Part shown: piece after piece, positions 1 to 64,000 of the stretch
Layout: each line of letters opens with the position of its first letter
Position numbering within the stretch: position 1 is the stretch's first letter
Assembly (NCBI GenBank): GCA_902565645.1
Contig: CACFFJ010000002.1
Span: forward strand, 39,105 to 103,104
Source of the DNA: an uncultured Candidatus Actinomarina sp.
GTDB taxonomy: Bacteria; Actinomycetota; Acidimicrobiia; Actinomarinales; Actinomarinaceae
Length of the DNA: 64,000 nt
Reading direction: 5' to 3'
Made by a program: the position numbers and the translations under genes
The notes under the pieces: model-generated
What the model was told of the DNA's origin: nothing
Seen by the model: the letters and a program-made list of their open reading frames with translations, nothing else
Databases searched by the model: none

Positions 1-345
1 GCCAGCAAATAAAACTATTAATCCAACAGTGGTCGATAAAACTCTCTGATTTAAATAGTTCAAACAGAGCAGCCCTAGAGGCCCTCCAACTATTCTTCCA
101 AGCAATAAATTTTTCATTGGATACCATCTAATCTCTGATTGTTCCCTTCTGAATATTTTTATTGTTAAAGGAAGAGCTAAGAGACTAAGTAAAACTGGTA
201 CAAGTGCTGGATCTATTTGAACAAGGATTGGTGAAGATAGTACCGCAAAGCCATATCCTAAAATCCCCTGTATGGATGATGCAATAAAGAAGAGGGCTCC
301 AATTAAGAGTATTTCAAATATTGTTAGGTCAAATGGTAAATTCAA
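1..345 (-). CDS. TauE/SafE (TSUP) family membrane transporter, N-terminal part; the gene continues past the window start
   Basis: The minus-strand frame is open from 345 to position 1. Translation from TTG 345-343 reads LNLPFDLTIFEILLIGALFFIASSIQGILGYGFAVLSSPILVQIDPALVPVLLSLLALPL..., which is the glycine-rich N-terminal repeat typical of TauE/SafE permeases. The TTG start overlaps the stop of the upstream SelW-like gene (sequence TTGA). Confidence 0.5.
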   Translation of the reverse strand, partial: MNLPFDLTIFEILLIGALFFIASSIQGILGYGFAVLSSPILVQIDPALVPVLLSLLALPLTIKIFRREQSEIRWYPMKNLLLGRIVGGPLGLLCLNYLNQRVLSTTVGLIVLFAG

Positions 346-578
346 CTAAGAGCTTTTTCTATTAAGCCTAGTATCTCTCCATCTTCTGTATGTCTATCCT
401 TTTCTATTTTTGAAAATATCAAATCACCGTTTAAGTAAAATTCAAATTTTCCACCTGAAGTAGGTATTAAGTCTATAGACTTCACTTCTTGACCGTACTT
501 TTCTAAAATGTCTTCAACCGTACTAACTGCACGGGGTGTGTAGTTTCAAACTACACAAAATTCTAGTTTGATATCCAT
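342..578 (-). CDS. SelW/Rdx-family thiol-oxidoreductase-like protein with in-frame TGA (candidate selenocysteine) in the CxxU motif
   Basis: Manual minus-strand translation from ATG 578-576 gives MDIKLEFCVV[TGA]NYTPRAVSTVEDILEKYGQEVKSIDLIPTSGGKFEFYLNGDLIFSKIEKDRHTEDGEILGLIEKALS* (stop 344-342). The TGA at 546-548 falls exactly on the second redox residue of the Rdx/SelW CxxU/CxxC motif (I-E-[YF]-C-x-x-[UC]). The rest matches the Rdx family (GGxFEV, LIFSK). It is absent from the ORF track because of the internal TGA. Confidence 0.6.
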
Positions 579-685
579 AATGAAATAGTATCACATCAGA
601 AATAATTAGAAAGTTTTCCAAATACTTGCATGCTGAAGATAATGTTGTTACTCTTGTGAATATATTCACAAAGTAGAGGAATGGA

Positions 686-880
686 ATGACTGACGGACTA
701 AAAGCTAGTCAAATAAAAGGTGGCATTAGGCCATCAAAAAGTTTTGAGCAGGGTAGGGTTTGCAATGATGAGTCTTGTGAAACCAAATTAAGTATTTACA
801 ACAAGAGAGATTTTTGTTTTAATCACGCTCCAGTAAAGTACCCAAGGGTAAGAGGGCGTATCCTTCAAGAAACTGCATAA
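686..880 (+). CDS. hypothetical small Cys-containing protein (C-x4-C ... C-x2-H, zinc-ribbon-like)
   Basis: 64-aa ORF with a CNDESC ... CFNH spacing; no recognisable family. It is divergent from the SelW-like gene. Confidence 0.3.
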   Translation: MTDGLKASQIKGGIRPSKSFEQGRVCNDESCETKLSIYNKRDFCFNHAPVKYPRVRGRILQETA

Positions 881-941
881 TAAAAAGCAGTAAGCAAATC
901 AGGGACTATCTATATAAGCCTTAGATTATTAATATTGTTTT

Positions 942-1145
942 ATGGATTTAAAATTTAACGTACCTGAAATAAGCTGTGATCATTGTAAAAATACAATTGA
1001 GGAACTATTAAACAGCCAAGAAAATATAGATAGCGCTGTAGTGGATGTACAGAAAAAAGAAGTTTTTGTTTCTTCAAGTAATCAAGTCTCGATTGATGAA
1101 CTAAAAACATTGCTTGATGATCATGGATACACAGTTGTCGAATGA
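942..1145 (+). CDS. copZ: copper chaperone CopZ (heavy-metal-associated domain)
   Basis: 67 aa with an HMA-fold metal-binding motif ISCDHCKNTIE (MxCxxC type), immediately upstream of the P-type ATPase. Confidence 0.75.
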   Translation: MDLKFNVPEISCDHCKNTIEELLNSQENIDSAVVDVQKKEVFVSSSNQVSIDELKTLLDDHGYTVVE

Positions 1146-3181
1146 CGGAAGTCCTCTAACCCTCTCTATTGAGGGAATGACTTGTGCTGCTTGTGCGGCA
1201 AGAATAGAGAGGGTACTTAAGAAAGATGATTCTTTAGAAAGCGTTGCGGTTAATTTCCCATTAAAGAAAGCAATTATAGAGTCTAAAAAATCCATTGATA
1301 TTAATGATGTAATTGAAAAAATTAAATCAATTGGATACTCTGCTGTAGTTTATGAAGAGGTTGAAAACAATGAAAATACACTTGTAAAATTTGTTAAACC
1401 TTTTGTTTCCTTGTTGTTGACAGTAATTTTAAAACCTCTGTTAATTAAAAATGGTTTTACTTATCAGGCAATAGGTATAGCTTTTCTAATAATTTTTGTC
1501 TTCGGATATAGGTTTCATGTATCTGCAGTAAAGAATTTATTAAGATTTAATTTTAATATGGATACCTTGATTTCCATTGGAAGCTTTTCATCATTTATTT
1601 TCGCAATGTTGTCTACAGAGCAGCCTTTGATGTTTCTTGAGACAGGAGCTTATATAGTTTCATTTATATTGATTGGAAAGACAATTGAAGAAATATCAAT
1701 TAAATCTTCTATAGAAATTTCAGATGCTCTTATAGATTTAATTCCTAAAGATGTAAGAGTTTCAAGTGGTAATTATGTAATGAAAAATATTAATGAAGTA
1801 AGTAAAAATGAAGAGATTGTTATATTTCCAGGAGAAGTAATACCTTTAGATGGTGTTGTTGCATCTGGAAGCTCTAGTGTTGATGAAAGTTTAATTACAG
1901 GTGAATCTATACCTGTAGAAAAAAATGAAGAAAGCTTTGTTGTTGCGGGAACAATAAATCTTACTGGTGAGCTTAAAGTAAGAGTTTCAAAAATAAGTGG
2001 AGAGACAACATTTAATTTAATTGAAAAAATGATATTTAATGCACAAACAACAAAACCTTCCGTTCAAAAAAACAATAGATAAAGTTACTCAAGTTTTTGT
2101 TCCTTTTGTTCTCATTATCAGTTTTACAACTTTTCTCTTAAGAATAACTATTTACAATCAAGAAATTTTTGAAGCAATTAAAGTAGCTATATCAGTTTTA
2201 GTAATAGCTTGTCCATGTGCCTTAGGGTTAGCTGTCCCAATTGTTTTATTTAGAACCGCATCTATATCAAATGAAAAAGGTTTTTTATTTAAAAATTTTG
2301 ATTATTTACAAAAATTAACAAAAGTTACTTCGATTGTTTTTGACAAAACTGGAACAATCACTACTGGCATTTTTAAAGTAAAAAGCATTACCTCTAAAAA
2401 TGGTCAAGAAAATGATTCAGTACTTCAATATGTTGCAAGCTTGGAGCAACAATCAAATCATCCTATTGCTAAAAGTATCTTGCTTGAAGCAGAGAGTAAA
2501 GATATACCATTACTCCCTACTTCAGATTTTATAGAAAAAGTTGGTGTGGGCGTTGAAGGAAATGTAGATGGAAAAAGTGTTTCTGTTAGTAAAGCTTTGG
2601 GTGGTGAAAATACTGTAACAACTTTAAATGTAGAAATTGAGAAAAAACAATTTACCATTGAACTGGAAGAGGAATCTCAAATTGATTCAGATTTTATAAA
2701 CAACTTAACAGAAGATTATGAAGTTTCTATCTTGTCAGGTGATAGTTATAAAAAAGTTCAGAAATTTGGAGAGTTGTTAGGAGTCAAAGATTCTCTTGGC
2801 GATCAAACCCCTGAAGACAAAGTTTCATATATAAAAAAACTTCAAAGAGACAGGACAGTTGCATTCTTGGGGGATGGAATTAATGACTCACCAGCTTTAA
2901 AACAAGCCGATGTAGGTATTGCAAGTACTCACAGCACCCAAATAGCTCAAAGTGCGGGAGACATAATTATTCACAAAGGTGGGATAGGTAAAATAATTGA
3001 GATAATTAGTGTTGCTATAAAGTCACAAAATAGAATAAAGCAGAATCTATTTCTAGCTTTTGTCTATAACACAGCAATGATTCCAATAGCCATATCAGGT
3101 AATATTTCACCAAATATGGCTGCCTTGGCTATGGCTGCTTCTAGTGTTTCTGTTGTTTTCAACTCTGCAAGAAAACTATAA
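1114..3181 (+). CDS. copA: copper-translocating P1B-type ATPase CopA, interrupted by a frameshift in an A7 run at 2066-2072
   Basis: ORF 1114-2082 carries an HMA motif GMTCAACAARIE and the actuator TGES (ITGESIPVEK). ORF 2039-3181 carries CPC (IACPCALGLA), the DKTGTIT phosphorylation site and GDGINDSPAL. The two frames join across caaaaaaac (2066-2072): frame 1 reads AQTTKPSVQK, frame 2 reads IDKVTQVFVPF, and together they reconstitute the conserved CopA segment if one A is removed. Confidence 0.8.
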
Positions 3182-3217
3182 AAAAATTTTCTAGTTAAAT
3201 CCTTACAGGGTTAACCT

Positions 3218-4075
3218 TTGGATATGGAAGACGTAATTTGGCACAGAAAACCCTTATTGTCTGAACCTGTTGCTGTATTAGCATTCGAAGGATGGAGTGA
3301 TGCTGGAAATACTGCGAGTGGTTGTATAGAAAACTTATCTGGTACATTTGATATCGAACCATTTGCAGAGTTAAATTCTGAAGGTTTTTATAACTACCAA
3401 ATGCGAAGACCTATTGTCGAAGTAAAAGATATTGGAGAAAGAAACTTTCACTGGCCTCAAACGTCGTTCTATTCTATTGAAGACTACAAGTTAAAAAATG
3501 ATTTAATTTTAGTTTTCGGAGAAGAGCCTGCAATGAAATGGAAAAATTATTCTTATAACATCTCTAATGTTCTTTTAGATTTAGGAGTTAAAAAAGCTGT
3601 TACACTTGGTGCATTTTTTGGTCAGGTTGCCCATACTCTTCCTGTACCAATTTTTGGGGTCAGTGATGATCCAACTTTTCATGCAAGATATAATGTTTTG
3701 CCAACAAACTATTCCGGTCCTACAGGGATAACAAGTGTTGTAGGTCATGATTTAAGAGGTAACGGTATTGAAACTGCTGGTTTGTGGGCTGCTGTTCCTC
3801 ACTATCTCAGTGCAGGTGGGTATCCAAAAGGAATTAGTGCTTTGTTAAATAAAACAGCTGAAATATTGGATATAGAAGTTGATGATACTGGAATACAAAC
3901 AGAAGGTCAGCAGTTCGATATGAAGATAAACAAAGCAATGGAGAACTCTAGAGACCTTGCTGATTATGTTTCTAAATTAGAAGAAGCCGAAGTTAATATT
4001 GAAGATAACTTCTCAGAAGATAACCTAGTTGAACAAATTGAGGATTTCCTAAATAATGAAGGCAGGGAAACTTAA
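3218..4075 (+). CDS. PAC2 (proteasome assembly chaperone 2)-family protein
   Basis: 285 aa; the N-terminal LAFEGWSDAGNTAS motif resembles the actinobacterial PAC2 family signature (AFEGWNDAG). Confidence 0.5.
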   Translation: MDMEDVIWHRKPLLSEPVAVLAFEGWSDAGNTASGCIENLSGTFDIEPFAELNSEGFYNYQMRRPIVEVKDIGERNFHWPQTSFYSIEDYKLKNDLILVFGEEPAMKWKNYSYNISNVLLDLGVKKAVTLGAFFGQVAHTLPVPIFGVSDDPTFHARYNVLPTNYSGPTGITSVVGHDLRGNGIETAGLWAAVPHYLSAGGYPKGISALLNKTAEILDIEVDDTGIQTEGQQFDMKINKAMENSRDLADYVSKLEEAEVNIEDNFSEDNLVEQIEDFLNNEGRET

Positions 4076-4167
4076 ACGCTCTTCTTCTTGTGTCTATTTG
4101 ACTTACGACGTTTTCTGTATTTATGTTTAGACATTTTTTTACGTCGTTTTTTTATCAAAGATCCCAT
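4072..4167 (-). CDS. 30S ribosomal protein bS22 (actinobacterial very small basic r-protein)
   Basis: Manual translation of the minus strand gives MGSLIKKRRKKMSKHKYRKRRKSNRHKKKSV* (31 aa). This closely resembles mycobacterial bS22 (MGSVIKKRRKRM.KKKHRK...). It is not in the ORF track because it is shorter than 60 aa. Confidence 0.65.
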   Translation of the reverse strand: MGSLIKKRRKKMSKHKYRKRRKSNRHKKKSV

Positions 4168-4218
4168 AAATCGTTTTCTATTCCCTTTTTTCTCGGACTG
4201 AAGCAGTGTAGTCGAATT

Positions 4219-5109
4219 CTAGAACTTTAGTGAAAGATGTTTTTCAAAATTTTTTGAATTAACAGTCTCTAAAACAAGCTTAATTTTCTTTTTTCCTTGA
4301 TTTAAGTACTCTTTATCAGCCTCTTCGTCCAATTCTCCTTTTTTTGTTGCCCACAAACCCCAAGTAAGACATGTTAAATATCTATATAAATTCCATAAAA
4401 CTTGCTGCTCAGTATTTTTTTCAAGCTTTAATTTGTAGAAAATCTCCTTTCTTTGTTCTTCTTCAATGTTTTGTTGACAACAAAGATCACCGTAATCAAA
4501 GAAGCGACTTGCCATTCCTGAATATTCCCAGTCAATTAAATACATTTCTTCTTCTAACAAAATAAAGTTTGGACCAAAAATATCCTTATGACAAGGGACT
4601 AATTTCTCTTCAATTTTGTTTATTTTTTCTATTAAAAACTCTCCTGTTTCACCAATTTCTTTATATTTTTCTTCATAATTAGTCTGTTGAAAAAAAACAT
4701 TATGGTCGAAACATTTATAAAATTTTATTCCACTTTTGTGTAATTTGTCTAACGTATCAAGAGCTTTGTCTAGGTACTCTTTACTTTTAAGCTCTTCTGG
4801 TTCTAAAGCTTTTAGATTTTCCTTAAACTCAGATATTTTTACTCCACTATCTACATCAAAATAAAGAAATGGTAATGTTAGTCCTGCTTCGACAGCAACT
4901 AATTGATTATTCTTTTCTGCTTCTCGATTAAGAGAAGTATCTGGGTTTTTCCCAGGAAGTCGTAAAACAAACTTCTGGCTTCCAATTTCAACTTTAAAGT
5001 TAACGTTAGTTATCCCACCTAGTCTTGAAACTTTATAACTATCAAAATTAGAGATAGTTGTTATCTCGGACTTTAAAAAAATATCTACTATTTCTTTTGT
5101 ATCTACCAT
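4219..5109 (-). CDS. phosphotransferase-family kinase (APH/choline-ethanolamine kinase-like)
   Basis: 296 aa with a catalytic-loop-like CHKDIFGPNFIL and the IDWEYSG motif typical of choline/ethanolamine/aminoglycoside kinase-like folds. Confidence 0.55.
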   Translation of the reverse strand: MVDTKEIVDIFLKSEITTISNFDSYKVSRLGGITNVNFKVEIGSQKFVLRLPGKNPDTSLNREAEKNNQLVAVEAGLTLPFLYFDVDSGVKISEFKENLKALEPEELKSKEYLDKALDTLDKLHKSGIKFYKCFDHNVFFQQTNYEEKYKEIGETGEFLIEKINKIEEKLVPCHKDIFGPNFILLEEEMYLIDWEYSGMASRFFDYGDLCCQQNIEEEQRKEIFYKLKLEKNTEQQVLWNLYRYLTCLTWGLWATKKGELDEEADKEYLNQGKKKIKLVLETVNSKNFEKHLSLKF

Positions 5110-5132
5110 CTTATTAACATAACAATAATGCT

Positions 5133-5330
5133 ATGAATGATCCATTTGCACTAAATTTAACAATAAATTTACTCCTATTAGGAGTTGGAGGTGCAATGTT
5201 TGCTGGAAATTTGTTTGCATATATTAATAAAAGAAAAGAAGATAAAGAACTATATCTATCTAGAACTATATTTCTAGGAGTGGTGGGGTTCTTGATAACT
5301 TTTTGGTCACTTGCATCAATTCTAAATTAA
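5133..5330 (+). CDS. hypothetical small membrane protein (2 predicted TM helices)
   Basis: 65-aa hydrophobic ORF; no family recognised. Confidence 0.25.
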   Translation: MNDPFALNLTINLLLLGVGGAMFAGNLFAYINKRKEDKELYLSRTIFLGVVGFLITFWSLASILN

Positions 5331-5378
5331 TAAAAAAATGATAAAGTGGGTTATTATATTCAAAGGACAAAAGGAATT

Positions 5379-5942
5379 ATGCTTTCAGACATAGATATAA
5401 AAAAAGCCTTAGAAGAGAAATGGATTGAAGTTTCTCCTCTGGATAAAGGCTTTATACAGCCATCAAGCATAGATTTAAAAGTGGGATATGAATTTAGGGT
5501 GTTCGAAAATCATAAATATAGTCACATTGATCCTAAAGCTGAGCAAGAAGATTTAACTACTTTAGTTACAGCAACGGTTGAGGAACCTTTTGTATTACAT
5601 CCAGGTGAGTTTGTACTTGGTACTACATTTGAGAAAGTTACATTATCTAATAAGGTAGTCGCTAGATTAGAGGGAAAGTCATCCTTAGGAAGAATTGGTT
5701 TATTAATTCATTCAACTGCTGGGTTTGTTGATCCTGGCTTTTCAGGTTATTTAACCTTAGAGCTTTCCAATGTAGCAAATTTACCAATAATGATTTATCC
5801 AGAAATGAAGATAGGGCAAATTTCTTTCTATTATTTAAACTCCCCGTCTGAGTCCGAGTACGGTTCTGAGAACTACGGTAGTAAATATCAAGGACAAGAA
5901 GGGCCAACTCCTAGTAGAAGCCATTCAGATTTTAATAAGTAA
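5379..5942 (+). CDS. dcd: dCTP deaminase (probably the bifunctional dCTP deaminase/dUTPase type with C-terminal extension)
   Basis: MLSDIDIKKALEEKWIEVSPLD...PSSIDLKVG matches the dCTP deaminase family. The ORF track starts at GTG 5346, but the ATG at 5379 has an upstream AAGGA. The Ser/Tyr-rich C-terminal tail is as seen in actinobacterial Dcd. Confidence 0.8.
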   Translation: MLSDIDIKKALEEKWIEVSPLDKGFIQPSSIDLKVGYEFRVFENHKYSHIDPKAEQEDLTTLVTATVEEPFVLHPGEFVLGTTFEKVTLSNKVVARLEGKSSLGRIGLLIHSTAGFVDPGFSGYLTLELSNVANLPIMIYPEMKIGQISFYYLNSPSESEYGSENYGSKYQGQEGPTPSRSHSDFNK

Positions 5943-6658
5943 TGATTCCAGGAATTGGAACAATTGTTAATGGGCTAGGTGTTATTTTTGTTGGTGTCTT
6001 ATCCAGGATAATTTTTAAAAAAGAATTAAAAAATTTTGAACAAAATTTACTTCCCCTGGGTTTATTAGTCTTAGCTTTAGGTTTAAGAGAATCATTAAAA
6101 AGTCCTGATTTCGTTAGTTTATTAAATTTTGAAGTCTCCGGTTTTATATTTACTCTTTTCGCAGTAATACTCGGAGCAGTAATTGGCAACCTGTTAAAAA
6201 TTGAAGAAAAAATCAAAGCATTTGGAGATTACCTATATGAGAGATTCGAAAAATCTGACCCTGATCAAACAAAATTTATCGAAAGTTATCTGACTACAAC
6301 TCTAATTGTAATAACTGGGCCACTAGCAATTATTGGACCTTTTTTTGATGTAGTTGAATCAAATTTAGAGTTGTTATTAATTAAAACCGCATTAGATTGC
6401 TTCCTTGTTATATTTATTACCTCAAGCGGTGGTAAGGGAGCCGTTTATTCAGGTGTTTCGATTTTAATTTATCAAGGATTCTTTACTCTTTGTGCATTAT
6501 TAATAAACACAAACATTGAGGCAGTTGTTTCGGACTCAATTGCTGGAATTGGAGGAATTTTACTAATTGGTGTTGGAATAAACCTTTTAGGAATTAAAAA
6601 AATACCTGTTGGAAACTATATTTTGAGTCTTTTTGTTCCTTTTATTCTGACATTGTAA
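5942..6658 (+). CDS. DUF554 (YqgA-like) membrane protein
   Basis: 238 aa polytopic membrane protein. An N-terminal MIPGIGTIVNGLGVIFVGVLS pattern and an internal repeat are typical of DUF554. Confidence 0.45.
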   Translation: MIPGIGTIVNGLGVIFVGVLSRIIFKKELKNFEQNLLPLGLLVLALGLRESLKSPDFVSLLNFEVSGFIFTLFAVILGAVIGNLLKIEEKIKAFGDYLYERFEKSDPDQTKFIESYLTTTLIVITGPLAIIGPFFDVVESNLELLLIKTALDCFLVIFITSSGGKGAVYSGVSILIYQGFFTLCALLINTNIEAVVSDSIAGIGGILLIGVGINLLGIKKIPVGNYILSLFVPFILTL

Positions 6659-7328
6659 AAACTCTAGTTGCGCCTTCTACTCCTTCGAAAATAGATATTA
6701 TTTTTTTGGATTCTTCTTCAAAGCTTGAAGTAACGTTTTCGGGAGATCTAATATTAAAGGCTCTGTTCTTAAAATCAATTTCTACAGGAACGTACGGTAT
6801 GTTTAGTTCCTTGGCTAAATAATAAAACCCACTTCTAAATTTAGGAACGAGTTCAGTTCCAGCTTCAGGTGCTATCAATAAAAGATAATTGTCCATTGTA
6901 GAAAATTTCTCAATTGCTGCTTTTATGGTTCCTCTTGAATTGACCCTGTACACAGGAACTCCGCCAAGTCTAATTAATATTATTTTTTGTAGCCAACCTA
7001 AGGGCCATGGAATTCCCAGTTTGTCTAAATTTTTAGAGAAAGTTATAAGGCTAGGTAGTCTTGTAAATATCCAGCTTGCTCCATAAAAGGTTACCTTAAG
7101 ATCAAGTGCGAGAACTGCCAATAATCCGTACCATGCATCCCTCATTGCTGAATGGGGAGCTCCAATAAGAACCATTTTGCTTAAATTAGGTATTTCTCCT
7201 GTAATATCCCATTTAAATATTTTTAATAGGAATCTACTTAGGGGTCCTAAAATTATTCTTTTCTTTTGTGGAATTTTTTCTGGTACTTTAATCATTTTGT
7301 ACAATATAACTAGCAATCTGAACAGCAT
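6642..7328 (-). CDS. lysophospholipid acyltransferase (PlsC-like) family protein
   Basis: H-x4-D motif (HSAMRD) followed downstream by APEAGTE (the AP-EGT-R block of glycerolipid acyltransferases). Confidence 0.5.
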   Translation of the reverse strand: MLFRLLVILYKMIKVPEKIPQKKRIILGPLSRFLLKIFKWDITGEIPNLSKMVLIGAPHSAMRDAWYGLLAVLALDLKVTFYGASWIFTRLPSLITFSKNLDKLGIPWPLGWLQKIILIRLGGVPVYRVNSRGTIKAAIEKFSTMDNYLLLIAPEAGTELVPKFRSGFYYLAKELNIPYVPVEIDFKNRAFNIRSPENVTSSFEEESKKIISIFEGVEGATRVFTMSE

Positions 7329-8277
7329 TTAAAGCTGCTCCTTTTAAAAGATTGTCAGAGACTGACCAAAAATTTAATATCTTGTTACTAGAAAGCCCTT
7401 TTCTCATTCTTCCAACTAAAACATCATTGCTTCCTTCTGCGTCCAATGGAGTTGGCAATGTTTCTTCCCAGTATTGGACTCCATTAAAACTATTTAAAAC
7501 ATCTATTGCTTCCTTAACATCAACTTCTTTTTGAAAAGTTGCAGAGCAAAAAACTCCGTGTCCAGTTTCAACTCCAACGCGAGCGTTTGAAGGTTCAACT
7601 ATTAAACTTTTAATATCCAATATTTTTCTTGATTCATTCACAAATTTCATTTCTTCATCTGAGTATCCATTTTCTGTTAAGTTCCCAGCTAAAGGGATTA
7701 CATTTCTTGAAATAGGTCTGGTGTAGAATCCATCTCTATAGTTTGGTTTTAACTCTTCACCTAATTTTTCTTCATTTTTTAAAGACTCAACAGCTGCTCT
7801 GCCTGAACCTGAAACAGCTTGATAAGCAGTAGGAACAATTTTCTCTAATTTATATTTTTCATGTAATGGTTTTAAGACCATTACTAAACCCATTGTTGTA
7901 CAGTTAGGATTAGAAATTAATTTTGTTTCTTTAGAAATTTTATCTTCATTTATTCCGTATACAACTAGTGGGACTTCTTCTTCCATCCTAAAAGCTGAAG
8001 AATTATCAACAACATAAGACCCTTTATTAAGAAAGCTCTTAGCAAATTTTTTTGATCTTTCCCCGCCTGCTGAAAATAAAGAAATGTCATAAGTTTCTAT
8101 GTTTTCTTCTTTAAGTTCCTTCACTTCACAGACTTTTTCATTAACTTTTAATTTTGTTCCGGCTGAATTGCTTGAAGCAAATAATGTATAGGTTGCTTCG
8201 TGGGGTAAGAGTTCTTCACAGATTCTTATTATCTCTCTTCCAACTAATCCTGTAGCGCCTACGATTGCTATTTTCAT
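7288..8277 (-). CDS. asd: aspartate-semialdehyde dehydrogenase
   Basis: MKIAIVGATGLVGREI NAD-binding N-terminus; ~330 aa; immediately downstream of aspartate kinase (actinobacterial ask-asd operon). Confidence 0.9.
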   Translation of the reverse strand: MKIAIVGATGLVGREIIRICEELLPHEATYTLFASSNSAGTKLKVNEKVCEVKELKEENIETYDISLFSAGGERSKKFAKSFLNKGSYVVDNSSAFRMEEEVPLVVYGINEDKISKETKLISNPNCTTMGLVMVLKPLHEKYKLEKIVPTAYQAVSGSGRAAVESLKNEEKLGEELKPNYRDGFYTRPISRNVIPLAGNLTENGYSDEEMKFVNESRKILDIKSLIVEPSNARVGVETGHGVFCSATFQKEVDVKEAIDVLNSFNGVQYWEETLPTPLDAEGSNDVLVGRMRKGLSSNKILNFWSVSDNLLKGAALNAVQIASYIVQND

Positions 8278-9495
8278 TTACTTAGATATAAATTCTTGAT
8301 GCAAAGCTTCTATAGCTTTAGTCATGTCGTCCTTTGGTATAACACATGAAATCCTTATTGGAGAAGTTGATATCATTCCAATATTTATTTTGTTTTTTCC
8401 TAATATTGAAAACATCTTTGAAGCAACTCCTGACTCTGCTTTCATGCCAGCACCAATGATTGAAACCCTACCAATTTCTATGTCTGAATCTGCTCCTTCT
8501 GCATCAAGCTCCTTAGAGAGTTCAGTAAGGATTTTCATTACTTCTTCTTTTTGATCTGATGGAGCAGTGAAGCTAATATCTGTTTTTGAGTCTTTAGAAA
8601 CATTTTGAACAATCATATCAACAATTATTCCACCTTCTGAAAGCGGACTAAATACTTTCCCAGCTATACCTGGTTGGTCGGGAACACCGAAGAGAGTGAA
8701 CTTAGTTTCTTTATCATTGTGTGTAACTCCTCTTACAATTGCTTCTTCCATTGTTTTTTCCTTTACTATTGTTCCTTTATTATTAGTAAATGTTGATTTA
8801 ACAATTATTGGTACATTATACCTTCTACCAAATTCTACCGACCTAGACATTAAGACTCTAGCGCCTGAAGATGCCATCTCTAACATTTCATCATATGTTA
8901 TTTCATCAATAAGCTTTGCTTCCTTAATTATTCTTGGATCTGCAGAATATACGCCATCAACATCAGTGTAAATTTCACATCTATCAGCCTTTAGTGAAGC
9001 AGCTAAAGCAACGGCAGTTGCGTCGGAACCTCCTCTTCCTAGAGTTGTTATTTCCCGAGTTTCTTTATTAACTCCTTGAAATCCAGCAACTATTACAATT
9101 TTACCTTTTTCAATTCCTTCTTTTACTCTCTCGCCTGTTATCTCTTCAATTTCTGCCATCCCGTGTCTAGAAGATGTAATTATCCCAGCTTGTGATCCTG
9201 TTAAGGAAAAACACTCATAGCCTAGGTTGTTCAAATGTATTGCCAAGAGAGACATAGTGATCCTTTCTCCAGCTGACAAGAGCATATCCATTTCTCTAGG
9301 AGATGGTTCATTTGAAAGTTCACTAGCTAATTCAATTAACTCATCTGTGCTAGAACCCATAGCCGAAACCACAACTACTACTTCATTCCCTGCATCCTTG
9401 CATTCTGTGATTCTTTTCGCGACAGTTTTAAGCGAATCAGAATTAGATACGCTTGTTCCTCCAAATTTTTGGATTATTAAACTCATCTGAAACAT
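8278..9495 (-). CDS. lysC: aspartate kinase
   Basis: IQKFGGTSVSNSDSLKTVAKRI N-terminus, 405 aa, C-terminal ACT domains; operonic with asd. Confidence 0.9.
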   Translation of the reverse strand: MFQMSLIIQKFGGTSVSNSDSLKTVAKRITECKDAGNEVVVVVSAMGSSTDELIELASELSNEPSPREMDMLLSAGERITMSLLAIHLNNLGYECFSLTGSQAGIITSSRHGMAEIEEITGERVKEGIEKGKIVIVAGFQGVNKETREITTLGRGGSDATAVALAASLKADRCEIYTDVDGVYSADPRIIKEAKLIDEITYDEMLEMASSGARVLMSRSVEFGRRYNVPIIVKSTFTNNKGTIVKEKTMEEAIVRGVTHNDKETKFTLFGVPDQPGIAGKVFSPLSEGGIIVDMIVQNVSKDSKTDISFTAPSDQKEEVMKILTELSKELDAEGADSDIEIGRVSIIGAGMKAESGVASKMFSILGKNKINIGMISTSPIRISCVIPKDDMTKAIEALHQEFISK

Positions 9496-9543
9496 TCTAA
9501 TGAACTTATTAAAGATTTAACAGACCTAGTACTCTAGTTTGTA

Positions 9544-10423
9544 ATGTCTATAGATTTACATATACATTCAATAAATTCGGATGGTACGGATAAGGTTGAA
9601 AAATTAGTTGAAAAAGCTATAGAAATGGAACTAGAAGCTATTTCAATTACAGATCATGAATACCTAACCATACCTGAAAAAAATAATTTAATTGAAATAA
9701 TTAAAGGAATTGAAGTTAGTGCAAGTTGGGAAGATGTTGAAAAAGATAATAAATATGCAGGGATCCATTTATTAATTTATTTCTTAGAAGAAGAGAGCTC
9801 TTTGAATAAACATTTGGAAAATATTAGGAGTTTAAAGGTTGAGAGAAACAAGGAAATTATAAGTAAATTAAATAAAGAGGGTATAGAGATTAATTATTCA
9901 GACCTCGAGGAATATCCAACAAAAGTACCTGGGAGGCCCCATATAGCCAAAATTATTTATGAAAAAGGATATGTTAATTCTATAAACGAAGCTTTTATAA
10001 AATATTTAGGAAATGGAAAAATAGGTGACTCAAGAAGTCATCAAGAATCGATAGGAAAATTGATTAATCTATCTAAAGAATCTAAGTGTTTAGTGTTTTT
10101 AGCACATCCGCATACTTTGATGAGTAATAAAGAATACTCAAATAATAAAAACTGGATAAATAATGAATTTGTTAAATATCTAGAAAAGCTGAGAACTTTA
10201 GGAATTGACGGGATAGAAACAAATTACTCTAGTTATGGATCAACTATTTCTTCAAACTTAAGTGATCTTGCAAAAAAAATTAAATCTATTAGAGTCTGGG
10301 GGAACAGATTACCATGGTGATCATAAACCAAATATAAATATTGGCTTTGGGTATGAAGATAAGCCTTTAAAAATTCCTTATGAATTTTTACACAAAATGA
10401 AGGAAAAACATGAACAGCTCTAA
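9544..10423 (+). CDS. PHP-domain (polymerase/histidinol-phosphatase-like) metal-dependent phosphoesterase; apparent frameshift in a G5 run near 10298-10302
   Basis: The N-terminus MSIDLHIHSINSDGT...AISITDHE is a PHP signature. The tracked ORF ends at 10320 (..VWGNRLPW*), but the +1 frame continues GTDYHGDHKPNINIGFGYEDKPLKIPYEFLHKMKEKHEQL* to 10423, restoring the conserved C-terminal D-x-H-G of PHP domains. Confidence 0.65.
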
Positions 10424-11906
10424 AAACTTAATTGGGCCAATTTCAATAATTTCTATTGCATACCTAAGTAGTAGATTGCTTGGTTTTTTTCGAGAGATTT
10501 TACTTGCTAAATGGACCGGAGTTTCTTCAGCAGCAGACACTTTAGATTTAGCATTTATAGTGCCTGATTTTTTATTTTATTTGTCAGCAGGTGGATATTT
10601 AGCCATTACTTTAATTCCAATTCTTTCTGATCGAAGCAAAAGAAATAAAGATAGTTTGAATGATTATTTCCTTTCTCTCTTTTATGGATTATCACTTATA
10701 TTTATTTCTATATCGTTAATTTTCTTTCTATTAAGAAGCAATTTGGGAAATTTACTTGAAGTTAAAGATTTAGATCTTTTTCTAAGACTTTTTGGCCCAA
10801 TTGTTTTTAGCCAAGCTTTCTTTTTTATTGGTGCGATTCTTATGTCTTATCAGTACTTCAATAATGATTTTAAATACCCAGCTTTGGCGCCGGTTATTTA
10901 TAATTTTTCAATTATTTTATTTGGATGGTTAAACTCTTCAACACCAGAATCAACTGTCTATGGATTTGCTGTTGGAGGGTTTGTTGGCTCTCTTGTTGGA
11001 CACTTCTTCATTCAGGTAATAGGTGTTCAGAAAAGTGGCTTAAAAATTAAATTTCTTTCACCAAAATTTAATTATATTAAAGAATATTTGACTATTTCAC
11101 TCCCCTTAATTGTTGGACAATCAATAGCAGTAATGGATGAACAGTTGTTTCGAGTTTTTGGTTCCTATTTGGGAGCTGGTACTGTTGCTTCGTTTAGATA
11201 CGCAAGGAGGGTTGTCCTACTCCCAGTAGGTATAGTTGCTCAAGCTGTAGGGGTGGCAAGCTATCCAACTTTATCTAAATTATTTGTAGATGAAAAGTAT
11301 ATCGAATTAAAATTGCTCATTAGAAAACACTTGTCTTCATTGTTTTTGTTTAACGCCTTAATGGCTGTGATTCTAATTGTTAACTCGGAAGAAATAATAA
11401 GCCTTGTTTATGAGAGAGGAAGGTTCACAAGTAGCGATGTTAAAAGAGTATCTTCAATCATGAATATTGTGGCTTTAGGTGTGATTCCTTGGTCGGTTAA
11501 TCAAATAATTACAAGAGCTTATTACGTACAAAAACGTTTTTGGTTCCCCGTAATGGTTGGTACAACAACGACTATTGTTACTGCTATTAGTCTGGTTCTC
11601 AAAAATAATCCAACTGAAATAAGTTATTCAATAATAATTATTTCCTTTTTGTGGGCCTACACAGCTTTTATGTTGTTTTCATTAAAAATTAAGAATGACT
11701 CCTTGCTTGATAATAAATTAATTTATGACATTTTCTGCTCTGTCGTAATTTCTTTGCTTGTATATTCATTTCTCAATTATTTAAGTCTTGATTTTGGAAG
11801 CAATATTTTAAATTTATTTATTTTAAGTATTATTGCTGTATTCTCATTTATAGTGTCTATCAAGGTCTTTAGAATGAAATATGTTAATTTTGAGAGGAGA
11901 AAATAG
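10410..11906 (+). CDS. murJ: lipid II flippase MurJ (MviN)
   Basis: 498 aa polytopic protein. The N-terminus ...SRLLGFFREILLAKWTGVSSAADTLDLAFIVPDFLFYL matches MurJ/MviN. Confidence 0.85.
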   Translation: MNSSKNLIGPISIISIAYLSSRLLGFFREILLAKWTGVSSAADTLDLAFIVPDFLFYLSAGGYLAITLIPILSDRSKRNKDSLNDYFLSLFYGLSLIFISISLIFFLLRSNLGNLLEVKDLDLFLRLFGPIVFSQAFFFIGAILMSYQYFNNDFKYPALAPVIYNFSIILFGWLNSSTPESTVYGFAVGGFVGSLVGHFFIQVIGVQKSGLKIKFLSPKFNYIKEYLTISLPLIVGQSIAVMDEQLFRVFGSYLGAGTVASFRYARRVVLLPVGIVAQAVGVASYPTLSKLFVDEKYIELKLLIRKHLSSLFLFNALMAVILIVNSEEIISLVYERGRFTSSDVKRVSSIMNIVALGVIPWSVNQIITRAYYVQKRFWFPVMVGTTTTIVTAISLVLKNNPTEISYSIIIISFLWAYTAFMLFSLKIKNDSLLDNKLIYDIFCSVVISLLVYSFLNYLSLDFGSNILNLFILSIIAVFSFIVSIKVFRMKYVNFERRK

Positions 11907-12247
11907 TGCAGAAATTTCCACTTAAGAGAGGTCTTTCTGATGCTAAGAGCCTTCATAAAGAAATAGATGAATATATAGATGTTCTAATGGGTCATATAAA
12001 CCCACCCATTTCTGATGGTGTTGATACTTTATTCGAGGTAAGCAGCACCTATCTAGCAAGAGCAAAAGAAATAGAGATTAAATTGCTAGAAAGAGAAAGA
12101 AATGGAACTATACCTACTGGTGATGAGTTAAAAAAATTTAGAACAGGAGAATTAAGAAGTTTTATAGAGCTATGCAAAAGTGCACAAAATCAAGGATCAA
12201 GAAGAATAACTATGGCTTTAAGTGAGTTGAATTTAAAAGAAAATTAA
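11906..12247 (+). CDS. hypothetical protein
   Basis: 113-aa ORF, hydrophilic, no recognised motif; start overlaps the murJ stop. Confidence 0.3.
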   Translation: MQKFPLKRGLSDAKSLHKEIDEYIDVLMGHINPPISDGVDTLFEVSSTYLARAKEIEIKLLERERNGTIPTGDELKKFRTGELRSFIELCKSAQNQGSRRITMALSELNLKEN

Positions 12248-13758
12248 TTTATATCTTCTACGTCAAAAACCTCTTGAGCTGCGTCTACTCCTTTTGATTC
12301 GTTTATCTTTGAATCTTCACTTAGTAAAATTTTAAATTTTACCTCTAATCCCATTTGCTTGGCAACTTCAGAAATTACTAAATCAATTATCTCTTCTGAT
12401 TTTTCTAATTGCTTTAGTAAAAATTCATTATCTTTATCAACAAATAGAGTGATTACTTCCTCATCGCTAACTTCTGGTATTACAGCTGTTAGGTAGGAAA
12501 ATTTTCTTGGGGAGAGCTTATCTCTAAGTTCTTCAAGTATCTTTGGCCAATATACATCAAAGTTTTCTATTGACGCCTTTTTAATATTCTTTTTATTTTT
12601 CTTTGGTTTAGGGTTCTCAACTTTTTCTTCTTTTACAGTTTCTATTTCTTGATTGTCATCTATAGGCGAGTTTGTAAATTTTCCCTCAAGCAAATCAACC
12701 CTGTATCCAATAGATTTAACGTCTGAACCAAGCTCTGGTTTTATAATTTTCATCATAAAAAGCTCAAGTTTTAAATGCATAGATGAAGTTGTTAATATCA
12801 CAGTGCTTATTTCATCAATCAAGTCAAGTATTCGTACCAGCTGTTTTGCTGATATTTTCTTGTCTGCCTGTTCTAGTAATTTTCTCAGCTCTGGAGTAAG
12901 GGAACTTAATTTATTGTCATCTGGTAAATATTTCAGATAGAAAAGATTCCTAAAGAACTCTGAAACTGAGTCGACAATGTCTGTTGGTTGTAGTCCTTTT
13001 GAGTAGGCGTCTCTAATAACACTTAAAACAGAAGCTGTATCCTGAGTCTCTACAGAGTTTATTATTATTTCGAATTCCTTAGAGCTCAATTTACCTAATA
13101 AGCTAAAAAGATCATCTACAGAAGCTTTTGATCCAAAAGTATTTTCTGTTTGTTCGTATAAGTTTATTGAATCTCTAAGTGAGCCATCCGAAAAATTAGC
13201 AATCATTTTTACTACTTCACTGTCTAGATTAATTCCCTCTTTTTTTCCTATCTTTTTTAAAGTTTTAATTATTTCATCTTCACTTATCTTTTTAAAAGCT
13301 ATTTGTGTTGTGCGGCTTTTGATTGTTTCAAGTACTCTTTCTGGTTCAGTTGTAGCGAGTATAAATATAATGTGTTCTGGTGGCTCTTCTAATGTTTTTA
13401 AAAAAGCATTAGATGCTGCATTCGATAACATATGAACCTCGTCTAGTATGAATAATCTTTTTTTACCTGGACTACTTGCAATGAAGTTAACGCTCTCGTT
13501 CATTTCTCGTATATCTTCAACTTTATTGTGGGATGCTGCGTCTATTTCTGAAACATCAAAAATTGGATCACAGCCTAGCTGGGTGGCTATGATTCTTGCT
13601 AAAGATGTCTTACCAACACCTCTAGGTCCAGAAAAAAGGTAGGCATGGCCAAGATTATCTTTTTCAATTTGATTCTTAATTAAAGAAACTGCTTCTTCCT
13701 GTCCCACTAGTTCTGACAATTTTGTAGGTCTGTATTTTCTATATAATGCTTTTTTCAT
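12244..13758 (-). CDS. dnaX: DNA polymerase III subunit gamma/tau
   Basis: YRKYRPTKLSELVGQE...GPRGVGKTSLARIIA (AAA+ clamp-loader Walker A); 504 aa. Confidence 0.9.
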   Translation of the reverse strand: MKKALYRKYRPTKLSELVGQEEAVSLIKNQIEKDNLGHAYLFSGPRGVGKTSLARIIATQLGCDPIFDVSEIDAASHNKVEDIREMNESVNFIASSPGKKRLFILDEVHMLSNAASNAFLKTLEEPPEHIIFILATTEPERVLETIKSRTTQIAFKKISEDEIIKTLKKIGKKEGINLDSEVVKMIANFSDGSLRDSINLYEQTENTFGSKASVDDLFSLLGKLSSKEFEIIINSVETQDTASVLSVIRDAYSKGLQPTDIVDSVSEFFRNLFYLKYLPDDNKLSSLTPELRKLLEQADKKISAKQLVRILDLIDEISTVILTTSSMHLKLELFMMKIIKPELGSDVKSIGYRVDLLEGKFTNSPIDDNQEIETVKEEKVENPKPKKNKKNIKKASIENFDVYWPKILEELRDKLSPRKFSYLTAVIPEVSDEEVITLFVDKDNEFLLKQLEKSEEIIDLVISEVAKQMGLEVKFKILLSEDSKINESKGVDAAQEVFDVEDIN

Positions 13759-13817
13759 ATTATCAAATGGTAATAGTTTCCTTCTCTATAGTGCACCTAA
13801 GAATTAAACTTAGTCAA

Positions 13818-14363
13818 ATGAGAATAGGAGTAGATTTAGATGGAGTTGTGGCAAACTTCACTAAAGGCTGGACAAAATATTACGAAGAAGAGTTTGGTAA
13901 AAAAATCTTAGAAGAAGACATAACAAGCTGGGGGCTTTCAGAACCTTTAACACATTTTAAAGAAGAGATAGATTTTTGGAAATGGGCTAAAAATATAAAC
14001 GGTGCTTCTATTTTTCGAAATTTAGAGGTTTATGAAAATGCTGTTGAGACTTTAAACGAACTATCTAAATCAGGGAACGACATAATTATTTTATCTTCTA
14101 AACCTTGGTGGTCAATTCATGATACTTTAATCTGGCTTGGTGAAAATAAAATACCAACAAAAGAAATTCATTTTATAGAAGAAAAATGGACTGTCGAATG
14201 TGATGTCTATATAGATGACGCACCATACCAATTAGAGAGTTTTATTAAACATGTTCCTGAAAAAAAAGTAATCAGATTTGTTAGGAGTTACAATACTCCA
14301 ATAAATGGCGTAATTGATATCAAAGAATGGAGAGAATTAATCCCTTTATTAAATAGCTTTTAG
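13818..14363 (+). CDS. 5'(3')-deoxyribonucleotidase-like HAD-family nucleotidase
   Basis: MRIGVDLDGVVANF is the HAD motif I of the NT5C-type deoxyribonucleotidase family. The ORF track starts upstream at 13746; the ATG at 13818 is more plausible because it is divergent from the dnaX start. Confidence 0.55.
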   Translation: MRIGVDLDGVVANFTKGWTKYYEEEFGKKILEEDITSWGLSEPLTHFKEEIDFWKWAKNINGASIFRNLEVYENAVETLNELSKSGNDIIILSSKPWWSIHDTLIWLGENKIPTKEIHFIEEKWTVECDVYIDDAPYQLESFIKHVPEKKVIRFVRSYNTPINGVIDIKEWRELIPLLNSF

Positions 14364-14379
14364 TGTTTAAGGTAAAAAT

Positions 14380-15357
14380 GTGAATGATTCATTTATATTG
14401 AGAGACCGTAGCTGGAGAGAAGCTAATGAAAGAGTTACTTTGTCTTCTAACGCTACATTTTCAAGCAACTCTAAAGGTAGAGAGGTAGACGAAGAGCCTG
14501 ATTTATTTAGAACAGCCTTTGAGAGAGATAGGGATAGGATTATTCACTCAAAAGCCTTTCGAAGGCTAAAGCATAAAACGCAAGTATTTATTAACCCTGA
14601 TGGAGATCATTTCATCACAAGAATGACTCATACACTACAAGTTACTCAAGTTGGTAGGTCAATAGCAAAGACACTAGGGTTAAATCCTGACCTAACTGAA
14701 GCAATATGTCTTGGTCATGATGTTGGTCATTCCCCTTTTGGGCATACAGGTGAGGATGTTCTGAATGAAATGCTAGAAGGTGGGTGGAGTCATTCGGAAA
14801 ATTCAGTAAAAATATTTAAGCAAATAGAACCCCTAAATCTTACCCTTGAAACTCTTAATGGTATAAATTTTCATCCATGGAAGTACGAAGAGCCTCCGGA
14901 AACACCAGAAGGAATGGTTTGTCGTTTTTCTGATAGGATTGCATATTTAACACATGATGTAGAAGATGCAATTAGAGCAAGTGTATTAAAGGTTGATGAT
15001 ATCCCAAAAAAAATAACTAACACATTAGGATCTCCTGGAAAACAATGGATAAACAATTTAATATCTGGTGTATTCAAAGCTTCCTCAAATGAAAAAATAG
15101 ATATGGATACTGAAATTTTAGAATGCATGAATGAATTAAGAGCTTTTATGTTTGATAAAGTCTATCTGAGAGAAGAAACTAACGAAGAGAGGATAAAAGC
15201 AAAAGAAGTAGTTCAAAAACTTGTATCACATTTTGAAAAAAATCCAGACATACTTCCTGAGCAGTATATAAATAGTCAAACAAATTTAGAAAATGCTGTC
15301 GATTATGTAGCTGGCATGACTGATAGATATGCTTTAAAAGTATTTAAAGAATTATAA
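14380..15357 (+). CDS. dgt: dGTPase-like HD-domain deoxynucleoside triphosphate triphosphohydrolase
   Basis: RDRDRIIHSKAFRRLKHKTQVF ... RMTHTLQVTQVGRSIA ... GHDVGHSPFGH are diagnostic dGTPase/HD motifs. Confidence 0.8.
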   Translation: MNDSFILRDRSWREANERVTLSSNATFSSNSKGREVDEEPDLFRTAFERDRDRIIHSKAFRRLKHKTQVFINPDGDHFITRMTHTLQVTQVGRSIAKTLGLNPDLTEAICLGHDVGHSPFGHTGEDVLNEMLEGGWSHSENSVKIFKQIEPLNLTLETLNGINFHPWKYEEPPETPEGMVCRFSDRIAYLTHDVEDAIRASVLKVDDIPKKITNTLGSPGKQWINNLISGVFKASSNEKIDMDTEILECMNELRAFMFDKVYLREETNEERIKAKEVVQKLVSHFEKNPDILPEQYINSQTNLENAVDYVAGMTDRYALKVFKEL

Positions 15358-16173
15358 TTATTTACCTTTAAACTTAGGCTCTCTTTTTTCCATTAAGGCA
15401 AAGATACCTTCTTTTAAATCCTCAGATGTTAAAAAAGAAGTACTCCACATTCTTACTAGGTCTAATGACTGATCTGCGGTTAGTTCTTCGCCTTTATCAA
15501 GCATCATTTTTACTCCTTTTACTACTAATGGTGAGTTAGAAGCTATCTCTTTAGCGAGATCCATTGCCCCATTCATCAACTCTTCATGTGTGTCAAAAAT
15601 ATGATTTACAAAACCAATCTCTTTTGCATACTCCGCATCAAAGGTCTTACCCGTGTAAGCAAGCTCTCTAAGTACTCCTTTAGAGATAATTTTTGGCATT
15701 CTTTGCAGGGCTCCTACGTCGGCAACTAAGCCAAGCTTTGATTCTCCAATTGAAAATTTGGCATCTTTTGTTGAGAGTCTAATGTCACAAGATGCAACCA
15801 GATTAGTTGCACCACCTATGCTAAACCCTTGAATAGCAGCAATTGTTGGTTTTTTAGTTTTTGCAACAGAAGTGAATGCATCTTGAAATTTCTTTGTTAT
15901 TTCCATTATTTCTAGTCTTTCTTCTGCATTGGTTCTTAGGTCTTCATTCAAATCAAAGGCTTCTACAAGTAAATTTATGTCTATACCTGCAGAAAAGGTG
16001 TCACCTTTTGCTGCCAAAATAATTACCATAACATCGTCGTTTTGATCTAATTCTTTAACTAGTTCTGGTAAGCCAAACCATAACTCATCATTTAAAGCGT
16101 TTTTTTTCTCAGGACGATTAAGCCATATTGTTCCTATGTTGTCTTTTATTTCTGAAAAAATTTTTTTATCCAT
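15358..16173 (-). CDS. enoyl-CoA hydratase/isomerase (crotonase) family protein
   Basis: 271 aa with a crotonase-fold oxyanion region (AAIQGFSIGGATNLVASCDIRL ... GESKLGLVADVG). Confidence 0.75.
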   Translation of the reverse strand: MDKKIFSEIKDNIGTIWLNRPEKKNALNDELWFGLPELVKELDQNDDVMVIILAAKGDTFSAGIDINLLVEAFDLNEDLRTNAEERLEIMEITKKFQDAFTSVAKTKKPTIAAIQGFSIGGATNLVASCDIRLSTKDAKFSIGESKLGLVADVGALQRMPKIISKGVLRELAYTGKTFDAEYAKEIGFVNHIFDTHEELMNGAMDLAKEIASNSPLVVKGVKMMLDKGEELTADQSLDLVRMWSTSFLTSEDLKEGIFALMEKREPKFKGK

Positions 16174-16207
16174 ACTTACCTAAATTCTATCTTACTAAAA
16201 TAACAAA

Positions 16208-16867
16208 ATGGATGTATTTGAAGCTCTTTACACAACAAGAGCTATGCGAAGAGTTAAAGAAGACCCTATACCTGAAGAAATAATTAAAACTATGGTTGAT
16301 GCTGCAATAAGAGCGCCCAGTGGGTCTAATCGTCAAGGTTGGAAATTCCTCGTTGTAACAGACCCAAATATTAGAAAACAATTAGGAGACGTCTACAGGG
16401 AAACATGGGATTATTACATGAAAGAATTCTACGGAGGAAAACCGGATCTAGGTGCATCAGAAGTTGGAGACGATGAAAAAGCAAATCAAGTTATACGAAT
16501 AAGTAAGTCTGCAGGTTGGTTGGCAGAGAATTTTCATAAAGTTCCTGTACATTTTGTTATTTTATCTAGAAATGATCCAACAGGTTCATCAATATTTCCT
16601 GCTACATGGAGTCTAATGTTGGCTGGAAGAGCGCATGGTGTAGGAACCTGTTTAACAACTGTTATGTCTTTTAAGCAAAAAGAAGCTTTTGAAATACTTG
16701 GTGTTCCTGATGATAAAGGTTGGACTCTTAATGCAGTTGTAACTGCAGGTTATCCATTAGGAAAATGGGGTGTTGCTGAGAGGAATCCTGTTGATGAAGT
16801 TACATATTTAGATAAATGGGGAAATTCACCAAATTGGAGTCTAGATGAACCTCTCTGGAACTATTAA
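16208..16867 (+). CDS. nitroreductase-family protein
   Basis: TRAMRRVKEDPIPEEIIKTMVDAAIRAPSGSNRQGWKFLVV is the classic nitroreductase N-terminal signature. Confidence 0.7.
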   Translation: MDVFEALYTTRAMRRVKEDPIPEEIIKTMVDAAIRAPSGSNRQGWKFLVVTDPNIRKQLGDVYRETWDYYMKEFYGGKPDLGASEVGDDEKANQVIRISKSAGWLAENFHKVPVHFVILSRNDPTGSSIFPATWSLMLAGRAHGVGTCLTTVMSFKQKEAFEILGVPDDKGWTLNAVVTAGYPLGKWGVAERNPVDEVTYLDKWGNSPNWSLDEPLWNY

Positions 16868-16907
16868 GGGAATACAGCAGAACGTATTTTACTTAATATA
16901 ATTATTC

Positions 16908-18497
16908 ATGATATTTAATAGTCCAAAAATTGGCACTTCTTATTTATTAGTTGGAATTTTTCTTATCTTTACAACTTTAATTTACAATATCCAAACCCCT
17001 GATCCTGCTCCAGTCGTTGCAGATCCTGACCCTGCTCCAGTCGTTGCAGATCCTGACCCTGCTCCAGTTACTCCGACTCCTGACCCAACTCCCGATCCAA
17101 CACCTGAGCCAGATGAAGACGATGATGACGACACTGGTAGTACAGTTACACCGCCTGTGGACCCAGCAGAGAGGCTATTCTCCTGGGACAATCCAGCAGG
17201 CATCTCACAAGCATTACTACATACTCTTATACCTGACACTACGTCGGAGTTCATCTCCACAGGCCTGTACGTCCATAATGACATTGAATGGGGTATGCCA
17301 CATGAAAACGATAATAGGGTTGGTTCGAACTATAAACTCACATACGAGTACACAAGCGTAGAAAGTGTTCCTTGGTCAGAGTCAGATATTCACAGTGAAG
17401 ACTGCTCAAGATATGCAGATAGTTGGGAAATCGAAGCATGGTGCGACGTAGTACTAAAAGATAGATCATATTGGGGAGTAACCCTTGAAGCGTTCACTGA
17501 AGGAAATGACACAATCGTACGACCAAGAAGCATCCGACAGCGGGGACTACCTAGCCTTAACTACGCAACTGGTTGGTACGACAGCTGGTGCTCCTCAAAC
17601 TATGAATCTCTCATAGTTACACATAACAGCCCAACAGTTACTAACAAAAACGCAGTACACCCAACGACAGGGTTGGAAGCACGCTTAGGATCATGCTCCC
17701 TTTCATACCAAGCAGACGTTGAAGCTAACTACATCGACCCTCTCATGGATGCGATTGTAAACATCATGCCTACAGATATTAAAAACTTCATTGATTGGTT
17801 CAATGTGGACATCAGTACTTCATGCCGACTTAGGGACTTACAAAAAGATCCACTGTCAGTAGAGTTCCTTCGAGAAGAAGAGTTCGGAACATACACGATG
17901 TGTGCTGGGCCTGTTTCTTACTTCGCTTGGGAACCTCACCAATGGATAAGTACTAACTCTGTTACATCTAACGGGGCAGCTGCATGGTACTTGAGCGGCG
18001 ATGATAGGTACTACGAACAAACCGCTATCAATGTTGGTGGTCACCTCGATACACGCCACTGGGACGGCCACACAGATACACCTAACATGAATGCTTTGAC
18101 AACCGCAGTAATGCACGAAGTTGCGCACGCTATTGACTCAGCTGTTGCTCAGAATCGCCTTCCTGCCTACTCAAACTCTTGTGGTGACTCACTAGGTTGG
18201 GGTGGTGGAGATTACAACTCTGCAAGAAGAGCACGCCTCACAGGATTCTCAAACAACAACAACATGAATCCGCTTAACCCTCTCGAAGTGGCTGCAGAAG
18301 TTCTCCGCAACTATGCAATGAACGAATCATGGGGAATTCCATTCGAAACTGGAAGATTCATACAACAAACTGGTACCTCTTACTACGCAGTAGGTGAAGA
18401 CATATACGATCAGCCTTACGCTAAAGACTGGGCTGCTTGGGTACTAAATGAAGGACTCTCTTGTGTCCAATCTCGACTGGATACGTTTGGCGGTTAA
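16908..18497 (+). CDS. secreted Cys-rich protein with N-terminal signal/anchor, PDPAPVVADP tandem repeats, a poly-Asp tract and a HExxH motif (putative zinc metallopeptidase of unassigned family)
   Basis: 529 aa. The hydrophobic N-terminus is followed by a Pro/Asp-rich repeat linker. HEVAH lies at ~aa 400 with a Glu ~45 aa downstream. It has >=10 Cys. The nucleotide composition is visibly GC-richer than its neighbours. Confidence 0.45.
   Translation: MIFNSPKIGTSYLLVGIFLIFTTLIYNIQTPDPAPVVADPDPAPVVADPDPAPVTPTPDPTPDPTPEPDEDDDDDTGSTVTPPVDPAERLFSWDNPAGISQALLHTLIPDTTSEFISTGLYVHNDIEWGMPHENDNRVGSNYKLTYEYTSVESVPWSESDIHSEDCSRYADSWEIEAWCDVVLKDRSYWGVTLEAFTEGNDTIVRPRSIRQRGLPSLNYATGWYDSWCSSNYESLIVTHNSPTVTNKNAVHPTTGLEARLGSCSLSYQADVEANYIDPLMDAIVNIMPTDIKNFIDWFNVDISTSCRLRDLQKDPLSVEFLREEEFGTYTMCAGPVSYFAWEPHQWISTNSVTSNGAAAWYLSGDDRYYEQTAINVGGHLDTRHWDGHTDTPNMNALTTAVMHEVAHAIDSAVAQNRLPAYSNSCGDSLGWGGGDYNSARRARLTGFSNNNNMNPLNPLEVAAEVLRNYAMNESWGIPFETGRFIQQTGTSYYAVGEDIYDQPYAKDWAAWVLNEGLSCVQSRLDTFGG
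17001..17075 (+). repeat. 30-nt coding tandem repeat (PDPAPVVADP) x ~2.5 within the 16908-18497 gene
   Basis: gatcctgaccctgctccagtcgttgca repeats directly in the sequence. Confidence 0.8.
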
Positions 18498-18540
18498 GAA
18501 GCATGATAAATTTGATGCTTACTTTTAATTATTTAGAAAG

Positions 18541-18614
18541 CGCGCCCGGAGGGAGTCGAACCCCCAACCTTCTGATCCGTAGTCAGATGCTCTATCCAGT
18601 TAAGCTACAGGCGC
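18541..18614 (-). tRNA. tRNA-Arg (anticodon ACG)
   Basis: The reverse complement folds as a cloverleaf: acceptor gcgcctg/cgggcgc, anticodon loop cuACGga, T-arm GGTTCGACTCC. No encoded CCA. Confidence 0.8.
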
Positions 18615-18615
18615 T

Positions 18616-18707
<92 letters not shown>

Positions 18708-18714
18708 AAGTTTG

Positions 18715-18800
18715 CGGAGGGAGTGGGATTCGAACCCACGGTATGGAATACATACAATAGTTTTCAAGACTATCGCCTTCGTCCGCTCGGCCATCCCTCC
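18715..18800 (-). tRNA. tRNA-Ser (anticodon TGA)
   Basis: The reverse complement starts GGAGGGATGGCCGAGCGG. The anticodon loop is cuUGAaa (reads UCA, so not tRNA-Sec) with a long variable arm. Confidence 0.75.
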
Positions 18801-18820
18801 TAAAAGGTTTTATTCTTTTG

Positions 18821-18909
18821 CGGAGGGAGAGGGATTCGAACCCTCGAAGGGGATAAACCCTTACACGCTTTCCAAGCGTGCGCACTAGGCCAGACTATGC
18901 GATCCCTCC
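18821..18909 (-). tRNA. tRNA-Ser (anticodon GGA)
   Basis: The reverse complement starts GGAGGGATCGCATAGTCTGG. The anticodon loop is uuGGAaa with a long variable arm and T-arm GGTTCGAATCC. Confidence 0.75.
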
Positions 18910-18937
18910 GAAAAAAAATTTCAGTATGTTATTTTAG

Positions 18938-19396
18938 TTACCTCTTGTTTTCAAAGAAAGAAGTTAATAATTCTTCTGACTCCTCTCGTAATACTCCATC
19001 AGTAATATCAGTGTAATGATTTAATCTTTTATCTTGCGGAATGTTATATAAAGTAAATGCAGAACCAGATTTTTCGTTAGGAGTACTGTATATCAGCCTT
19101 TTTACCCTTGCATTAACTATGGCTCCAGCACACATTGGGTCTGGTTCTAGAGTGACTGCAATTGTTGTACCTTCTAATCTCCATGTTTTATATTCTTTTG
19201 ATGCAGCTTTAAGTACAAGCAGTTCTGCATGTGCTGTTGGGTCTTGGTCTATTTCCCTTCTGTTGTGGTTAGCAGCAATAAGCTCATCTTTTTCATTAAA
19301 TAATGCAGCTCCAACAGGAATTTCATCTTTATCGTATGCGAGTTTTGCCTGTTCTAAAGCTACTTTCATCTTGTCAGTGTCAGATACATACTTCAT
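18938..19396 (-). CDS. tadA: tRNA-specific adenosine deaminase
   Basis: HAELLVLKAAS (HAE zinc ligand) and EPDPMCAGAI (PCxxC). 152 aa, adjacent to the tRNA-Arg(ACG) substrate gene, which is the conserved actinobacterial arrangement. Confidence 0.85.
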   Translation of the reverse strand: MKYVSDTDKMKVALEQAKLAYDKDEIPVGAALFNEKDELIAANHNRREIDQDPTAHAELLVLKAASKEYKTWRLEGTTIAVTLEPDPMCAGAIVNARVKRLIYSTPNEKSGSAFTLYNIPQDKRLNHYTDITDGVLREESEELLTSFFENKR

Positions 19397-19448
19397 TTGT
19401 TTCCTCAGTAAATTACTCTTGGTTTGTAAGGCATATTAAACTTGCAGA

Positions 19449-20000
19449 ATGTTTGAATTCTTTGTTTTCGCATTCGTTACCGCAATAACCCCTGGTCCTA
19501 ATAATTCAATGTTAATGGCATCCGGAATAAAATTTGGCAGAAAAGCATCGTTACCTCACTTTTTAGGTATTTGGCTTGGGTTTTCTTTTTTGTTTCTTGT
19601 TGGTGGAGTTGTATTATCCTTTGTTCCAGAATTTATTCTTGGATACTTACAGTATTTTGGTTATGCGGTTATTACATATATAGCATACAAAATAGCAACT
19701 ACAAAAACATCGGAAAATAAGGAAGCAGGAATTAAAAAACCTCTTACCTTTATTCAAGGATGTTTATTCCAGTGGATAAACCCAAAAGGCCTAGTTATGG
19801 CAATTTCAGGATTAACAGCATTTAACATATCTAGTCTGCAGGGAGCAGCTATTTACTTCTCGGTTCTTCCTTTTTGTGTAGGAATATGGCTTGTTCTTGG
19901 AGAGAGCTTGCAAACAACATTAAGAAAAAATTCAACCCTTGAAAGAGCTGTTTATGTAGCTCTGGGTTTGAGCATGATTGCTAGTCTGCTCTTAGCTTAA
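19449..20000 (+). CDS. LysE/RhtB-family amino-acid exporter
   Basis: An N-terminal FAFVTAITPGPNN motif characteristic of LysE/RhtB translocators. Confidence 0.7.
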   Translation: MFEFFVFAFVTAITPGPNNSMLMASGIKFGRKASLPHFLGIWLGFSFLFLVGGVVLSFVPEFILGYLQYFGYAVITYIAYKIATTKTSENKEAGIKKPLTFIQGCLFQWINPKGLVMAISGLTAFNISSLQGAAIYFSVLPFCVGIWLVLGESLQTTLRKNSTLERAVYVALGLSMIASLLLA

Positions 20001-21242
20001 TCTCTGAACTTTCGTTATTTTTGATAATTCATCTGAAAAAGATACAGATCCGTCTTCTTGTTGGTTGTTTTCAATTAGTGCTATTAGTATTCTGCCAACA
20101 GCTAAAGCTGTGCCGTTTAATGTGTGGATTAAAGAGGTGTCTTTTTCTTTTTTAGTTCTTATATTTAATCTTCTTGATTGATAGTCTGTAGTGTTTGAAC
20201 AGGAAGTAACTTCTCTATAAGTCTCTTCACTAGGTATCCAGGCTTCTATGTCATACTTCTTTGCAGCTGATGCACCCAAATCTCCTGAACATACATCAAC
20301 AACCCTGTATGGAATCTCTAAATCTCGAAGAATCTCTTCTTCAATGGACAATAAATATTCATGTTCATCTTTTGACTTTTCGGGATCACAGAAAGAAAAC
20401 ATTTCTACTTTATCAAATTGATGAACTCTAAATATTCCTGTTGTGTCCTTCCCGTAAGTGCCTGCTTCTCTCCTAAAGCATGTTGAAAATCCCGCGTATC
20501 TTAGTGGGAGTGACTTATGTTCCAATATCTCATCACCATGTAATGCTGCTAAAGATACTTCAGATGTACCAACTAAAAAAAGATCGTCATTTGGAATTTC
20601 ATATACTTGCTCTGCGTCGTCTGGAAAAAATCCTGTTCCATAGAGTGCGTTTTCTCTTACCAAAACTGGAGGAACTGTCGGAGTAAAACCTTTTTCTGAT
20701 AATTTATTAAGAACATATGAAACCAAGTTAAACTCAATTTTTACTAAATCTCCAAATATATATGAAAATCTTGATCCAGAAACTTCTGATGCCTTCTCGA
20801 CGTTAATAAGGCCTAACGATTCTCCAATCTCTAGGTGGTTTTTTGGATTTTTGTATTCTTTAACTTCTCCAATCTTCTTTATTTCCTTATTATCTTCTTC
20901 AGAGGAGCCAACCGGACTGGTTACATCAACAATATTTGGTATCTTTACCCAATGCTCAAAAAATAGTTTTTCTTCTTTTTCAGCAATAACAGAGAGTTTT
21001 TTAAATTTATCACTCAATTCTGTTGCTTTAGGCAATAATTCATCTTTGGTTTTTTTATCAGATTTAGCTATTTCCTTGCTTAGTTTATTTTGTTCTGCTC
21101 TTACTTGTTCAGCCTCAAACTTTGCTTTTCTTCTTTTATCATCTAATTCAATTAAAACATCAAGGTCTAGCTCTATTTCTCTTTTCTGAAGATTTTCTTT
21201 AAATTCTTCAAGATTTTTATTGAGTATTTGTGGATCTAGCAT
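19992..21242 (-). CDS. serS: seryl-tRNA synthetase
   Basis: MLDPQILNKNLEEFKENLQKREI coiled-coil N-terminus, class II aaRS core (FRREAGTYGKDTTGIFRVHQF), 416 aa. Confidence 0.9.
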   Translation of the reverse strand: MLDPQILNKNLEEFKENLQKREIELDLDVLIELDDKRRKAKFEAEQVRAEQNKLSKEIAKSDKKTKDELLPKATELSDKFKKLSVIAEKEEKLFFEHWVKIPNIVDVTSPVGSSEEDNKEIKKIGEVKEYKNPKNHLEIGESLGLINVEKASEVSGSRFSYIFGDLVKIEFNLVSYVLNKLSEKGFTPTVPPVLVRENALYGTGFFPDDAEQVYEIPNDDLFLVGTSEVSLAALHGDEILEHKSLPLRYAGFSTCFRREAGTYGKDTTGIFRVHQFDKVEMFSFCDPEKSKDEHEYLLSIEEEILRDLEIPYRVVDVCSGDLGASAAKKYDIEAWIPSEETYREVTSCSNTTDYQSRRLNIRTKKEKDTSLIHTLNGTALAVGRILIALIENNQQEDGSVSFSDELSKITKVQRLS

Positions 21243-21245
21243 TCT

Positions 21246-22235
21246 CTAACCTTCAGGAGGGATAAAGCCTGTTGTAATATATAAATTATCATCTAGTTCT
21301 TCTTCGTTCTCTACTTCTTCAATCTTAATAAACCATTCATGTAAAACACCTGGTTCAATCTGTATAGCATCTGTAAAGTAGCTTTTACTCTCCAATGGCT
21401 TAATTGAGTTAATTTTAGCTCTTTTCTCGTAAATTGACTCTCCATACTCATCAGAAACAAGAATTAAAATAATAACTTCAAATTCTTCAATGTTTCCTTC
21501 ATTGGCTATAACAACCTGCAAGGCTGTTGGTTCATCAAGCAACACGCTGTATCCATCTTCGGTAATTGTTATTGGTTTTGGAGTAAAGTCTATCCCAGTT
21601 ATTGCTAAGTCTCTTCTGAGAAAAAGACCTTCTGAGCTTTCCCTTGCTCGGCTAACAATAATGTCTGCAAATCTATAGGCACTTGATTCAAGTTCTGTAT
21701 ATTGTATTAAATAAAAGTCTGGTAGAAATATATTTTCAGAATCTGCTTTTGTATTTATCAAATTTATAAAATCTTCATAAGCTTTATCGCCTATAGACAA
21801 ATCCACTATGCTTTGTGCTATAGATTCTTCTATGTTTTGTGAGTATTCATTATCAATTAAAGTTATTATTGAGACTTGAAAAGTTTCTAATCCTTTAAGC
21901 CATGAAGTGGTAGATATTTCAAGTAAGTCTTTCTCCTTGCTGGTAAAACTATCATCTGAGTTAGAAATTAAATTATAGGCTTCTTGAGCATTGCTAACTA
22001 TTCCATTAAGAATTTTTTCAAATTGTTCTCTGTTGATCTCATCAAAATTTAAAAGTAAAGAAAAGTCTTGAGATGATTTTTTATGAAGACTTGAAGCTAC
22101 TGATGCGTCTTCCAGAAATGAGTTAAGTTTTGCTGAGTTCGAATAATTTTCGTAGTATCTGAAACCTAATAAAGCCAGGGCAATACTAACCACAATAGGT
22201 AGTAATTTTCTTAATATTCTAAATAAAATACTCAT
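21246..22235 (-). CDS. hypothetical membrane-anchored protein (single N-terminal TM, large extracytoplasmic domain)
   Basis: 329 aa; N-terminal hydrophobic anchor (LLPIVVSIALALLGF), acidic C-terminus; no family recognised. Confidence 0.35.
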   Translation of the reverse strand: MSILFRILRKLLPIVVSIALALLGFRYYENYSNSAKLNSFLEDASVASSLHKKSSQDFSLLLNFDEINREQFEKILNGIVSNAQEAYNLISNSDDSFTSKEKDLLEISTTSWLKGLETFQVSIITLIDNEYSQNIEESIAQSIVDLSIGDKAYEDFINLINTKADSENIFLPDFYLIQYTELESSAYRFADIIVSRARESSEGLFLRRDLAITGIDFTPKPITITEDGYSVLLDEPTALQVVIANEGNIEEFEVIILILVSDEYGESIYEKRAKINSIKPLESKSYFTDAIQIEPGVLHEWFIKIEEVENEEELDDNLYITTGFIPPEG

Positions 22236-22321
22236 AATTTTATAACTAACTTTTACTTTATTTTTTCTACTTTATATAGTCTAAGAAAACAAATGTATTT
22301 CACAACTAAGATTATTAATGA

Positions 22322-22981
22322 ATGGATAAAATAAAAATTACTTGGTCCGTAAGGTCTGAATGTGGCCCTGAGAGGAAAAAAAATGAGGATAGTGTATTTC
22401 CCGTTTCTTCAGGGAATAAATATCTTCCTTTTAAAGCAGCTATATGTGATGGGCTTGGGGGTCATGCTAAGGGAGAAGTTGCAAGTAAAATTGCAGCAGA
22501 ATCAATGGATACTGATGAAAATGATCTCGTAACAATTATTGAAAAAGCTAATAAAAAAATCGTTGAGGAGCAAAATAACAACTCCGGGTCTGGGGGGATG
22601 GGAACTACAATGACCGCTCTTATAATAGATGAAGATGGTTTAATGCAAGTTGGTCATGTTGGTGATAGTCGTTGTTATGTCCTCTCGGATAGAAATATTG
22701 TAAAGATTACAGATGACCAAAATGTTCCTGGTTATAAAAATGTTTTAAAACAAGCACTCGGGACAAAAGATAAGCTAGACATACAAAAAGTAGATTTCCA
22801 ACTAAACAACGGAGATGTTATTCTTTTGTGTACTGACGGTCTATACAATGAATTTGGTGAGGAATATATAAAAAAACGACTCCAGGAAGGTGTTACAGCT
22901 GATACTTTAGTCGGTGAGGCTTTACTCCAAAATCCTAGCGATAATGTCTCAGCAATAATTATGAATGTTTTTAAGAAATGA
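22322..22981 (+). CDS. pstP: PP2C-family Ser/Thr protein phosphatase
   Basis: AAICDGLGGHAKGEVAS and later DGLYNEF are PPM metal-binding motifs. It lies directly upstream of, and overlaps, the PASTA kinase. Confidence 0.75.
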   Translation: MDKIKITWSVRSECGPERKKNEDSVFPVSSGNKYLPFKAAICDGLGGHAKGEVASKIAAESMDTDENDLVTIIEKANKKIVEEQNNNSGSGGMGTTMTALIIDEDGLMQVGHVGDSRCYVLSDRNIVKITDDQNVPGYKNVLKQALGTKDKLDIQKVDFQLNNGDVILLCTDGLYNEFGEEYIKKRLQEGVTADTLVGEALLQNPSDNVSAIIMNVFKK

Positions 22982-24747
22982 ATATTGGACAAATAATTAA
23001 AGATAGATATAAAGTAGTTGAGCTGCTTGGGGAAGGTGGCATGGCTTTTGTTTATAAAGCAAGAGATATGCAACTTGAAAGAGATGTTGCAATTAAAACA
23101 TTAAAACCAAACTACGTAGATCAAATTACATTCGTTGAGAGATTTAAGAGAGAAGCTCAAACTGCTGCAAATTTAAACCATCCAAATATTGTTCAAATTT
23201 TTGATTGGGGTATTGAAGAGGAACCTTACTTTGTTATGGAATATATTGAAGGAAATACTTTAACATCAATTATTGCAAGTAAAAGGTCTGTTAGCCTAAG
23301 CGATGCTCTTTTTATTGGAGCACAGGTTGCAAATGGTTTACAGGCTGCACACTCACAAGGCCTTGTTCATAGAGATATTAAGCCTGGAAATATAATGATA
23401 ACGCCAGATGGAAAAGTTAAGGTAACTGACTTTGGTATAGTCTCAATTCAAGATGAAGAAAGTGATATTACAAAAACAGGATCAATATTAGGTACAGCTA
23501 GTTATATTTCTCCTGAGCAAGCTCAGGGTAAGTCTGTTTCAACTCAGTCAGATCTATATTCCTTAGGAACGGTTTTATATGAACTTATTACTGGAAACCC
23601 TCCTTTTGAGGCTGAATCGCCAATAGCAACAGCAACAAAACATTTGACAGAAAAGCCTGAGAAACCATCTAAATATAGAAAAGATCTTCCTAGGGGGATA
23701 GAAACAGCGATACTTAAACTGCTTCATAAAAATGCAAATGATAGATATAAAAGCGCCGAAGATTTAAGAGCTTCTCTCCTGCAGCAAAGAAATCAACTCC
23801 AAATGCTTCAAACACAGGAGAATTTAGTAGATTTAACTAACCCAAATATTAAATATAAATTCACTCTTCCAGCTTTAATTGTCTCTATTGCTTTAGTAGT
23901 GGGGACATTTTGGACACTATCAAGAATTTTTGAAGGTCTTCCTGCAGACGGAGGTGCTCCAACATTAATTGAAATACCTGATTTAACTGGAAGCGATCAA
24001 GCAGAAGCCCTAAGTCAACTCCAAAGTCTCGGTTTTAAAGTGGGAATTGAAAATTCTGCTGATCCGAATGTCCCTTCTGGTTCGGTTATAAAGACACAGC
24101 CTGCTGCAAATATTGTTACTAGCCCTGATTCTTTGGTAACTATTATTGTCTCAGTTGGCCCAGAAGCTTTCCCTATACCCTACATAGTTGATCTTGAAAC
24201 AGCTAGAGGTACATACATAATAGAGCAAAGTGGTTTTACAATTGGACAGAAAATTGAAGTTAACGATGATACTGTCCCTAGAGGTTTCATAATATCTCAA
24301 AACCCAGTTGCAGGAACCAAAATGAGTCCAGGATCTACGGTAGACCTTGTTATCTCAACAGGCCCTAGTCTTATTGAAATTAGCGACCTTTCTAGAAAGT
24401 CTTTGGTTGATGCAATACAGATTCTTGAAACTTTAGGCCTTGAATATGAGTTTGTTGAGGAGTATTCTCCGGATGTTTCGGTAGGGCTTGTTTCACACAC
24501 TACACCAGAAGCAGGAGAAATAGTCACACCTGATCAAATAGTTACAGTTATTGTATCTTTAGGGATAAAGATAGAAGTTCCTGAAGTTGACGGTTTAAAT
24601 TATCAAGAAGCATTAGATATATTAGAAGAAGCTGGTCTTTTAGCAACTGTTGTGGGTGATTCTAGCGGAAGAATTGTAAAACAAATTCCTAGAAAAGGAG
24701 AGTTTGTCGATCCAAATACACCAGTAGAGTTAACTTTTGAAGACTGA
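22978..24747 (+). CDS. pknB: Ser/Thr protein kinase with C-terminal PASTA repeats (PknB-like)
   Basis: GxGGMAFVYKA glycine loop, VAIK, HRDIKPGNIMI, DFGI and APE motifs. A TM segment (ALIVSIALVVGTFW) is followed by repeated PASTA-like modules. Confidence 0.85.
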   Translation: MNIGQIIKDRYKVVELLGEGGMAFVYKARDMQLERDVAIKTLKPNYVDQITFVERFKREAQTAANLNHPNIVQIFDWGIEEEPYFVMEYIEGNTLTSIIASKRSVSLSDALFIGAQVANGLQAAHSQGLVHRDIKPGNIMITPDGKVKVTDFGIVSIQDEESDITKTGSILGTASYISPEQAQGKSVSTQSDLYSLGTVLYELITGNPPFEAESPIATATKHLTEKPEKPSKYRKDLPRGIETAILKLLHKNANDRYKSAEDLRASLLQQRNQLQMLQTQENLVDLTNPNIKYKFTLPALIVSIALVVGTFWTLSRIFEGLPADGGAPTLIEIPDLTGSDQAEALSQLQSLGFKVGIENSADPNVPSGSVIKTQPAANIVTSPDSLVTIIVSVGPEAFPIPYIVDLETARGTYIIEQSGFTIGQKIEVNDDTVPRGFIISQNPVAGTKMSPGSTVDLVISTGPSLIEISDLSRKSLVDAIQILETLGLEYEFVEEYSPDVSVGLVSHTTPEAGEIVTPDQIVTVIVSLGIKIEVPEVDGLNYQEALDILEEAGLLATVVGDSSGRIVKQIPRKGEFVDPNTPVELTFED

Positions 24748-25570
24748 TTTAATTTATTTTAAGCAGAACTTAAGAAAGTGGCATAAAGATAATAATAGAA
24801 AATATTCCTGGAGAGACAGTTCAGATCCCTGGAAAATATTTCTTATAGAGGTCCTCTCTCAGCAAACCCAATTAGAAAGAGCTAATAAATATTACAACAA
24901 ATTTATATCAGAGTTCCCAAAGCCAGTAAATATGGCAAAGGCTTCAAAAAGAAAAGTTTTAAAGCTATGGTCCGGGTTGGGTTACAACAATAGAGCAATA
25001 AGACTTCATGATTCATCTAAGGTTTTAAGTAAAAAAGGGTTTGACGGTGTGTATCCTAATTTTAAAGAGCTGCCCGGTGTTGGTGAATATACAAATTCTG
25101 CATTGCTTTCTTTTGCTTATAATGAAAAAGTTATAACTTTGGATACAAATGTAAAAAGAATTATTGGAAGATACTTTAAAGTTGATGATATTGATAATTT
25201 TATTAAAGATAATAAAAATGATTTATTAAATAGATTTAACTCAAGAGACTTTAATCAATCACTTATGGACTTGGGGTCTTTAATTTGTACTAGTCGTAAC
25301 CCGAAGTGTTCAGTATGCCCTTTGGAGAAAAATTGTATGAAATATATTAAAGAAGTTAGCAAGAAAAATACGCCTTTTAAAAATTCAAATAGGGAAAAAA
25401 GAGGCAAAATTGTAAAAATTTTAATAAATAGTAAAAAGGTTACCTCAAAAGATCTTGCAAAAAGATTAGAAATTGATGAGGATAAAATAACTCAATTAAT
25501 AGAAGCACTCAAAAAAGATGGGGTTGTTAAGGCTTCTAAAAATAAATACATTGAAATTAATAGCAATTAA
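24737..25570 (+). CDS. HhH-GPD adenine DNA glycosylase (MutY-like, short form without NUDIX-like domain) with 4Fe-4S cluster loop
   Basis: WHKDNNRKYSWR...DPWKIFLIEVLSQQTQ resembles the MutY N-terminus. The cluster loop is C-x6-C-x2-C-x5-C (CTSRNPKCSVCPLEKNC). 277 aa. Confidence 0.6.
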   Translation: MKTDLIYFKQNLRKWHKDNNRKYSWRDSSDPWKIFLIEVLSQQTQLERANKYYNKFISEFPKPVNMAKASKRKVLKLWSGLGYNNRAIRLHDSSKVLSKKGFDGVYPNFKELPGVGEYTNSALLSFAYNEKVITLDTNVKRIIGRYFKVDDIDNFIKDNKNDLLNRFNSRDFNQSLMDLGSLICTSRNPKCSVCPLEKNCMKYIKEVSKKNTPFKNSNREKRGKIVKILINSKKVTSKDLAKRLEIDEDKITQLIEALKKDGVVKASKNKYIEINSN

Positions 25571-25584
25571 GATAAAATCCTTTT

Positions 25585-25839
25585 ATGCCAGTTTCAAAAA
25601 AGAGAGTTCGAAAAGCTGAACCGACTAAATCAAAGAAAATTTCTTCTCAAACTTTTGGAGATAAAGGTCCTTCTCCTAGATGGTATATAATCACAATGTC
25701 TGTATTGATGATTATCGGTGTGTTGATTATAGTTCTCAACTACCTAACAGTACTTCCTGGTTCAGTTTCAAACTGGTATTTATGGAGTGGTCTTGGCCTA
25801 ATTGGTATAGGTTTTGTTATGACAACAGAATATCGCTAA
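25585..25839 (+). CDS. crgA: cell-division membrane protein CrgA
   Basis: 84 aa with a basic N-terminus (MPVSKKRVRK), two TM helices and a C-terminal MTTEYR (compare actinobacterial CrgA ...TTRWR). Confidence 0.65.
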   Translation: MPVSKKRVRKAEPTKSKKISSQTFGDKGPSPRWYIITMSVLMIIGVLIIVLNYLTVLPGSVSNWYLWSGLGLIGIGFVMTTEYR

Positions 25840-25911
25840 CTATTAATTTCTGTTAATCCCTCTGCTCTTAACTCGTTTGTTTGATTTTCTCTAGAAAAAC
25901 TCAATTGATAC

Positions 25912-26145
25912 TCAATCGTCTAATGGCGTCATCTCTTCCTTGCAGTGCTTAGGAGGATCATTCGCAACTACTGATTGAAAATTTACTGTTAATTCAGTTC
26001 CACAAGCTTCACATAAAAAAGATTGTGCTGTCTCTAATACGTCTGTTGGGTCTATCTCTGGAGGAGTATTTGCTAAAGACCCAATGGAGTTTTTTAAAAA
26101 TCGAAAAACAATAAACCCAATAAAGAGGGCAATTAAAATTTCCAT
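25912..26145 (-). CDS. hypothetical small protein (N-terminal TM, C-terminal CxxC...HC)
   Basis: 77-aa ORF; no family assigned. Confidence 0.3.
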   Translation of the reverse strand: MEILIALFIGFIVFRFLKNSIGSLANTPPEIDPTDVLETAQSFLCEACGTELTVNFQSVVANDPPKHCKEEMTPLDD

Positions 26146-26340
26146 TTATAAAGAAAGATATCTATAGACAGATATAAGTATTGCAATAATTATCCATGCA
26201 GTGGCAACACCTTTTGTCCCCATTTTTTTACTTGCAGCTTGTTTACGTTTTCTGGCTCTGTCTTGTATGGTGCCTTCAATTGATTCTTTTAATTCAGAAA
26301 GCTGCTCATCGTTTAAATCTTGAAAATCTTTTTTATCCAT
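26146..26340 (-). CDS. hypothetical small tail-anchored protein
   Basis: Start set at ATG 26340 (MDKKDFQDLNDEQLSELK...). The longer tracked ORF reaches 26418 and runs into the tRNA-Ala gene. Confidence 0.3.
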   Translation of the reverse strand: MDKKDFQDLNDEQLSELKESIEGTIQDRARKRKQAASKKMGTKGVATAWIIIAILISVYRYLSL

Positions 26341-26360
26341 ACAAATAGAATACCTTATCG

Positions 26361-26433
26361 TGGAGATGATGGGACTTGAACCCACGACCCCCTGCTTGCA
26401 AAGCAGGTGCTCTTCCAACTGAGCTACATCCCC
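26361..26433 (-). tRNA. tRNA-Ala (anticodon TGC)
   Basis: The reverse complement is GGGGATGTAGCTCAGTTGG...anticodon loop uuUGCaa...GGTTCAAGTCCCATCATCTCCA. Confidence 0.8.
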
Positions 26434-26522
26434 TCGCTTTTTATATTATGCCCTGTTTCTTAGTGTAAATGAAAAAATTTTAGAAATATTTCAATTTCTT
26501 TACTAATGTATATATGACGAAA

Positions 26523-26597
26523 GGGCCTATAGCTCAGCCTGGTTAGAGCGCATCCCTGATAAGGATGAGGTCGTTAGTTCAAATCTAACTAGGCCCA
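26523..26597 (+). tRNA. tRNA-Ile (anticodon GAT)
   Basis: GGGCCTATAGCTCAGCCTGGTTAGAGC...anticodon loop cuGAUaa...GGTTCAAATCTAACTAGGCCCA, followed by a T-run. Confidence 0.8.
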
Positions 26598-26602
26598 CTT
26601 TT

Positions 26603-28486
26603 TTAAGAATCAATCACATTTCTCTTAGCATGGTCTAACCAAAGTTCTCTTATTTCATCAGGCATTTCGTTTTCATCCAAACTAAAAATAAACCACTGCC
26701 CTTTTGAAGAGTCCTCTGAAGTAGGCGAATATCCCTCATCGTCTTTAGTCCAACTTCTTGGTGGTTGAGGTATGTTAAGGAAATATGGCTTAATTGGTAG
26801 AGCTTCAATTTTAGCTATTACCATCTTATGCATTTCAACTTCTTTAGTTTCAAATTCATCTAAACAACCACTTATGTGTTCTGGCCCAAAAGCTCTTTTA
26901 CCTATTCCTGGAAAACTACTCCAGGTAACTTTATCTCTTTGTACTATTTCCATAATTGCTTGAAATTGGATATCAAAAAATCTCTCTGTGTGCCTATAGT
27001 CACAAAAACCATCAAGTGTGAAGCTTACATGGTCAGCCTCAGAAAAGGAAAGATTCTTCCAGTGTTGACCGTAAGCTGGGTTCGTGTTGCTAGCTGGATA
27101 GTCTGGATCTCCGTCGTCGTAACTTATATAAGAAGCTACCCAAATAAAACCTTTAAAATATTTTTTTACTTCAGAAATAATTGCATCTAAATACCATTGA
27201 GCTAGGTCAACCTGTTCTGATGGCGATAAGTTGTACAAAAAAGAATATTGTGTAAATGGTACTTCAATTTCTGTATGTAATATACTATTCAGCTGAATCA
27301 TCTCTGCTTTTACTCTTTCAGCGGCCTTAGCCTTCATGGTGTAAGCAGGTATAGTCACATTAGCAACAAACTCCTTAAACTCTTCAACGTTGTTTAGTTT
27401 AATTTTGTAATCTTCAAGATCGCCTTGTACTACATATACATTGGAGCACATATCAAGATCAGCATAAATTCTTCGCCCTTTTTTCTTCTCAACTATGTAA
27501 GCAACTGTAGCCCCTCTTATTTCTTCATCCATCCAATAATTATCAAGTTGATACTTTCCATCAGAATCTAAAATTGCCTGAGGGCATCTCATACTGTCAT
27601 ATTCTTCATCATATTTTGGAGGCATTGACATATTCCCTAAAGATGGAGAAAAATTAAATTTTACTTCTGCAAAATATGGATCTGTCATAATTCTGTCCCA
27701 GAGTGGAGGAAATAGAACACTTTCACTGTTTCTAATGCCAAATGGGTTAGCATACATTGCATACCTTACTTGATTTGGCATTTCATATCTTTCCAAACCC
27801 TTTAAATGACATTCAAGTTGTTCCCAAGAAGGTCGATAATGATCTGCAAATTCTACAAATACATCAAGCGGAATACAGTGTCCTTCCCAAACTTCAGCTA
27901 AAGGGTGGGTTAGGGATTCCGGAGAAGCTCTAAAACATGGTTCCAATAATTTATATTCTTGCTCAGTAATCGTATGTGTTCCAGCTTTAATTGCCCTCAT
28001 AGTTTTTTTGCCTACTGCTTCAGCACCACATTTCCATTCATCAGGAGTGGGAATATAACCAAGAACAAACTGGTCCATCTTTGGGTCATCGGTTCTAATC
28101 CATCCACCTTGTATGGTACGAATATCTGCAATCCTCTCTTCAACGGTCATGTCGTCTACATCTTCATCTTTATCTTTTGGGCCTTCTTCATCTTTATCTT
28201 TTGGGCCTTCTTCATCTTTATCTTTTGGGCCTTCTACAAGGTCACATGTTTGAATCTTGTTTCTTTCATCTTGTGTAGGCTCTCTACTACCTGTTTGAAA
28301 TTCTCTTACAACTGAAACACCTAGCCTCTCATCCATGCACTCAAGGGAATATGGTAATTCATACAACTCTCTCCAGTTGCTCTCTTGATTAACAGAAGGT
28401 TTAGTTTCTTGCTGCTCTTCCTGGATGCTTGCTCCTGAGCCACCACACATAGTAAGAATGAGAAAAACTATTAAATATTTCTTCAT
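26603..28486 (-). CDS. large secreted Cys-rich protein (possibly a lipoprotein) with EGPKDKDE tandem repeats; function unknown
   Basis: 627 aa. Signal peptide MKKYLIVFLILTMCGGSGAS. The N-terminal two-Cys module (ECMDERLGVSVV...QTC) is related to the small proteins at 40.3-45.4 kb. Three 10-aa repeats follow. Confidence 0.5.
   Translation of the reverse strand: MKKYLIVFLILTMCGGSGASIQEEQQETKPSVNQESNWRELYELPYSLECMDERLGVSVVREFQTGSREPTQDERNKIQTCDLVEGPKDKDEEGPKDKDEEGPKDKDEDVDDMTVEERIADIRTIQGGWIRTDDPKMDQFVLGYIPTPDEWKCGAEAVGKKTMRAIKAGTHTITEQEYKLLEPCFRASPESLTHPLAEVWEGHCIPLDVFVEFADHYRPSWEQLECHLKGLERYEMPNQVRYAMYANPFGIRNSESVLFPPLWDRIMTDPYFAEVKFNFSPSLGNMSMPPKYDEEYDSMRCPQAILDSDGKYQLDNYWMDEEIRGATVAYIVEKKKGRRIYADLDMCSNVYVVQGDLEDYKIKLNNVEEFKEFVANVTIPAYTMKAKAAERVKAEMIQLNSILHTEIEVPFTQYSFLYNLSPSEQVDLAQWYLDAIISEVKKYFKGFIWVASYISYDDGDPDYPASNTNPAYGQHWKNLSFSEADHVSFTLDGFCDYRHTERFFDIQFQAIMEIVQRDKVTWSSFPGIGKRAFGPEHISGCLDEFETKEVEMHKMVIAKIEALPIKPYFLNIPQPPRSWTKDDEGYSPTSEDSSKGQWFIFSLDENEMPDEIRELWLDHAKRNVIDS
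28140..28250 (-). repeat. 30-nt coding tandem repeat x3 (EGPKDKDEEG) inside the 26603-28486 gene
   Basis: catctttatcttttgggccttcttcatctttatcttttgggccttcttcatctttatcttttgggcc is seen directly. Confidence 0.85.
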
Positions 28487-28563
28487 ACTTTAATCCTACA
28501 AAACCTTTTCAAAACTGGAGGTAAAGGGTACAAAAAAAAAGACTTTTTATGGTTTAATAAAGC

Positions 28564-29025
28564 ATGAGTAGTTTAAGAGATAAAATAAAAATGTCTGAAG
28601 AGGAATTGTCTTCATTCCTACAAAAACAAATATCTTTACAAATAGGAACTATAAACAAGGATGGAAGTCCCCACCTTACAACCATGTGGTATTTCTATGA
28701 TGGTGAAAACTTTATTTTTCATACTTATACAAAATCTCAAAAAATTATTAACTTAAAAAGAGATTCTAGAATTACTCTTTTAACAGAAGCTGGTAGTCAA
28801 TACTCCGACCTTCAGGGAATAATTGTTTATGGAAATGCAGAAATTATAAATGGAAAAGATAGCCTAGAAGAGGTAATCAGATACATGGAAATGGTTGGAG
28901 AGAAGTATGTTAAAGATGAAGATGGTTCTCAATATATAGAGGGTATGAAACTTCAAGCTCCTAAAAGATCTGTTGTTATTGTCAAGCCATCTAAATTTAT
29001 TTCCTGGGATCATACTAAAATTTAA
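28564..29025 (+). CDS. pyridoxamine 5'-phosphate oxidase-like FMN/F420-binding split-barrel protein
   Basis: 153 aa; ...GTINKDGSPHLTTMWYFYDGENFIFHT is the PNPOx-like (PPOX class) N-terminal pattern. Confidence 0.6.
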   Translation: MSSLRDKIKMSEEELSSFLQKQISLQIGTINKDGSPHLTTMWYFYDGENFIFHTYTKSQKIINLKRDSRITLLTEAGSQYSDLQGIIVYGNAEIINGKDSLEEVIRYMEMVGEKYVKDEDGSQYIEGMKLQAPKRSVVIVKPSKFISWDHTKI

Positions 29026-29029
29026 GATT

Positions 29030-30448
29030 ATGAAGAGATTACTGGCATTTGTTTTAATTTTTATTGTTTGTGGGGGTGAAAGTGAGTCTTTAAATTCTCC
29101 TGTGACTACAGAGAAAGAAATCACGACCACAACTGAAGTGGAGAAAGAAAAACTTCAAGAAACTGAACCTGATAGTGAAATAATCTCGGCTTTAAAAAAT
29201 GCTTCTGAAGAGGCAAAAAAATGTATAAATGATAGATGGCCAAATGGTGTCGAATCTGTTTTAGGAGGTTATATTCCTGGAGAAAATGAAACTGAGCTAA
29301 TTTATAACTGTCTTGACAGCTCAGGAGATGAGACTTTTGAATTAGAAAAAAAAGGTAGAGACGAACAATGGAGAGCTAGATGGGAAGGAAAATGCGAAGG
29401 AACTGGTCCTGTTATGTTTGCTAATTCGCCTATGAAAATTGAAGAGATAAATGTCCTTTTACCGTATGGACAAATAGTTGGAGGTCATATAACCCCAATT
29501 GACCATATGTACTTTTATTCCTTACCTGTCGGAAGATATACTTATGAAGTACGGGCAATCCAAGATGCTTTTATTTTTAATATAGAAATAAGGGAAGTCT
29601 CTGTTGAGTCTAATCAGACACAAGAGCCTGATTTCAGATTAGATATGGTTCACACATGCACTTTTGGGAGTTATTTTGACTTATTAACAAAATTAAGCCC
29701 TGAACTAGAAAAGAAGTGGGAAGAAAATAGAAATGAAAATGGCGATTTTTTAGGAGCCTATGTTAAAGCAGGAGAATTAATAGGCTATGTTGGTAATCAA
29801 AGTCTTGATTTCGGCGTTTACAACTATGATGAACCTTTATATTTTATAAATCCAGAAGCTTATGAAAGTGTCGAACCGTGGAAAATATATACTCATGATC
29901 CATTTCCTTATTTCCCAGAAAATATAAGAAATCAATTACTCAATAAAATGGTAAGAAAATCTGAACCTCGAGCTGGTCGGATTGATTATGATGTAGATGG
30001 AACTCTATCAGGAAATTGGTTTGAAGTTGGAACAAATTTTTATGAAGGAGTTAATAAAAACAAGTATTTTGAGGGACACTTCTCTTTATCATTGAACGAT
30101 ATCGACCCTAATTATTGGCAAATAGGAATAGGTTTTCTTGATGTATATGAAAACGTTTTTGTAATCCAAGGTAATCCACTGATCCCAACTGAAATCTCAG
30201 TAGATTCTGGGAAACAGATTTATGAATTATATTCTTTTGAAATCTATGTAGAAAATAATCCAAGTAAAAATTGGTTTAGAGAAGCTCATGATGAAAATGA
30301 TATTTTTGGTGTTCGATTGGCAGGCAAGAAAGGTTTTGTAATGCTTGAACTTATAGAGGAACAATTACTGCAACTAGAAGTTTTCTTAAATGTCGAAAAA
30401 GATTCAATAAATGAATTTACAGATAATTCGAGAGTTTATGAAAGATAG
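29030..30448 (+). CDS. secreted protein (possibly a lipoprotein), function unknown; possible degenerate LytM/M23-like region
   Basis: Start taken at MKRLLAFVLIFIVCGGESES (signal peptide); the tracked ORF begins 57 nt upstream. The N-terminal two-Cys module is KKCINDRWPNGVE...YNCLD. The mid-region KAGELIGYVGNQSLDFGV weakly resembles the M23 G-x-IG-x-G-x-TG block but lacks HxH. Confidence 0.45.
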   Translation: MKRLLAFVLIFIVCGGESESLNSPVTTEKEITTTTEVEKEKLQETEPDSEIISALKNASEEAKKCINDRWPNGVESVLGGYIPGENETELIYNCLDSSGDETFELEKKGRDEQWRARWEGKCEGTGPVMFANSPMKIEEINVLLPYGQIVGGHITPIDHMYFYSLPVGRYTYEVRAIQDAFIFNIEIREVSVESNQTQEPDFRLDMVHTCTFGSYFDLLTKLSPELEKKWEENRNENGDFLGAYVKAGELIGYVGNQSLDFGVYNYDEPLYFINPEAYESVEPWKIYTHDPFPYFPENIRNQLLNKMVRKSEPRAGRIDYDVDGTLSGNWFEVGTNFYEGVNKNKYFEGHFSLSLNDIDPNYWQIGIGFLDVYENVFVIQGNPLIPTEISVDSGKQIYELYSFEIYVENNPSKNWFREAHDENDIFGVRLAGKKGFVMLELIEEQLLQLEVFLNVEKDSINEFTDNSRVYER

Positions 30449-30459
30449 TTATTTTATAT

Positions 30460-30870
30460 TTAATTTTTTGAATCTAAATAATCTTTTAAGCCATCTAGAT
30501 CGTCTACAATATTTTTTCCATATTCAAATAACCCCCATACAAAATTATTTATTGGCTTAATAGTGTTGGCTGCAATGCCTACTAGCTCTTTGCCTGCCCC
30601 GTAAGCATACCCTATTTCCGCTGCAGTTCCTGAGTCAACATCTCTTCCTGTTAATAAAGCAACAACTAAGTCTGCTGGAGCCAAATATTCCATATCAATA
30701 TCAAAAACTTTTGATTTTTTTTCAAAGGTGAATTCACCAGTTACAAGTCCTGCATCTCTGTGTGGTAGAAATGTCTCATATGAGTAGCTTTCTAAGATTA
30801 CTGCTATCTCTTCTAAATAGCTTCTTTCATGGTCATCAAACAAAGGACCTGCGATATAAACTTTTTTCAT
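30460..30870 (-). CDS. nucleoside 2-deoxyribosyltransferase-family protein
   Basis: MKKVYIAGPLFDDHERSYLEEIAVILESYSYETFLPHRD matches the NDT-family N-terminus; 136 aa. Confidence 0.7.
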   Translation of the reverse strand: MKKVYIAGPLFDDHERSYLEEIAVILESYSYETFLPHRDAGLVTGEFTFEKKSKVFDIDMEYLAPADLVVALLTGRDVDSGTAAEIGYAYGAGKELVGIAANTIKPINNFVWGLFEYGKNIVDDLDGLKDYLDSKN

Positions 30871-31541
30871 GCTTCCATTCTATTTAGTAATTCTTTAATT
30901 TGTGTAAGTCCTTTGTAATTTAAAACATTTTCAGTCATTGAGTTTATACTTTCTAGGATTCTTTTATCCCAGACTTCAGATAGGGGAAGTACATCAAGCT
31001 TGATGAAAAATAAACTTGTATGTTCGTCAATTGGAGCAGTTGTTTGAGTCTCAACTCTAAAATATAATTTATCAAAATTTGTAATATCCGGCTTTCTATA
31101 TTCAGGAAACTCACTTAATTTACCACTTGTTGTAATTGTCCAGACCCATCTTTGTATACTCTGTTTAACCATATAGTCGGAAAGCTTGTCGCTTGCATTT
31201 ATCAGCTTTTCACTATCAGCAATTGGTTTATGAATGTCCTTAAGATACTTTCCTAATTTTCCCTTAGGTCTCCATCCGCTAGGAAAGCATACAGACACAA
31301 GCTCCATTTTGCCTTTATACATTACAGCAAAATCCTCTTCCAAACTTACACTTGCTTCATGAAGAGAAATGTTTTCATCTAGGTCACAAAAATTTAATAA
31401 CTTAATTAATAAATTTTTATCCTTAGACATTTCTGTTTCTCCGAATAAGCTTTCTCCGTATGTATCTATTTCTTTTTGCTTTTCAATTAAATAGCTACTG
31501 TCAGGTTTTTTATTGAAAACAGGGCCGTCGTATCTATTCAT
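30867..31541 (-). CDS. conserved hypothetical protein (possibly DUF3445-like)
   Basis: Start chosen at the internal ATG 31541 (MNRYDGPVFN...) to avoid overlapping the divergent hydrolase. The CFPSGWRPKGKLGKY block loosely recalls DUF3445, which is uncertain. Confidence 0.35.
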   Translation of the reverse strand: MNRYDGPVFNKKPDSSYLIEKQKEIDTYGESLFGETEMSKDKNLLIKLLNFCDLDENISLHEASVSLEEDFAVMYKGKMELVSVCFPSGWRPKGKLGKYLKDIHKPIADSEKLINASDKLSDYMVKQSIQRWVWTITTSGKLSEFPEYRKPDITNFDKLYFRVETQTTAPIDEHTSLFFIKLDVLPLSEVWDKRILESINSMTENVLNYKGLTQIKELLNRMEA

Positions 31542-31617
31542 TGTTGGATTATTCGTAAATGGAGTTTTAACAAAATCTATATTCATTAATATTAATTTAA
31601 TAGAGAAAAGGGGAACA

Positions 31618-32358
31618 TTGGTAAATAGTAGCATTTTATTATTACACGGACTCTTTGAACACAAAGGAAGACAAGCTATAAATGCAGAATGGTTTGAAAA
31701 ATTAAACATCACTCCATTCTTAATTGATCTACCTGGTCATGGTAAATACGTTGAAAACAAGGGAGATCTCGAATCGTGGGAGCAAAATGATGATGCTGTA
31801 ATCGAAGCATTTAAACAACTTGAAGAGGCAGATCAAAAAATATTATTTGGTCATTCATATGGAGGTCTTTTAGCTACATATGTTGTCTTAAAACAATTGA
31901 TAAAACCAGATTATTTAATTCTTTCAGCACCTCTCTTTGAGGATAATTATCCAAAATTAATTAGAAGTCTTTCAAAACCCATGGCTAAGATTGCACCAAA
32001 ATTTCGAGCTCCTTCACCCGTAACAAAAAGAAACATCTCAACAGATAAAAGTGTCGCTCAAGATTACTTTAAAGATCCTCTGGTGTTTAGAAGTCTTACT
32101 TTTAGATTTGGATATGCAATAACTCAGGCTCAAACTTTTGTAGATGAGAATATAGATAAACTTACTATACCTACAATTGTTTTGCATGGAAAAGGGGATT
32201 CAATAGTTCCAATTTCTGGTTGTAAAAATATTTCTAAGTTAGAAAATGTAACTTTTATTGAAGTTGAAAATTCAAAACATGAAATATTAAATCAAGATAC
32301 TCGACCATTTGTCTTAAGTGAAATACATCAATGGTTAAGAAAGAATAAGCTTGTCTAA
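31618..32358 (+). CDS. alpha/beta-hydrolase (lysophospholipase/monoacylglycerol-lipase-like)
   Basis: LLLHGLFEHKGR (oxyanion HG), GHSYGG nucleophile elbow and catalytic His near the C-terminus (NSKHE). TTG 31618 is preceded by AAAGGGGA; the tracked ORF begins at 31513. Confidence 0.65.
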   Translation: MVNSSILLLHGLFEHKGRQAINAEWFEKLNITPFLIDLPGHGKYVENKGDLESWEQNDDAVIEAFKQLEEADQKILFGHSYGGLLATYVVLKQLIKPDYLILSAPLFEDNYPKLIRSLSKPMAKIAPKFRAPSPVTKRNISTDKSVAQDYFKDPLVFRSLTFRFGYAITQAQTFVDENIDKLTIPTIVLHGKGDSIVPISGCKNISKLENVTFIEVENSKHEILNQDTRPFVLSEIHQWLRKNKLV

Positions 32359-32360
32359 GT

Positions 32361-32394
32361 AAAATTACTTATTGCAATTTGTTTGCAATAAGTA
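32361..32394 (+). terminator. intrinsic terminator-like hairpin (13-bp perfect inverted repeat, 4-nt loop) after the hydrolase gene
   Basis: ttacttattgcaa-tttg-ttgcaataagtaa followed by a T/A-rich tract. Confidence 0.5.
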
Positions 32395-32417
32395 ATAGTT
32401 ATTTTATAATCTCTTTT

Positions 32418-33338
32418 ATGCATGTCCCAGACGGTTTTATTAATGTTCAAGTTTCTGCAGCTACTGGTTTAATCAGTTTTGCAACATTATGGCAATATAT
32501 AAGAAACGCTAAGGACTTAGTTGCTGATAGGTTGATTGCTTTAACAGGTATGATGTCTGCCTTAATATTTGTTTTACAAATGATTAATTTCCCTGTTGCT
32601 GCTGGTACAAGTGGACATTTGCTTGGAGGTGCTTTAGCTGTAGTTGTTTTAGGGCCAAGTCTTGGAATAATCTGCATATCAATAGTAGTAATTATTCAGT
32701 CCCTATTGTTTGCCGATGGAGGCCTCAGTGCTCTAGGAATAAATGTATTAAACATGGCAATTGTTACTTCAACAGTTGGTTGGTTTACAATTTCTACTTG
32801 GAAAAGAATATTTGGAGATGAGAAATTTTCAATTATATCTGGTTCAGTTGTTGCTGGTATTTTATCGGTTATCTTTTCTTCAATAGCTTTCGTACTTGAA
32901 TACGCATTGGGTGGAACTGTTTCTGTTCCGCTTGGAAGTGTTTTGTTAGCAATGATCTCTACACATCTATTAATAGGTATAGGAGAGGGAGTTATAACTG
33001 CATTGATTGTTTCTTTGCTGCTTAGGGTTAGAAGCGATTTAGTTTATATAAAAACCAACGAGCATAAAAATAACAAAGGTTCTTCTGTTTATGGTATATT
33101 TTTATTATTAATTTTAGGATTCACTCTCTTAACTCCATACGCTTCTTCTTCTCCTGATGGGTTAGAGTCAGTTGCAGATAATTTTGGATTTTTAGAATCT
33201 GATGGTTTTGTTTTATTATTAAGCGATTATGGAATATCGAATATAAACAATAATTTTTTATCAACAGTAATTAGTGCTGTTTTTGGAATTGTAGCTGTAA
33301 TTGCTGTTTCTAATTTTGTTTTAAAACTTAAAAAATAG
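32418..33338 (+). CDS. CbiM/NikM-like ECF-type metal transporter substrate-specific component fused to a C-terminal PDGLE domain
   Basis: MHVPDGFINVQ resembles the CbiM/NikM N-terminus (MHIPDG). It has multiple TM helices, and the C-terminal ...SSSPDGLESVADNFGF is a PDGLE-domain signature. No cbiQ/cbiO lies adjacent. Confidence 0.55.
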   Translation: MHVPDGFINVQVSAATGLISFATLWQYIRNAKDLVADRLIALTGMMSALIFVLQMINFPVAAGTSGHLLGGALAVVVLGPSLGIICISIVVIIQSLLFADGGLSALGINVLNMAIVTSTVGWFTISTWKRIFGDEKFSIISGSVVAGILSVIFSSIAFVLEYALGGTVSVPLGSVLLAMISTHLLIGIGEGVITALIVSLLLRVRSDLVYIKTNEHKNNKGSSVYGIFLLLILGFTLLTPYASSSPDGLESVADNFGFLESDGFVLLLSDYGISNINNNFLSTVISAVFGIVAVIAVSNFVLKLKK

Positions 33339-33549
33339 GCTCGACAAGTGGGAAAAAAAAATTAATTTGATTTTGATTTAACTAATAATTCAATATATCT
33401 TAAGAGTAACTTTTTGTGAAGAAAATCTTTTTAGATGATCATTACAAGAAGGGTTAGAGATAACCCTTGAAGCAAGTTAATTCAGGAAACTGAATAAGCG
33501 GAGTATTCAAGGGTTTTCTCATTTTATGCAGTATTAAACTTAGCTATAT

Positions 33550-34128
33550 ATGAAAAGCTACTCTTCACTAAAAAAATTAAATAAAGCATGTATTAAATGC
33601 ACGTCTTGTGACCTTTCAAAGACTAGAAAGAATGTAGTGGTTGGAAAAGGTAATGAAGAGGCTCATATAGTAATAATTGGTGAAGGGCCTGGAGAACAAG
33701 AAGACATTATGGGACTACCTTTTGTTGGAAGGGCTGGCAAAATGCTTGATACTGCGCTTGCCTCTGTTGACATAGATCCTCTTAAAGATTGTTATATAAC
33801 AAATATTGTAAAATGCAGGCCTCCTGATAACAGAAAACCAAATCCTCTTGAAGTTGAAGCCTGTATGCCCTGGTTAAGTGAACAAATTAACTTATTGCGT
33901 CCTAAAATTATTGTTCTTGCTGGATCAACAGCAGTCCAGTCTTTTCTGGGAATAAAAGAACCTATCTCTAAAATAAGAGGTCAATGGATTGAAAAAAATA
34001 ACATAAAGTATATGCCGATATTTCACCCTTCTTATCTTCTTAGAAACCCTTCAAAAGAAAAAGGGAAACCGAAATGGTTAACTTGGCAGGATTTGAAAAA
34101 AGTAAAAAAGGAATTAAGTTCTATCTAA
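33550..34128 (+). CDS. uracil-DNA glycosylase, family 4
   Basis: CTSCDLSKTRKNVVVGKGNEEAHIVIIGEGPGEQED ... GLPFVGRAGKMLD ... HPSYLLRNP are family-4 UDG motifs (4Fe-4S Cys, GEGPG). Confidence 0.8.
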   Translation: MKSYSSLKKLNKACIKCTSCDLSKTRKNVVVGKGNEEAHIVIIGEGPGEQEDIMGLPFVGRAGKMLDTALASVDIDPLKDCYITNIVKCRPPDNRKPNPLEVEACMPWLSEQINLLRPKIIVLAGSTAVQSFLGIKEPISKIRGQWIEKNNIKYMPIFHPSYLLRNPSKEKGKPKWLTWQDLKKVKKELSSI

Positions 34129-35039
34129 TTTGCAAATTCTTCTCTTGTGCTTATTACTAATGATATGAATATAAATATTCCAGAAATAATAATATTTTGA
34201 TTGAACACTTCGTTAAGAAACACTACTCCAGCTGTAACTCCCACTACTGGAACTAAGTAGTCTACTGTTGCCACTAATAATGCGCTTACTCTTTGTATTA
34301 GCCAAGTAAAGGACATAAAAGCTCCTAGGTTGAATACAACCAAAACAGAGAGCCTAAGCTGTTGGCTCGGGTCAAGACTCTCTATCCCAACACCTGAGAT
34401 TAAAAATGCAGCCCAAGATAGTGTTAGGACTAAAGGGTATTGATATGTTAACCAACTGCTCACTTTATATTTTGGAGCATATTTTCTATTTAGCACAGTT
34501 GCAAAAGCAATGCCCTGAACTCCTATGAAGGCTAAAGAGCCTCCGACAAATATGTTGCCCTCCTCTAGTAATCCCGTTTCTCTAGAAATAAATAGATAGG
34601 CAATCCCAGAAAAACCAACTGCTATTGCAATGTACTTAGAGACTGAAATCTTTTCTTCCTTAAGTAATATTTTTAACCACATAACAGTAAAAACAGGGGC
34701 TGAGCTAATCATTAAAGTTACTAAACCTGAAGAAATATATTGGAGAGCGAAAATGAAAGACCAGCTAACAAGAAAAATTGATGAAAAACTTGTTAATGAA
34801 GCTTCTTTAAGTAACTTTTTATCAAATTTTTCTCTATTAAAAAACAATGAGTAAGAAAATAGTAAGGATCCTATTATAGAAACCCTTGCTGTTACAAGAA
34901 AAATTTCATTTACTCCTTCAATTAGTAAGCTCCTTGCAATGACGTTGCTAGAACCCCACATAAATGCAGCGGTAAACAAGCATATAATTGTTTTAACTAT
35001 TGATGGTTTTTCTAATGGTGGGGTAAAAGACTTGCTCAT
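34125..35039 (-). CDS. EamA/DMT-family transporter
   Basis: 304 aa, 10 predicted TM segments, duplicated EamA-like halves. Confidence 0.7.
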   Translation of the reverse strand: MSKSFTPPLEKPSIVKTIICLFTAAFMWGSSNVIARSLLIEGVNEIFLVTARVSIIGSLLFSYSLFFNREKFDKKLLKEASLTSFSSIFLVSWSFIFALQYISSGLVTLMISSAPVFTVMWLKILLKEEKISVSKYIAIAVGFSGIAYLFISRETGLLEEGNIFVGGSLAFIGVQGIAFATVLNRKYAPKYKVSSWLTYQYPLVLTLSWAAFLISGVGIESLDPSQQLRLSVLVVFNLGAFMSFTWLIQRVSALLVATVDYLVPVVGVTAGVVFLNEVFNQNIIISGIFIFISLVISTREEFAN

Positions 35040-35094
35040 TTGGATAGAATAACATTCATATAAAGTAATAAAAATAGATAAGACTTACTAATAT

Positions 35095-35190
35095 ATTGTT
35101 AGCGGGAGCAAAAGCTGAGAGGGTTTCAAACCGACCGTAAGAACCTGTTGGGTAATTCCAACGAAGGGAAATCAGTTCTTGTCCCAAAAA
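35095..35190 (+). promoter_or_regulatory. TPP (THI-box) riboswitch
   Basis: agcgggagcaaaagCUGAGAggguuucaaACCgaccguaaGAACCUGuugGGUAAUuCCaaCGaAGGGAA matches the THI-element consensus (CUGAGA ... ACCUGAUCUGGUUAAUACCAGCGUAGGGAA). It lies 5' of the symporter ATG at 35215. Confidence 0.75.
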
Positions 35191-35214
35191 TATAAGAAGG
35201 GAGAAGCAAGATAA

Positions 35215-36579
35215 ATGAATTCACTTGTGGCTTATTTAGTAATTTTATTAATTCTTTTTTTAATTTATATAAGAACTACCAAAATAGAATCTACTCACAA
35301 AGAATACTTTGTATTAAATAAGTCTGAAAACGTTTTAGGTGTCTCTCTAAGTTTCTATGCGAGCGGAATGGGTTTGTGGGTTCTTACTTCTCCAGCTGAA
35401 GTTGCGTGGTGGGGTTTAGGTTATGATGTGGTTGGGTATGCAATCTCCGCCGCAACGCCTTTTTTATTGCTGTTTTTTCTTGGTCCTAAAATTGCAAACT
35501 TAACTCCTGATGGAGCTACCCTTCCTCAATTTATTCAAACTAGATACGGGAGGAGCGCTCAAATAATCGTCTCTCTAGTAGCAATAATTTATATGAGTGC
35601 TTTCTTGGTTGCTGAATTTGCTTCTATAAATTTTTTGTTCCCTGTAGTCTCAGAAACATCTGGTTTAACTGTAGCAATTTTGATTGGAGTCTTTACTTTT
35701 GGATATATAAGTAAATCTGGTTTCAAAGCATCTTATATAACTGATAAATTTCAAGGTATATCCATAATAGTTTTGCTAGCTATATTGTTTGGATTGTGGT
35801 TTAGTAAAAATTCTTATTCAGAGATTATAGGGTATGCAAAGTTGGGTGGAATAAATACTTTTGAAACCTTTAGTTTAAAGTCTGCTCTTGCGGTTATATT
35901 GGCGGTAACAGCAGCAGAAATATTTTCACAGGGTTATTGGCAAAGAACTTTTTCTGCAAAAAATAGTAAAACCATAAGAAAAGCATCTTTAATTGCTGGA
36001 TTTGGTGCGTTTGCAACAATTCTACTTCTAGGAATTGCAGGAGATGTTGGAGCAGGAAAAGGAATAGAAAATCCGACACTAAGCTTTATACAGCAATTCG
36101 AATTAAATTCTTTTTATTCAGTCTTGCTAATAGGTCTCTGCACTCTTTTAGTTGCTTCAAGCGTCGACACTTTAGAAAATGCGATTTCATCAACAATTTC
36201 TTTAGATCTTATTAAAAAAGGTGCAAGAGAAGCAAAATACATAACTCTTGGAATAGTGGTTTTAGCAATATATGCTTCAACGAAAGTTCTAAACATTTTT
36301 TCTGTTTTTCTTTTAGCGGATTTATTAGCTACATGTTTAGTTTTTCCAGCGTTTTATAAAATAAGGCATAAATCAAAAGACAGTTTTTTGATTATACCCT
36401 TTATGTTTTCTTTAGTTTCTGTCTTTGTTTACAGGTATCTGTTTGTCGACCTTGTTTCTAACCCTGGCGGAATTTTTATACCAACTGACCTATATGGATT
36501 AGCTGATTTAAATACTTTCATTGTTGGCCTATTTAGTTCTATATTTATTACATTTGCATACAACTATTTTGCAAAATAG
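35215..36579 (+). CDS. sodium:solute symporter (SSS)-family transporter under TPP-riboswitch control (ThiV-like candidate thiamine-precursor transporter)
   Basis: 454 aa, ~13 TM; SSS-like N-terminal region (GVSLSFYASGMGLWVLTSPAEVAWWG). The genomic context of the riboswitch suggests a thiamine/HMP substrate. Confidence 0.65.
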   Translation: MNSLVAYLVILLILFLIYIRTTKIESTHKEYFVLNKSENVLGVSLSFYASGMGLWVLTSPAEVAWWGLGYDVVGYAISAATPFLLLFFLGPKIANLTPDGATLPQFIQTRYGRSAQIIVSLVAIIYMSAFLVAEFASINFLFPVVSETSGLTVAILIGVFTFGYISKSGFKASYITDKFQGISIIVLLAILFGLWFSKNSYSEIIGYAKLGGINTFETFSLKSALAVILAVTAAEIFSQGYWQRTFSAKNSKTIRKASLIAGFGAFATILLLGIAGDVGAGKGIENPTLSFIQQFELNSFYSVLLIGLCTLLVASSVDTLENAISSTISLDLIKKGAREAKYITLGIVVLAIYASTKVLNIFSVFLLADLLATCLVFPAFYKIRHKSKDSFLIIPFMFSLVSVFVYRYLFVDLVSNPGGIFIPTDLYGLADLNTFIVGLFSSIFITFAYNYFAK

Positions 36580-36608
36580 AATTATTTTTAATAGAACTAG
36601 GATAAACT

Positions 36609-38471
36609 TTGAAACCTGAAAATTTAGAAGACTTTAGAAAACTTTCAAATATTGTAGAAAATGATACTGATTTGCTTGTTCAGAGCAGCAAGATGAACTT
36701 TGAAAAGAATGAATATAAAAATGAGATATGGAAATATTCAAAAAATGTCTGGAAAAAATATAAATGGTCTAAAACAAAAAATTTTTCCTCGCCTAAATAC
36801 TCTCACAATAAAAAGATGGTTTCATATATTAAATCAGAAAAAATAAATAAGAAGGATTCTTTGAATACTCTTTGTATCCAAAGTGGAAATTCTATAAAGA
36901 ACGTTTTTGAAACAAAAGACTCTATCCAGAGCTATATTTGGAGTTCTAATGATAAGTATCTCTATGTTGTGACTAAAGAGTGGGATAGCTATTTCAAGAA
37001 AGTTGAGAACAAGGAAATGGAGCCACTGTATTTAGAGAACCTTCCCTTTAGGTTTGATACAAGAGGAATAATTTATAATAGAAGAAATCACTTATATAAA
37101 GTAAGTATTGGTTCGTCAAGTAGTTCAAAGATTGTTAACGGAGATAAAGAAAATTTTATTTCTATTGGTTCCCTTGTTGAGAAAGGGTCCTCTCTTTACT
37201 TTACTGCTAGTTCTTACAATGAGTCGGGAACGATGCTTGATGAAAAGATAGTTAAAAAAACAGGGAACTCATTAAAAACAATCCGATCAGAAGGAAGTTG
37301 GGGAAAACTATTTATTTTTAATAATGATCTTTATGGAATCGGTTTAGAGAAGAGATTTGACTGGCCTACAAATATAAGCATTTTCAAGATAAGTGATGCG
37401 GGGAAAACTACTATGCTTTACCAAAATCTTGACAGAACAATAACAAACGTTAAATGCAAAGATTCTTCAATGTATGTTTTATATGAAGATTCTGGCAAGC
37501 AACTTTTAGCTAAAGGGGATGGCGTTAATTTTGAAAACTTAGTAAATGAAGAAGTAACAATATCTGACTTTGCAATAGGTGAATCTACAGTTTCTGTGGT
37601 TGCAGATACTTTTTCGAAGCAAGATGAAGTATATAAAATTGAAGATAAGAAATTAAAACAAATTTCAAAAACAAACAAAAGCTTTCACAAAAAAACTAAA
37701 TCTTTTGATTGTGTTTATAAAAGGATAGATACAGGAAAATCAAAAATAGATACTTGGGGTATTTCTGTTGGAAAAAATAATCCAACATTACTTAGCATTC
37801 ATGGAGGTCCTGCTGCTCAGTATGGTTTTACCTATTTTGATGAGTTTCAAACATATGCAGAAGCTGGATTTAATGTCATAGCTTGCAATCCAAGAGGTTC
37901 TTCTGGAAGAGGCCATAAGTTTTTAAGAGATGTTTGTGGAAATAAATGGGGGGTAAATGACACGCACGATGTGATATCTGCATTCAAGGGCATGGTGAAA
38001 GAGCTCAAAATTACAAATAAAAATTATGGAATTATGGGTGGCTCTTATGGCGGTTTTATGACTGGATGGATTATTAGCCATTATCCAAAAATGTTTAAAT
38101 CTTCAATTGTTGAAAGAGCTTTATTGAATTGGGAAACAATGGTTGGAACTTCAGATATAGGAATACACTTTCCAGAAATGTACTTATTAAAAGAATTTGA
38201 TAAGAATGTAGATTTGTATAGAAAGAAAAGTCCAATAACTTATGCAAATGAAATAATAACTCCAACATTAATAATTCATTCAGAAAACGACTTTCGCTGC
38301 CCTGTTGAGCAAGGAGAACAGCTTTTTTCTAACCTTAAGCGTAGAAATATAGACTCAGCAATGATGCGATTCCCAGCAGAAAGCCACGAGCTATCAAGAT
38401 CCGGGCAACCAGTTCATAGAAGACAGAGATTTGAAGCAATAATTAATTGGCATAAAAAACACTTATTGTAA
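36609..38471 (+). CDS. S9-family serine peptidase (prolyl oligopeptidase/acylaminoacyl-peptidase type) with N-terminal beta-propeller region
   Basis: C-terminal GGSYGGFMTGW nucleophile elbow, then D and H (ENDFRCP ... ESHEL). 620 aa, TTG start. Confidence 0.75.
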   Translation: MKPENLEDFRKLSNIVENDTDLLVQSSKMNFEKNEYKNEIWKYSKNVWKKYKWSKTKNFSSPKYSHNKKMVSYIKSEKINKKDSLNTLCIQSGNSIKNVFETKDSIQSYIWSSNDKYLYVVTKEWDSYFKKVENKEMEPLYLENLPFRFDTRGIIYNRRNHLYKVSIGSSSSSKIVNGDKENFISIGSLVEKGSSLYFTASSYNESGTMLDEKIVKKTGNSLKTIRSEGSWGKLFIFNNDLYGIGLEKRFDWPTNISIFKISDAGKTTMLYQNLDRTITNVKCKDSSMYVLYEDSGKQLLAKGDGVNFENLVNEEVTISDFAIGESTVSVVADTFSKQDEVYKIEDKKLKQISKTNKSFHKKTKSFDCVYKRIDTGKSKIDTWGISVGKNNPTLLSIHGGPAAQYGFTYFDEFQTYAEAGFNVIACNPRGSSGRGHKFLRDVCGNKWGVNDTHDVISAFKGMVKELKITNKNYGIMGGSYGGFMTGWIISHYPKMFKSSIVERALLNWETMVGTSDIGIHFPEMYLLKEFDKNVDLYRKKSPITYANEIITPTLIIHSENDFRCPVEQGEQLFSNLKRRNIDSAMMRFPAESHELSRSGQPVHRRQRFEAIINWHKKHLL

Positions 38472-39713
38472 TTAGTCAATATCTCTATATATTAATCTGG
38501 TACCTCTCTTGTTCAGGAAGTAAGCAAAGACCCACTCAATAGCTACAACAATTTTGGATCGATACCCAATTAAATAAATTAAATGAATTAGGCTCCAAAA
38601 CAACCAAGCAATAACTCCTGACATTTCATACCTTCCAACAATTCCAATGGCTTTGAATCCCCCTATAGTTGCCATCATTCCTCTGTCTTTGTACTTAAAG
38701 GTTTTCCTTTCGTTGTAAGCAGTTTTATTTTTTATATTCTTTCCAACATACCTTCCTTGTTGTATTGCAACGGGAGCTATTCCTGGCAAAGAAGTTCCTT
38801 CCTCATTTTTGAAGTTTGCAGCATCACCAATAACAAAAATGTTTTGGTCATCTTTAATAGAGCAATCTTTATTAACTATTGCTCTTCCTTCTAAATCTAC
38901 TTCTGTCCCTAATTTTTCTATTAAAGGGCTGGCTTTATTTCCAGCTGCCCATATTATGTTGTCTGTTTGTATTGTGTCTTTATCTGTAGTTACAACCATC
39001 TCTTTAATGTCTTCAACTCTTTCTTCTGTTCTTATTGTTACGCCAAGGCTTTTGAGATATTTAGATGCCTTGTTTGAAAGTTTATTACTATATGTTGGGA
39101 GTATCTTTGATCCTGCTTCAATTAAGTAAATGTTTGATTCTCTACTACTAAAATTTCTAAACTCTTTGTGTATGTTTTTATAAGCAATCTCCGCAATAGA
39201 CCCGGCTAACTCAACACCTGTGGGCCCCCCTCCGACAACAACAAAGTTTAGATACTTCTTCCTTAGTCTTTCATCCTCTTCATTTTCTGCTTTCTCGAAT
39301 GCTTTAAGTATTTTTTCTCTAATGTCAAGAGCATCGTTAATGTCTTTTAGTCCTTTTGAATATTTTGACCACTCATCGTTCCCAAAATAGGAGTAACTAG
39401 ATCCAGTACTGATAACTAGTTGGTCGTATTTAATTTTTTCATTACTGTTTAAAATAATCTCTTTTCTTTCTTTATTTATATCAACGACTTCACCTAGAGT
39501 TATCTGCACGTTCTTATCTTTTTTAAATAATTTTCTTATTGGAACAGTTATGTCTGCTGGAGAAAGAACTGCTGTTGCTACTTGGTAAAGAAGTGGTTGA
39601 AAAAGATGGTGATTAGTTTTATCTATTAATAGAAATTGATGTTCACTTTTTCGTGCTTCTTGTAAAAGGCTTAATCCTCCAAAACCGCCTCCAACAATTA
39701 CAACTTTTGACAT
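38472..39713 (-). CDS. ndh: type II NADH dehydrogenase (NDH-2)
   Basis: MSKVVIVGGGFGGL first dinucleotide-binding motif, second GGGPTGVELAG motif, C-terminal membrane-anchoring amphipathic region; 413 aa. Confidence 0.85.
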   Translation of the reverse strand: MSKVVIVGGGFGGLSLLQEARKSEHQFLLIDKTNHHLFQPLLYQVATAVLSPADITVPIRKLFKKDKNVQITLGEVVDINKERKEIILNSNEKIKYDQLVISTGSSYSYFGNDEWSKYSKGLKDINDALDIREKILKAFEKAENEEDERLRKKYLNFVVVGGGPTGVELAGSIAEIAYKNIHKEFRNFSSRESNIYLIEAGSKILPTYSNKLSNKASKYLKSLGVTIRTEERVEDIKEMVVTTDKDTIQTDNIIWAAGNKASPLIEKLGTEVDLEGRAIVNKDCSIKDDQNIFVIGDAANFKNEEGTSLPGIAPVAIQQGRYVGKNIKNKTAYNERKTFKYKDRGMMATIGGFKAIGIVGRYEMSGVIAWLFWSLIHLIYLIGYRSKIVVAIEWVFAYFLNKRGTRLIYRDID

Positions 39714-39744
39714 TTAATCAAAGTATATCTTGAAAATAAAGAAT

Positions 39745-40245
39745 TTAATGCTCTCTAGATCTGGATGATTTTGTTAATGTTTTTTCTAATTTCCCATTCT
39801 GGAATATAAATGATTCAATTCCTTGAACTAAATGTTTCCCTTGTTGAGACTTTTGTGAAATAACCTGTAAAAGCATGCCTTCAAAGGGTGATATGAGGGT
39901 TATTGAATGTTGCTTAAAGTGCTTTGATGATTGATCTCTTCTAATAACGTCACTTATCATATGTTGAGATTCCCATGACCAGTCTTCGTCTACAACTACA
40001 AACTTGCAAACATGTTTAGTCTGCGATTTATCTATTCTTGCTCCCGGACAAACAACCAAAGACCCTTCAACCCAGGGGTTTAGACCAACTCCATCAAGCT
40101 TTGGGAAGCCAATATTAAATGCAGAATCTATAACTTCGTCAGTATCTCCTTTTTCTAGATTTCTTTTTTTTATTATTTCAGATATAGAGTTTTGAATATC
40201 AAATAACTCTTCGTCTTTCAAGTCTTCTAGTTCTGTTTTGTCCAT
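39745..40245 (-). CDS. hypothetical protein
   Basis: 166-aa ORF, acidic N-terminus, no recognised motif. Confidence 0.3.
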   Translation of the reverse strand: MDKTELEDLKDEELFDIQNSISEIIKKRNLEKGDTDEVIDSAFNIGFPKLDGVGLNPWVEGSLVVCPGARIDKSQTKHVCKFVVVDEDWSWESQHMISDVIRRDQSSKHFKQHSITLISPFEGMLLQVISQKSQQGKHLVQGIESFIFQNGKLEKTLTKSSRSREH

Positions 40246-40284
40246 ACTTTAAATTAAAACAGGTATGTAAGACATTTTCTCAAG

Positions 40285-40653
40285 TTAATCATCTAAGTTA
40301 TCTAAGGGGTTTTCTGGTTGACATACATCAAATGCAGATTGAACTTCATCTGATGTCCAGTCAACATCAGCATCCCTGAAAGCAAAGAAACCAAACTCTC
40401 CTGGAGTAGGGTCTGGAAAGTCAACCCCCTGTTCTCTCATGCATTGTGAAAATTCTAATGATGCATCAATTAAAGCTGCTTCAACTTCTGGGTCTAAGTC
40501 AAACTGTTCTGGCAAAGCTCTCCTTAGGATGTCCTCACAATTTGTGAAGGCTTCTTCAAAAACTTCTTCATCTTCAATATTAAGATTATTAAATTCGGGG
40601 TTCCCTTCAGAATCGAAAGTTGGGTCAGGAAAATTAATACCCTCTTCCCTCAT
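40285..40653 (-). CDS. small secreted two-Cys-module protein, paralog 1; the N-terminus probably extends upstream to ~40790 with a signal peptide but no canonical start codon
   Basis: Two copies of the module [AS]QCMRE[EQ]G[IV][DN]FPDPT ... C. The upstream in-frame sequence encodes KKIKRITLLLFISFCTIGGEETQGVATIETTTE, a lipoprotein-like signal plus the GVAT motif shared with the paralogs. Confidence 0.45.
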   Translation of the reverse strand: MREEGINFPDPTFDSEGNPEFNNLNIEDEEVFEEAFTNCEDILRRALPEQFDLDPEVEAALIDASLEFSQCMREQGVDFPDPTPGEFGFFAFRDADVDWTSDEVQSAFDVCQPENPLDNLDD

Positions 40654-40802
40654 ACATTGTGCAAATTCAAGTATTCCTTCTTCAAAAGTTAGTTCTTCTT
40701 CTGAAACTGTTATCTCGGTTGTTGTCTCAATAGTTGCGACGCCCTGTGTTTCTTCGCCACCTATTGTGCAAAAACTAATAAACAGTAGTAAAGTAATCCT
40801 TT

Positions 40803-41984
40803 TTATTTTCTTACTGCCTCCGCTGGTTGAATCTTTGATGCTTTTATTGCTGGATACACTCCTGAAAGAGCGCCTATTAGAAGTGCTAATAAAATTGCGC
40901 TTAAAACTTCTAAAGCTGGTATTGAGAAAACAATATTTGTATAGTTTGTATATCCAAGGGTGACTCCAACCCCAAGAAGCACCCCTATAAGACCCCCAGC
41001 CCCTGATAAAAGAATGCTTTCAAGTAAAAACTGGTACCTTATTTCTTTTCTTGTTGCCCCAATGGATCTCCTAACACCAATCTCCATTCTTCTTTCTAGT
41101 ACTGACATAACCATTACGTTCGCTATAGCTACACCTCCAACCAATAAGGCAACGGAGCCGAGTCCTAAAAGTAGATTTGTAAAAGCTACTTCTGCGGCTT
41201 CTTGAGCCTCAAGGGCATCAGAAGGTCTAGAAACACTTACCTGATCAGGATTTTCTGGATTCATTGATGGTGCTAAAACTTCAACAACATCTTCTACATA
41301 TGTTGGGTTGGCTCTTACATAAATTGTGGTTGGTTCTCTATCTACATTAAATAAAGTTTCTGCAACACCATAACCAATAAATACTGATCGATCTAGGTCT
41401 GGGTGAATCTTTAGTTCATCTAAAATTCCAACTACCCCAAACCACTCGTTTTCAATTAATATTTTTGTTGGTTTAGCAAGAGATGTTATTCCAAGTCTAG
41501 AAGCGGTAACGTTTCCTAAAACAGTTACTGGTATGTTGCTTAATCCTTTATCAATGAATCGACCTTCAGTAAGATTTCCTCCAACAACATCTAGTAACTC
41601 TGAGCTTGTTACGACGGTAGATATCCCTCCTCCTTCGAATTCAGATATGAAATCTGTCCGTCTCACCAACAAGTCTGTTTGAGTTGTCGATGTAACTTCT
41701 TCTACTGGACCTATTCTTTCAACCATTCCCAAAACTCCATCTGGCAACTTCTCTTGTGTTCCAAAAAATCCAGCCTGAGGAGATGCCTTAATCAGGTTTG
41801 TCCCAAGTGATTCTAAAGTTGCTAAAAGGTCTGCTCTTCCAGATGCAGAAATTCCTGTCACGGCAACTATTGCAGCTATACCTATTCCAATTCCTATGGA
41901 AGTTAAAGCCGCCCTTCCTCTTCGAGATTTTACTCCATACAGAGCAACAAAAAATAGGTCTTTTTTCTTTAGCTTCTGTTTCAT
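40803..41984 (-). CDS. MacB/FtsX-family ABC transporter permease with large extracytoplasmic domain
   Basis: 393 aa with an N-terminal TM, a ~220-aa periplasmic-type domain and a C-terminal FtsX 3-TM bundle. It is translationally coupled to the upstream ATPase. Confidence 0.8.
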   Translation of the reverse strand: MKQKLKKKDLFFVALYGVKSRRGRAALTSIGIGIGIAAIVAVTGISASGRADLLATLESLGTNLIKASPQAGFFGTQEKLPDGVLGMVERIGPVEEVTSTTQTDLLVRRTDFISEFEGGGISTVVTSSELLDVVGGNLTEGRFIDKGLSNIPVTVLGNVTASRLGITSLAKPTKILIENEWFGVVGILDELKIHPDLDRSVFIGYGVAETLFNVDREPTTIYVRANPTYVEDVVEVLAPSMNPENPDQVSVSRPSDALEAQEAAEVAFTNLLLGLGSVALLVGGVAIANVMVMSVLERRMEIGVRRSIGATRKEIRYQFLLESILLSGAGGLIGVLLGVGVTLGYTNYTNIVFSIPALEVLSAILLALLIGALSGVYPAIKASKIQPAEAVRK

Positions 41985-42665
41985 TTACGCTACAACTCTT
42001 CCATCTACTAATTTCACTACTTTTTTAAATTTTTTTGCGTGGTCTAGATTGTGTGTAATCATAATGATTGTTTTACCTTGCTTATTAAGCTCTTTAAGAA
42101 TGCTTAGAATATTATCTCCTGATTGTTTATCTAGGTTTCCTGTTGGCTCATCTGCTAAAACAAAGGCTGGGTTTTGAACAAGAGCTCTTGCTACAGCTAC
42201 CCTTTGCTGTTCTCCTCCAGATAATTCTTTAGGTAAATGTTCTAGTCTGTCTCCTAGCCCAACATCCTGCAATACCTTTTTTGCCCTCTTTAATCTCTCT
42301 TCTCTTTTGATTCCTTGGTACAACAAACCCTCTGCGACATTTTCCTGAGCTGTTAAACCAGGCAAAAGAAAAAAGCTTTGAAATATAAACCCAATCTTCT
42401 CTCCTCTGAATTTTGAAAGTTCGTTGTCTGACATGACAGAAACGTCCTGTCCTTCAATCTCTATAGCTCCTTCTGTAAGAGAATCCAGTAAGCCAATCAT
42501 ATTTAAAAGCGTTGATTTGCCACTTCCCGACTGTCCAACTATTGAAACTAAATCTCCTTCTTTTATGTCTAGAGAAATGTTATCAACCGCTTTTACCGGT
42601 GGAGGTCCTTCATAAACTTTCGAAATGTTTTTTAAAGATATTACAGTTTTCGCTTTTGTTTTCAT
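41985..42665 (-). CDS. ABC transporter ATP-binding protein (MacB/LolD type)
   Basis: GQSGSGKSTLLN Walker A, LSGGEQQRVAVARAL signature and Walker B DEPTGNLD; 226 aa. Confidence 0.85.
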   Translation of the reverse strand: MKTKAKTVISLKNISKVYEGPPPVKAVDNISLDIKEGDLVSIVGQSGSGKSTLLNMIGLLDSLTEGAIEIEGQDVSVMSDNELSKFRGEKIGFIFQSFFLLPGLTAQENVAEGLLYQGIKREERLKRAKKVLQDVGLGDRLEHLPKELSGGEQQRVAVARALVQNPAFVLADEPTGNLDKQSGDNILSILKELNKQGKTIIMITHNLDHAKKFKKVVKLVDGRVVA

Positions 42666-44236
42666 CTTGGTACAACTACTAGCTGTCCTTCTTTTATGTT
42701 TCCAACTATTTCAACAAACCCGTCTGTAAATACACCTATCTCTACTCCTACGTATGTTGTCTCTATCCCTGATTCGCCCTTAAATATTTGGTCTTCTGGG
42801 TCTCCATTGTAAATTTCTACTGCGTAACCACCCTCAGCAAGAGCAAGCAAGGCATTCACGGGTACATAAAGCACATCTTCTGATACCTCTGTTACAACAA
42901 AGACTTTAACCGGTGCTTGGTCGTATACGTCTATTTCCGCTGAGTTAAGAACATCTAGCTTTACTTGAATAAAGTTTCCAGCTTGTGTCTCCGTTACTAC
43001 TTGATCAATAAATTTAATTACAGTATTAACCCTCTCGTCTGTTGGTAGCTCAACCTCAACTTCTTCACCTAAAGTAACGGTGTCTTGATCCGCTGCTGGA
43101 AGCCAAAATAAAACTTCGACTCCTGTCGACGAAGTGTTGTAAATCTGACCATTTATAGTTATAGCTCCTCCAACTTTATTTATATATGTTCCGACAATCA
43201 ATTCTGTATCGGACGCATAAGCATTTGTAGGACTAAAGGTTTCGGACTTTGCTGCTAGTTCTAAATCTTGTAGCTCTTCTTTAGCTTTTTCTAATTCAGC
43301 CTTTTCATCTACCCCTTCGTTGTATGCCTCAAGTGCATCATCGTATGCTTTTTGGGCTGTTTCTATTGCTAAGGCTTCGGTAGCGTCAATTCCCGATTCC
43401 TTCCCTTCCTCTAGTGCTTTAATTCTCTTCTGTTTTTCAATTGATTGTTCTAGGTCTTCTATCTCAGCGTCTAAAGTTCCAGCCGCTTTTTTTTCTTTTG
43501 TTTCAGGATTAGTTTCGTCTCTTAATAGTGATAATGACTGCTCGGAAGCTTCAATTGATGCATCTGCCGCTTTCCAGGCTGAATTTTCTTCTGTTGCTGC
43601 TTCATTTGCTTCGTCTAATTTTTTCTTTTTATCATTAACCTGAGCCAACGTTACTCCACCTGAAGCAATTGTCTCTTCAATAGCCTCTATCTCTTCCTTC
43701 TTTGCGTTAATAGCTACTTGTTCTGTAGGGGTTATCTCAGATTTTGTTTCAATACCGTAGTCTATGTATAAATTATTTAGCATTTGAGATGTTGTTTCGT
43801 CAAAGTTTTCATCCGGAGTAAACCCATCGTCTGAATATCCAAGGTTGACCAATGCTTCTTCAATTTGTTTAATATCGGGACCATCGTCTGAGTTTAAATC
43901 AAGCGTCCTGTAGAAAGGAATCGAACCTTGTAAGAGGATAACTGGTTTATTGTCAACAGCGTATAATACTTGTCCGAAGTTGATAATTGTTCCTTCTTCT
44001 GGAAGATAAGTTATAACTCCAGTAATTGAAGAATTTAATATCGATTTGTCAACTTGACTAAGTGTTCCACTGTATTCTTCTTTTTTTGATAAATCTCCTT
44101 TTGAAATCTTGACTGTTGTAAGCTCAAGGGTTTTTTCAGAACCCTGAGATGTTGTTTTTTGAGATCCGAAATAGTAGAAAGATGCTCCTGTAAATATAAG
44201 AATAAGTAAAGCAATTAAATTTTTTCTTGATAACAT
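42662..44236 (-). CDS. HlyD-like membrane-fusion/periplasmic adaptor protein with long coiled-coil and putative peptidoglycan-binding-like segment
   Basis: N-terminal TM (LIALLILIFTGASFYYF), a ~150-aa Glu/Ala/Lys-rich coiled coil and a C-terminal beta-rich domain. The segment IKQIEEALVNLGYSDDGFTPDE resembles a PG-binding motif. Confidence 0.6.
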   Translation of the reverse strand: MLSRKNLIALLILIFTGASFYYFGSQKTTSQGSEKTLELTTVKISKGDLSKKEEYSGTLSQVDKSILNSSITGVITYLPEEGTIINFGQVLYAVDNKPVILLQGSIPFYRTLDLNSDDGPDIKQIEEALVNLGYSDDGFTPDENFDETTSQMLNNLYIDYGIETKSEITPTEQVAINAKKEEIEAIEETIASGGVTLAQVNDKKKKLDEANEAATEENSAWKAADASIEASEQSLSLLRDETNPETKEKKAAGTLDAEIEDLEQSIEKQKRIKALEEGKESGIDATEALAIETAQKAYDDALEAYNEGVDEKAELEKAKEELQDLELAAKSETFSPTNAYASDTELIVGTYINKVGGAITINGQIYNTSSTGVEVLFWLPAADQDTVTLGEEVEVELPTDERVNTVIKFIDQVVTETQAGNFIQVKLDVLNSAEIDVYDQAPVKVFVVTEVSEDVLYVPVNALLALAEGGYAVEIYNGDPEDQIFKGESGIETTYVGVEIGVFTDGFVEIVGNIKEGQLVVVPR

Positions 44237-44269
44237 ATTTTTTAATTTTAACCTCTGTTGTTCGGAATG

Positions 44270-44842
44270 CTAAGGGGCTTTTTCAAAAGTATCATTTTCT
44301 TCTTGGCATTCTTGTATATATTCTTTTATATCTTCTCTTTTCCCTCCAACTTCACTTAGGTTTAGTTTTGCGTTGTCTTGTGTTGGGTCGGCGATGTCGA
44401 TTCCCTTTTCTCGTAAGCATTGAGCTAGTTTTAAATTTGAGTCAAAACGTCTTGCCATTTCTTCTGGGTTTTCTGACTGCCTATCTGGCCATAGTTCATT
44501 ATCTTGTATGCACTCTTCTACATCTTTCATTATGGATGACCTCTCTTCTTTCCCTTTGTTTCTTGAAGTCATCTGATCTATTGTTGATTTTAAATCTTCA
44601 ATATCAAACGGTGTTTGTAGATCGTACCCTTTCTCGTTTAAGCAGCTGGTTAAAACAATTGGATAATCTTCTTCTGTAAGAACTTCCTTTTCATTGTCTG
44701 CTGCGCTGTTTTCACTAATTGTTGCTACTCCGATTCCATTATTAGATGAACAAGCTATATAAAGAAAAGAGGTAGTTAATATACAAATCTTTAATTTTTT
44801 CTTATGGATCATTTTCTTCTCTAAGGTCCTCTGGGACTTCAT
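44270..44842 (-). CDS. small secreted two-Cys-module protein (possibly a lipoprotein), paralog 2
   Basis: Signal peptide MIHKKKLKICILTTSFLYIACSS, GIGVATISEN, then two modules (SCLNEKGYDLQTP...EECIQDN; AQCLREKGIDIADPT...QECQEEN). Confidence 0.5.
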   Translation of the reverse strand: MKSQRTLEKKMIHKKKLKICILTTSFLYIACSSNNGIGVATISENSAADNEKEVLTEEDYPIVLTSCLNEKGYDLQTPFDIEDLKSTIDQMTSRNKGKEERSSIMKDVEECIQDNELWPDRQSENPEEMARRFDSNLKLAQCLREKGIDIADPTQDNAKLNLSEVGGKREDIKEYIQECQEENDTFEKAP

Positions 44843-45392
44843 ATCCGTTTTCCGTTATACATTCTCGAACCAGTGCTCTTAGGTCTTTTGCAGAAATTAC
44901 CCCTGTTACAACAAGTGGTGGGAGAGTATCTCTGAGACCAGTTTCACTTGTTGGGTCTGATACGTCTAATCCTTTTTCTCGTAAACATTGTGCTACCTCT
45001 AGCTCTGCGTCTAATATTGCTGCTTGTTGTTCTGGTGTTGCGTTTTCTCTTGCATCAAGCGGTATGTTGTTTTCTTCTGCACATTTTTCAATTATTGAAT
45101 AAAGCTCTTGTTGTTCAGCCTGTGTCATTTGAATAAAAATTGGGGTTAATATTCTTCTCAAGTCTCCTGGTTTTTTTGGGTCTTCAAGCTCATAATTATT
45201 ATCTCTTATACATTGTGCAAGCAATAACTCGGCGTCAACCCAGGAGAGCTCATTTGTATTTACCGTGGTAGTTGTTGATTCCATGTTTTCGAGGGTTGCT
45301 ACCCCAACACCTTCTTCTTTATCGTTATTAAAAAACGAACAAGAAGAAACTAAAAGAAAAACAAAAAAAAGTAAAAGTTTTTTCTTTCTCAT
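44802..45392 (-). CDS. small secreted two-Cys-module protein (possibly a lipoprotein), paralog 3
   Basis: Signal peptide MRKKKLLLFFVFLLVSSCS, GVGVATLEN, then modules AQCIRDNNYELEDP...EKCAEEN and AQCLREKGLDVSDPT...RECITEN. Its 3' end overlaps paralog 2 by 41 nt. Confidence 0.5.
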   Translation of the reverse strand: MRKKKLLLFFVFLLVSSCSFFNNDKEEGVGVATLENMESTTTTVNTNELSWVDAELLLAQCIRDNNYELEDPKKPGDLRRILTPIFIQMTQAEQQELYSIIEKCAEENNIPLDARENATPEQQAAILDAELEVAQCLREKGLDVSDPTSETGLRDTLPPLVVTGVISAKDLRALVRECITENGYEVPEDLREENDP

Positions 45393-45395
45393 TTT

Positions 45396-45830
45396 TTATT
45401 TTACGCCTAATTTTGCCTTTAGGTCATCGGTTATTTTTGTTGGCTTTTTTGTTTCTATGTCTGTATAGACATGAATAATTTCAGAAGCACTTGCAAGTTC
45501 TCCTGTTCCTTTTAAGAACATGCCCATTACCCAAGTCATGCTTGAGTTTCCAATCTCTTTTATTTTTAATCCAACCTCTATTTCGTCATCAAAGTATAAA
45601 GGCTTGTTGTACTGGACCGTTACCTGAACAGTGTGCCAGTCCTTATTTGTCTCCTCTATTTCTTTCTCGTAATCAAAGTCATACTCTCTATAATATTCAA
45701 CAACTGCCTGATCATAAAAAGCAAGATAATTTGCATTATGCATTATTCCCTGGGGATCAAGCTCGTAATACCTGATTCTTGTTTCCCAAAATACTTTAAA
45801 ATCGGATCTTTTTAGTTCTATTTTTGACAT
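45396..45830 (-). CDS. acyl-CoA thioesterase, hotdog fold (YbgC/4HBT family)
   Basis: 144 aa; FKVFWETRIRYYELDPQGIMHNANYLAFYDQA matches the 4HBT thioesterase N-terminal pattern. Confidence 0.7.
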   Translation of the reverse strand: MSKIELKRSDFKVFWETRIRYYELDPQGIMHNANYLAFYDQAVVEYYREYDFDYEKEIEETNKDWHTVQVTVQYNKPLYFDDEIEVGLKIKEIGNSSMTWVMGMFLKGTGELASASEIIHVYTDIETKKPTKITDDLKAKLGVK

Positions 45831-45832
45831 AA

Positions 45833-47035
45833 CTATACGAAAATTTGGGTCTTTGGTTCTATACCTCCAGTTAAAGGCATGGCATATTCAAAAAAATCAT
45901 TTGTTACATATGGTTTCTTATCATCTAAAAACTCTTTTGGCATGTTTTTTGTATTTTTTGCAACTTTATTAAGTTCGACAGTATCAACCTCGCAATAATA
46001 TTCTTCAGAGAGCTGTCTTTTTAGAATCACCGATCCAGAATCCTTTTCTTTTGAAGCTATAACAGCATGTTGACCAACTCTTTCAGCCTCCTCTGCATCC
46101 ACTTCGGAAACATCAGCCAAAAAGGATCTCTGTAAGTACCCGAAGGTATCGGCTCTTACTCTTGCGCCCTCTATGTTTTCTGAGATAATGTTTACAAGAG
46201 TGTCTCCCAAAGCTCCTGAACCAGAAAGTTGAATATTTCCATGACTGTCTTTCTTTCCCGCTAAGCCTGATCCAGTTTCGTTTGCATAGGTTTGAAGAAA
46301 GTATTCTCCATTTTCATTATGAACCCCTTCGGAAACAGCTACAAGACACCTTCCCAAAGAGTCGTAAACTTCTTTAACTTCCTTTTTAAAGGATTCTATA
46401 TCAAATATCTTCTCTGGAACATATACAAGGTGTGGTCCGTCTTCTTCCGTTGCCTTGCCTAGTGTGCTTGCTGCTGTAAGCCAGCCAGCATGTCTTCCCA
46501 TTAAGACGTTTATCTTTATACCTTTTAAGCTTCTGGTGTCTGCATCGTCACCTTGAAATGCGTGTGCAACAAACCTTGCTGCTGACCCATACCCTGGAGA
46601 GTGGTCTGTTTCTAAAAGGTCATTATCTATAGTTTTTGGAATGTGAAACGCCTTCATCTCGTAACCCGAACTTCGTGCTCCTTCTGCAACCAAGTAGGCT
46701 GTTTCTGCAGAATCATTTCCTCCAATATAATAAAAATTTCTTATATTCTCTTTCTCAAATATAGAGACCAGCTTTTCAATGTCTTTTTCGCTTGGTTTTT
46801 TTCTAACCGATCCAAGAGCTGCAGCTGGGGTTCTTCCAATTCCATATAGCTGTGATTCGTTAAGCTTAGAAAGGTCAACAAAGTCCTCGTTTAACATGCC
46901 TTGAAGTCCGTGTTTTGCTCCTAATATTTCTTTAAAGTCTGCTTTGAGAGCTTCTTTTATAAAGCCAACTAGCGACTTGTTTATAACTGCAGTGGGGCCT
47001 CCAGATTGTCCTATTACAGCTTTTCCTGCTGGCAC
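45833..47035 (-). CDS. pfk: 6-phosphofructokinase (PFK-A family; GGNDS variant, possibly PPi-dependent)
   Basis: IGQSGGPTAVINKSLVG and IGGNDS correspond to the PFK GGDGS block; MGR(H) substrate motif (LMGRHAGWL); 400 aa. Confidence 0.8.
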   Translation of the reverse strand: MPAGKAVIGQSGGPTAVINKSLVGFIKEALKADFKEILGAKHGLQGMLNEDFVDLSKLNESQLYGIGRTPAAALGSVRKKPSEKDIEKLVSIFEKENIRNFYYIGGNDSAETAYLVAEGARSSGYEMKAFHIPKTIDNDLLETDHSPGYGSAARFVAHAFQGDDADTRSLKGIKINVLMGRHAGWLTAASTLGKATEEDGPHLVYVPEKIFDIESFKKEVKEVYDSLGRCLVAVSEGVHNENGEYFLQTYANETGSGLAGKKDSHGNIQLSGSGALGDTLVNIISENIEGARVRADTFGYLQRSFLADVSEVDAEEAERVGQHAVIASKEKDSGSVILKRQLSEEYYCEVDTVELNKVAKNTKNMPKEFLDDKKPYVTNDFFEYAMPLTGGIEPKTQIFV

Positions 47036-47038
47036 TTT

Positions 47039-47947
47039 CTAACTCCCGCTTTGGTAAACAGATATAAAGCCTAAATAGGAGTTTGCAATTTCTTCTACGG
47101 CTTCTTCTCTCGACTTGCTGCCTTCATGCCAACCTTTTAGTGACTCCCAAAATATAGACCTGCCTATTGCAAAACCCTTATATCCATCTACAGAAGAACC
47201 TGCTCTAAGCCACTCATTAACTTTCTCATCGTTTGCACCTCGTCCAAGGACAACCGCGATAACGTCTTCTCTTCCTCCGTTTTTTATTGATTCTGCAATC
47301 TTTTCACAGTCTTCTTTCGTATCAAGACCCTCTATTTTCCATATGTCAGGGTCGGCTCCTCTTTCCCTCATTTCTTCAACAACCTTAACAGCTAGGTTTG
47401 GTCTAATTTCAGCATCATATCTTGCTTGATCTCCATCAACAGTCTCTAACTGTTCCTCGGTTGCGGGAACTAAAAATTCTAATAGAAACTTCTTTTCATT
47501 ATCAATTATCCAGTCAGAAAGAGTTTTTATTCTGCTACCTTGTATTTCTCTAGCTTCTTCTTCATCGTCGGGATTCCACCTAACCAATATTTTGATAAAG
47601 TCTGCACCAACTTCATTTATCTTTTCACCAAAGTCTTCTCCGTATTCAAAATCAAATATACTTTGGCCAGATTTTTCTACTGGTGCAGCAAATTTTATTC
47701 CATTTTCAATTGCTTTTTTTTGAACGTCTATTCCAAATTGCTCATCTACAAGTATTGCTGGGTCACCACCACTAATCCCTTTTTCTTTGGCTGAGAGGAA
47801 TCCTTCAAAAATTATATTTTTCATTTCTGAAACTCTTAAGACCTCTTCTTTTTCTGGTGGTCTTGCTTCTACGCCAAGTAGGCCTTTGGTTAGTGTTCCT
47901 CTGTGGTCAAAGGCTAAAATATATAAATCGTTTGGATAACCCTTCAT
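47039..47947 (-). CDS. class I aldolase of the LacD/DUF2090 (tagatose-1,6-bisphosphate aldolase-like) family
   Basis: ILAFDHRGTL (compare LacD ALAFDQRGAL), FIKILVRW and AIGRSIFWE blocks parallel LacD. It is operonic with pfk, suggesting it acts as a fructose/tagatose-bisphosphate aldolase. Confidence 0.5.
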   Translation of the reverse strand: MKGYPNDLYILAFDHRGTLTKGLLGVEARPPEKEEVLRVSEMKNIIFEGFLSAKEKGISGGDPAILVDEQFGIDVQKKAIENGIKFAAPVEKSGQSIFDFEYGEDFGEKINEVGADFIKILVRWNPDDEEEAREIQGSRIKTLSDWIIDNEKKFLLEFLVPATEEQLETVDGDQARYDAEIRPNLAVKVVEEMRERGADPDIWKIEGLDTKEDCEKIAESIKNGGREDVIAVVLGRGANDEKVNEWLRAGSSVDGYKGFAIGRSIFWESLKGWHEGSKSREEAVEEIANSYLGFISVYQSGS

Positions 47948-48933
47948 AGTTTAATCTTAAGCTTTTTCTTTTCTCTTTGTGTGTAAAATCTTGATACAAC
48001 AAAGACAAGCAACACTAAAAGCACAATAACTTGAGCTAAAAGCGGAATAACTTGATCACTTTGTGTTTTTTGTTCTTGTTCAAAATATTTATCTGAATAA
48101 ATAATTCCTGGATCCTGTTTTGAGTCAATAATTTCGTTTAAAACATTTAACAAATCAACTGTGTTTATACCCCAGTTGTTAGCTAGATTTTCGTCTAAAA
48201 AATATATATTATTACTTTTTACAGCAATTAGGTTTTTCCAAGATGTTCTTGTAGAAAGGTCTTTATTTAAATAGTCAGAATGACCCACAACTATTAAATC
48301 GGGGTTTGATTCTATTATTTTTTCCTCAGAAATTTCTGGATATCCGCTGCTGTATGGATCTTCTAATTCGTTAGCAATGTTTTTAACACCTAATAGGTTG
48401 TATATTTCTCCAATAAATGAGTTTTTATTTACTGTATATATTCCATAGGTGTAACCAATTTCATGAAAAATTTTAATATCTTTAAATTTTGTGTTTTGAA
48501 GAATCGTGCTTACGTCCTCTCTCATGGAAGAGATTAGGTTCTTTGCCTCGTTCTCTTTATGAATTAAATTTCCGATTATTTCAATTTGTGAATATACGTC
48601 TTCAAAGTTCCTTGCAGGAGGAAGTAGTGCATATTTCATTTCCTTCCTTTCTAAATCGGTGACTATTTCATTAATATCAAAAGCTATTAATACTACATCT
48701 GGATTTAGTTCTAAAATTTCATCTGTGGTTGCTGTAAATGCATCTATTTTCTTAACTGTTTCTGGGGTTTGTGAAAAAGAATCAGCACCCACCAGCAGCT
48801 CACCTCCTCCAAGAGCTTGTACAATCTCTGTGTGTGTTGTGGATAGACTAACTATCTTTAACTTATCTACTTTCTCTGAGTTAAGTGAACATGCTGAAAG
48901 AACCAAAGTGAGAAATAATAGCTTCTTTTTCAT
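47944..48933 (-). CDS. BtuF/FepB-type (TroA-fold) ABC substrate-binding lipoprotein, with an additional C-terminal TM anchor
   Basis: Lipoprotein signal MKKKLLFLTLVLSACS (start ATG 48933 with AGGAAA upstream; the track starts at GTG 48951). KIVSLSTTHTEIVQALG ... LVGADSFS is the BtuF-like N-lobe. A cobalamin riboswitch lies upstream. Confidence 0.65.
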   Translation of the reverse strand: MKKKLLFLTLVLSACSLNSEKVDKLKIVSLSTTHTEIVQALGGGELLVGADSFSQTPETVKKIDAFTATTDEILELNPDVVLIAFDINEIVTDLERKEMKYALLPPARNFEDVYSQIEIIGNLIHKENEAKNLISSMREDVSTILQNTKFKDIKIFHEIGYTYGIYTVNKNSFIGEIYNLLGVKNIANELEDPYSSGYPEISEEKIIESNPDLIVVGHSDYLNKDLSTRTSWKNLIAVKSNNIYFLDENLANNWGINTVDLLNVLNEIIDSKQDPGIIYSDKYFEQEQKTQSDQVIPLLAQVIVLLVLLVFVVSRFYTQREKKKLKIKL

Positions 48934-48974
48934 AATTTCCTTTCTCACCACAAGAAGAAAGCTGGGAACCCCAA

Positions 48975-49090
48975 CCCTTCTCTCGAGGTTTGTTGTTTCA
49001 AAAACAAAAAAGTCGACCTGACTTATCTTTCGAATTACAGTTGCGGGACAGTCTCAGATTTTCACTGACTTCGCTTCTTTGCTTTATTCG
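48975..49090 (-). promoter_or_regulatory. cobalamin (B12) riboswitch
   Basis: The minus-strand sequence ...AGUGAAAAUCUGAGACUGUCCCGCAACUGUAAuucgaaagauAAGUCAGGucgac contains the conserved GGUG.AA.UCC...CCCGC..CUGUAA core and the AGUCAGG B12 box, followed by a U-rich terminator-like expression platform. Confidence 0.65.
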
Positions 49091-49109
49091 TTAGAAAAAG
49101 TGTAGCAAA

Positions 49110-49709
49110 TTATTTATACTCTTCTTCATCCTTTTGAATATTTTTTACGGTCTCTGAAATAGTTTGCTCTTCTATGTCCCTCGGAACATCTGGTCTTGGC
49201 ATTTCTGGATAGGTAATGCTTTCATCTGTTTTCTTATCTTCTCTTAGTCTTTTTATGGTTTTTGTAATAGTCATGAGGACTGTTTCTTTATTCTTGTTTT
49301 TTTCTTTTGGTTCTTTTTTTCTTCTTTTTGTCTGGTCCTCGCCAAAGGTCTCTTCTAAAACAACGACCTCTATGCCTCCCACAAGGTCCGAAACAAGATT
49401 ATAAAAAAACGATGCAATTGTTGCTAGGGCTGTCTGTGTCAGCAGATAAACAGCTGCAAAAAATACAACCGAGGAAAAAAGGGCGTCTATGTTTCCAACT
49501 AGTGATGAATTTTCGTCTAGAAGTGCTAGCCTTTTGGCTATCTCCTCTAAACCTTGGGGAACGCCTGCGTTTACTAATAAAACCCAGAGGATTGTAAACC
49601 CCAAAACAATTGTTAAAGCGACTATAAAATTTAACACAAATGTTACTTTAAGAACGGTCCATGGGTCGATCTTTCTTATAATTCTTCTAACTCTATTTAC
49701 TTGTACCAT
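49110..49709 (-). CDS. DUF3566-like transmembrane protein (conserved actinobacterial gene immediately downstream of gyrA)
   Basis: 199 aa; two TM helices then an acidic/lysine-rich tail; position after gyrA as in other Actinobacteria. Confidence 0.5.
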   Translation of the reverse strand: MVQVNRVRRIIRKIDPWTVLKVTFVLNFIVALTIVLGFTILWVLLVNAGVPQGLEEIAKRLALLDENSSLVGNIDALFSSVVFFAAVYLLTQTALATIASFFYNLVSDLVGGIEVVVLEETFGEDQTKRRKKEPKEKNKNKETVLMTITKTIKRLREDKKTDESITYPEMPRPDVPRDIEEQTISETVKNIQKDEEEYK

Positions 49710-49712
49710 TAA

Positions 49713-52175
49713 TTACTCACTTTTTATAGGGATGAAGGCTGAAATCTCTTCTTCTTTAGAGAGCTTCATTATCCTAACTCCTTGTGCTACTCTGCTCATT
49801 TGTTTTATTTGCTTTACTGCACATCTTATAGCAGTTCCTCCTGTACTAACAAGCATAACTTCAGTATCTTCATCAACTGATCTTGCTCCAACTAAATCTC
49901 CCTTTGTTTCGGTAACCTTTAGGGCCTTTACGCCCATTCCACCTCTTCCTGCTTTTCGAAATTCTTCAAGCTTTGTTCTTTTTCCGTAGCCTTTAGCGGT
50001 GATAAACAAAAGTGTTTCTTCTCTTGATGTTGAGGCGCCCACAACTTTGTCCCCTTCTCTAAGCTTTATCCCCCTGACACCCATTGCTGTTCTACCTTGT
50101 GGTTTTAGATTCTTTTCATCAAATCTTATTGCTTGGCCTTTTTTTGAAACAAGAATTACGTCTTCTTTTCCTGATGTGGTTTTTACAGAAACTACTCTGT
50201 CGTCTTCTTTAAGTTTTATTGCTTGTAATGATTTATAGTTTGAATCAAAATCCTTAAAAGCTGATTTTTTAACTGTTCCTTTTTCTGTCATTATTAATAA
50301 AAACTTTTCGGTTTCATAGTCTCTGGTGTCAATTATTGCCTGTATTTTTTCCTCTTGTCCCATAGACAATACGTTGTGTATCAAAGAACCTTTTGCTGTC
50401 CTTGTTGTTTTTGGTAGCTCGTGTGCTTTGGCTCTGTAAACCTTTCCTTGGTCTGTGAAAAACAGCAAGTAAGAATGGACTGATGTTGATAGAAGGTGCT
50501 CTATTACATCCTCATCAGAAGATGCGGCTTTTACTCCCTTGCCTCCTCTTCCTTGTTTTTTGTAAGACGTTGATGGGACAGACTTGACATAACCATTGGA
50601 AGAAACTGAAACAATTATTTCTTCGTCCTCAATAAGATCTTCTATTTTGACCTCTCCAACATCAGGAACAAGCCTAGATCTTCTGTCGTCTCCGAATTTT
50701 TCTGTTATTGCTTCTAGTTCTTCAACTAATATTTTATTTTGTTTTGCTCTGCTTTTAAGTATTGCTGCAAGTTCTTTAATTGTTTCTTTAAGGTCTTTCT
50801 TCTCTTCTTCAAGCTTTTCTCTTTCTAGTGCCGTTAGTCTTCTAAGTGGCATGTCTAAAATATGTGATGCCTGTACCTTAGATAGTTTAAATTTTTTCAT
50901 TAAAGACTTTCTTGCTATGTCAACGTCTTTTGATGCTTTGATTGTCTTTATAATTTGATCAATTTTATTAAGAGCAAGTAAAAGTCCTTCGACAATATGT
51001 AGTCTGTCTTTTGCTTTTTGAAGTCTGTATTTTGTTCGTCTCTGAATAACGTCTATTTGGTGCTTGATGTAATAGCCAATAAGGTCTGGAACAGACAAAA
51101 CCTTGGGCACACCATTAACTAGGGCAACTGAATTCACTGAAAATGAGTCCTGGAGTTGTGTTTGTCTAAACAGCTGATTCAAAACAACTTGTGGTACTGC
51201 GTCTCTTTTTAACTCAATAACAAGTCTTGTACCGTTTCTGTCGCTACTTTCGTTTCTAAGATCAGAAACTCCGGCTAGTTTTTTGTCTTGTACAAGAGAT
51301 GCTATTTTTTCCATTATTCTGTCTATTGATGCTTGATATGGAAGTTCTTTTACAACTATAGCTGACCGTCCTTTTCCAAGTTCTTCAATGTCTGCTACCG
51401 CCCTTAGTTTTATTGACCCCCTACCTTTTAGTATTGCGTCTTTTATTGATGGGGTTTCAACAATCAAACCTCCTGTTGGAAAGTCGGGACCCTTAATTAT
51501 CTTTAAATAATCTCTTGGTTTTGGGTCTTTTGTTTTTAATGAAAATTTAACAGCTTCTGTAATTTCTTTAAGGTTGTATGGGGGCATGTTTGTGGCCATA
51601 GCAACGGCAATCCCTTCGGCTCCATTAATAAGAAGGTTTGGGAACCTGCCGGGAAGAACTTTTGGCTCTGTTGTTTCTCCCGAATAATTTGGTTCAAAAT
51701 CTACTGTTTCTTCGTCTATTCCATCAAGAAGTTGGGATGCTAATAATGACATTCTTGACTCTGTGTATCTCATTGCTGCTGGTGGGTCGTCTGGTGTGCC
51801 AAAGTTACCTTGCGGTTCTATAAGTGGGTATCTTGTGCTAAAGTTTTGACCCAACCTAACAAGGGTTCCATATATTGCATCGTTTCCATGGGGATGATAA
51901 TTACCCATAACGTCCCCAACTACTTTTGAACACTTTCTAAATGGTCCCGTTGGTCTAATTCCTGTCTCATACATTGAGTACAGGATTCTTCTTTGAACTG
52001 GTTTTAAACCGTCTTTAACGTCTGGAAGTGCTCTTGAAACAATTACTGACATTGCATAGTCTAGAAATGACTTTGATATTTCCTCTTCTACGGGAATTGC
52101 TCCGTTTGCTGCTGGTTTCTTTGCTGCTGGTTTCTTTGCTGCTGGTTTCTTTGCTGCTGGTTTCTTTGCTGGCAT
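49713..52175 (-). CDS. gyrA: DNA gyrase subunit A with N-terminal (AKKP)n repeat extension
   Basis: [31 protein letters not shown], the catalytic Tyr region and a C-terminal beta-pinwheel; 820 aa. The start ATG overlaps the gyrB stop (TAATG). Confidence 0.95.
52095..52170 (-). repeat. 18-nt coding tandem repeat x4 (AAKKPA) at the gyrA 5' end
   Basis: ctggtttctttgctgctg units repeat directly. Confidence 0.8.
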
Positions 52176-54097
52176 TATACGTCCAAAAACCTTACATCTT
52201 TAGCGTTTTGCTCAATAAATGTTTTTCTTTTTGAAACATCGTTGCCCATAAGAACTTCAAACATCGTTGCAGCCTTTGCTTCAGCTGCTTTACCGTCAGC
52301 AATGCTGACTTGTATAAGGGTCCTGGTTTCTGGGTTCATTGCTGTGTCCCACAATTCTCCAGCGTTCATCTCACCAAGGCCTTTGAACCTGCTTATATCA
52401 AATTTTTTATTTTTGTTTTCTTTCTTAAATTTTTCCAAAGCTTCATCGTCTTTTAGGTAGTTTATGGATCCAGATGATTTTGCTCTGTACAGGGGTGGTT
52501 CTGATATCCAGACCTTTCCCTCTTTTATTAGGCCTGGCATAAATTTGAAAAAGAACGTTAATAAAAGAGTTCTTATGTGGGCGCCATCAACATCAGCGTC
52601 TGTAAGAAGTATTATTTTGTCGTATCTAGATTCTTCCCCGTTGTATTGATTGTTGATACCTGTTCCAATAGCTTTTATTAATGAACTAATTTCTTCGTTT
52701 TGAAGGGCTCTGTTCTCTGTTACTTTTTGAACGTTGATAATTTTTCCACGTATTGGTAAAACTGCTTGTGTTCTAGATTCTCTCGCTTGCTTTGCTGGAC
52801 CAGCTGCTGAATCCCCTTCAACAATTAAAAGCTCGCTCTCGCTTGGGTCTGTCGAGGAACAGTCCGCTAGTTTCCCCGGAAGCCCTGATGTCTCAAGAAT
52901 ACTTTTCCTTTTTGTTAGTTCTCTTGCTTTTTTGGCGCTCATTCTTGCTTTTGCAGCAAGAGCACATCTTTCAACAATTGCTCTTCCTTCTTTTGTGTTT
53001 TTTGATAGCCATTTTGGTAGTTCTTTGTTAACCAAAACCTGAACTTTTGATTTCATTTCTGTGTTTCCTAGCTTTGTTTTGGTTTGACCTTCAAACTGTG
53101 GTTCTTTAACTCTAACTGAAATTACTCCTGTAATTCCCTCCCTTATGTCGTCTCCTGTTAGGGAAATGTCAGAATGTAGATTTCTTGCTTTTGCGAAATC
53201 ATTAATTGCTTTTGTAACTGCTGTTCTCAGGCCTTCTTCATGTGTTCCTCCTTCGAGTGTGTGTATGTTATTAGCAAAGCTTTTTATGTTTACGTCATCT
53301 TCGTTTTTCCATTGAAGTGCTACGTCTATTTCAGAATCTTTACTTTTGTCAGAGAAAGATATTGTTTTGTCGTGTAAAACCTCGAAGCCGTCGTTTAAAT
53401 AATCAACAAAATCAACAAGTCCTCCTTTATAAAGAAACTGGTCTTTTGTTGCTGGTTTCACTCTGTTGTCTGTCAATACAATTTTTAAGCCTTTGTTTAA
53501 AAACGCTGTTTGTCTAAGTCTCTCAGATACGATATTGTGTTCAAATGTTTGTGTTTCATCAAATATTTCAGGATCGGGTAAGAAATTGATTTTTGTTCCT
53601 GTTTTTTTTGTTGCTTTTCCTTTTTTTATTTTTGCTGTTGGTTTTCCGTGGTCAAATTCTTGTTTCCAGAAAAACCCGTCTCTCTGAACCTCTGCTTTTA
53701 CGAAAACTGACAAGGCGTTAACAACAGAGATTCCTACCCCATGTAAACCCCCGCTTACTGTGTAGGCTCCTGATTCGAACTTACCTCCAGCATGAAGTGT
53801 TGTTAGTACTGTTGTTAGGGCTGATTCTTTTGTTTTGGGTCTTGGTTTCACTGGAATGCCACTTCCGTTGTCTGTAACGGTTACGGATCCATTTTTTTCA
53901 AGACGAACCTCTATTGAAGTACACCTTCCAGCCATAGCTTCATCAACAGAGTTATCAACTACTTCCCAAATTAAATGGTGAAGACCGTTTGGCCCTGTAG
54001 ACCCTATGTACATTGCTGGTCTTTTTCGTACCGCCTCTAACCCCTCTAAGACTTTTATGTCTTTGGAGTCATAATTGTTTGAATCTTTTTTTGGCAC
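52175..54097 (-). CDS. gyrB: DNA gyrase subunit B
   Basis: GHKL ATPase motifs (GLHHLIWEVVDNSVDE, DNGSGIP), the TOPRIM region (EGDSAAG, DADVDGAHI); 640 aa. Confidence 0.95.
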   Translation of the reverse strand: MPKKDSNNYDSKDIKVLEGLEAVRKRPAMYIGSTGPNGLHHLIWEVVDNSVDEAMAGRCTSIEVRLEKNGSVTVTDNGSGIPVKPRPKTKESALTTVLTTLHAGGKFESGAYTVSGGLHGVGISVVNALSVFVKAEVQRDGFFWKQEFDHGKPTAKIKKGKATKKTGTKINFLPDPEIFDETQTFEHNIVSERLRQTAFLNKGLKIVLTDNRVKPATKDQFLYKGGLVDFVDYLNDGFEVLHDKTISFSDKSKDSEIDVALQWKNEDDVNIKSFANNIHTLEGGTHEEGLRTAVTKAINDFAKARNLHSDISLTGDDIREGITGVISVRVKEPQFEGQTKTKLGNTEMKSKVQVLVNKELPKWLSKNTKEGRAIVERCALAAKARMSAKKARELTKRKSILETSGLPGKLADCSSTDPSESELLIVEGDSAAGPAKQARESRTQAVLPIRGKIINVQKVTENRALQNEEISSLIKAIGTGINNQYNGEESRYDKIILLTDADVDGAHIRTLLLTFFFKFMPGLIKEGKVWISEPPLYRAKSSGSINYLKDDEALEKFKKENKNKKFDISRFKGLGEMNAGELWDTAMNPETRTLIQVSIADGKAAEAKAATMFEVLMGNDVSKRKTFIEQNAKDVRFLDV

Positions 54098-54173
54098 GGA
54101 TCTCCTAAGATACGTTTCTTTTTTTTGTTTTTTACAGCCCTTGCTGAACTCTCATTTTAGCTGAAATCCGTTG

Positions 54174-54461
54174 TTATTGTTGGTTATTTTCTATTTCAAC
54201 ACGTAGTGATTTAAGCTTTATTTTTGTTTTTTTTTCAATATCTATTAATATTTTTTGTTCTTCGAGCTCAATTATGTTTTTCAATCTTTTTGATTTGGTG
54301 TAAATTGTTGCAACTTTCTTAACAACTGGTCCAGAAACTATTTCTTTCGACCAAACGTCTTTATTTTTATCAAAATAACTTTTTATTTTTTTGGATTCTG
54401 AAAAATTTATTCCTAGAGTGTTCTTTTCTATGTTTATTTTTTCTGGTTCTTTTTTTTTCAA
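54174..54461 (-). CDS. small hypothetical protein at the DUF721/DciA position between dnaN and gyrB
   Basis: 95-aa lysine-rich ORF overlapping the dnaN stop. Positional analogy only; weak sequence resemblance to DUF721. Confidence 0.35.
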   Translation of the reverse strand: MKKKEPEKINIEKNTLGINFSESKKIKSYFDKNKDVWSKEIVSGPVVKKVATIYTKSKRLKNIIELEEQKILIDIEKKTKIKLKSLRVEIENNQQ

Positions 54462-55573
54462 GAATCTGTTCTCACTGGCATTAGGAGATATCTATATGTT
54501 TCTTCTTCGCCTTGTATAATTACTGGTTTCTCGTTTCCTGAAAATCTTATGTAAACTGTTTCTCCGTCTAAAACCTCAATTCCTTGTATTAAATAGTTTG
54601 GGTTGAAAGACATTTCAAACCCGGTAAGGTCGCCTGTTTCTAAACCAAGAACCTTTATTGAGACCTCTTCGTTTCCACCACCAATGTCTTTGTTTATTGT
54701 TGTAATCTTAAGTGTTTCGTTGTTTGTAAGTAACATGTTCACCGGAATAAAACCCTCTGCAACTACGGTTGCTCTGTCTAAAGATTCTAGTATTTCTGTT
54801 TTGTTGACCTCTATACTAAAAAGCGTTTCTTTTGGAAAAAGGTTTTTGTATTCGGGAAAGCTTCCCTCGAGTTTTCTTAGTGATGCTGAAAAATGTTTGT
54901 TGTGTAGGTGTAGTTCTTTCTCGTTGGAGTTGATTTTTATCGGTTCCTCGTTGTTTTCAAAAAGTTTTATTGTTTCATTTAAGGCTCTAAACGAAAGTGT
55001 CCCTATGTTGTTTATTGGTATTTCAGATATTGTGTTTGTGGCTAGTCTGTAGCTGTCTGTTGCAGCTAGTTCTGTTTTTTTGTTTTGGTTGTTGAAAAAA
55101 ACTCCTGTTAGTATTGGCCTTCCTCCTTCTGGTGAGGTTGCTATTCCTACTTTCTTTAGTGATTCAAAAAGATCGTCCGTTTCTATTTCTTTTGCGTCCC
55201 CTGTTTCTGTTTCGCTCAACAAAGCTTCTGGGTATGTTTTTTCATCTAGTTTTCTGAGGACAAAGTCGAGTTTTTTTATCTCTACTTTTATCTCACTACC
55301 AATGTCTGAGAAAACAACTTCTCCGTTTGGAAGTTTTCTTACAATCTCAGACAAAACCCTCGCGTTAACAAGGCTTTCTCCTTTCACCTCTACCTCAGCC
55401 ACCGTTCTTGCTTTTAAAACAACATCTAAATCTGATCCTATAACCTCTACTGTTTTTTCGTTTGCTTTTATATAAAGGCCTTGTAGTGCTGGAGTTGTGG
55501 GTCTCGGGTCAACAACCCTCGAAACAGAACCAACAACACTTTTAAGATCTTTTGTTTGTATTTTAAACTTCAA
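54458..55573 (-). CDS. dnaN: DNA polymerase III beta sliding clamp
   Basis: 371 aa, three-domain beta-clamp architecture, MKFKIQTKDLKSVVGSVSRVV N-terminus; immediately downstream of dnaA. Confidence 0.9.
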   Translation of the reverse strand: MKFKIQTKDLKSVVGSVSRVVDPRPTTPALQGLYIKANEKTVEVIGSDLDVVLKARTVAEVEVKGESLVNARVLSEIVRKLPNGEVVFSDIGSEIKVEIKKLDFVLRKLDEKTYPEALLSETETGDAKEIETDDLFESLKKVGIATSPEGGRPILTGVFFNNQNKKTELAATDSYRLATNTISEIPINNIGTLSFRALNETIKLFENNEEPIKINSNEKELHLHNKHFSASLRKLEGSFPEYKNLFPKETLFSIEVNKTEILESLDRATVVAEGFIPVNMLLTNNETLKITTINKDIGGGNEEVSIKVLGLETGDLTGFEMSFNPNYLIQGIEVLDGETVYIRFSGNEKPVIIQGEEETYRYLLMPVRTDS

Positions 55574-55689
55574 AATAATTCCTTATATATTTAATAATAA
55601 TAAAGCTGTTTAAAGTGTTGGAAATTAGAAAAAACCCTTTATTTAAAGAGCCCAGGGTGTTGGAAACTAGAAACATATCGAAACCCTAT

Positions 55690-57006
55690 TCAAGTAAAAC
55701 TAATTGTTTTTAACTTATTGTCGAAAGTGTTGATTTCATTTAAAAACAAAGAAGAAGCAGCGGTTTTCTTCAAACAAGACAAGACAGTAGAGTGAGAACG
55801 ACCACCAAGAAAGAGGCCTATTTGAGAAAGAGAAAGGTCGGTGTGTTTTCTCAACAAAGCAATACACAAATGTCTAGCTCCACTAACAGGAGCACTCCTG
55901 TTTTTAGAAACAACCAATTTTTTATCTACCTGATAAACACCCGAAGCATAATCTAAGATAAAATCAGGTGTTAGGTAGGCTGTTGTATTTTTCTTAGCCT
56001 CCGAAACAAGATTAACGATATACCCCGAGTTACCAACACCGGTTTGTTTGTTTATTACAAGATTGTTCACAATACCATTAATATCTCTAAAACTACTAAC
56101 CTCTACAAGAAGAAGGTCTGAAATTTCTTTTTTTGTTAACAAAACACCACCGTGCTCTTTGTTTTTTTGATTCAACATTGTTTCAAACATTTCTTGGTCT
56201 GGTTTACCTATGTCGGTAACTAAACCGTTTAAAACTCTAGATATTAACCTTTCTGGAAAACCAAGGAGGTTTTGAGGTTTTTGATCAGAGACCAAGACAA
56301 CAGCCTTGTTGTTGTTTAAAAAATAATTAATTGTATGAAACAACTCTTCCGAAACACCCTTCTTTCCGACAAAGAACTGTATGTCATCTATTAACAAAAC
56401 ATCAACAGAGCGAATTTTGTTCTTAAATAAATCAATGTCTTTATTTTTAATTCCGCTTATATAAGACTCTAGAAACGACTCTGAATCTATATAATATGAA
56501 GACCCGGAAGACTCTTCCATTGTTTTTAATAAATGTGTTTTACCGACACCGGGGTCACCATGGACAAAAAGAGGGTTAAACCTTTTTCCAGGTTCGATAA
56601 CAATGTTTTTAGCAGCAGTTACAGCTAAATTATTAGAGACACCAACTAAAAGGTTTTCAAAAACAGAAAGATCTGCGGACTTCTTTTTAGGAGAAAACAC
56701 CTCCTCCTTGTAAACAACTTCATCTTTAACTTCATCCACAAAAGACAAATTTTTATTTACAGATTTATTTTTTTTGTCTAAAACAAAAACACAATCATCA
56801 TAACCACTAACGTCTTTATAAACACTCTTAATTGTTTTAAAAAGCTTCTTTTCTATTGAGCTTTTAACAAAATCAGAATCTACATATAAACTAAGTTCTT
56901 TTCCGTTGTTTGTTCTAAAACTAACCTGGTCCAACCAATATTTATCAGTCTTAGAAAGCGGTTCTTCTAAAATTTTTTCTTTAAAATCTAAAAGCTTTTG
57001 ATTCAC
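55690..57006 (-). CDS. dnaA: chromosomal replication initiator DnaA
   Basis: AAA+ Walker A GDPGVGKTHLL, sensor motifs, C-terminal HTH DNA-binding domain (...RSHSTVLSCLKK); 438 aa. Confidence 0.95.
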   Translation of the reverse strand: MNQKLLDFKEKILEEPLSKTDKYWLDQVSFRTNNGKELSLYVDSDFVKSSIEKKLFKTIKSVYKDVSGYDDCVFVLDKKNKSVNKNLSFVDEVKDEVVYKEEVFSPKKKSADLSVFENLLVGVSNNLAVTAAKNIVIEPGKRFNPLFVHGDPGVGKTHLLKTMEESSGSSYYIDSESFLESYISGIKNKDIDLFKNKIRSVDVLLIDDIQFFVGKKGVSEELFHTINYFLNNNKAVVLVSDQKPQNLLGFPERLISRVLNGLVTDIGKPDQEMFETMLNQKNKEHGGVLLTKKEISDLLLVEVSSFRDINGIVNNLVINKQTGVGNSGYIVNLVSEAKKNTTAYLTPDFILDYASGVYQVDKKLVVSKNRSAPVSGARHLCIALLRKHTDLSLSQIGLFLGGRSHSTVLSCLKKTAASSLFLNEINTFDNKLKTISFT

Positions 57007-57277
57007 AATGTTAACAATTTAATTTGTTATTAAAAAAAACAACAGAGTGGTAAAAGTAAACTAATTTCTATACAAAACAATAAAAAATGAAAAAAACCCT
57101 TAAAAACATAAGGAATTTGTATAAATTTCTAGATAATCACAGGTAAGAATAGATGATTATTAAATACTAGTTAATTTAATTTTCGCGAGGCAAGGTTGTT
57201 TTTCACACACCAAAATAAAAAATTTATTTTGTTTGTTTATATAATTAATTCTTTTATTGTGATTAGACAGGAAAAAA
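57007..57277. other. putative oriC segment (AT-rich dnaA-rpmH intergenic region with inverted TAATCACA DnaA-box-like elements)
   Basis: ~270-bp spacer, >75% AT. Box-like 8-mers TAATCACA at 57134-57141 and, reverse-complemented, at 57258-57265 (2 mismatches to TTATCCACA). An A/T-run DUE-like tract lies at 57215-57255. Confidence 0.45.
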
Positions 57278-57412
57278 ATGAAAAGAACTTACCAACCTAG
57301 TAATAGAAAAAGAAGCAGAAAACACGGTTTTAGAACAAGAATGCGCACCAGAGCTGGAAGAGAGATCCTTAAAAGAAGAAGAAGCAAAGGTCGCAAAGTT
57401 CTTTCTGCATAA
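57278..57412 (+). CDS. rpmH: 50S ribosomal protein L34
   Basis: [44 protein letters not shown] (44 aa); canonical L34; not in the ORF track because it is shorter than 60 aa. Confidence 0.9.
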
Positions 57413-57417
57413 TTTAG

Positions 57418-57735
57418 TTGGTAAGCTTTACTACTTTTAAAAACAAAAAGCATTTTTTAGACCTGAGAAAAGAAGAAAATTGTTTAACTGAAAAAGGTTT
57501 AAGAGTTTACATAGACAAGAATAGCGGCAGCAAAACAAGGCTTGCAGTTAGTATTTCTAAAACAGAAGCAAACTCAGTTAAACGAAACAAATTTAGAAGA
57601 AAGATTAAAGAGGTTGTTCGGGGAATAGAAAAAGAAGGAGCATATGATATTTATATAGTTGGAATAAGAAAAGCAACAATTCTTAGCTTTTCCGAGCTTA
57701 ATGAAATCATAAGATCCCACCCAAAACTAAGTTAA
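57418..57735 (+). CDS. rnpA: ribonuclease P protein component
   Basis: Basic ~105-aa protein directly after rpmH, with the RNR-like basic motif KRNKFRRKIKE. Confidence 0.8.
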   Translation: MVSFTTFKNKKHFLDLRKEENCLTEKGLRVYIDKNSGSKTRLAVSISKTEANSVKRNKFRRKIKEVVRGIEKEGAYDIYIVGIRKATILSFSELNEIIRSHPKLS

Positions 57736-57739
57736 AAAA

Positions 57740-57952
57740 ATGAATTTAAAAAGTCTACTTTATTCAGCACTAAGATTGCTGGTTGGTTTTTTTGGTTTAG
57801 GCCAAGGAAACTGCATGTACTACCCAACATGCTCTTCAGTTATTTCGGAAGAAATTGACGAAAAAGGGATTATTGGATCAATATATTTAATTACTTACAG
57901 GGCCTATATTTGTAATCCTATATATAGAAAGTTTGGTAAAATTTGGCAATAA
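57740..57952 (+). CDS. yidD: membrane protein insertion efficiency factor YidD
   Basis: 70 aa with CMYYPTCSS (compare C-R-F-x-P-[ST]-C-S); between rnpA and yidC. Confidence 0.8.
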   Translation: MNLKSLLYSALRLLVGFFGLGQGNCMYYPTCSSVISEEIDEKGIIGSIYLITYRAYICNPIYRKFGKIWQ

Positions 57953-58764
57953 TCGAGCCCTTCGCACTAGCTATAGGATTTTTACTTTCCTACATTCACG
58001 ACTACGTTAACTCTTACGGAGTTTCTATAGTCATATTAACCGTAATAATTAACATAATCATTTTCCCCTTAACCCTAAGACAAACAAGATCAACAAAAAG
58101 AATGCAGGACGCCCAGCCCGAGCTTAAAAGACTTCAGAAGCAATACAGAGACAACAAAGAAGAGCTAAACAAAAAGGTTGCAGAATATTACAAAGAAAAT
58201 GGAATAAATCCACTTGGATGTGTTGTTCCTCTTTTAGTTCAAATGCCTGTTTGGTTTGCCTTATTCAGAGTACTAAGAGAGCCACTTTTATTTATTCCTA
58301 AAGAAGCAACTCTTTTCTCAAAACTTCAAGATCCATTAAGTGTTTTGTTCTACGGAATGGACCTACAGGTTCCCGCTTCTCAAATTAACACATGGACAGA
58401 AAGGGCACCCTACATACTTTTAATATTATTAGTTGTTGGCACAGCACTAATACAGCAAAATCAACTAACTAAAAAACAACCAAAATCAAACAACCCACAA
58501 CAACAACAAATGCAAATGATAGGAAAAGTAATGCCTTTGTTTTTTGGTTTTATTTCCTGGACGCTCCCATCTGGTTTGGTTGTTTATTTTCTAACAGGAA
58601 ACATATTTAGAATTGGGCAGCAAGCCCTAATAGTTAAGCTTGATGAAAACCAGGCAAACGAAGAAAAGAAAGAAAACGAGAAGAAAAAAACAGAAGAAGA
58701 AAACACAGAAGGACCAATAATCGATGATTCTCGTAAAAAAAGAAAAAAAAGAAGGAGAAAGTAA
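57943..58764 (+). CDS. yidC: membrane protein insertase YidC/Oxa1 (short Gram-positive type) with basic C-terminal tail
   Basis: GVSIVILTVIINIIIFPLTLRQTRSTKRMQDAQPELKRLQKQY... matches the YidC core TM2-TM3 region; lysine/arginine-rich C-terminus. Confidence 0.85.
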   Translation: MAIIEPFALAIGFLLSYIHDYVNSYGVSIVILTVIINIIIFPLTLRQTRSTKRMQDAQPELKRLQKQYRDNKEELNKKVAEYYKENGINPLGCVVPLLVQMPVWFALFRVLREPLLFIPKEATLFSKLQDPLSVLFYGMDLQVPASQINTWTERAPYILLILLVVGTALIQQNQLTKKQPKSNNPQQQQMQMIGKVMPLFFGFISWTLPSGLVVYFLTGNIFRIGQQALIVKLDENQANEEKKENEKKKTEEENTEGPIIDDSRKKRKKRRRK

Positions 58765-59519
58765 TGCCTAATAAATGGGTAGAAGTAGAAGCAAAAACAA
58801 TAGATGATGCAATAAAAGCAGGCCTAAACGAACTACAACTAGACGACGCAACTGAGGCAGACATAAACGTATTAAGACAGCCAGAAGGAGGGGTTTTTGG
58901 TGTAGGTGGAATAAAAGCTTTGGTGAGAATTTCTGTTAGAAACGGTTACAAAAACAAAGGAAAAAGATACCAAGGGAAAAACAGAAGATATGAGAAAAAA
59001 GAAAGACAAAGCAGGAAAAGTGAACCAAGGAAACCAAAAATAGAAGCAGACCCAAAGAAGCAATTAGATGTTTCAGTCAATTTCTTAGAGGGCATGATAA
59101 AGTCTTTTGGCCTGGAAGGTACGGTTAAAGGAACCACAGAAGAAGAAAACCTAGTTGTTAGTGTGTCTGGAGAGCAAACAGAAGCACTTGTTGGTGAAAA
59201 AGGAAGCATTATTAGAGCATTACACGAACTAACCAGAACAGTAATACAGAGAAAAACAGGAGCTGGAACAAGGCTTAGACTAGACGTTGCAGAATACGGG
59301 AAAAAAAGAAAAGAAGCTTTAACAATATACGCTGAAAGGTTAACAAATCAAATACTTGAAGACGGGCAAGAGGTTATGTTAGAGCCAATGAATTCTGTTG
59401 ATAGAAAAACACTACACGACGCTGTCACAAATATAGATGGGATTAGGTCTTATTCGGAAGGAAGAGAGCCGTATAGGTCTGTTGTTTTTGCTCCAAACAA
59501 CAAAACAGAAGAAGAATGA
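58764..59519 (+). CDS. jag: Jag/KhpB (EloR)-like RNA-binding protein (Jag-N, KH, R3H)
   Basis: Position after yidC, a basic linker, a KH-like GEKGSIIRAL segment and a C-terminal R3H-like block (MNSVDRKTLHDAV). Confidence 0.7.
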   Translation: MPNKWVEVEAKTIDDAIKAGLNELQLDDATEADINVLRQPEGGVFGVGGIKALVRISVRNGYKNKGKRYQGKNRRYEKKERQSRKSEPRKPKIEADPKKQLDVSVNFLEGMIKSFGLEGTVKGTTEEENLVVSVSGEQTEALVGEKGSIIRALHELTRTVIQRKTGAGTRLRLDVAEYGKKRKEALTIYAERLTNQILEDGQEVMLEPMNSVDRKTLHDAVTNIDGIRSYSEGREPYRSVVFAPNNKTEEE

Positions 59520-60121
59520 ACTATATCCCCCAGATACCAAAATGGGGCGAAGAATACATAGAAAAAAAACTATACGAGCTTACCCACTACCATGAATGGC
59601 TTACTTCAACAGGCATCAAAGCTGGATTAATTAGCTCAAAGGACGAACAGGCAATATGGGACGAATTTATTGTTCACTCGCTATATTTTGCAAAAATTAT
59701 TGAAAATCTTCAGGAAAAAAAAGAGCAAATTGTTGACTTAGGAACAGGAGCTGGAATACCCGGTATACCAATATCGATAGTTAGAAACGAAAAAGTAACA
59801 CTTGTTGACAATAAAAAAACAAGAATATTTGAACTTGAAAGACTAATAACAACAAACTCACTAAAAAATGTTGTTGCTAAACAAGAAAATGCGACAAAAC
59901 TAATGAAATCATATGAAAACTCTATATTTACACTAAGGTGCTATATTTCCTCTTCAAACCTTATTAAAAACCTCTCGAAACCAATAAAAAGCAATATATA
60001 CTTAGTTTCTTCAAGTGAGAAAAACAGTTTAACATCTAGCGAAATGTTTCACGTGAAACAAGAAAAATTTCTTATTAATAAAAACGAATATAGGTTTATT
60101 GATGTTATAACAGTTAGGTGA
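59516..60121 (+). CDS. rsmG: 16S rRNA (guanine527-N7)-methyltransferase RsmG (GidB)
   Basis: SAM-binding DLGTGAGIPGIPI motif; 201 aa; position between jag and parA. Confidence 0.8.
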   Translation: MNYIPQIPKWGEEYIEKKLYELTHYHEWLTSTGIKAGLISSKDEQAIWDEFIVHSLYFAKIIENLQEKKEQIVDLGTGAGIPGIPISIVRNEKVTLVDNKKTRIFELERLITTNSLKNVVAKQENATKLMKSYENSIFTLRCYISSSNLIKNLSKPIKSNIYLVSSSEKNSLTSSEMFHVKQEKFLINKNEYRFIDVITVR

Positions 60122-60888
60122 AACTAATTTCAATAGTTTGCCAAAAAGGCGGCGTAGGAAAAACAACAATTGTAGTTAATTTATCTTCTATGTTTTCGAA
60201 AAAAGGCTATAAAACCCTTCTCATAGATCTAGACCCACAAGGCAACGTATCGACATATTTAAATTTTGATAAAAACAGAGAAGATATAACAAATAGCACA
60301 AATCTTTTTGAAAACACAAAAAAGATAAACCCAGGGTACCTTGATGAAAATTATTATTTGATTCCATCAAACATTAAAATTTCTAAACACAACGAAGAAA
60401 AAATAGCTGCAGGTTCTAAATTAAAAAAACTTAAAGAAGAAGGAGTTTTTAATGATTATGACATTGTTTTTGTAGACACACCCCCAACAATGAGTTCTTT
60501 GGTTCAAGAAGCAATTGTTTTTTCAGATTTTTATCTAATACCAACAAAAGCAGAATTCCTAGCAATAGAAGGAGTGGGTCAAGCAATGGAATTCGCTAAC
60601 ACGACCTTAAAAACCACACCAAACACAAACCCTGTTTTTTTAGGTGTGGTTTTAAACCAAATATTTGAGGAAACAGATAGTCATAAAGATTTTGTAAATG
60701 AATTAAATGAAATATTAGGAGAAAAACTATTGAAAACAAAAATTCCACACAAAACAGAAATTGCTGAAAGCCCACTTTACGCAAAAACTGTGATAGATTT
60801 TAATGAGGACGAAGAAATCTTCTCTGTTTTTAGTGATTTAGCAGAAGAAATAAAAGAAAGAATAGGTTTAAATGAAAAGAGCACTTAG
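60118..60888 (+). CDS. parA: chromosome partitioning ATPase ParA (Soj)
   Basis: Deviant Walker A QKGGVGKTT; 256 aa; upstream of parB. Confidence 0.85.
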   Translation: MKLISIVCQKGGVGKTTIVVNLSSMFSKKGYKTLLIDLDPQGNVSTYLNFDKNREDITNSTNLFENTKKINPGYLDENYYLIPSNIKISKHNEEKIAAGSKLKKLKEEGVFNDYDIVFVDTPPTMSSLVQEAIVFSDFYLIPTKAEFLAIEGVGQAMEFANTTLKTTPNTNPVFLGVVLNQIFEETDSHKDFVNELNEILGEKLLKTKIPHKTEIAESPLYAKTVIDFNEDEEIFSVFSDLAEEIKERIGLNEKST

Positions 60889-61672
60889 TTCATTAATCCC
60901 AGAATCAGAAGACCTTGCATTTAAATTAATTGAAATTGACATTCAAAAGATACAGAAGGGTAAAAACCAGGCGCGAACAAAATTCGATAATGAAAAACTA
61001 TCGGAACTAAGTGATTCAATTTCTAGAAACGGTATCTTACAACCACTAATAGTTCAAAAGATTAACGAAAACACTTATGAATTAATTGCGGGAGAGAGAA
61101 GGTTAAGAGCTGCCAACCTAGCTGCCTTAAAAACCGTACCATGTCTAATTAAAGAAGTTAAACCAAAGGATGCAGCTGTTATTGGGTTGGTTGAAAATGT
61201 ACAAAGAAGCCAACTTAATTCTATTGATGAAGCAAACGCATACAGTAAGTTAATTGACGAACACAGCCTAACCCCAAAAGAGGTAGGCTTACTTGTAGGA
61301 AAAAGTAGATCATACGTTTCTAACCTTCTAAGACTTTCAAAGCTTAGTGAAAAAGTTAGACAGTCTATTAAAGATGAGGTTGTTACGATGGGGCAAATCA
61401 AACCACTTATAAATCTTGATCAGCAAACACAAGAAAAGATTCTTTTAGAGATAATAAACCTTAACCTATCTAGTAGAGATGTCGAGGAAAAGGTAAGACT
61501 AATAACAAGCAAAGAGAGAGAAGGATCAGAAGAGCTTTTACACTACAAAGATTTATTTGAAGACAAAACTGGCTCTAAGGCCGAAATAAAAAAGACTAAA
61601 AACAAATATAAAGTTGTTTTAAATTTTATGTCAGAAGATGCTCTAAAAAACTTTATTAAAAGAATTGATTAA
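60872..61672 (+). CDS. parB: chromosome partitioning protein ParB (Spo0J)
   Basis: ParB box GERRLRAA, HTH (TPKEVGLLVGKSRSYVSNLLRL); 266 aa. Confidence 0.85.
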   Translation: MKRALSSLIPESEDLAFKLIEIDIQKIQKGKNQARTKFDNEKLSELSDSISRNGILQPLIVQKINENTYELIAGERRLRAANLAALKTVPCLIKEVKPKDAAVIGLVENVQRSQLNSIDEANAYSKLIDEHSLTPKEVGLLVGKSRSYVSNLLRLSKLSEKVRQSIKDEVVTMGQIKPLINLDQQTQEKILLEIINLNLSSRDVEEKVRLITSKEREGSEELLHYKDLFEDKTGSKAEIKKTKNKYKVVLNFMSEDALKNFIKRID

Positions 61673-62544
61673 TTTTGGAAACGTTTATTCAAGAGCTTAA
61701 ATAAAAAATTTAACAACTCAGAAATTTTTTCAATTTGGTAAAAATTACCATTTATTGTAATTGAAACAGATTTAGTATTTTTTAACAAATCTGATGCTCT
61801 TCCAACAACTTTAACCCCAAGTTTCTTACCAAGTTCTTCGCTTAACTCTTTACCAACTTCACTTTCTGAAAAAGTGCCTTTAAAGTATTCAATTAAATTT
61901 TCTTCAGACCTTTTAAAACAAAGAAACAAAACAGGCTGCTTATTATTCACATAATTTATAATATTTTTTTCATCTAAATCTTCACCAACCTCCGATGCAA
62001 AAGAAGCTATGATATTTTTCTTAATACAAACTGATTTTATTTCTTCATATACTTTAAGTTGATCTTTATAGCTACCAGAATTCGGCACCACAAAAGAAAC
62101 AGAATACCCAAGGCTTCCCGTAAGAAAACTTGGAGAAATTGTTTTCAATGCTTCATTTAAGGACGTATTAAGCCCAGGTCTCAAGCTTCTTTTTATTTCT
62201 TTAATTGTATTTAAGCCAACCGTTCCATCTACATCTAACCCCCTATTTTCTTGAAACTTAATTACAGAAGAAACGACATCTTTTGAAAAAATTCCATTTA
62301 TAGGTTCAGAGTAAAACCCCAACCTAGAGAGAAGTTCCTGCAGTTCTTCTATGTCTGAACCCCAAAGTTCCGGGTTTGTTTTTGTAAGAATCCTGTCCCC
62401 AAGCTTGTACCCGTAGTTAACAAGCTCAACCCAAAGAGCTTCTTTAGTTGTGATGTTTTGGAGGTTTCTATCCTCTAGAAATAGCACCAATGAGGACTTT
62501 AATTCATCAAAATCTTCTGATGACGAATATCCAACATAAGCCAA
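61669..62544 (-). CDS. peptidoglycan-binding-domain protein (possible CwlM-like cell-wall protein)
   Basis: PG_binding_1-like motif LQELLSRLGFYSEPINGIFSKDVVSSVIKFQENRGLDVDGTVGLNTIKEI. The locus parB / PG-binding protein / trxB parallels the mycobacterial parB-cwlM-trxB arrangement. The C-terminal domain is unassigned. Confidence 0.4.
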   Translation of the reverse strand: MAYVGYSSSEDFDELKSSLVLFLEDRNLQNITTKEALWVELVNYGYKLGDRILTKTNPELWGSDIEELQELLSRLGFYSEPINGIFSKDVVSSVIKFQENRGLDVDGTVGLNTIKEIKRSLRPGLNTSLNEALKTISPSFLTGSLGYSVSFVVPNSGSYKDQLKVYEEIKSVCIKKNIIASFASEVGEDLDEKNIINYVNNKQPVLFLCFKRSEENLIEYFKGTFSESEVGKELSEELGKKLGVKVVGRASDLLKNTKSVSITINGNFYQIEKISELLNFLFKLLNKRFQN

Positions 62545-62608
62545 CCTTTCTTTAAGATCATTAATTTCAATCTTTGATAGGTTTTCTACAAAAGAAAGAG
62601 AGCTAAGA

Positions 62609-63523
62609 CTAATGATCTAGCCACCTTTCGGCATCGATAGCGGCTTGACACCCGGTACCAGCAGCAGTAACTGCTTGCCTATAAACAGAATCAGCAACAT
62701 CTCCAGCAGCAAAAATACCAGGGACAGAAGTGCTTGTGTCGGTTGAGTATCCGGTTTTAATATATCCTTTGTCATCAAGTTCAACAAGGCCATTTAAAAA
62801 ATCAACATTTGGAGTATGACCGATTGCCATGAAGACACCATCAATCTTTAAACTATCACCCGAGCCATCTAGTGTGTTCTTAAGCTTTACAGACTCAACC
62901 TTCCCACTACCATTGATTTCTGTAACTTCACTATTCCAAAGAATCTCAATTTTTTCATTTTTCATGACCCTGTCTTGCATAATTTTGCTTGCCCTAAAGG
63001 CATCTCTTCGGTGAACGATGTAAACTTTTTTAGCGAACTTTGTTAAAAACAAGGCTTCCTCCATTGCAGAATCTCCACCCCCCACAACAACAACATCCTT
63101 TTCCTTAAAAAAGAATCCATCACAAGTTGCACAAGCAGAGACACCGTGTCCTTGAAGCTCTTTTTCTCCACCAACCCCCAACCATTTAGCTGAAGCCCCT
63201 GATGAAATAATTACAGACTTAAATTCATACGTTTCTTTTGAGCTTGTTAGCTTAAAGCCTCCCTCTATTGCTTCTATTGATTTAATTGTTTCTGCCTTCA
63301 TTTGTGTTCCAAATTTTTCTGCTTGTTTTTTAAATATCTGCATTAAATCAGGCCCCATGACACCAGAGTCAAATCCCGGATAATTTTCCACATCAGTTGT
63401 CAACATTAATTGACCGCCCGATTCGAGGCCTTCAAAAAGTATAGGTTCTAAACTTGCCCTCGAAGCATAAATTCCCGCTGTATAACCAGCAGGACCAGAA
63501 CCAACAATTGCTAAGTTATGCAC
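62609..63523 (-). CDS. trxB: thioredoxin-disulfide reductase
   Basis: IVGSGPAGYTAGIYA FAD motif, redox-active CATC, GGGDSAMEEA NADPH motif; 304 aa. Confidence 0.9.
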   Translation of the reverse strand: MHNLAIVGSGPAGYTAGIYASRASLEPILFEGLESGGQLMLTTDVENYPGFDSGVMGPDLMQIFKKQAEKFGTQMKAETIKSIEAIEGGFKLTSSKETYEFKSVIISSGASAKWLGVGGEKELQGHGVSACATCDGFFFKEKDVVVVGGGDSAMEEALFLTKFAKKVYIVHRRDAFRASKIMQDRVMKNEKIEILWNSEVTEINGSGKVESVKLKNTLDGSGDSLKIDGVFMAIGHTPNVDFLNGLVELDDKGYIKTGYSTDTSTSVPGIFAAGDVADSVYRQAVTAAGTGCQAAIDAERWLDH

Positions 63524-63818
63524 TACCCCTCCGTATGTAGTTTTTTATAGACAAGAACAAGAATACAAGACCCAAAGCCCCCAAAGCAAAACCAGAAGGA
63601 TTTACACCAAGCATTACACCAAGCCCTTGCATAATTTTAATTATTCCAATAAACAAAAAAACTAAAGAAGTCAATAAAAGAACAACCAGCAACAAACCAA
63701 GACTTGCAAAACCCGTAAAGCGCTGAATAGGCTTTACAATTAGATCTTTTATTGTTTTGATCAGACCGTCTACCGACTCTATAAAACCATCTTCTTCCAT
63801 ATTGTTATGATAAGCCAT
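63516..63818 (-). CDS. hypothetical membrane protein (two TM helices)
   Basis: 100-aa ORF overlapping the trxB start by 8 nt; hydrophobic core; no family recognised. Confidence 0.3.
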   Translation of the reverse strand: MAYHNNMEEDGFIESVDGLIKTIKDLIVKPIQRFTGFASLGLLLVVLLLTSLVFLFIGIIKIMQGLGVMLGVNPSGFALGALGLVFLFLSIKNYIRRGSA

Positions 63819-64000
63819 GTAAGTTTATTGTTGTACCTCTTTACCCTTGCTTATCACCTACTGAGCCCATTATCACAAGCTTTTTTTCCAGAACTTCAAA
63901 TGTATTGTTTGTGTAGAGACTCAAAGCTGCTTGATTAGTGCTTTGTGTGTTTAGTTTCATTTTTTTAAAATTTTTTGCTTTAGCAAAAGACAAAATATAG

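Follow-up and report, generated by a model that had tools for sequence, protein, structure and literature searches.

A selenoprotein W-like gene of Candidatus Actinomarina with a conserved in-frame UGA, a putative SECIS-type hairpin and an overlapping TSUP transporter gene

What does an in-frame UGA at the eleventh codon of a small redox gene encode in Candidatus Actinomarina? The question is raised by a minus-strand locus within a 64,000-nucleotide stretch of DNA from this lineage (hereafter the window). A sequence-only reading of the window had taken the locus for a selenoprotein gene of the SelW/Rdx family, with selenocysteine (Sec) at a redox-active UGA and a hairpin of the bacterial SECIS type (bSECIS) behind it. 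The analysis reported here supports that interpretation. Comparisons across related genomes confirm a genuine 78-residue selenoprotein W-like gene, and they indicate that its in-frame UGA almost certainly encodes selenocysteine.

An interrupted frame and its protein family

The gene translates as MDIKLEFCVV*NYTPRAVSTVEDILEKYGQEVKSIDLIPTSGGKFEFYLNGDLIFSKIEKDRHTEDGEILGLIEKALS*, a product of 78 residues ending in KALS whose frame is interrupted once, by a TGA at codon 11 in the context MDIKLEFCVV-UGA-NYTPRAV (Table 1). A frame of about 78 residues with a single in-frame TGA, missed by ORF callers, is what had been described from the letters, and both points hold: an ordinary ORF listing yields for this gene only a GTG-started 47-aa fragment (342–485). 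In the unannotated gaps of the window it is the sole credible TGA-bridged frame.

Table 1. Features of the SelW-like locus, in window coordinates.
Feature	Position	Strand	Details
SelW/Rdx-family gene (predicted selenoprotein)	342..578	minus	78 codons plus stop; ATG 576-578, stop TGA 342-344
In-frame UGA, codon 11	546..548	minus	U of the C8-V-V-U11 redox motif; aligned with the second Cys of CxxC in solved Rdx proteins
Bacterial SECIS-type hairpin (putative)	518..534	minus	CCGUGC-AGUUA-GUACGG; 6-bp stem, 5-nt loop, 11 nt past the UGA
Inverted repeat	537..557	minus	9-bp arms with the UGA as 3-nt loop; present in this strain, not conserved
TSUP (TauE/SafE) transporter gene, 5' part	1..345	minus	TTG start 343-345; runs off the window
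Putative extended -10 element TGATACTAT	585..593	minus	ends 6 nt before the ATG

Profile searches were run with Cys substituted for the UGA. The product matches Pfam PF10262 (Rdx) with 61.7 bits against a cut-off of 22.6 over residues 3–74 of 78, a match that spans the TGA, and NCBIfam TIGR02174 (CXXU_selWTH) with 57.2 bits against 34.2, so that the proposed SelW/Rdx-like family is recovered above both curated cut-offs. The top NCBIfam model is NF041051 (SelTWH_Campy; 76.2 bits, residues 3–73), and because this score lies below the model's cut-off of 88 the protein falls outside the SelTWH_Campy equivalog. By sequence, the closest solved structures are 2fa8 (E=5e-7), then 2p0g, 2ojl and 3dex, and C8-V-V-U11 is aligned with CTQC of 2fa8 and CRQC of 2p0g, which places the UGA at the Sec position of the SelW family as had been claimed. 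The Cys-form Rdx proteins Atu0228 (2fa8), Vibrio cholerae SelW-related protein (2p0g) and SAV_2001 (3dex) align at E 5e-7 to 2e-4, with their CxxC on C8 to U11, and are also the best structural matches; they differ from the Actinomarina protein in carrying Cys rather than Sec, in being 25–30 residues longer and in an identity of only about 20–30%. An AlphaFold2 model built from a shallow alignment has a pLDDT of 65, with residues 1–16 below 50 and the first strand unmodelled, and shows, of the thioredoxin-like beta-alpha-beta-beta-beta-alpha fold expected of the family, the helix-strand-strand-strand-helix order. The top 18 Foldseek matches of this model in the PDB are all Rdx-family or bacterial SelW-related proteins, at a weak level of similarity (E 0.05–0.4, TM about 0.47–0.51). 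Membership of the SelT/SelW/SelH/Rdx group is established by the sequence comparison, and the predicted structure weakly corroborates it. Two of the homologues are already labelled 'selenoprotein W-related protein' by JGI.

The host had been judged a low-GC actinobacterium; the window has 34.6% GC, and its closest genomes are those of Candidatus Actinomarina/OCS155 (single-cell and metagenome-assembled). Upstream of the ATG, the element TGATA[CG]TAT followed by 6 nt is kept in most genomes, which suggests, at the level of sequence, a leaderless SelW mRNA; a scan of consensus promoters and terminators gave nothing above shuffled background. Divergently upstream of the gene lie a conserved 64-aa Cys-rich ORF, copZ and copA, and the neighbouring CopA is frameshifted in the window.

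Conservation of the UGA and of the hairpin behind it

Codon 11 was compared in the window, 22 metagenomic contigs and 33 Actinomarina species-representative genomes, together 55 copies (40 distinct) with nucleotide identities of 72–100%. All 55 copies have TGA at this codon and none has a Cys codon (TGT or TGC), so the alignment of homologues for Cys or Sec that the sequence-only reading had called for returns TGA throughout; across the 40 distinct sequences C8 is likewise invariant. A Gemmatimonadetes homologue of 47% identity also has TGA at the same site. Pooled pairwise dN/dS is 0.12 for codons 1–10, 0.15 (0.150) for codons 12–78 and 0.14 (0.139) for codons 22–78, with dS at about 0.9–1.1 in these comparisons. 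The value of 0.15 past the TGA indicates that the downstream sequence is translated, and the similar purifying selection on both sides bears out the earlier argument that an open, conserved frame speaks against a simple truncation.

A search of 5.8 billion proteins found 82 relatives, of which the full-length ones carry W at position 11. In the same entries the terminal TGA, too, has been rendered as W, so that each protein continues for 5–14 residues until a stop other than TGA is reached, and with table 11 none of the underlying sequences gives the protein on record. The entries stem from code-4 gene calling of short contigs with low GC, and each W therefore marks a TGA. Public protein sets thus carry the gene either as a 47-aa truncation or with a spurious Trp at the Sec site, an artefact that could mislead automated annotation. 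One variant alone is recorded in more than 1,200 collection blocks. An apparent HMA-SelW fusion protein (P0080) was set aside as a probable amplification chimera, its gene standing right at the beginning of a contig from a single-cell genome.

The 6-bp hairpin that had been pointed out 11 nt past the UGA, at a spacing expected of a bSECIS, is found exactly where it was placed. Published bSECIS criteria ask for an apical loop of 3–9 nt on a stem of 4–16 bp, a G at loop position 1 or 2, with G or U as the usual next base, a UGA-to-loop distance of 16–37 nt and a minimum free energy of at most -7.5 kcal/mol (PMC13188914). The loop AGUUA has 5 nt with G at position 2 and then U, the stem has 6 bp and the UGA-to-loop distance is 17 nt; folded alone the hairpin has -7.2 kcal/mol, a borderline value (two variants reach only -5.8), and in context it has -8.2 to -8.9 kcal/mol. 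The bSECIS check suggested at the outset thus finds a hairpin that fits the four published criteria, with borderline energy when bare. It resembles the E. coli fdhF-type SECIS and the bSECIS consensus (PMC13188914) in being a coding-region hairpin just downstream of the UGA, in carrying a G followed by U close to the beginning of a small apical loop and in its loop distance; it differs from the fdhF-type element in being much shorter (6 bp, -7.2 kcal/mol), in lacking both a bulged U and an extended lower helix, and in escaping detection by Rfam. Rfam searches gave no SECIS family in the window at gathering thresholds or in positions 300–700 at E<=10. Taken by itself the hairpin is weak evidence, since SECIS-rule hairpins follow 44 of the 2178 UGA triplets in the window (about 2%, at -5 kcal/mol or below), and the argument for a SECIS therefore rests on comparative data.

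These data come from a covariation alignment of 35 sequences (20 distinct rows) and from changes mapped on a neighbour-joining tree of 40 sequences, for which the remainder of the gene was used. The helix is paired in 100% of cells across homologues. Its closing pair is C-G in 11 distinct rows and U-A in 9 of the 20, a switch that required at least two independent double changes, and neither a C-A nor a U-G intermediate occurs among the 40 sequences; one G-U pair became G-C in three distinct rows, having arisen three times on the tree. When the 3' partners were slid by 1–3 columns as a control, no compensatory cells remained, and RNAalifold predicts this helix and no other. Six codons supply bases to the hairpin, and four of them show no synonymous variation: R16, A17, V18 and T20 each use a single codon across the 40 sequences. 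For conserved codons of at least fourfold degeneracy, all four in the hairpin are invariant and all 15 elsewhere vary (Fisher p ~3e-4). This pattern of substitution shows the hairpin to be under selection as RNA. The terminal UGA, at codon 79, has no SECIS-like hairpin after it. Considered jointly, the family match, the conservation of the TGA, the covariation and the frozen synonymous sites lie, as judged from these alignments, far beyond chance.

The predicted fold of the mRNA contains a second hairpin, which fared differently. The sequence-only reading had noted a perfect 19-nt palindrome (538–556) that embeds the UGA itself; the repeat exists, extends one pair further on each side than described and is not conserved. 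Its energy is -8.7 kcal/mol here and about -2 kcal/mol in two other groups of homologues (L001, which is 90% identical, and L020), and its pairing across homologues is 93.9%; against one compensatory switch from G-C to A-U stand about 13 independent substitutions that break a pair. TGT/ACA, GTA/TAC and GTT/AAC are mutually reverse-complementary codon pairs, so the peptide C-V-V-U-N-Y-T can yield such a repeat without selection. The ~13 pair breaks and the low stability in relatives speak against a role for the palindrome in the SECIS or in anti-termination, both of which we considered and rejected; being unconserved it falls outside the functional element, and it is probably incidental.

Decoding of the UGA and rival readings

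The locus is best explained as encoding a thioredoxin-like oxidoreductase of the SelW/SelT/SelH/Rdx group with a C-x-x-U motif, in which the hairpin directs Sec insertion at UGA-11 and to which the TSUP gene is coupled; we give this reading a probability of about 0.92. A ribosome arriving at codon 11 would hold the first 11 nt beyond the UGA inside it, so that the 17-nt hairpin would stand at the mRNA entrance and could recruit SelB-GTP-Sec-tRNA(Sec). Eleven nucleotides is also the spacing of the minimal SECIS of E. coli. Selenocysteine would then be inserted instead of termination, and UGA-79, with no hairpin behind it, would act as the true stop. Binding of SelB and incorporation of selenium are what we infer from the conserved hairpin and the UGA; the substrate would presumably be a thiol/selenol redox partner tied to the sulfur or selenium oxyanion of the transporter.

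The alternative that survives best, albeit with a slender chance, is that ribosomes pass UGA-11 by inserting a residue other than Sec, always or some of the time: Cys might be inserted via the Sec machinery when selenium runs short, or the hairpin might stimulate near-cognate insertion of Trp. Selenium is scarce in the surface ocean, and the residue at UGA-11 is predicted from sequence. Our searches for sel genes count on the same side, none of them having tied such a gene to an Actinomarina assembly. ORF inspection and Pfam revealed no selA, selB, selD or tRNA-Sec in the 64-kb window; ARAGORN found no tRNA-Sec in 35 loci, and motif regexes found no SelD or SelB in about 0.7 Mb of related loci, where selA was likewise absent; the best 120 matches of an E. 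coli SelD query among 5.8 billion proteins were all enterobacterial. A metagenome DNA-pattern scan for M-R-L-T...G-U-G-x-K did recover a Sec-form SelD of 344 aa, which we rejected as that of Actinomarina: its contigs have 43–44% GC, which is not Actinomarina-like, and nothing links them to the lineage.

Set against non-Sec read-through is a non-peer-reviewed preprint of April 2026, which reports selC, selA, selD and a divergent selB, the last scoring below the profile threshold, in 84 of 84 complete Actinomarina genomes (bioRxiv 10.64898/2026.04.03.716425). According to the same preprint the sel genes lie about 8–10% of the chromosome from dnaA (10.64898/2026.04.03.716425) and hence outside the window, which contains the replication-origin region (dnaA at 55690–57006, together with dnaN, gyrB, gyrA, parA, parB and trxB). 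According to this one preprint, the genome-wide check for Sec machinery proposed with the original reading comes out in favour of Sec decoding. The hairpin, moreover, fits the geometry and the loop rule of a SelB-type SECIS, and the UGA stands at the Sec/Cys redox site of a family whose marine SelW-like members number 427 Sec forms to 56 Cys forms (Zhang & Gladyshev, 2008; PMC2398784). Were Cys all that is needed, TGT or TGC would be expected to become fixed at codon 11, and 0 of the 55 copies have either.

A pseudogene or truncation, in which the TGA stops translation after 10 codons and the remainder is dead or a separate GTG-started ORF, would account for the fact that standard callers give exactly that 47-aa ORF (database protein P0079), and the frameshift in CopA means that the window sequence does contain broken genes. 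This reading is effectively refuted by the comparative evidence: the TGA is identical in 55 copies and 33 species, codons 12–78 (among them the 22 that separate the TGA from the GTG) evolve at the low dN/dS given above, the HMM match crosses the TGA, and the hairpin is selected as RNA. Least credible of all is a reassignment of TGA to Trp (code 4) or Gly (code 25) in this lineage, as the W at position 11 in full-length database homologues might suggest, given that these entries misread the terminal TGA too and fail under table 11, that TGA ends 13 of the 64 long ORFs in the window, in frames that close 1–27 codons later, and is therefore an ordinary stop and not a sign of an alternative genetic code, that the transporter ORF needs the TTGA junction, that the SelW family requires Cys or Sec at position 11, and that no housekeeping gene of the Actinomarina genome was seen to have an in-frame TGA where Trp or Gly is conserved.

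The overlapping transporter gene and the place of the protein among selenoproteins

Under Sec decoding at UGA-11 the ribosome would terminate within the tetranucleotide TTGA (342–345), in which the stop of the SelW-like gene overlaps the TTG start of a transporter gene. That gene matches Pfam TauE (PF01925) with 44.5 bits against a cut-off of 32.6 on the 115 residues visible in the window, and gene calls on related contigs bear PF01925 as well. The overlap with a TauE/SafE-family gene had been recognised from the sequence, and it proves to be kept, along with a transporter ORF of about 245 aa, in 33 of 33 Actinomarina genomes, in none of which does the TSUP gene hold an internal in-frame TGA. 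The TTG is the sole usable start: an in-frame stop lies directly upstream in most genomes, no alternative start occurs for at least 17 codons upstream, and the window has none for 60 codons. The TTG also lacks a Shine-Dalgarno-like motif ahead of it. The third base of codon 78 of the SelW-like gene is always T while its residue varies between S, G and D. On the strength of the sole TTG start, the missing Shine-Dalgarno motif and the fixed T, termination-reinitiation is the most likely mode of translation for the transporter, which would then be made only if the Sec codon is read through.

Among TSUP members are exporters of sulfite and organosulfonate as well as a sulfate importer, and the substrate of a given member cannot be read from its sequence (PMC5840216). 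A literature search found no published link between SelW and TSUP, and the transporter is absent beside the SelW homologue at the one locus outside Actinomarina, that of the Gemmatimonadetes. The arrangement invites a bolder proposal, which we regard as unlikely: the Sec codon would serve as a selenium gate, with TSUP synthesis tracking the supply of selenium and Sec-tRNA, because ribosomes would reach the weak TTG, which has neither a Shine-Dalgarno motif nor an alternative start, solely via a Sec-decoded UGA-11. If this were true, SelW and TSUP would form a dedicated selenium/sulfur oxyanion module in a 1.1-Mb genome.

Independently of any such gate, the Sec-decoded SelW-like gene can be compared with what has been reported for the genus. 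The preprint, the sole genome-scale account of the genus, gives about five deep-Sep-predicted selenoproteins per Actinomarina genome, and the commonest deep-Sep family is an 'uncharacterized' one of 78 aa (59 + 35 of 113 genomes) for which it reports no UniRef90 hit, KO or SECIS and no Rfam SECIS match, and which is missed or truncated by standard callers (10.64898/2026.04.03.716425). This family of 'Actinomarina, resolved' shares genus and length with the gene described here; what sets the present gene apart is its assignment to SelW/Rdx and a SECIS defined with covariation. Judging from length and prevalence, the two are very probably the same. The preprint prints no sequence for the 78-aa family, and the single K07090 entry of its supplement stands in an unrelated table. 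The preprint also lists a K07090 selenoprotein group (10.64898/2026.04.03.716425); our guess is that this group arose when the SelW ORF was mapped to the TSUP gene that it overlaps.

The SelW-like selenoproteins of marine metagenomes (PMC2398784) are similar in their CxxU motif, their length of about 80 aa, their marine origin and their excess of Sec over Cys forms. Those sequences were without an assigned host, whereas the host here is Candidatus Actinomarina, in which the gene is fixed in 33 of 33 species representatives and always fused through TTGA to a TSUP gene. This host assignment suggests that part of the most abundant selenoprotein family of the ocean belongs to the very abundant Actinomarina picoplankton. 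One of our homologue contigs, AACY022779708.1, presumably derives from the marine shotgun data of the era of those metagenomes, judging by its accession.

The sequence-only reading had held Sec use in such an organism to be notable in itself, which overstates the case: SelW is already known as the most abundant marine selenoprotein family, and Sec use in Actinomarina is already described in the 2026 preprint. What is new is the SelW/Rdx assignment of the 78-aa protein together with a covariation-supported SECIS, the recognition of truncated and spurious-Trp database copies, and the conserved fusion through TTGA with a TSUP gene, which offers a testable lead on what the family does in bacteria.

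Database forms and relatives of the SelW gene

Public protein entries for the SelW gene (P0001-P0078; loci L001-L022) carry Trp at the selenocysteine site together with a C-terminal extension of 5-14 residues, because genetic code 4 was used for gene-calling on short, low-GC contigs, and code-11 calling of the same gene gives a 47-aa fragment instead (P0079). A further 103-aa call joins the N-terminus of CopA to part of the SelW-like protein (see the table); it lies at the extreme start of a single-cell-genome contig, with its neighbours inverted, and probably represents a chimera formed during amplification or assembly. The in-frame TGA is also present in a SelW-like gene on a Gemmatimonadetes contig (L056), where a hairpin with a GGUCU loop lies 21 nt downstream of the TGA. 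This hairpin differs from that of the window SelW gene and is the stronger of the two. No TSUP (TauE/SafE-family transporter) gene lies beside the SelW-like gene at that locus.

Features of the window and of two other contigs
Feature	Position	Strand	Details
Cys/His-rich ORF, 64 aa	window 686-880	+	C-x4-C ... C-x2-H
CopA P-type ATPase, split	window 1114-3181	+	frameshift at about 2066-2078
Tight tRNA cluster	window 18540-18909	-	Arg(ACG)-Ser(GCU)-Ser(UGA)-Ser(GGA)
Divergent tRNA pair	window 26360-26598		Ala(UGC)/Ile(GAU)
AdoCbl riboswitch	window 48967-49099	-	Rfam RF01482, 53.3 bits vs 50
SelW-like gene	L056:1170-1391		Gemmatimonadetes MAG JAHFCS010000498.1; 47% identical; IEYCTA-UGA-KYEPRAV
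HMA-SelW fusion call, 103 aa	L085:505-816		CACEZD010000005.1 (GCA_902563935.1); CopA HMA N-terminus + C-terminal half of SelW-like protein

Neighbouring genes and RNA features

The small Cys/His-rich ORF, flanked by copZ on one side and on the other by the SelW gene, from which it is divergently transcribed, is conserved and syntenic in relatives and has no match in Pfam or NCBIfam. CopA is an unbroken 687-aa ORF in relatives; in the window, one extra base adjoining an A7 run splits it into two ORFs (1114-2082 and 2039-3181), reflecting an assembly error at the homopolymer or, alternatively, a genuine frameshift. Elsewhere in the window, the riboswitch is located upstream of a periplasmic-binding-protein-like gene (47944-48951). 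The divergent tRNA pair has no adjoining rRNA gene, and neither it nor the tRNA cluster includes a tRNA-Sec.

SelD and the positions of the sel genes

A selenocysteine-form SelD of 344 aa (MRLTQFSHGAGUGCK...) agrees in prefix and length with Actinomarina selD as the preprint describes it, yet the marine contigs that encode it (L058, L059, L061, L063, L065, L066, L068, L071-L075, L077, L083 and L084) have a GC content of 43-44%, which does not fit Actinomarina. The same preprint places selC within the hypervariable region in 32/84 genomes, and its Supplementary Table 8 locates selA, selC and selD at about 0.92, 0.10 and 0.08 in 52 genomes and at about 0.09, 0.89 and 0.91 in the other 32 (10.64898/2026.04.03.716425). 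These two sets of positions mirror each other; the hypervariable-region placement of selC thus appears to be an artefact that arose because the genomes were not oriented consistently.

Follow-up and report, generated by a model that had tools for sequence, protein, structure and literature searches.

The DNA analysed here (the window, a stretch of 64,000 nucleotides from Candidatus Actinomarina) carries an ORF for a putatively membrane-tethered HExxH protein in a slot between a nitroreductase-family (NTR) gene and a tRNA array (Table 1). The insert consists of this one ORF. Its neighbours over about 3 kb on the upstream side and 4.5 kb on the downstream side (NT5C, HD, ECH, nitroreductase, TadA, LysE and SerRS) are all core genes in conserved synteny, and none of them codes for a recombinase or integrase. 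An earlier note, made from the sequence alone, had placed the gene 43 bp before a tRNA-Arg gene heading a four-tRNA array. The Arg-Ser-Ser-Ser array is indeed present, but the gap measures 42 nt (18498-18539), and gene and tRNA are convergent, with their 3' ends facing each other. The short upstream tail of the gene contains a TATAAT hexamer (16897-16902) which, lying 5 nt before the ATG, may be the promoter of a leaderless mRNA. By consensus scan, neither an intrinsic terminator nor a clear sigma-70 promoter was found.

Table 1. Features of the slot between the NTR gene and tRNA-Arg(ACG) (positions in the window).
Feature	Position	Strand	Basis or remark
Nitroreductase-family (NTR) core gene, left border of slot	16208..16867	+	Pfam PF00881, E 1.7e-19; full-length syntenic ortholog in six Actinomarina species
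Left junction spacer, context-specific	16868..16886		Not common to any other copy of the gene
Upstream tail travelling with the gene	16887..16907	+	Aligns just past the 5S terminator stem of L008 (score 25, 0/2000 shuffles)
ORF, putatively membrane-tethered orphan HExxH protein	16908..18497	+	529 aa, ATG start
Host-like AT-rich 5' segment, signal-anchor (residues 1-33)	16908..17007	+	GC 0.27 vs 0.471 in the remainder; homology to L001-6, L090 and L091 begins at 17008
Tandem repeat of 27 nt, 2.6 copies, PDPAPVVAD (9 aa)	16998..17068	+	TRF: period 27, 97% matches, score 135
PT-rich acidic linker (PTPDPTPDPTPEPDEDDDDD)	17072..17131	+	TRF periods 12 and 9; length differs among alleles
Conserved globular domain, residues 91-529, 8 invariant Cys	17178..18494	+	45-46% identity to P0027, L092 and L093 over the full length
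HEVAH motif, H403/E404/H407 (residues 403-407), family-invariant	18114..18128	+	Sequence alignment
EVAAE, invariant E460 and E464, candidate third zinc ligand	18285..18299	+	Alignment; helix predicted in both low-confidence models
3' tail travelling with the gene (GAAGCATGATAAAT..)	18498..18512	+	Homology to all other copies stops at 18511-18512
Right junction spacer to the tRNA 3' end	18513..18539		Context-specific; identical in L099, L100 and L101
tRNA-Arg(ACG), right border of slot	18540..18614	-	ARAGORN; Rfam 64.7 bits; no partial copy elsewhere in the window
tRNA-Ser(GCT), tRNA-Ser(TGA), tRNA-Ser(GGA)	18616..18909	-	ARAGORN, Rfam; array also in six relatives

The composition of the ORF was compared with that of the 52 others in the window (~34% GC) that are 150 aa or longer. 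Its GC content is 0.458-0.459, while the other ORFs have a mean of 0.343 (z 3.9; next highest 0.400). Third codon positions deviate even further (GC3 0.386 versus a mean of 0.239; z 4.5; next highest 0.307), and GC2 is raised to 0.461 (z 3.2). Under a codon model of the window, the synonymous-codon log-likelihood of the ORF is -1.196, whereas window genes score -0.955 ± 0.055 with a minimum of -1.073. This places the ORF 4.4 SD below the host genes, and its codon usage is closer to that of a 45% GC genome than to that of the host. With 1.3% Lys, its product is also the poorest in this residue in the window. By calculation, the gene is GC-richer than any of the ORFs compared and lower in codon likelihood than every window gene; the earlier note had judged by eye that it is GC-richer than the surrounding DNA and differs from its neighbours in codon choice. 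The long GC-rich stretches mentioned there do extend over the rest of the gene, but the excess is not uniform, as the first 100 nt are host-like, with a GC3 of 0.20 over the first 50 codons. The ORF is thus a mosaic, the signal-anchor part of which has the composition of the host.

A vertically inherited, native gene could in principle appear GC-rich through its amino acids (Pro, Ala, Gly, Asp, Trp) or through high expression. The raised GC2 fits such an origin, and the amino acids explain about half of the GC excess, since 0.408 would be expected with host codon preferences (0.455 with those of a 45% GC genome). However, the codon-likelihood result means that amino-acid composition is not the only source of the GC difference and that codon choice contributes to it. 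The gene's distribution also speaks against vertical inheritance. The order HAD-dGTPase-ECH-NTR-(slot)-tRNAArg-Ser-Ser-Ser-tadA-LysE-SerRS is kept in six species, and the SerRS of the window is 69-74% identical to those of Actinomarina SAGs and MAGs. All six syntenic relatives lack the gene in this slot. In four of them (L010, L011, L013 and L014) the site is empty, with NTR and tRNA-Arg separated by 13, 16, 13 and 18 nt, respectively, while in the other two (L012 and L015) it holds an unrelated ankyrin lipoprotein gene of 640-655 nt with native GC. Because of this absence, the foreign codons and the near-identical copies in another genus described below, a native origin was rejected; its chances are very slight.

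Gene-bearing contigs are mostly ~2 kb long. One of them (L009) combines a 5' part of the window type with the 3' end and following sequence of the L008 type, and two others (L005 and L004) have palindromic ends. Such features could point to an assembly or binning artefact in which a GC-rich gene was misjoined to Actinomarina DNA. However, three independent metagenome contigs (L099, L100 and L101), assembled in different projects, are collinear with positions 16561-18909 of the window at 99.5-99.7% identity and give both junctions base for base. The host-like first 100 nt belong to the ORF itself, and the copies beside the 5S rRNA gene sit in Actinomarinales DNA, on contigs of up to 6.3 kb. An artefact was rejected on the strength of the two junctions in L099-L101 and is scarcely credible. 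The region from ~16887 to 18512 is a recent insertion of a single gene between the NTR gene and the 3' end of tRNA-Arg(ACG).

Copies with 96-97% nucleotide identity to the window gene are present in another Actinomarinales genus, right after the terminator of the 5S rRNA gene. A copy from a further lineage, with 90.6% nucleotide identity, is likewise located directly downstream of the 5S rRNA terminator. In L001-6, L090 and L091, the identity to the window is limited to 17008-18512, and the flanks have a GC content of 0.25-0.30. While dS between the window gene and the L001-type copies is only ~0.06, the GGT gene of the L001-type host shares 59% identity with its A. minuta counterpart, and the host Lactamase_B proteins are 65-69% identical. 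As for the surroundings of these copies, the order in L008 is 23S-5S-terminator-gene. In L002 a decayed partial 5S copy with terminator precedes the gene, and in the L001-type contigs the gene is flanked by inverted 35-nt terminator copies. At the equivalent junction between 5S and Lactamase_B, L094-96 have no insert, and L097/98 have a single gene for a small membrane protein (DUF4345-like). The gene stands in tandem after 5S and convergent with tRNA-Arg, and the unit shared across the slots is the ORF plus ~21 nt upstream and ~14 nt downstream. These near-identical copies beside the 5S rRNA gene in related genera make the locus a small but real case of gene transfer, in a lineage with supposedly little exchange of DNA.

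The nearest homologues outside this group (P0027, L092 and L093) are only 45-46% identical. L092 and L093 are uniformly of 0.43-0.45 GC, and the homologue there (0.449) matches its neighbours; the codons of the window gene agree better with such a genome, that of the homologue, than with the host. Horizontal acquisition at a tRNA site, as put forward in the earlier note, is strongly supported by the empty sites, the copies elsewhere in another genus, the foreign codons and this native homologue in a 45% GC genome. Atypical composition, a patchy distribution over two slots and 96-97% nucleotide identity, as opposed to 59-69% amino-acid identity for host genes, are all in agreement with such a transfer. 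The donor may have been an unsampled marine lineage of ~45% GC. Among Actinomarinales, the gene would then be spreading as a minimal unit in which the ORF is accompanied by its own -10 box and by 14 nt past the stop codon. It would land in the few permissive intergenic spots that very compact genomes offer, the 3' flanks of stable-RNA genes.

At the insertion, no flanking direct repeat, target-site duplication or att-like repeat was found. Direct repeats of the tRNA-Arg 3' end are absent, and the 3' 23-mer of this tRNA has no second match in the 64-kb window with up to 3 mismatches allowed. The route might be a recombination process, illegitimate or facilitated by homology, that is anchored in the conserved RNA genes and needs no resident integrase. 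Alternatively, the gene could be the cargo or remnant of an integrase-driven, tRNA-targeting element (fGI1-type or tycheposon-like) whose recombinase and att site were lost or act in trans. The position exactly at a tRNA 3' end would suit such an element. According to PMC7771536, tRNAs of Actinomarinales are hot spots for cassettes, with partial tRNA repeats as their mark, and tycheposons of Prochlorococcus likewise target tRNAs (bioRxiv 10.1101/2020.12.28.424599). The partial 5S with terminator in L002 and the inverted 35-nt terminator copies in the L001-type contigs also fit, and the former hints that at least some cassettes in the 5S slot arrive by site-specific integration. What argues against an integrase-driven element in the window, besides the missing partial tRNA-Arg and direct repeats, is that only core genes in conserved synteny, and no recombinase gene, surround the ORF and that the shared unit is confined to the ORF and its short tails. 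In addition, the gene is oriented differently towards the RNA gene in the two slots, which a single att site with its integrase would not predict. We consider this alternative rather unlikely.

The preferred reading, import without a resident integrase, can be compared with several known systems. Lopez-Perez et al. 2020 (PMC7771536) described tRNA-targeted cassettes, or additive flexible genomic islands, in 'Ca. Actinomarinales'. The window gene is similar to these in its adjacency to a tRNA, in the variable content of the site (13-18 nt, the ankyrin lipoprotein or the gene), in its exchange between genera and in having no resident mobile-element machinery. It differs in that one gene is inserted instead of an island of several genes, in that the 3' flank of the 5S rRNA gene is used as well, and in GC content (insert 0.46 and host 0.34 here; 28% for fGI1 and 29.2% for singletons in that paper). 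Among the loci named in the consulted sections of that paper, the tRNA-Arg(ACG) site does not appear, and the partial tRNA repeat typical of such cassettes does not occur for tRNA-Arg in the 64 kb at up to 3 mismatches. The tycheposons of Prochlorococcus (Hackl et al., bioRxiv 10.1101/2020.12.28.424599) carry a tyrosine recombinase, usually replication genes, and partial-tRNA flanks, none of which is present at the window insert. The likeness lies in the foreign cargo at tRNA genes of a streamlined marine bacterium, with newcomers pushing older cargo deeper into the island, and the partial 5S copy of L002 resembles the partial RNA-gene scars of tycheposons. In SAR11, the hypervariable region HVR2 adjoins rRNA genes. 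Both HVR2 and the tRNA-bounded hypervariable regions in small marine genomes (bioRxiv 10.64898/2026.04.03.716425) are like the present slots in having variable gene content beside stable-RNA genes in streamlined marine bacteria. However, those regions span tens of kilobases, whereas the slots described here hold 0-3 genes, with one gene occurring in two slots.

The encoded protein has a hydrophobic N-terminal segment at residues ~9-26 (19-residue Kyte-Doolittle means of up to 1.8), in line with the anchor or signal proposed in the earlier note. Within the family, the N-termini are of three membrane-targeting types at the same position, one signal-anchor and two lipoboxes (VGSC and LSAC), and the copies in the other genus have a lipoprotein signal where the window copy has its signal-anchor. 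A host-like signal-anchor may have taken the place of the original lipoprotein signal in the Actinomarina-type copies. The tandem repeat following the anchor had been read as PDPAPVVADP in 30-nt units; it is present, but TRF gives a unit of 27 nt encoding PDPAPVVAD. The other elements, i.e. the PTPDPTPDPTPEPDEDDDDD linker and a Cys-rich domain (eight Cys in the globular part) with HEVAH at residues 403-407, were found as described. The three types of N-terminus, the acidic Pro/Thr linker and the eight invariant Cys also agree with the earlier assignment of the protein as secreted, and a secreted or surface-exposed location of the product is supported by these predicted features. The N-terminal anchor would tether the protein to the outer face of the membrane, with the Pro/Thr/Asp-rich stalk acting as a spacer, and up to four disulfides may stabilise it. 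As judged from sequence comparison, the gene is under purifying selection (dN/dS between copies 0.12-0.25). The description of the protein as effector-like finds no support, since the host is a free-living planktonic photoheterotroph (PMC7771536) and the gene has no link to a secretion system or a host organism.

The family to which this protein belongs is very small. Only three clusters were obtained when 1.84 billion representatives were searched exhaustively with HMMER and 5.8 billion proteins with a profile, and the family amounts to 63 sequences among ~15 billion. In 185,579 GTDB species genomes, from which the window's own region is apparently absent or masked, no copy of the protein was detected. 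Searches with single sequences and profiles, and with the catalytic region alone, gave no match to a peptidase or other family in Pfam or NCBIfam at E<=10, PHROGs or PADLOC, and phmmer and two profiles gave 0 matches in the PDB at E<=10. The sole sub-noise matches were to TonB-like low complexity (E 5) and, in P0027, to a PG_binding_1-like stretch (E 0.12). An origin from a phage or plasmid, for instance as a moron or lysis-related gene left behind by a mobile element, would be in line with a sub-threshold PG_binding_1/endolysin-like stretch in the distant homologue (E 0.12 and 0.054). However, no relative was present in IMG/VR, 50,697 phage records or 72,556 plasmids, the window protein has no PHROG match, and no phage genes lie nearby. 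With nothing in the viral, phage and plasmid collections, this origin was rejected, and we deem it very unlikely.

Several observations bear on a possible catalytic function. The residues H403, E404, H407, E460 and E464 and the eight Cys are unchanged across the family, including the 46%-identical P0027, L092 and L093; D410 and D427 are likewise invariant. The expected number of HExxH motifs by chance is 0.015 per protein of such composition. With 73% identity as compared to 45% overall, the block comprising HExxH (residues 394-410) is among the three best-conserved blocks, although the most conserved one is formed by residues 101-125. The two invariant Glu residues lie 53 and 57 residues past H407, not ~45 residues after the motif as previously stated. 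AlphaFold2 modelling had very low confidence, with a mean pLDDT of 33.1 for the full-length protein (7 sequences) and 32.9 for residues 296-529 (4 sequences). In both of these models (pLDDT ~33), HExxH and E460/E464 fall in predicted helices. The arrangement resembles that of gluzincins (MEROPS clan MA(E)), as an invariant HExxH in a predicted helix would be followed by an invariant Glu on the next long predicted helix, 53/57 residues on, in a putatively extracytoplasmic protein. It is unlike gluzincins in that searches with sequences and profiles led to no peptidase family and that D410 and D427 are invariant ligand candidates as well. The M34 enzymes, such as anthrax lethal factor and PPEP-1 (ATLF, PF07737), are secreted by Gram-positive bacteria and carry HExxHA(V/I)D together with E-x-x-A-E-x-hydrophobic-R on the ligand helix. 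HEVAHAID and EVAAEVLR of the window protein may resemble these patterns. M34/ATLF (PF07737) gave no Pfam match at E<=10 and no PDB match, and the spacing from HExxH to Glu is longer in the window protein than in M34 enzymes. The protein probably binds zinc, via H403, H407 and a downstream acidic residue (E460/E464 or D427), and would then be a metallopeptidase whose substrates are extracellular or part of the cell envelope.

The suggestion in the earlier note that the protein is possibly proteolytic thus gains from the invariance of HExxH and the two downstream Glu residues and from the conservation of the block, but not from any matching peptidase family, PDB chain or profile; a proteolytic role is inferred here at the level of motifs. 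Conversely, HExxH could be non-catalytic, and the protein could be a non-enzymatic surface protein (an adhesin, a binding protein or a decoration with an effect on phage susceptibility) that is retained in the flexible genome, as are other genes of Actinomarinales that diversify the envelope. Such a role would account for the lack of similarity to any peptidase family or solved structure and for the fact that the best-conserved block is not that of HExxH. It would also be in keeping with the surface or membrane proteins (ankyrin lipoprotein, DUF4345-like) in the same slots of relatives and with the dominance of envelope functions in the flexible islands of Actinomarinales reported in PMC7771536. 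The invariance of H403, E404, H407, E460 and E464 at 46% identity, their location in predicted helices with gluzincin-like spacing and the low chance expectation of HExxH argue against it. We regard a non-enzymatic role as an unlikely but serious alternative.

For the whole account, i.e. a recent import from a ~45% GC donor without a resident integrase, with a surface zinc metallopeptidase as the probable product, we estimate a probability of roughly 60%. A bolder version can be imagined, in which Actinomarinales possess an undescribed minimal cassette system. A promoter-bearing unit of ~1.63 kb would be moved among the 3' flanks of stable-RNA genes (5S rRNA and tRNA-Arg) and among genera by trans-acting or host-encoded recombination. 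The partial 5S of L002 and the inverted hairpins of the L001 type would be junction scars, and the product would represent a new family of zinc peptidases, unrelated in sequence to known ones, on the surface of the smallest free-living bacteria. This version is speculative, and we think it improbable.

Few marine bacteria are as abundant or as streamlined as the Actinomarinales. According to reports, mobile elements are almost lacking in them, their pangenome is nearly closed, and their flexible DNA is richer in AT than the core. The present locus departs from that picture, as it represents a well-resolved recent transfer of a GC-richer gene between genera. A foreign gene beside a tRNA is a familiar phenomenon, and the biology of the product is something that we infer only from its sequence. 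With empty and filled sites at two stable-RNA slots, a swapped export signal and no recombinase, the locus provides a tractable case for studying how genes enter streamlined genomes. It also raises the question of whether, besides the tRNAs, the flank of the 5S rRNA gene serves as another kind of hot spot. If the product is indeed a surface zinc peptidase, the finding would bear on extracellular protein processing or envelope remodelling by these photoheterotrophs.

The 529-aa ORF of the earlier note is present as described (features are collected in the table), and its claimed GC richness holds: among 53 non-overlapping window ORFs of at least 150 aa it ranks first (GC 0.458; window mean 0.343, z 3.9). 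Its GC3 of 0.386 is likewise the window maximum (mean 0.239, z 4.5, next highest 0.307), GC2 is also elevated (0.461), and lysine makes up 1.3% of residues, the window minimum (mean 8.4%). Under the window codon model the synonymous log-likelihood per codon was -1.196, compared with -0.955 +/- 0.055 for host genes and -1.073 for the lowest of them, which bears out the suspected deviation in codon choice. When the contributions of amino acids and codons were computed separately, the amino acids of the gene with host synonymous preferences predicted a GC of 0.408, and with those found at 45% GC (contigs L092/L093) 0.455, the observed value being 0.459. The 45% GC codon model beats the host model for this gene, and the reverse holds for every host gene. 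Over its first 100 nt the ORF has a composition like that of the host (GC 0.27, GC3 0.20).

Among 1.84 billion representatives searched exhaustively with HMMER, one further protein cluster emerged, P0027, at 46-47% identity; screening 5.8 billion proteins with a profile found nothing beyond it. The P0027 homologue (GC 0.449) lies on L092/L093, which are uniformly 0.43-0.45 GC, beside an OmpR/histidine-kinase pair, an FKBP lipoprotein, TrmH and CysRS. A gene native to such a ~45% GC genome would be expected to have just the composition seen in the window gene; a source of this composition is likely, with the direct donor outside the sampled lineages. In being GC-richer, the gene is opposite to the Actinomarinales flexible DNA described in PMC7771536, where fGI1 (28% GC) is AT-richer than the core and singletons have 29.2% versus 32.8% GC.

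The neighbouring tRNA array has the composition noted earlier, and since it lies on the minus strand, the gene and tRNA-Arg are convergent, with 42 nt between them. The SerRS gene 1.5 kb away is 69-74% identical to those of Candidatus Actinomarina (OCS155) SAGs and MAGs, and at most 56% to other Acidimicrobiia. All six syntenic Actinomarina species (L010-L015) keep the complete order NT5C-HD-ECH-nitroreductase-(slot)-tRNA-Arg-Ser-Ser-Ser-TadA-LysE-SerRS. The slot itself measures 13 (L010, L013), 16 (L011) or 18 nt (L014), 655 nt (L012) or 639 nt (L015) with an ankyrin-repeat lipoprotein gene unrelated to the target gene, and 1,672 nt in the window. Because its content varies in this way, the junction comparison proposed in the earlier note identifies the target gene as an insertion at the 3' end of tRNA-Arg. 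An assembly artefact is excluded, because both junctions recur in three independent metagenome contigs (L099, L100, L101; 99.5-99.7% identity).

Several further observations concern this region. The ankyrin-repeat lipoprotein (~195 aa; Pfam Ank_2, E 2.6e-16; lipobox ..VSCS..) has a native GC of 0.32-0.34; ankyrin repeats are uncommon among free-living streamlined bacteria. The window enoyl-CoA hydratase is, as a protein, 88.6% identical to its L012 (OCS155 AG-349-E07) ortholog and 53-57% to the other five, while adjoining genes share ~69-77% identity with all six relatives, which suggests a separate recent recombination or gene conversion near the insertion. TadA usually acts on tRNA-Arg(ACG), so enzyme and substrate are encoded side by side here. 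Contig L016 (CAJWPI010000027.1) comes from a MAG labelled 'uncultured Gammaproteobacteria bacterium'; its genes are arranged as in Actinomarina and its SerRS is 69% identical, so that the contig is probably misbinned or mislabelled.

Features in the window and on related contigs
Feature	Position	Strand	Remark
Target gene	window 16908-18497	plus	529 aa
tRNA-Arg(ACG)	window 18540-18614	minus	heads array
tRNA-Ser(GCT), tRNA-Ser(TGA), tRNA-Ser(GGA)		minus	after tRNA-Arg in array
Enoyl-CoA hydratase gene	window 15358-16173	minus	upstream of insertion, nitroreductase gene in between
TadA-type tRNA adenosine deaminase gene	window 18938-19396	minus	adjoins array; kept in all relatives
tRNA-Ser(CGA)	L010:11825-11914; L011:11842-11930		additional, between LysE and TadA; missing at window 19397-19448 and in four other relatives
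tRNA-Ala(TGC), tRNA-Ile(GAT)	window 26360-26598		divergent pair apart from rRNA operon; kept in relatives
AdoCbl (B12) riboswitch	window 48967-49099	minus	Rfam 53.3 bits (gathering score 50); immediately 5' of minus-strand ORF 47944-48933
Ankyrin-repeat lipoprotein slot	L012:12684-13338; L015:12692-13330		
Odd tRNA, 2-base anticodon (ARAGORN)	L016:8915-9000		
16S-23S spacer	L094:5643-5781		only ~140 nt, without tRNA
Inverted 34-35-nt 5S terminator hairpins	L001:67-100; L001:1852-1887		flank target gene; likewise in L003, L004, L090, L091
23-codon ORF	L001:115-186 (= L002:487-558)		between 5S terminator and target gene
AT-rich DNA	L002:1-372		370 nt without intact ORF
Decayed partial 5S	L002:373-472		3' ~75 nt plus terminator hairpin; 5' of target gene
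P0027 homologue	L092:517-2376		also on L093

The target protein clusters with only 42 and 11 near-identical sequences, which come exclusively from short contigs of marine metagenomes. On eight contigs (L001-L006, L090, L091), window 17008-18512 recurs at 96-97% identity between flanks of 0.25-0.30 GC, the rest of the window being unmatched. Their GGT shares 59% identity with the 'Ca. Actinomarina minuta' protein and 74% with P0030, a protein on contigs up to ~320 kb; on these identities, the host represents a distinct genus-level Actinomarinales lineage. Relatives of the site, which follows the 5S rRNA terminator, were fetched by region and scanned with Rfam. It is empty in L094-96, where the rRNA operon ends with 5S and a 34-nt terminator hairpin directly followed by Lactamase_B, and holds a single small membrane-protein gene in L097/98. 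In the L001-type contigs the target gene occupies it, together with a second hairpin in inverted orientation, a gene homologous to the one in L097/98, and Pyr_excise. L008, from a further lineage (rRNA 85-87% identical to the others), has the order 23S-5S-terminator-gene. Between copies of the target gene dS was 0.06-0.11 and dN/dS 0.12-0.25, and the host Lactamase_B proteins share only 65-69% identity between genera. These values indicate that the gene, which is under purifying selection, was recently transferred between genera.

Some contigs show peculiarities at this site. In L005 (1-357) a 132-aa downstream ORF lies on both sides of the target gene, reflecting either inversion between the hairpin repeats or a palindromic assembly artefact, and L004 begins with a short palindromic 5S piece. 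L009 (GCA_035092685.1, JAYKCP010056063.1) follows the window sequence from the nitroreductase gene into the target gene and along most of it. The last ~300 nt of the gene (contig 1811-2114) have L008-type alleles and are followed by a Lactamase_B 3' end instead of tRNA-Arg. Either the two slots recombined in nature to give this sequence, or the metagenome assembly is chimeric. The 23-codon ORF (MNGFEDLEEELYFIITKLNKIRN) may or may not be a genuine gene.

The DNA common to the window and L008 runs from about 16887 to 18511. It includes 21-22 nt before the ATG, whose alignment score of 25 was not attained in any of 2000 shuffles; a TATAAT hexamer in this stretch ends 5 nt from the ATG. Past the stop codon, homology extends for only ~14 nt in all copies. 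Given these short flanks, the moving unit is essentially a -10 box and an ORF. Leaderless mRNAs are common in Actinobacteria, and the spacing would fit one. Homology to the L001-type copies begins only at 17008, within the Pro-rich repeat. The part 5' of that position specifies a signal-anchor (MIFNSPKIGTSYLLVGIFLIFTTLIY) in the window and in L008, but lipoprotein signals in the L001-type (..LVVGSC..) and the distant P0027-type proteins (..LALSAC..). As the latter two share it, the lipoprotein form is probably ancestral, the AT-rich signal-anchor having been substituted later; such a replacement would explain the composition step at 17008.

As to how the gene was inserted, no partial copy of tRNA-Arg, of the kind that the earlier note proposed to look for, occurs anywhere in the 64-kb window. 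The insertion is flanked by neither direct repeats nor a target-site duplication, and its neighbours, all syntenic core genes, include no recombinase. The gene is in tandem with 5S and convergent with tRNA-Arg, which argues against a single att site with an integrase. The partial 5S in L002 looks like an att-type scar of an additional insertion at the 5S slot, similar to those described for tRNA-targeted cassettes of Actinomarinales (PMC7771536) and to tycheposon scars (bioRxiv 10.1101/2020.12.28.424599), so part of the traffic at this slot may be site-specific. For the target gene we prefer a recombinase-independent insertion, which would be illegitimate, or homology-facilitated with anchoring in the highly conserved RNA genes. 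The insert would be kept only at permissive sites, which would be few in very compact genomes; PMC7771536 gives a median intergenic spacer of 2 bp for Actinomarinales.

In the protein, a membrane tether is followed by an acidic Pro/Thr stalk, the length of which varies, and by a 439-residue globular domain. The tandem unit is 27 nt in 2.6 copies, rather than the claimed 30 nt. Despite ~46% identity, H403, E404, H407, D410, D427, E460, E464 and eight Cys are invariant; the HExxH block is among the three best-conserved stretches, and the chance expectation of the HExxH motif in a protein of such composition is 0.015. The downstream glutamates lie 53 and 57 residues past H407, not ~45 as claimed. 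In both AlphaFold2 models (low confidence, pLDDT 33) HExxH and EVAAE sit on consecutive long helices. Single sequences and profiles found no match in Pfam, NCBIfam, PHROGs, PADLOC or PDB. From its motifs alone, the suspected gluzincin arrangement is plausible, and we would give the peptidase assignment roughly even odds. HEVAHAID and EVAAEVLR resemble the ligand motifs of M34 enzymes (anthrax lethal factor, PPEP-1); as the Pfam model of this family does not match the protein, the resemblance is a lead, not membership. An 'effector-like' role found no support.

The N-terminal 140 residues of P0027 contain a lipobox and a His-Asp repeat (DHDHDHDHDHTHD) before the conserved domain; a sub-threshold PG_binding_1/endolysin-like stretch there (E 0.12 and 0.054) weakly hints at a cell-wall location. 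In the P0002 cluster repeat number and linker length differ among alleles, and some (P0019, P0021) have a 14-residue globular-domain insertion (VGEPFTVDFYGERF) and an odd Cys/aromatic-rich linker segment (MCNHCFYVY).

Horizontal acquisition, as first proposed, is thus well supported by the empty or otherwise filled slots, the 96-97% identical copies in another genus and the foreign codon usage. The picture now includes a second slot next to 5S rRNA, a mosaic 5' end of the gene and, likely, a ~45% GC source. Single foreign genes lodged next to stable-RNA genes are already known from the flexible genomes of streamlined marine bacteria; the present case is an unusually well-resolved example whose cargo is an orphan protein family.

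Follow-up and report, generated by a model that had tools for sequence, protein, structure and literature searches.

Strain-variable lipoprotein genes beside tRNA-Ile in Candidatus Actinomarina: candidate swappable, surface-tethered, hydrolase-like proteins

Introduction

Strain-variable islands are known in Ca. Actinomarinales, where tRNA-Ile is an explicitly named hot spot of recombination (Lopez-Perez et al. 2020, PMC7771536). The published Actinomarinales tRNA-Ile locus is described with ABC-transporter genes, not lipoproteins of the kind described below (PMC7771536). Here, we analyzed two lipoprotein genes next to a tRNA-Ile gene in a 64,000-nucleotide stretch of DNA (the window). The host is Ca. 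Actinomarina, a tiny marine actinobacterium, as placed by the sequences of GyrB (90% identity to Ca. Actinomarina) and CrgA (61 bits); PknB, PP2C, and GyrA/B are also present.

Results

The locus comprises the following features.

26360..26433, minus strand: tRNA-Ala(tgc) (ARAGORN; Rfam, 72.7 bits)
26523..26598, plus strand: tRNA-Ile(gat) (ARAGORN; Rfam), constant left edge of the variable slot
26603..28486, minus strand: A627 gene, 627-aa lipoprotein (ORF; 23 homologues)
28564..29025, plus strand: PNPOx-like flavin-binding protein, 153 aa (Pfam PNPOx_N, 68 bits)
29030..30448, plus strand: B472 gene, 472-aa lipoprotein (ORF, homologue starts)
25869..30452, no strand: segment divergent or replaced in sister strain L024 (L024 and L037 compared with the window by blastn; L024 ORFs)

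The divergent tRNA pair of the initial annotation was confirmed by ARAGORN and Rfam; it recurs with identical spacing in L003, L009, L017, L018, L021, L023, and L024 and belongs to a conserved block, HhH-GPD / crgA / 77-aa / tRNA-Ala / tRNA-Ile. The 627-aa reading frame was likewise confirmed, on the minus strand, with 4 nt separating its stop codon from the tRNA-Ile 3′ end. The second protein had been read as 491 aa, a length that needs a TTG start within the preceding PNPOx gene, at 28973; its start is instead the ATG at 29030, 4 nt past the PNPOx stop, and all homologues begin at the matching MKR/MKK, giving 472 aa. PNPOx is probably co-transcribed with B472. The pair, with its 4-nt gap, recurs in L003, L016, L018, and L009, and the PNPOx gene is absent from L017 and L025. 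In our best explanation, these genes occupy a small, flexible, origin-proximal slot of the Ca. Actinomarina genome, bordered by the crgA / tRNA-Ala / tRNA-Ile block and, on the other side, by a conserved nucleoside-deoxyribosyltransferase block.

The presumed variability of the region was borne out, since relatives differ in the lipoprotein genes that they carry from tRNA-Ile to the gene for nucleoside deoxyribosyltransferase. In L024, the flanks of the divergent segment are 96-98.5% identical to the window and the PNPOx-A627-tRNAs-77aa portion 86.5%; blastn found no counterpart of B472 (29025-30452) at the slot, where a different, 423-aa lipoprotein bearing the module described below is encoded. 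A627 is missing in related genera. B472, replaced in L024, stays beside the crgA-tRNA block in four lineages of Actinomarinales, where its identity is 62-89%. Because it is in place in several genera of the order (L003, L016, L017, and L018), B472 is nearer core than accessory, except in L024/L037.

A627 consists, in order, of a signal peptide, a first module copy, an acidic repeat linker, a second module copy, and a TIM-barrel-like domain (AF2 model: pLDDT, 78.7; pTM, 0.78).

28445..28486, minus strand: signal peptide with lipobox-like LTMC (Cys14), read from the sequence
28241..28339, minus strand: module copy 1, residues 50-82 (C50...C81; module HMM, 52.9 bits, E 9e-16)
28161..28235, minus strand: tandem repeat, 24 nt x 3.1, EGPKDKDE x3 (TRF, 100% matches)
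27932..28030, minus strand: module copy 2, residues 153-185 (C153...C184; module HMM, 35.6 bits, E 2e-10)
26606..27889, minus strand: C-terminal domain, ~residues 200-627, predicted (beta/alpha) barrel (Foldseek, HMM search)

The reading of both proteins as secreted, putative lipoproteins with CGG at the predicted cleavage site was supported. In A627 as in B472, an n-region and a hydrophobic region precede Cys14, which is followed by GG and kept in 90% or more of the homologues; the majority of these show the canonical lipobox L-[AVS]-[GA]-C (e.g., LAAC, LVGC, or LSGC among those of A627). "Cys-rich" applies modestly to A627 (1.75%, against a window mean of 0.72%) and hardly to B472 (1.06%); 10 of the 11 cysteines of A627 are invariant, and its 23 homologues are 48-95% identical and all without a name. 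The perfect tandem repeat was confirmed with a corrected period, as the three 30-nt units (EGPKDKDEEG) reported initially are 30-mers that overlap at a spacing of 24 nt. It lies within a disordered linker (residues 84-110, pLDDT below 50 in the AF2 model) whose length varies among homologues, and the suspected copy-number variation was found in L009 (98.85% nucleotide identity), which differs by one 24-nt unit and has 2 copies.

Structure prediction of the C-terminal domains, as proposed in the initial annotation, yielded the barrel of A627 and an M23-like core plus a beta-rich C-terminal domain in B472. The predicted A627 domain weakly resembles GH113 and clan GH-A: the Foldseek match in the PDB was the GH113 mannanase 4cd7 (E 4.9e-4; TM 0.43, target-normalised), with further matches to GH53, GH26/5, GH1, and OYE. 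An exhaustive HMM search collected 107 relatives, some of ~400 aa matching the C-terminal domain alone. Across 34 superfamily sequences, with identity down to 21%, E406 is invariant, and distant members keep W-x-[IV]-[GS]-E on the strand that holds the nucleophile in GH-A enzymes. The A627 clade itself has a clade-specific insertion of ~30 residues, in which R577, W579, and E584 are invariant, and the superfamily alignment shows no conserved acidic residue at its putative beta7 nucleophile position; for this reason, A627 may not be a glycosidase. Sequence searches of Pfam and PDB gave no match for A627, even with the 34-sequence profile.

The two-Cys unit of A627 is a previously undescribed module of 33 residues, C-x30-C with G...G-x-R-x-P-T-x-x-E. 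An HMM built from 143 instances matched A627 alone among the 506 ORFs of the window, and twice, where a single copy had been noted. Copy 1 is predicted by AF2 to form three short helices (pLDDT, 74-85), and the module is probably a disulfide-clamped three-helix unit. Other secreted proteins carry tandem arrays of 4-6 copies, and the L037 homologue of the 423-aa lipoprotein of L024 carries two (E 2.2e-8). The proposal that both proteins begin with such a module is solid for A627 and suggestive for B472, which has a two-Cys stretch that the HMM did not match. Aligned with the canonical module by hhalign, this stretch places Cys on Cys (P 3.6e-4; probability, 37%), and a canonical-looking copy stands at the corresponding place in P0116 of the B472 family. 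At best, B472 carries a divergent copy.

B472 proceeds from a signal peptide through a T/E-rich linker and the divergent two-Cys stretch to an M23-like core and a beta-rich C-terminal domain (AF2 model: pLDDT, 81; pTM, 0.71).

29222..29311, plus strand: two-Cys stretch, residues 65-94 (C-x28-C), predicted helix-helix-loop-helix
29447..29839, plus strand: M23/LytM-like beta domain, ~residues 140-270 (Foldseek, invariant residues)

More than 181 homologues were found; those of Dehalococcoidia, SAR202, and Thermoplasmatota share a core of ~340 aa at 40-55% identity. The weak M23 hint in this protein was upheld at the level of the fold: Foldseek matched the core to LytM domains in the PDB (Csd2, EnvC, ShyA, and LasA; E 1e-4 to 1e-2; probability, 1.0) and to phage M23 endopeptidases in BFVD. 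The glycine block is present and the M23 HxH motif missing, as initially stated, but histidines are not lost from the family: 56 sequences, with identity as low as 36%, all have H153, D158, H159, H208, D217, and D260, and H350 is invariant as well. The core is predicted to have an M23/LytM fold in which invariant Asp takes the place of the customary His ligands. No Pfam M23 match and no significant sequence or profile alignment with E. coli MepM were obtained. In two family members, P0115 and P0123, the N-terminal domain is GH113-like (Pfam GH113, 22.3 bits; "GNE" and "SEFG" motifs). The lack of a recognisable family was confirmed, as neither protein matched a Pfam or NCBIfam model and no sequence method tried tied either family to a known one.

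Both families are common to Actinomarina and marine Chloroflexota (SAR202). A627 and B472 occur together in the window, L009, and L025; A627 with F296, an M23-motif lipoprotein, in L019, L022, L023, L029, and the Dehalococcoidia locus L006; and B472 with F296 in L018 and the Dehalococcoidia loci L012/L013. Sub-threshold PF01551 matches were obtained for F296 and for F478, another lipoprotein family of these neighbourhoods. A627 is 67-69% identical to the SAR202/Chloroflexota copies, whereas the housekeeping dCTP deaminase of those contigs reaches just 54%; these identities point to a possible transfer of the A627 family between phyla, which we count in favor of our best explanation.

Discussion

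Given the domain anatomy, homologues, predicted folds, strain-to-strain replacement, and sharing with marine Chloroflexota documented above, we lean slightly towards A627 and B472 being swappable, surface-tethered, hydrolase-like proteins in a small strain-variable slot. The slot would hold exchangeable genes for membrane-anchored extracellular lipoproteins of one plan: a signal peptide with a lipobox; a disordered tether, acidic or rich in Thr, that may change in length through repeat slippage; one or more copies of the 33-residue, probably disulfide-clamped, three-helix module; and a large domain of enzyme type. Held on the external face of the membrane by a flexible tether, A627 and B472 may bind or hydrolyse extracellular polymers, our best guess being glycan- or peptidoglycan-like material. 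The conservation of polar residues argues that both families are functional, and a role beyond maintenance of the own wall is suggested by their presence in SAR202, which lacks peptidoglycan synthesis (bioRxiv 10.1101/2021.08.23.457424). Cassettes may be exchanged via recombination in the conserved flanks, not by recent integrase-mediated insertion.

We consider it unlikely that both are instead non-enzymatic surface proteins (adhesins, receptors, or envelope structural proteins) built on dead enzyme folds, whose variability would be driven by phage or grazer pressure on epitopes and not by substrate use. The missing nucleophile of the A627 clade and the missing HxH of B472 are consistent with this possibility, as are the often non-catalytic LytM domains such as EnvC and Csd2 (top Foldseek matches of B472), the variable-number repeat in the A627 tether, and the allele swap between otherwise near-identical strains. 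Likewise, the A627 homologues of the SAR202 loci L001 and L006 are 61% identical despite neighbour genes at 82-92%, and the known Actinomarinales flexible island is envelope-related (PMC7771536). However, many polar residues are invariant at 36-50% identity in a pocket-type pattern, unusual for structural or decoy proteins, and, in some B472 relatives, a fused GH113-like domain keeps the catalytic-type motifs NE and SEFG.

Housekeeping autolysins, with B472 and perhaps A627 remodeling the cell's own peptidoglycan in growth and division as essentially core genes, appear more doubtful still. The slot does lie in a conserved cell-division neighbourhood (crgA, pknB, and PP2C), the M23/LytM fold is classically that of endopeptidases acting on peptidoglycan and also of their regulators, and B472 matches the genome in composition and holds its place beside the crgA-tRNA block in the four lineages. 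Yet a strain with 98.5%-identical flanks has an unrelated lipoprotein instead of B472, related genera do without A627, the M23 metal and catalytic His of B472 are replaced, and both families are frequent in SAR202, that of B472 also occurring in Thermoplasmatota archaea.

It is very improbable that the two proteins and three small proteins at 40-45 kb form one secreted family with a C-[LMI]-[RND]-[ED]-x-G-[VI] two-Cys module in a tRNA-integrated island, as the initial annotation had it, and we rejected this grouping at the level of sequence statistics. All five are certain or probable lipoproteins with paired Cys, and the motif is superficially alike at the first Cys (C-[LMI]-[RN]-[ED] in the small proteins). 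Nevertheless, BLASTP found no significant similarity between the small proteins and A627/B472 (best E 0.12), the module HMM found nothing in the small proteins at E<=10, and hhalign gave probabilities of 0.9% and 0.3%. The small proteins, whose genes flank a MacB/FtsX-type ABC transporter, form a family of their own (BLASTP E 1.6e-22 to 1e-9), with a longer module (~45 residues), a Cys spacing of ~40 instead of x30, and G-[VIL]-[DE]-x-x-D-P after the first Cys instead of G...G-x-R-x-P-T-x-x-E. As for the island, the tRNA block is conserved, and the window yielded no integrase, no att-like or tRNA-fragment repeat, and no partial copy of either tRNA-Ile end elsewhere (<=3 mismatches allowed); base composition and codon usage, proposed as a check, are unremarkable and deviate by less than 1 SD from the genes of the window.

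Among known systems, the predicted beta-sheet core of B472 (~140-270) resembles M23/LytM proteins (Csd2, 5j1k; EnvC, 4bh5/8tzl; ShyA, 6ue4; LasA, 3it5; PF01551), with "VKAG-x-x-IGYVG" corresponding to the M23 glycine block and a predicted extracytoplasmic location. It differs in that M23 HxxxD becomes H153-x4-D158 and, by manual mapping, the His of "Y-x-H-L" becomes D217 and HxH becomes S258-L-D260, all family-invariant, and in an extra conserved C-terminal region of ~200 residues that includes the beta-rich domain. A627 shares with clan GH-A (best, the GH113 beta-mannanase AaManA; 4cd7, 3civ) predicted beta/alpha repeats, the invariant E406 on an internal strand, and, in distant family members, W-x-[IV]-[GS]-E ~120 residues after E406, as in the 4/7 arrangement; the GH113-like domain fused to B472 relatives is a further likeness. 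In contrast, the match is weak (E 5e-4; TM 0.43), E406 lacks a preceding Asn, and the A627 clade has an insertion and no acidic residue conserved at the nucleophile position, besides its clade-specific insertion of ~30 residues. Relative to the flexible islands and tRNA hot spots of Ca. Actinomarinales (PMC7771536; "Actinomarina, resolved", bioRxiv 10.64898/2026.04.03.716425), the slot carries no tRNA-fragment direct repeat in the window strain and, at 1-3 genes, about 2-7 kb, and normal GC, differs from the flexible island fGI1 (43-79 kb, low GC), whereas it shares with them strain-variable genes at a fixed tRNA-adjacent site and a cargo that is also cell-surface.

Two putative lipoproteins beside the tRNA-Ile gene

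Judged from their sequences, A627 and B472, encoded in the slot between tRNA-Ile and a nucleoside-deoxyribosyltransferase gene, are putative lipoproteins of undescribed families. The tRNA pair that the initial annotation had placed beside these genes was recovered by both ARAGORN and Rfam.

Genes and tRNAs at the slot, in window coordinates
26360-26433, minus strand: tRNA-Ala(tgc)
26523-26598, plus strand: tRNA-Ile(gat)
26603-28486, minus strand: A627, a 627-aa ORF whose stop codon lies 4 nt from the tRNA-Ile 3' end
28564-29025, plus strand, opposite to A627: PNPOx-type flavoprotein gene (PNPOx; Pfam, 68 bits)
From ATG 29030, plus strand: B472, a 472-aa ORF starting 4 nt past the PNPOx stop

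A length of 491 aa had been proposed for the second protein, a figure that comes from a TTG (28973) within the PNPOx gene; the actual length is 472 aa, and every B472 homologue begins at an MKR or MKK matching position 29030. In both N-termini a basic n-region precedes a hydrophobic stretch that leads to Cys14 and two Gly residues, with lipobox readings of ...LILTM-C14-GG (A627) and ...IFIV-C14-GG (B472). Position -1 (Met in A627, Val in B472) was non-canonical; the homologues, most of which carry no taxon label, show canonical lipoboxes including LAAC, LVGC, ISAC and VVAC at the same place, and at least 90% of these sequences keep Cys14. A lipobox signal peptide with a conserved Cys is thereby predicted for both proteins; the shared CGG motif, described as unusual, is present in both and amounts to a lipobox Cys followed by a Gly/Ser-rich mature start. 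Scans of A627, B472 and their neighbours against Pfam, NCBIfam, PADLOC and PHROGs gave nothing above threshold for A627 or B472, A1, A2 and A3, searched as profiles against PDB sequences, returned only noise, an exact look-up of A627 indicated that the sequence is not on record, and a literature search found nothing specific to either family.

The 90% identity of the window's GyrB to GyrB proteins labelled Candidatus Actinomarina, the presence of CrgA (PF06781, 61 bits), a PASTA-domain Ser/Thr kinase, a PP2C phosphatase and GyrA, and a GC content of 34.6% place the window in the origin-proximal part of an Actinomarina-like genome. The block of HhH-GPD glycosylase, CrgA, 77-aa protein, tRNA-Ala and tRNA-Ile recurred unchanged in all related contigs recovered, and the tRNA pair is therefore an ancestral scaffold rather than the footprint of an inserted element; ileT and alaT of Mycobacterium tuberculosis also lie near crgA and gyrA. 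The 77-aa protein (25912-26145, minus strand), encoded between crgA and tRNA-Ala, has a membrane helix and CxxC...HC residues, is 83-100% identical across all Actinomarina-type loci and has no Pfam match. A GlpD-like FAD dehydrogenase gene, missing in the window, stands between it and crgA in some relatives (L024:12588-14069, plus strand; L018:454-1905). A 90-aa ORF (26146-26418, minus strand) that overlaps tRNA-Ala and is identical in L024 was discarded as almost certainly a mechanical artefact of ORF listing. Elsewhere in the window, an AdoCbl (B12) riboswitch (48967-49099, minus strand; 53.3 bits, with 50 as the gathering score) sits upstream of the genes spanning 47039-48951.

The two-cysteine module and the small lipoproteins

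The module HMM, seeded with A627 residues 44-84 and iterated over A627 relatives, converged at 143 instances with the consensus aCldaaLGadafreIqsGkRpPTaeElqkieaC, a C-x30-C unit of 33 aa. Searched against the 506 stop-to-stop ORFs of the window, it matched A627 alone, twice: copy 1 at residues 50-82 (E 9e-16) and copy 2 at residues 153-185 (E 2e-10). Each copy forms three short helices in the AlphaFold prediction, and every A627 Cys except the lipobox Cys was invariant across 21 sequences. The module has no model in Pfam, and an exhaustive profile search found it in tandem arrays of 4-6 in further proteins, secreted or anchored in the membrane, of diverse bacteria.

The idea that both large proteins share this module held for A627, with its two significant copies. 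For B472 residues 65-94 (C-x28-C), the module HMM gave no match at E<=10, and hhalign aligned the full Cys-to-Cys span (P 3.6e-4) with a probability of only 37%. A divergent copy in B472 is nevertheless plausible, if unproven, because three lines agree: the predicted helix pattern of the stretch resembles that of the A627 copies, the B472-family protein P0116 has a canonical-looking copy at the equivalent position, and the x28 spacing is that of the module copy in the lipoprotein that replaces B472 in the sister strain L024.

The initial annotation had further joined A627, B472 and three small proteins at 40-45 kb into one secreted family of five. The small proteins matched one another at E 1.6e-22 to about 1e-9 and showed no similarity to A627 or B472 in BLASTP-type comparison (best E 0.12); the alignment of their module with the large proteins was likewise not significant, hhalign giving it a probability of 0.9% with the canonical module and of 0.3% with the two-Cys stretch of B472. 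Their module differs from the 33-aa unit in being longer and in carrying G-[VIL]-D-x-x-D-P after the first Cys. On these comparisons and the module HMM, the large and small proteins are unrelated, and the five-member family falls by the condition that the initial annotation had itself set. The three small paralogues (40285-45392, minus strand) lie to either side of a MacB_PCD/FtsX permease, an ABC ATPase and a 524-aa protein without a Pfam match, and in each the module C-[LIM]-R-[ED]-x-G-[VIL]-D-x-x-D-P...C occurs two or three times. The third (40285-40806, minus strand) is listed as 122 aa from ATG 40653. Its in-frame upstream extension encodes a lipoprotein signal (KKIKRITLLLFISFC...) and has no ATG, GTG or TTG. 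An ATA (40806-40804), with a GGAGG 10 nt before it, shares bases with the TAA that ends the FtsX-permease gene (ATAA), an arrangement that points either to translational coupling from a non-canonical start or to mutation of the start codon.

Exchange of genes at the slot

A tRNA-integrated island had been suggested for this patch. No integrase was present among the genes at 22.9-33.3 kb, all of which are accounted for, and neither partial tRNA-Ile copies at up to 3 mismatches nor direct repeats flanking the genes were found. The composition of A627 and B472 was ordinary: GC (z-scores +0.78 and -0.36), GC3 (+0.46 and -0.96) and codon usage fell within 1 SD of the window's 59 genes, and codon-usage divergence was unremarkable, so that composition gives no sign of an accessory patch. 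A promoter and terminator scan stayed below shuffle expectation and was uninformative. The expected variability, on the other hand, was confirmed, with gene sets and repeat copy number beside tRNA-Ile differing among close relatives at one and the same position.

Gene content beside tRNA-Ile in related loci (percentages after A627 or B472 are identities to the window's protein; F296, a 296-aa lipoprotein family, and F478 are M23-motif lipoprotein families of neighbouring genes)
L009 (98.85% nt identity to the window): the window's gene order, one repeat unit fewer
L022, L023, L029 (A627 91-94%): extra F296 between PNPOx and A627
L021 (A627 95%): PQ-loop gene where PNPOx would stand
L019 (A627 79%): F296, A627, tRNA-Ile
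L025 (A627 72%): B472, A627, tRNA-Ile, without PNPOx
L026 (A627 96%): A627, then F478, another M23-motif lipoprotein, in place of the tRNA
L017 (B472 62%): B472 directly after tRNA-Ile
L018 (B472 74%): tRNA-Ile, F296, PNPOx, B472
L003 (B472 71%): tRNAs and PNPOx-B472 separated by 7 kb of other genes, rhodopsin and transhydrogenase among them

The sister strains L024 (a 122-kb contig) and L037 were the most informative. Identity to the window reaches 98.5% and 95.9% in their flanks and drops to 86.5% over the PNPOx-A627-tRNA segment (A627, 79% aa), and the B472 gene is swapped for an unrelated 423-aa lipoprotein gene on the opposite strand (L024:8202-9473, plus strand; L037:5390-6910). The L024 replacement comprises a lipobox, an SQEQE x3 linker, one significant module copy and a repeat-rich C-terminal domain, and in the L037 homologue the module is present twice (E 2.2e-8). 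Lipoprotein cassettes of one shared plan are therefore exchanged at the slot, and tRNA-Ile has been listed as a recombination hot spot in this order by Lopez-Perez et al. (PMC7771536). In the C-terminal domain of the replacement, which has no Pfam match, DG-x-x-R-[LM]-[YF] motifs recur, and these suggest a beta-propeller.

Elsewhere in the window, a 529-aa gene (16908-18497, plus strand) directly adjoins a tRNA-Arg/Ser x3 cluster. The gene has 45.8% GC (z = +3.4 vs the window's genes), and the segment around it (16872-18522) is missing entirely from L024, whose flanks there are 96-99% identical. The encoded protein, which matches no Pfam family, combines a membrane anchor at the N-terminus with PDPAPVVAD repeats (27 nt x 2.6), a stretch of acidic residues, 8 Cys and an HEVAH (HExxH) motif. 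As a candidate for recent acquisition beside a tRNA, this gene is better than the A627/B472 patch.

Sharing across phyla

Among one-genome-per-species GTDB contigs, A627 relatives occurred only in five MAGs of SAR202/Chloroflexota/Dehalococcoidia (53-69% identity); metagenome loci ranged from 34 to 57% GC. The closest lineage, represented by L004 and L005, shared 67-69% identity in A627, while the dCTP deaminase on the same contigs was only 54% identical to that of the window, which points to lateral transfer between Actinomarina and Chloroflexota as judged from these identities. Mis-binning of these 35% GC contigs from Actinomarina was considered and rejected, because their assignment to Chloroflexota comes from two independent binning studies, synteny with the window is absent and the dCTP deaminase they carry is only 54% identical. 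Of about nine independent contexts of A627-family genes, five (Ile, Lys, Ala-ggc, Arg-tct and Phe/Gly) had a tRNA no more than about 1.1 kb away, a small count whose independence is our own judgement; with a chance expectation of 4-10% per gene under crude assumptions, P was ~1e-4. The A627, B472 and F296 families also pair up in both phyla, as A627 with F296 in Dehalococcoidia (L006) and as B472 with F296 in L012/L013; F296 and F478 gave sub-threshold M23 matches (13.6-21.4 bits). Scans of viral contigs found neither the A627 nor the B472 family, and phage carriage was rejected on that ground.

Several neighbourhoods merit mention. In the SAR202-type contigs L001 and L006, neighbouring genes are 82-92% identical and the A627 homologue only 61%, the same pattern of a divergent allele within conserved flanks as in Actinomarina. 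In L005 and L020, the Chloroflexota lineage nearest to the window's copy, the gene immediately downstream of the A627 homologue encodes a sulfatase (L005:11820-13364, minus strand) whose C-terminal domain is of the N-sulphoglucosamine-sulphohydrolase type. A run of secreted proteins of unknown family surrounds the B472 homologue in Dehalococcoidia (L012:1457-10654), including a protein with weak HExxH metallopeptidase matches, a DAO-type flavoenzyme, an F296 member and a protein that has a Pacifastin-like Cys motif and is distantly related to the M23-like half of B472.

Predicted folds and candidate active sites

A627 consists of a signal peptide, module 1, a disordered acidic linker (AlphaFold pLDDT below 50) with a tandem repeat, a short beta element, module 2, a third Cys pair and a domain of ~420 residues. 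The repeat (28161-28235) comprises 3.1 copies of 24 nt, 100% identical, and encodes EGPKDKDE three times; the 30-nt unit read earlier reflects 30-mers spaced 24 nt apart. The C-terminal domain is predicted to form 7-8 beta-alpha units (pLDDT mostly 80-97). Foldseek against PDB placed GH113 beta-mannanases first (E 4.9e-4; TM 0.43 normalised to target), followed by GH53, GH26/5 and GH1 enzymes and generic TIM barrels, and this model weakly suggests a barrel resembling clan GH-A. A627 had no match among PDB sequences or CAZy/Pfam GH families, nor did A627, 33-34 superfamily members and 10 distant relatives match Pfam. An exhaustive search recovered 107 relatives, many of them proteins of ~400 aa matching the C-terminal domain alone. 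K334, A386, E406, Q430 and G446 were invariant in a 34-sequence superfamily alignment, and distant members carry W-x-[IV]-[GS]-E ~120 residues past E406, the strand-4/strand-7 spacing of GH-A catalytic pairs. Because of this Glu and spacing, the superfamily looks like an undescribed GH-A-type family, in which E406 could be the acid/base. The full GH-A pair, an acid/base Glu on strand 4 and a nucleophile Glu on strand 7, is absent from A627: distant relatives keep the nucleophile Glu, and in the A627 clade the position falls within an insertion and is occupied by K, K, Y, D, D or N. The clade has, instead, an insertion of its own of ~30 residues in which R577, W579 and E584 are invariant. Either the clade is non-catalytic or other residues are used.

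B472 consists of a signal peptide, a Thr/Glu-rich linker, the two-Cys stretch and a ~350-residue core beginning at C122. The core shares 40-55% identity with >100 proteins of Dehalococcoidia, SAR202, other Chloroflexota and one Thermoplasmatota archaeon, nearly all with a lipoprotein signal and with differing N-terminal extensions. The weak LytM/M23 hint noted earlier was borne out by structure search: the AlphaFold model (AF2, pLDDT 81) matched LytM/M23 proteins in PDB and a viral library over residues ~140-270, with probability 1.0 for Csd2, EnvC, ShyA, LasA, SpoIIQ and phage M23 endopeptidases, placing an M23 beta-sheet core in the predicted rather than a solved structure. B472 matched no Pfam family at E<=1 and did not reach the PF01551 gathering score. 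Since alignments of the core with E. coli MepM were not significant (hhalign probability 3.3%; pairwise z-score 1.0 vs shuffles), residues were mapped by hand from the MepM sequence and from HxxxD and HxH, the M23 Zn-binding/catalytic motifs.

Manual mapping of M23 positions onto B472
HxxxD: H153-x4-D158 (H153-ITPI-D158-H159)
His of Y-x-H-L: D217
HxH: S258-L-D260

Under this mapping B472 lacks both motifs, in keeping with the earlier remark that the catalytic His is missing. Across 56 family sequences down to 36% identity, H153, D158, H159, H208, C210, D217 and D260 were invariant; S258, unlike the other mapped positions, was not. Two B472-family proteins, P0115 and P0123 (L014:763-2565), carry a GH113-like TIM-barrel domain (Pfam GH113 22.3 bits, under the cut-off of 27) with GNE (GNELDKP) and SEFG (IISEFGWD) motifs, fused N-terminally to the B472 core; their called start shows no visible signal peptide. 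The fusions connect the B472 core with a barrel of the type to which A627 bears a resemblance.

Possible roles

With the anatomy, distribution and variability of both proteins established by our analyses, we lean slightly towards enzyme-type lipoproteins tethered at the surface, whose genes are exchanged one at a time, as cassettes, at a slot prone to recombination. As for localisation, disulfides, catalysis and substrate, we infer that slippage of the 24-nt repeat would change tether length, that the module may be a small disulfide-stabilised spacer or binding unit, and that extracellular glycan or glycopeptide polymers are probable substrates. The main rival, in which A627 and B472 are non-catalytic exposed proteins diversified under phage pressure, is in our judgement unlikely. 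Housekeeping autolysins rank lower still: the cell's own wall is an improbable substrate because SAR202 lacks peptidoglycan synthesis (bioRxiv 10.1101/2021.08.23.457424) and a near-identical strain lacks B472.

Our preferred reading of exchanged surface enzymes can be extended, doubtfully, into a joint one. The module would be a new portable anchor or stalk domain marking swappable surface-tethered hydrolases across phyla among the most abundant streamlined heterotrophs of the sea (Actinomarina, SAR202 and possibly MGII archaea), and the B472 core a new catalytic M23-scaffold variant, with Asp for His, acting jointly with GH113-like barrels in harvesting dissolved organic matter of glycopeptide or peptidoglycan origin; cassette differences between strains would then partition substrates within the population.

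Ca. Actinomarina and SAR202 are among the ocean's most abundant bacteria, and to our knowledge almost nothing has been reported on their exposed proteins. The locus yields a widespread, undescribed extracellular module and a TIM-barrel family whose GH-A-like catalytic pattern is lost in one clade. Genomes regarded as very stable swap single surface-protein genes between 98%-identical strains, and apparently across phyla too. If the proteins are hydrolases, they bear on the use of polymeric organic matter by streamlined cells; if not, they are candidate phage-exposed surface proteins. The locus also yields a large marine family with a predicted M23 fold and changed metal/catalytic residues. Regulatory LytM domains show random decay of the motif; the B472 family instead keeps its altered residues invariant, which looks like a conserved, altered site.
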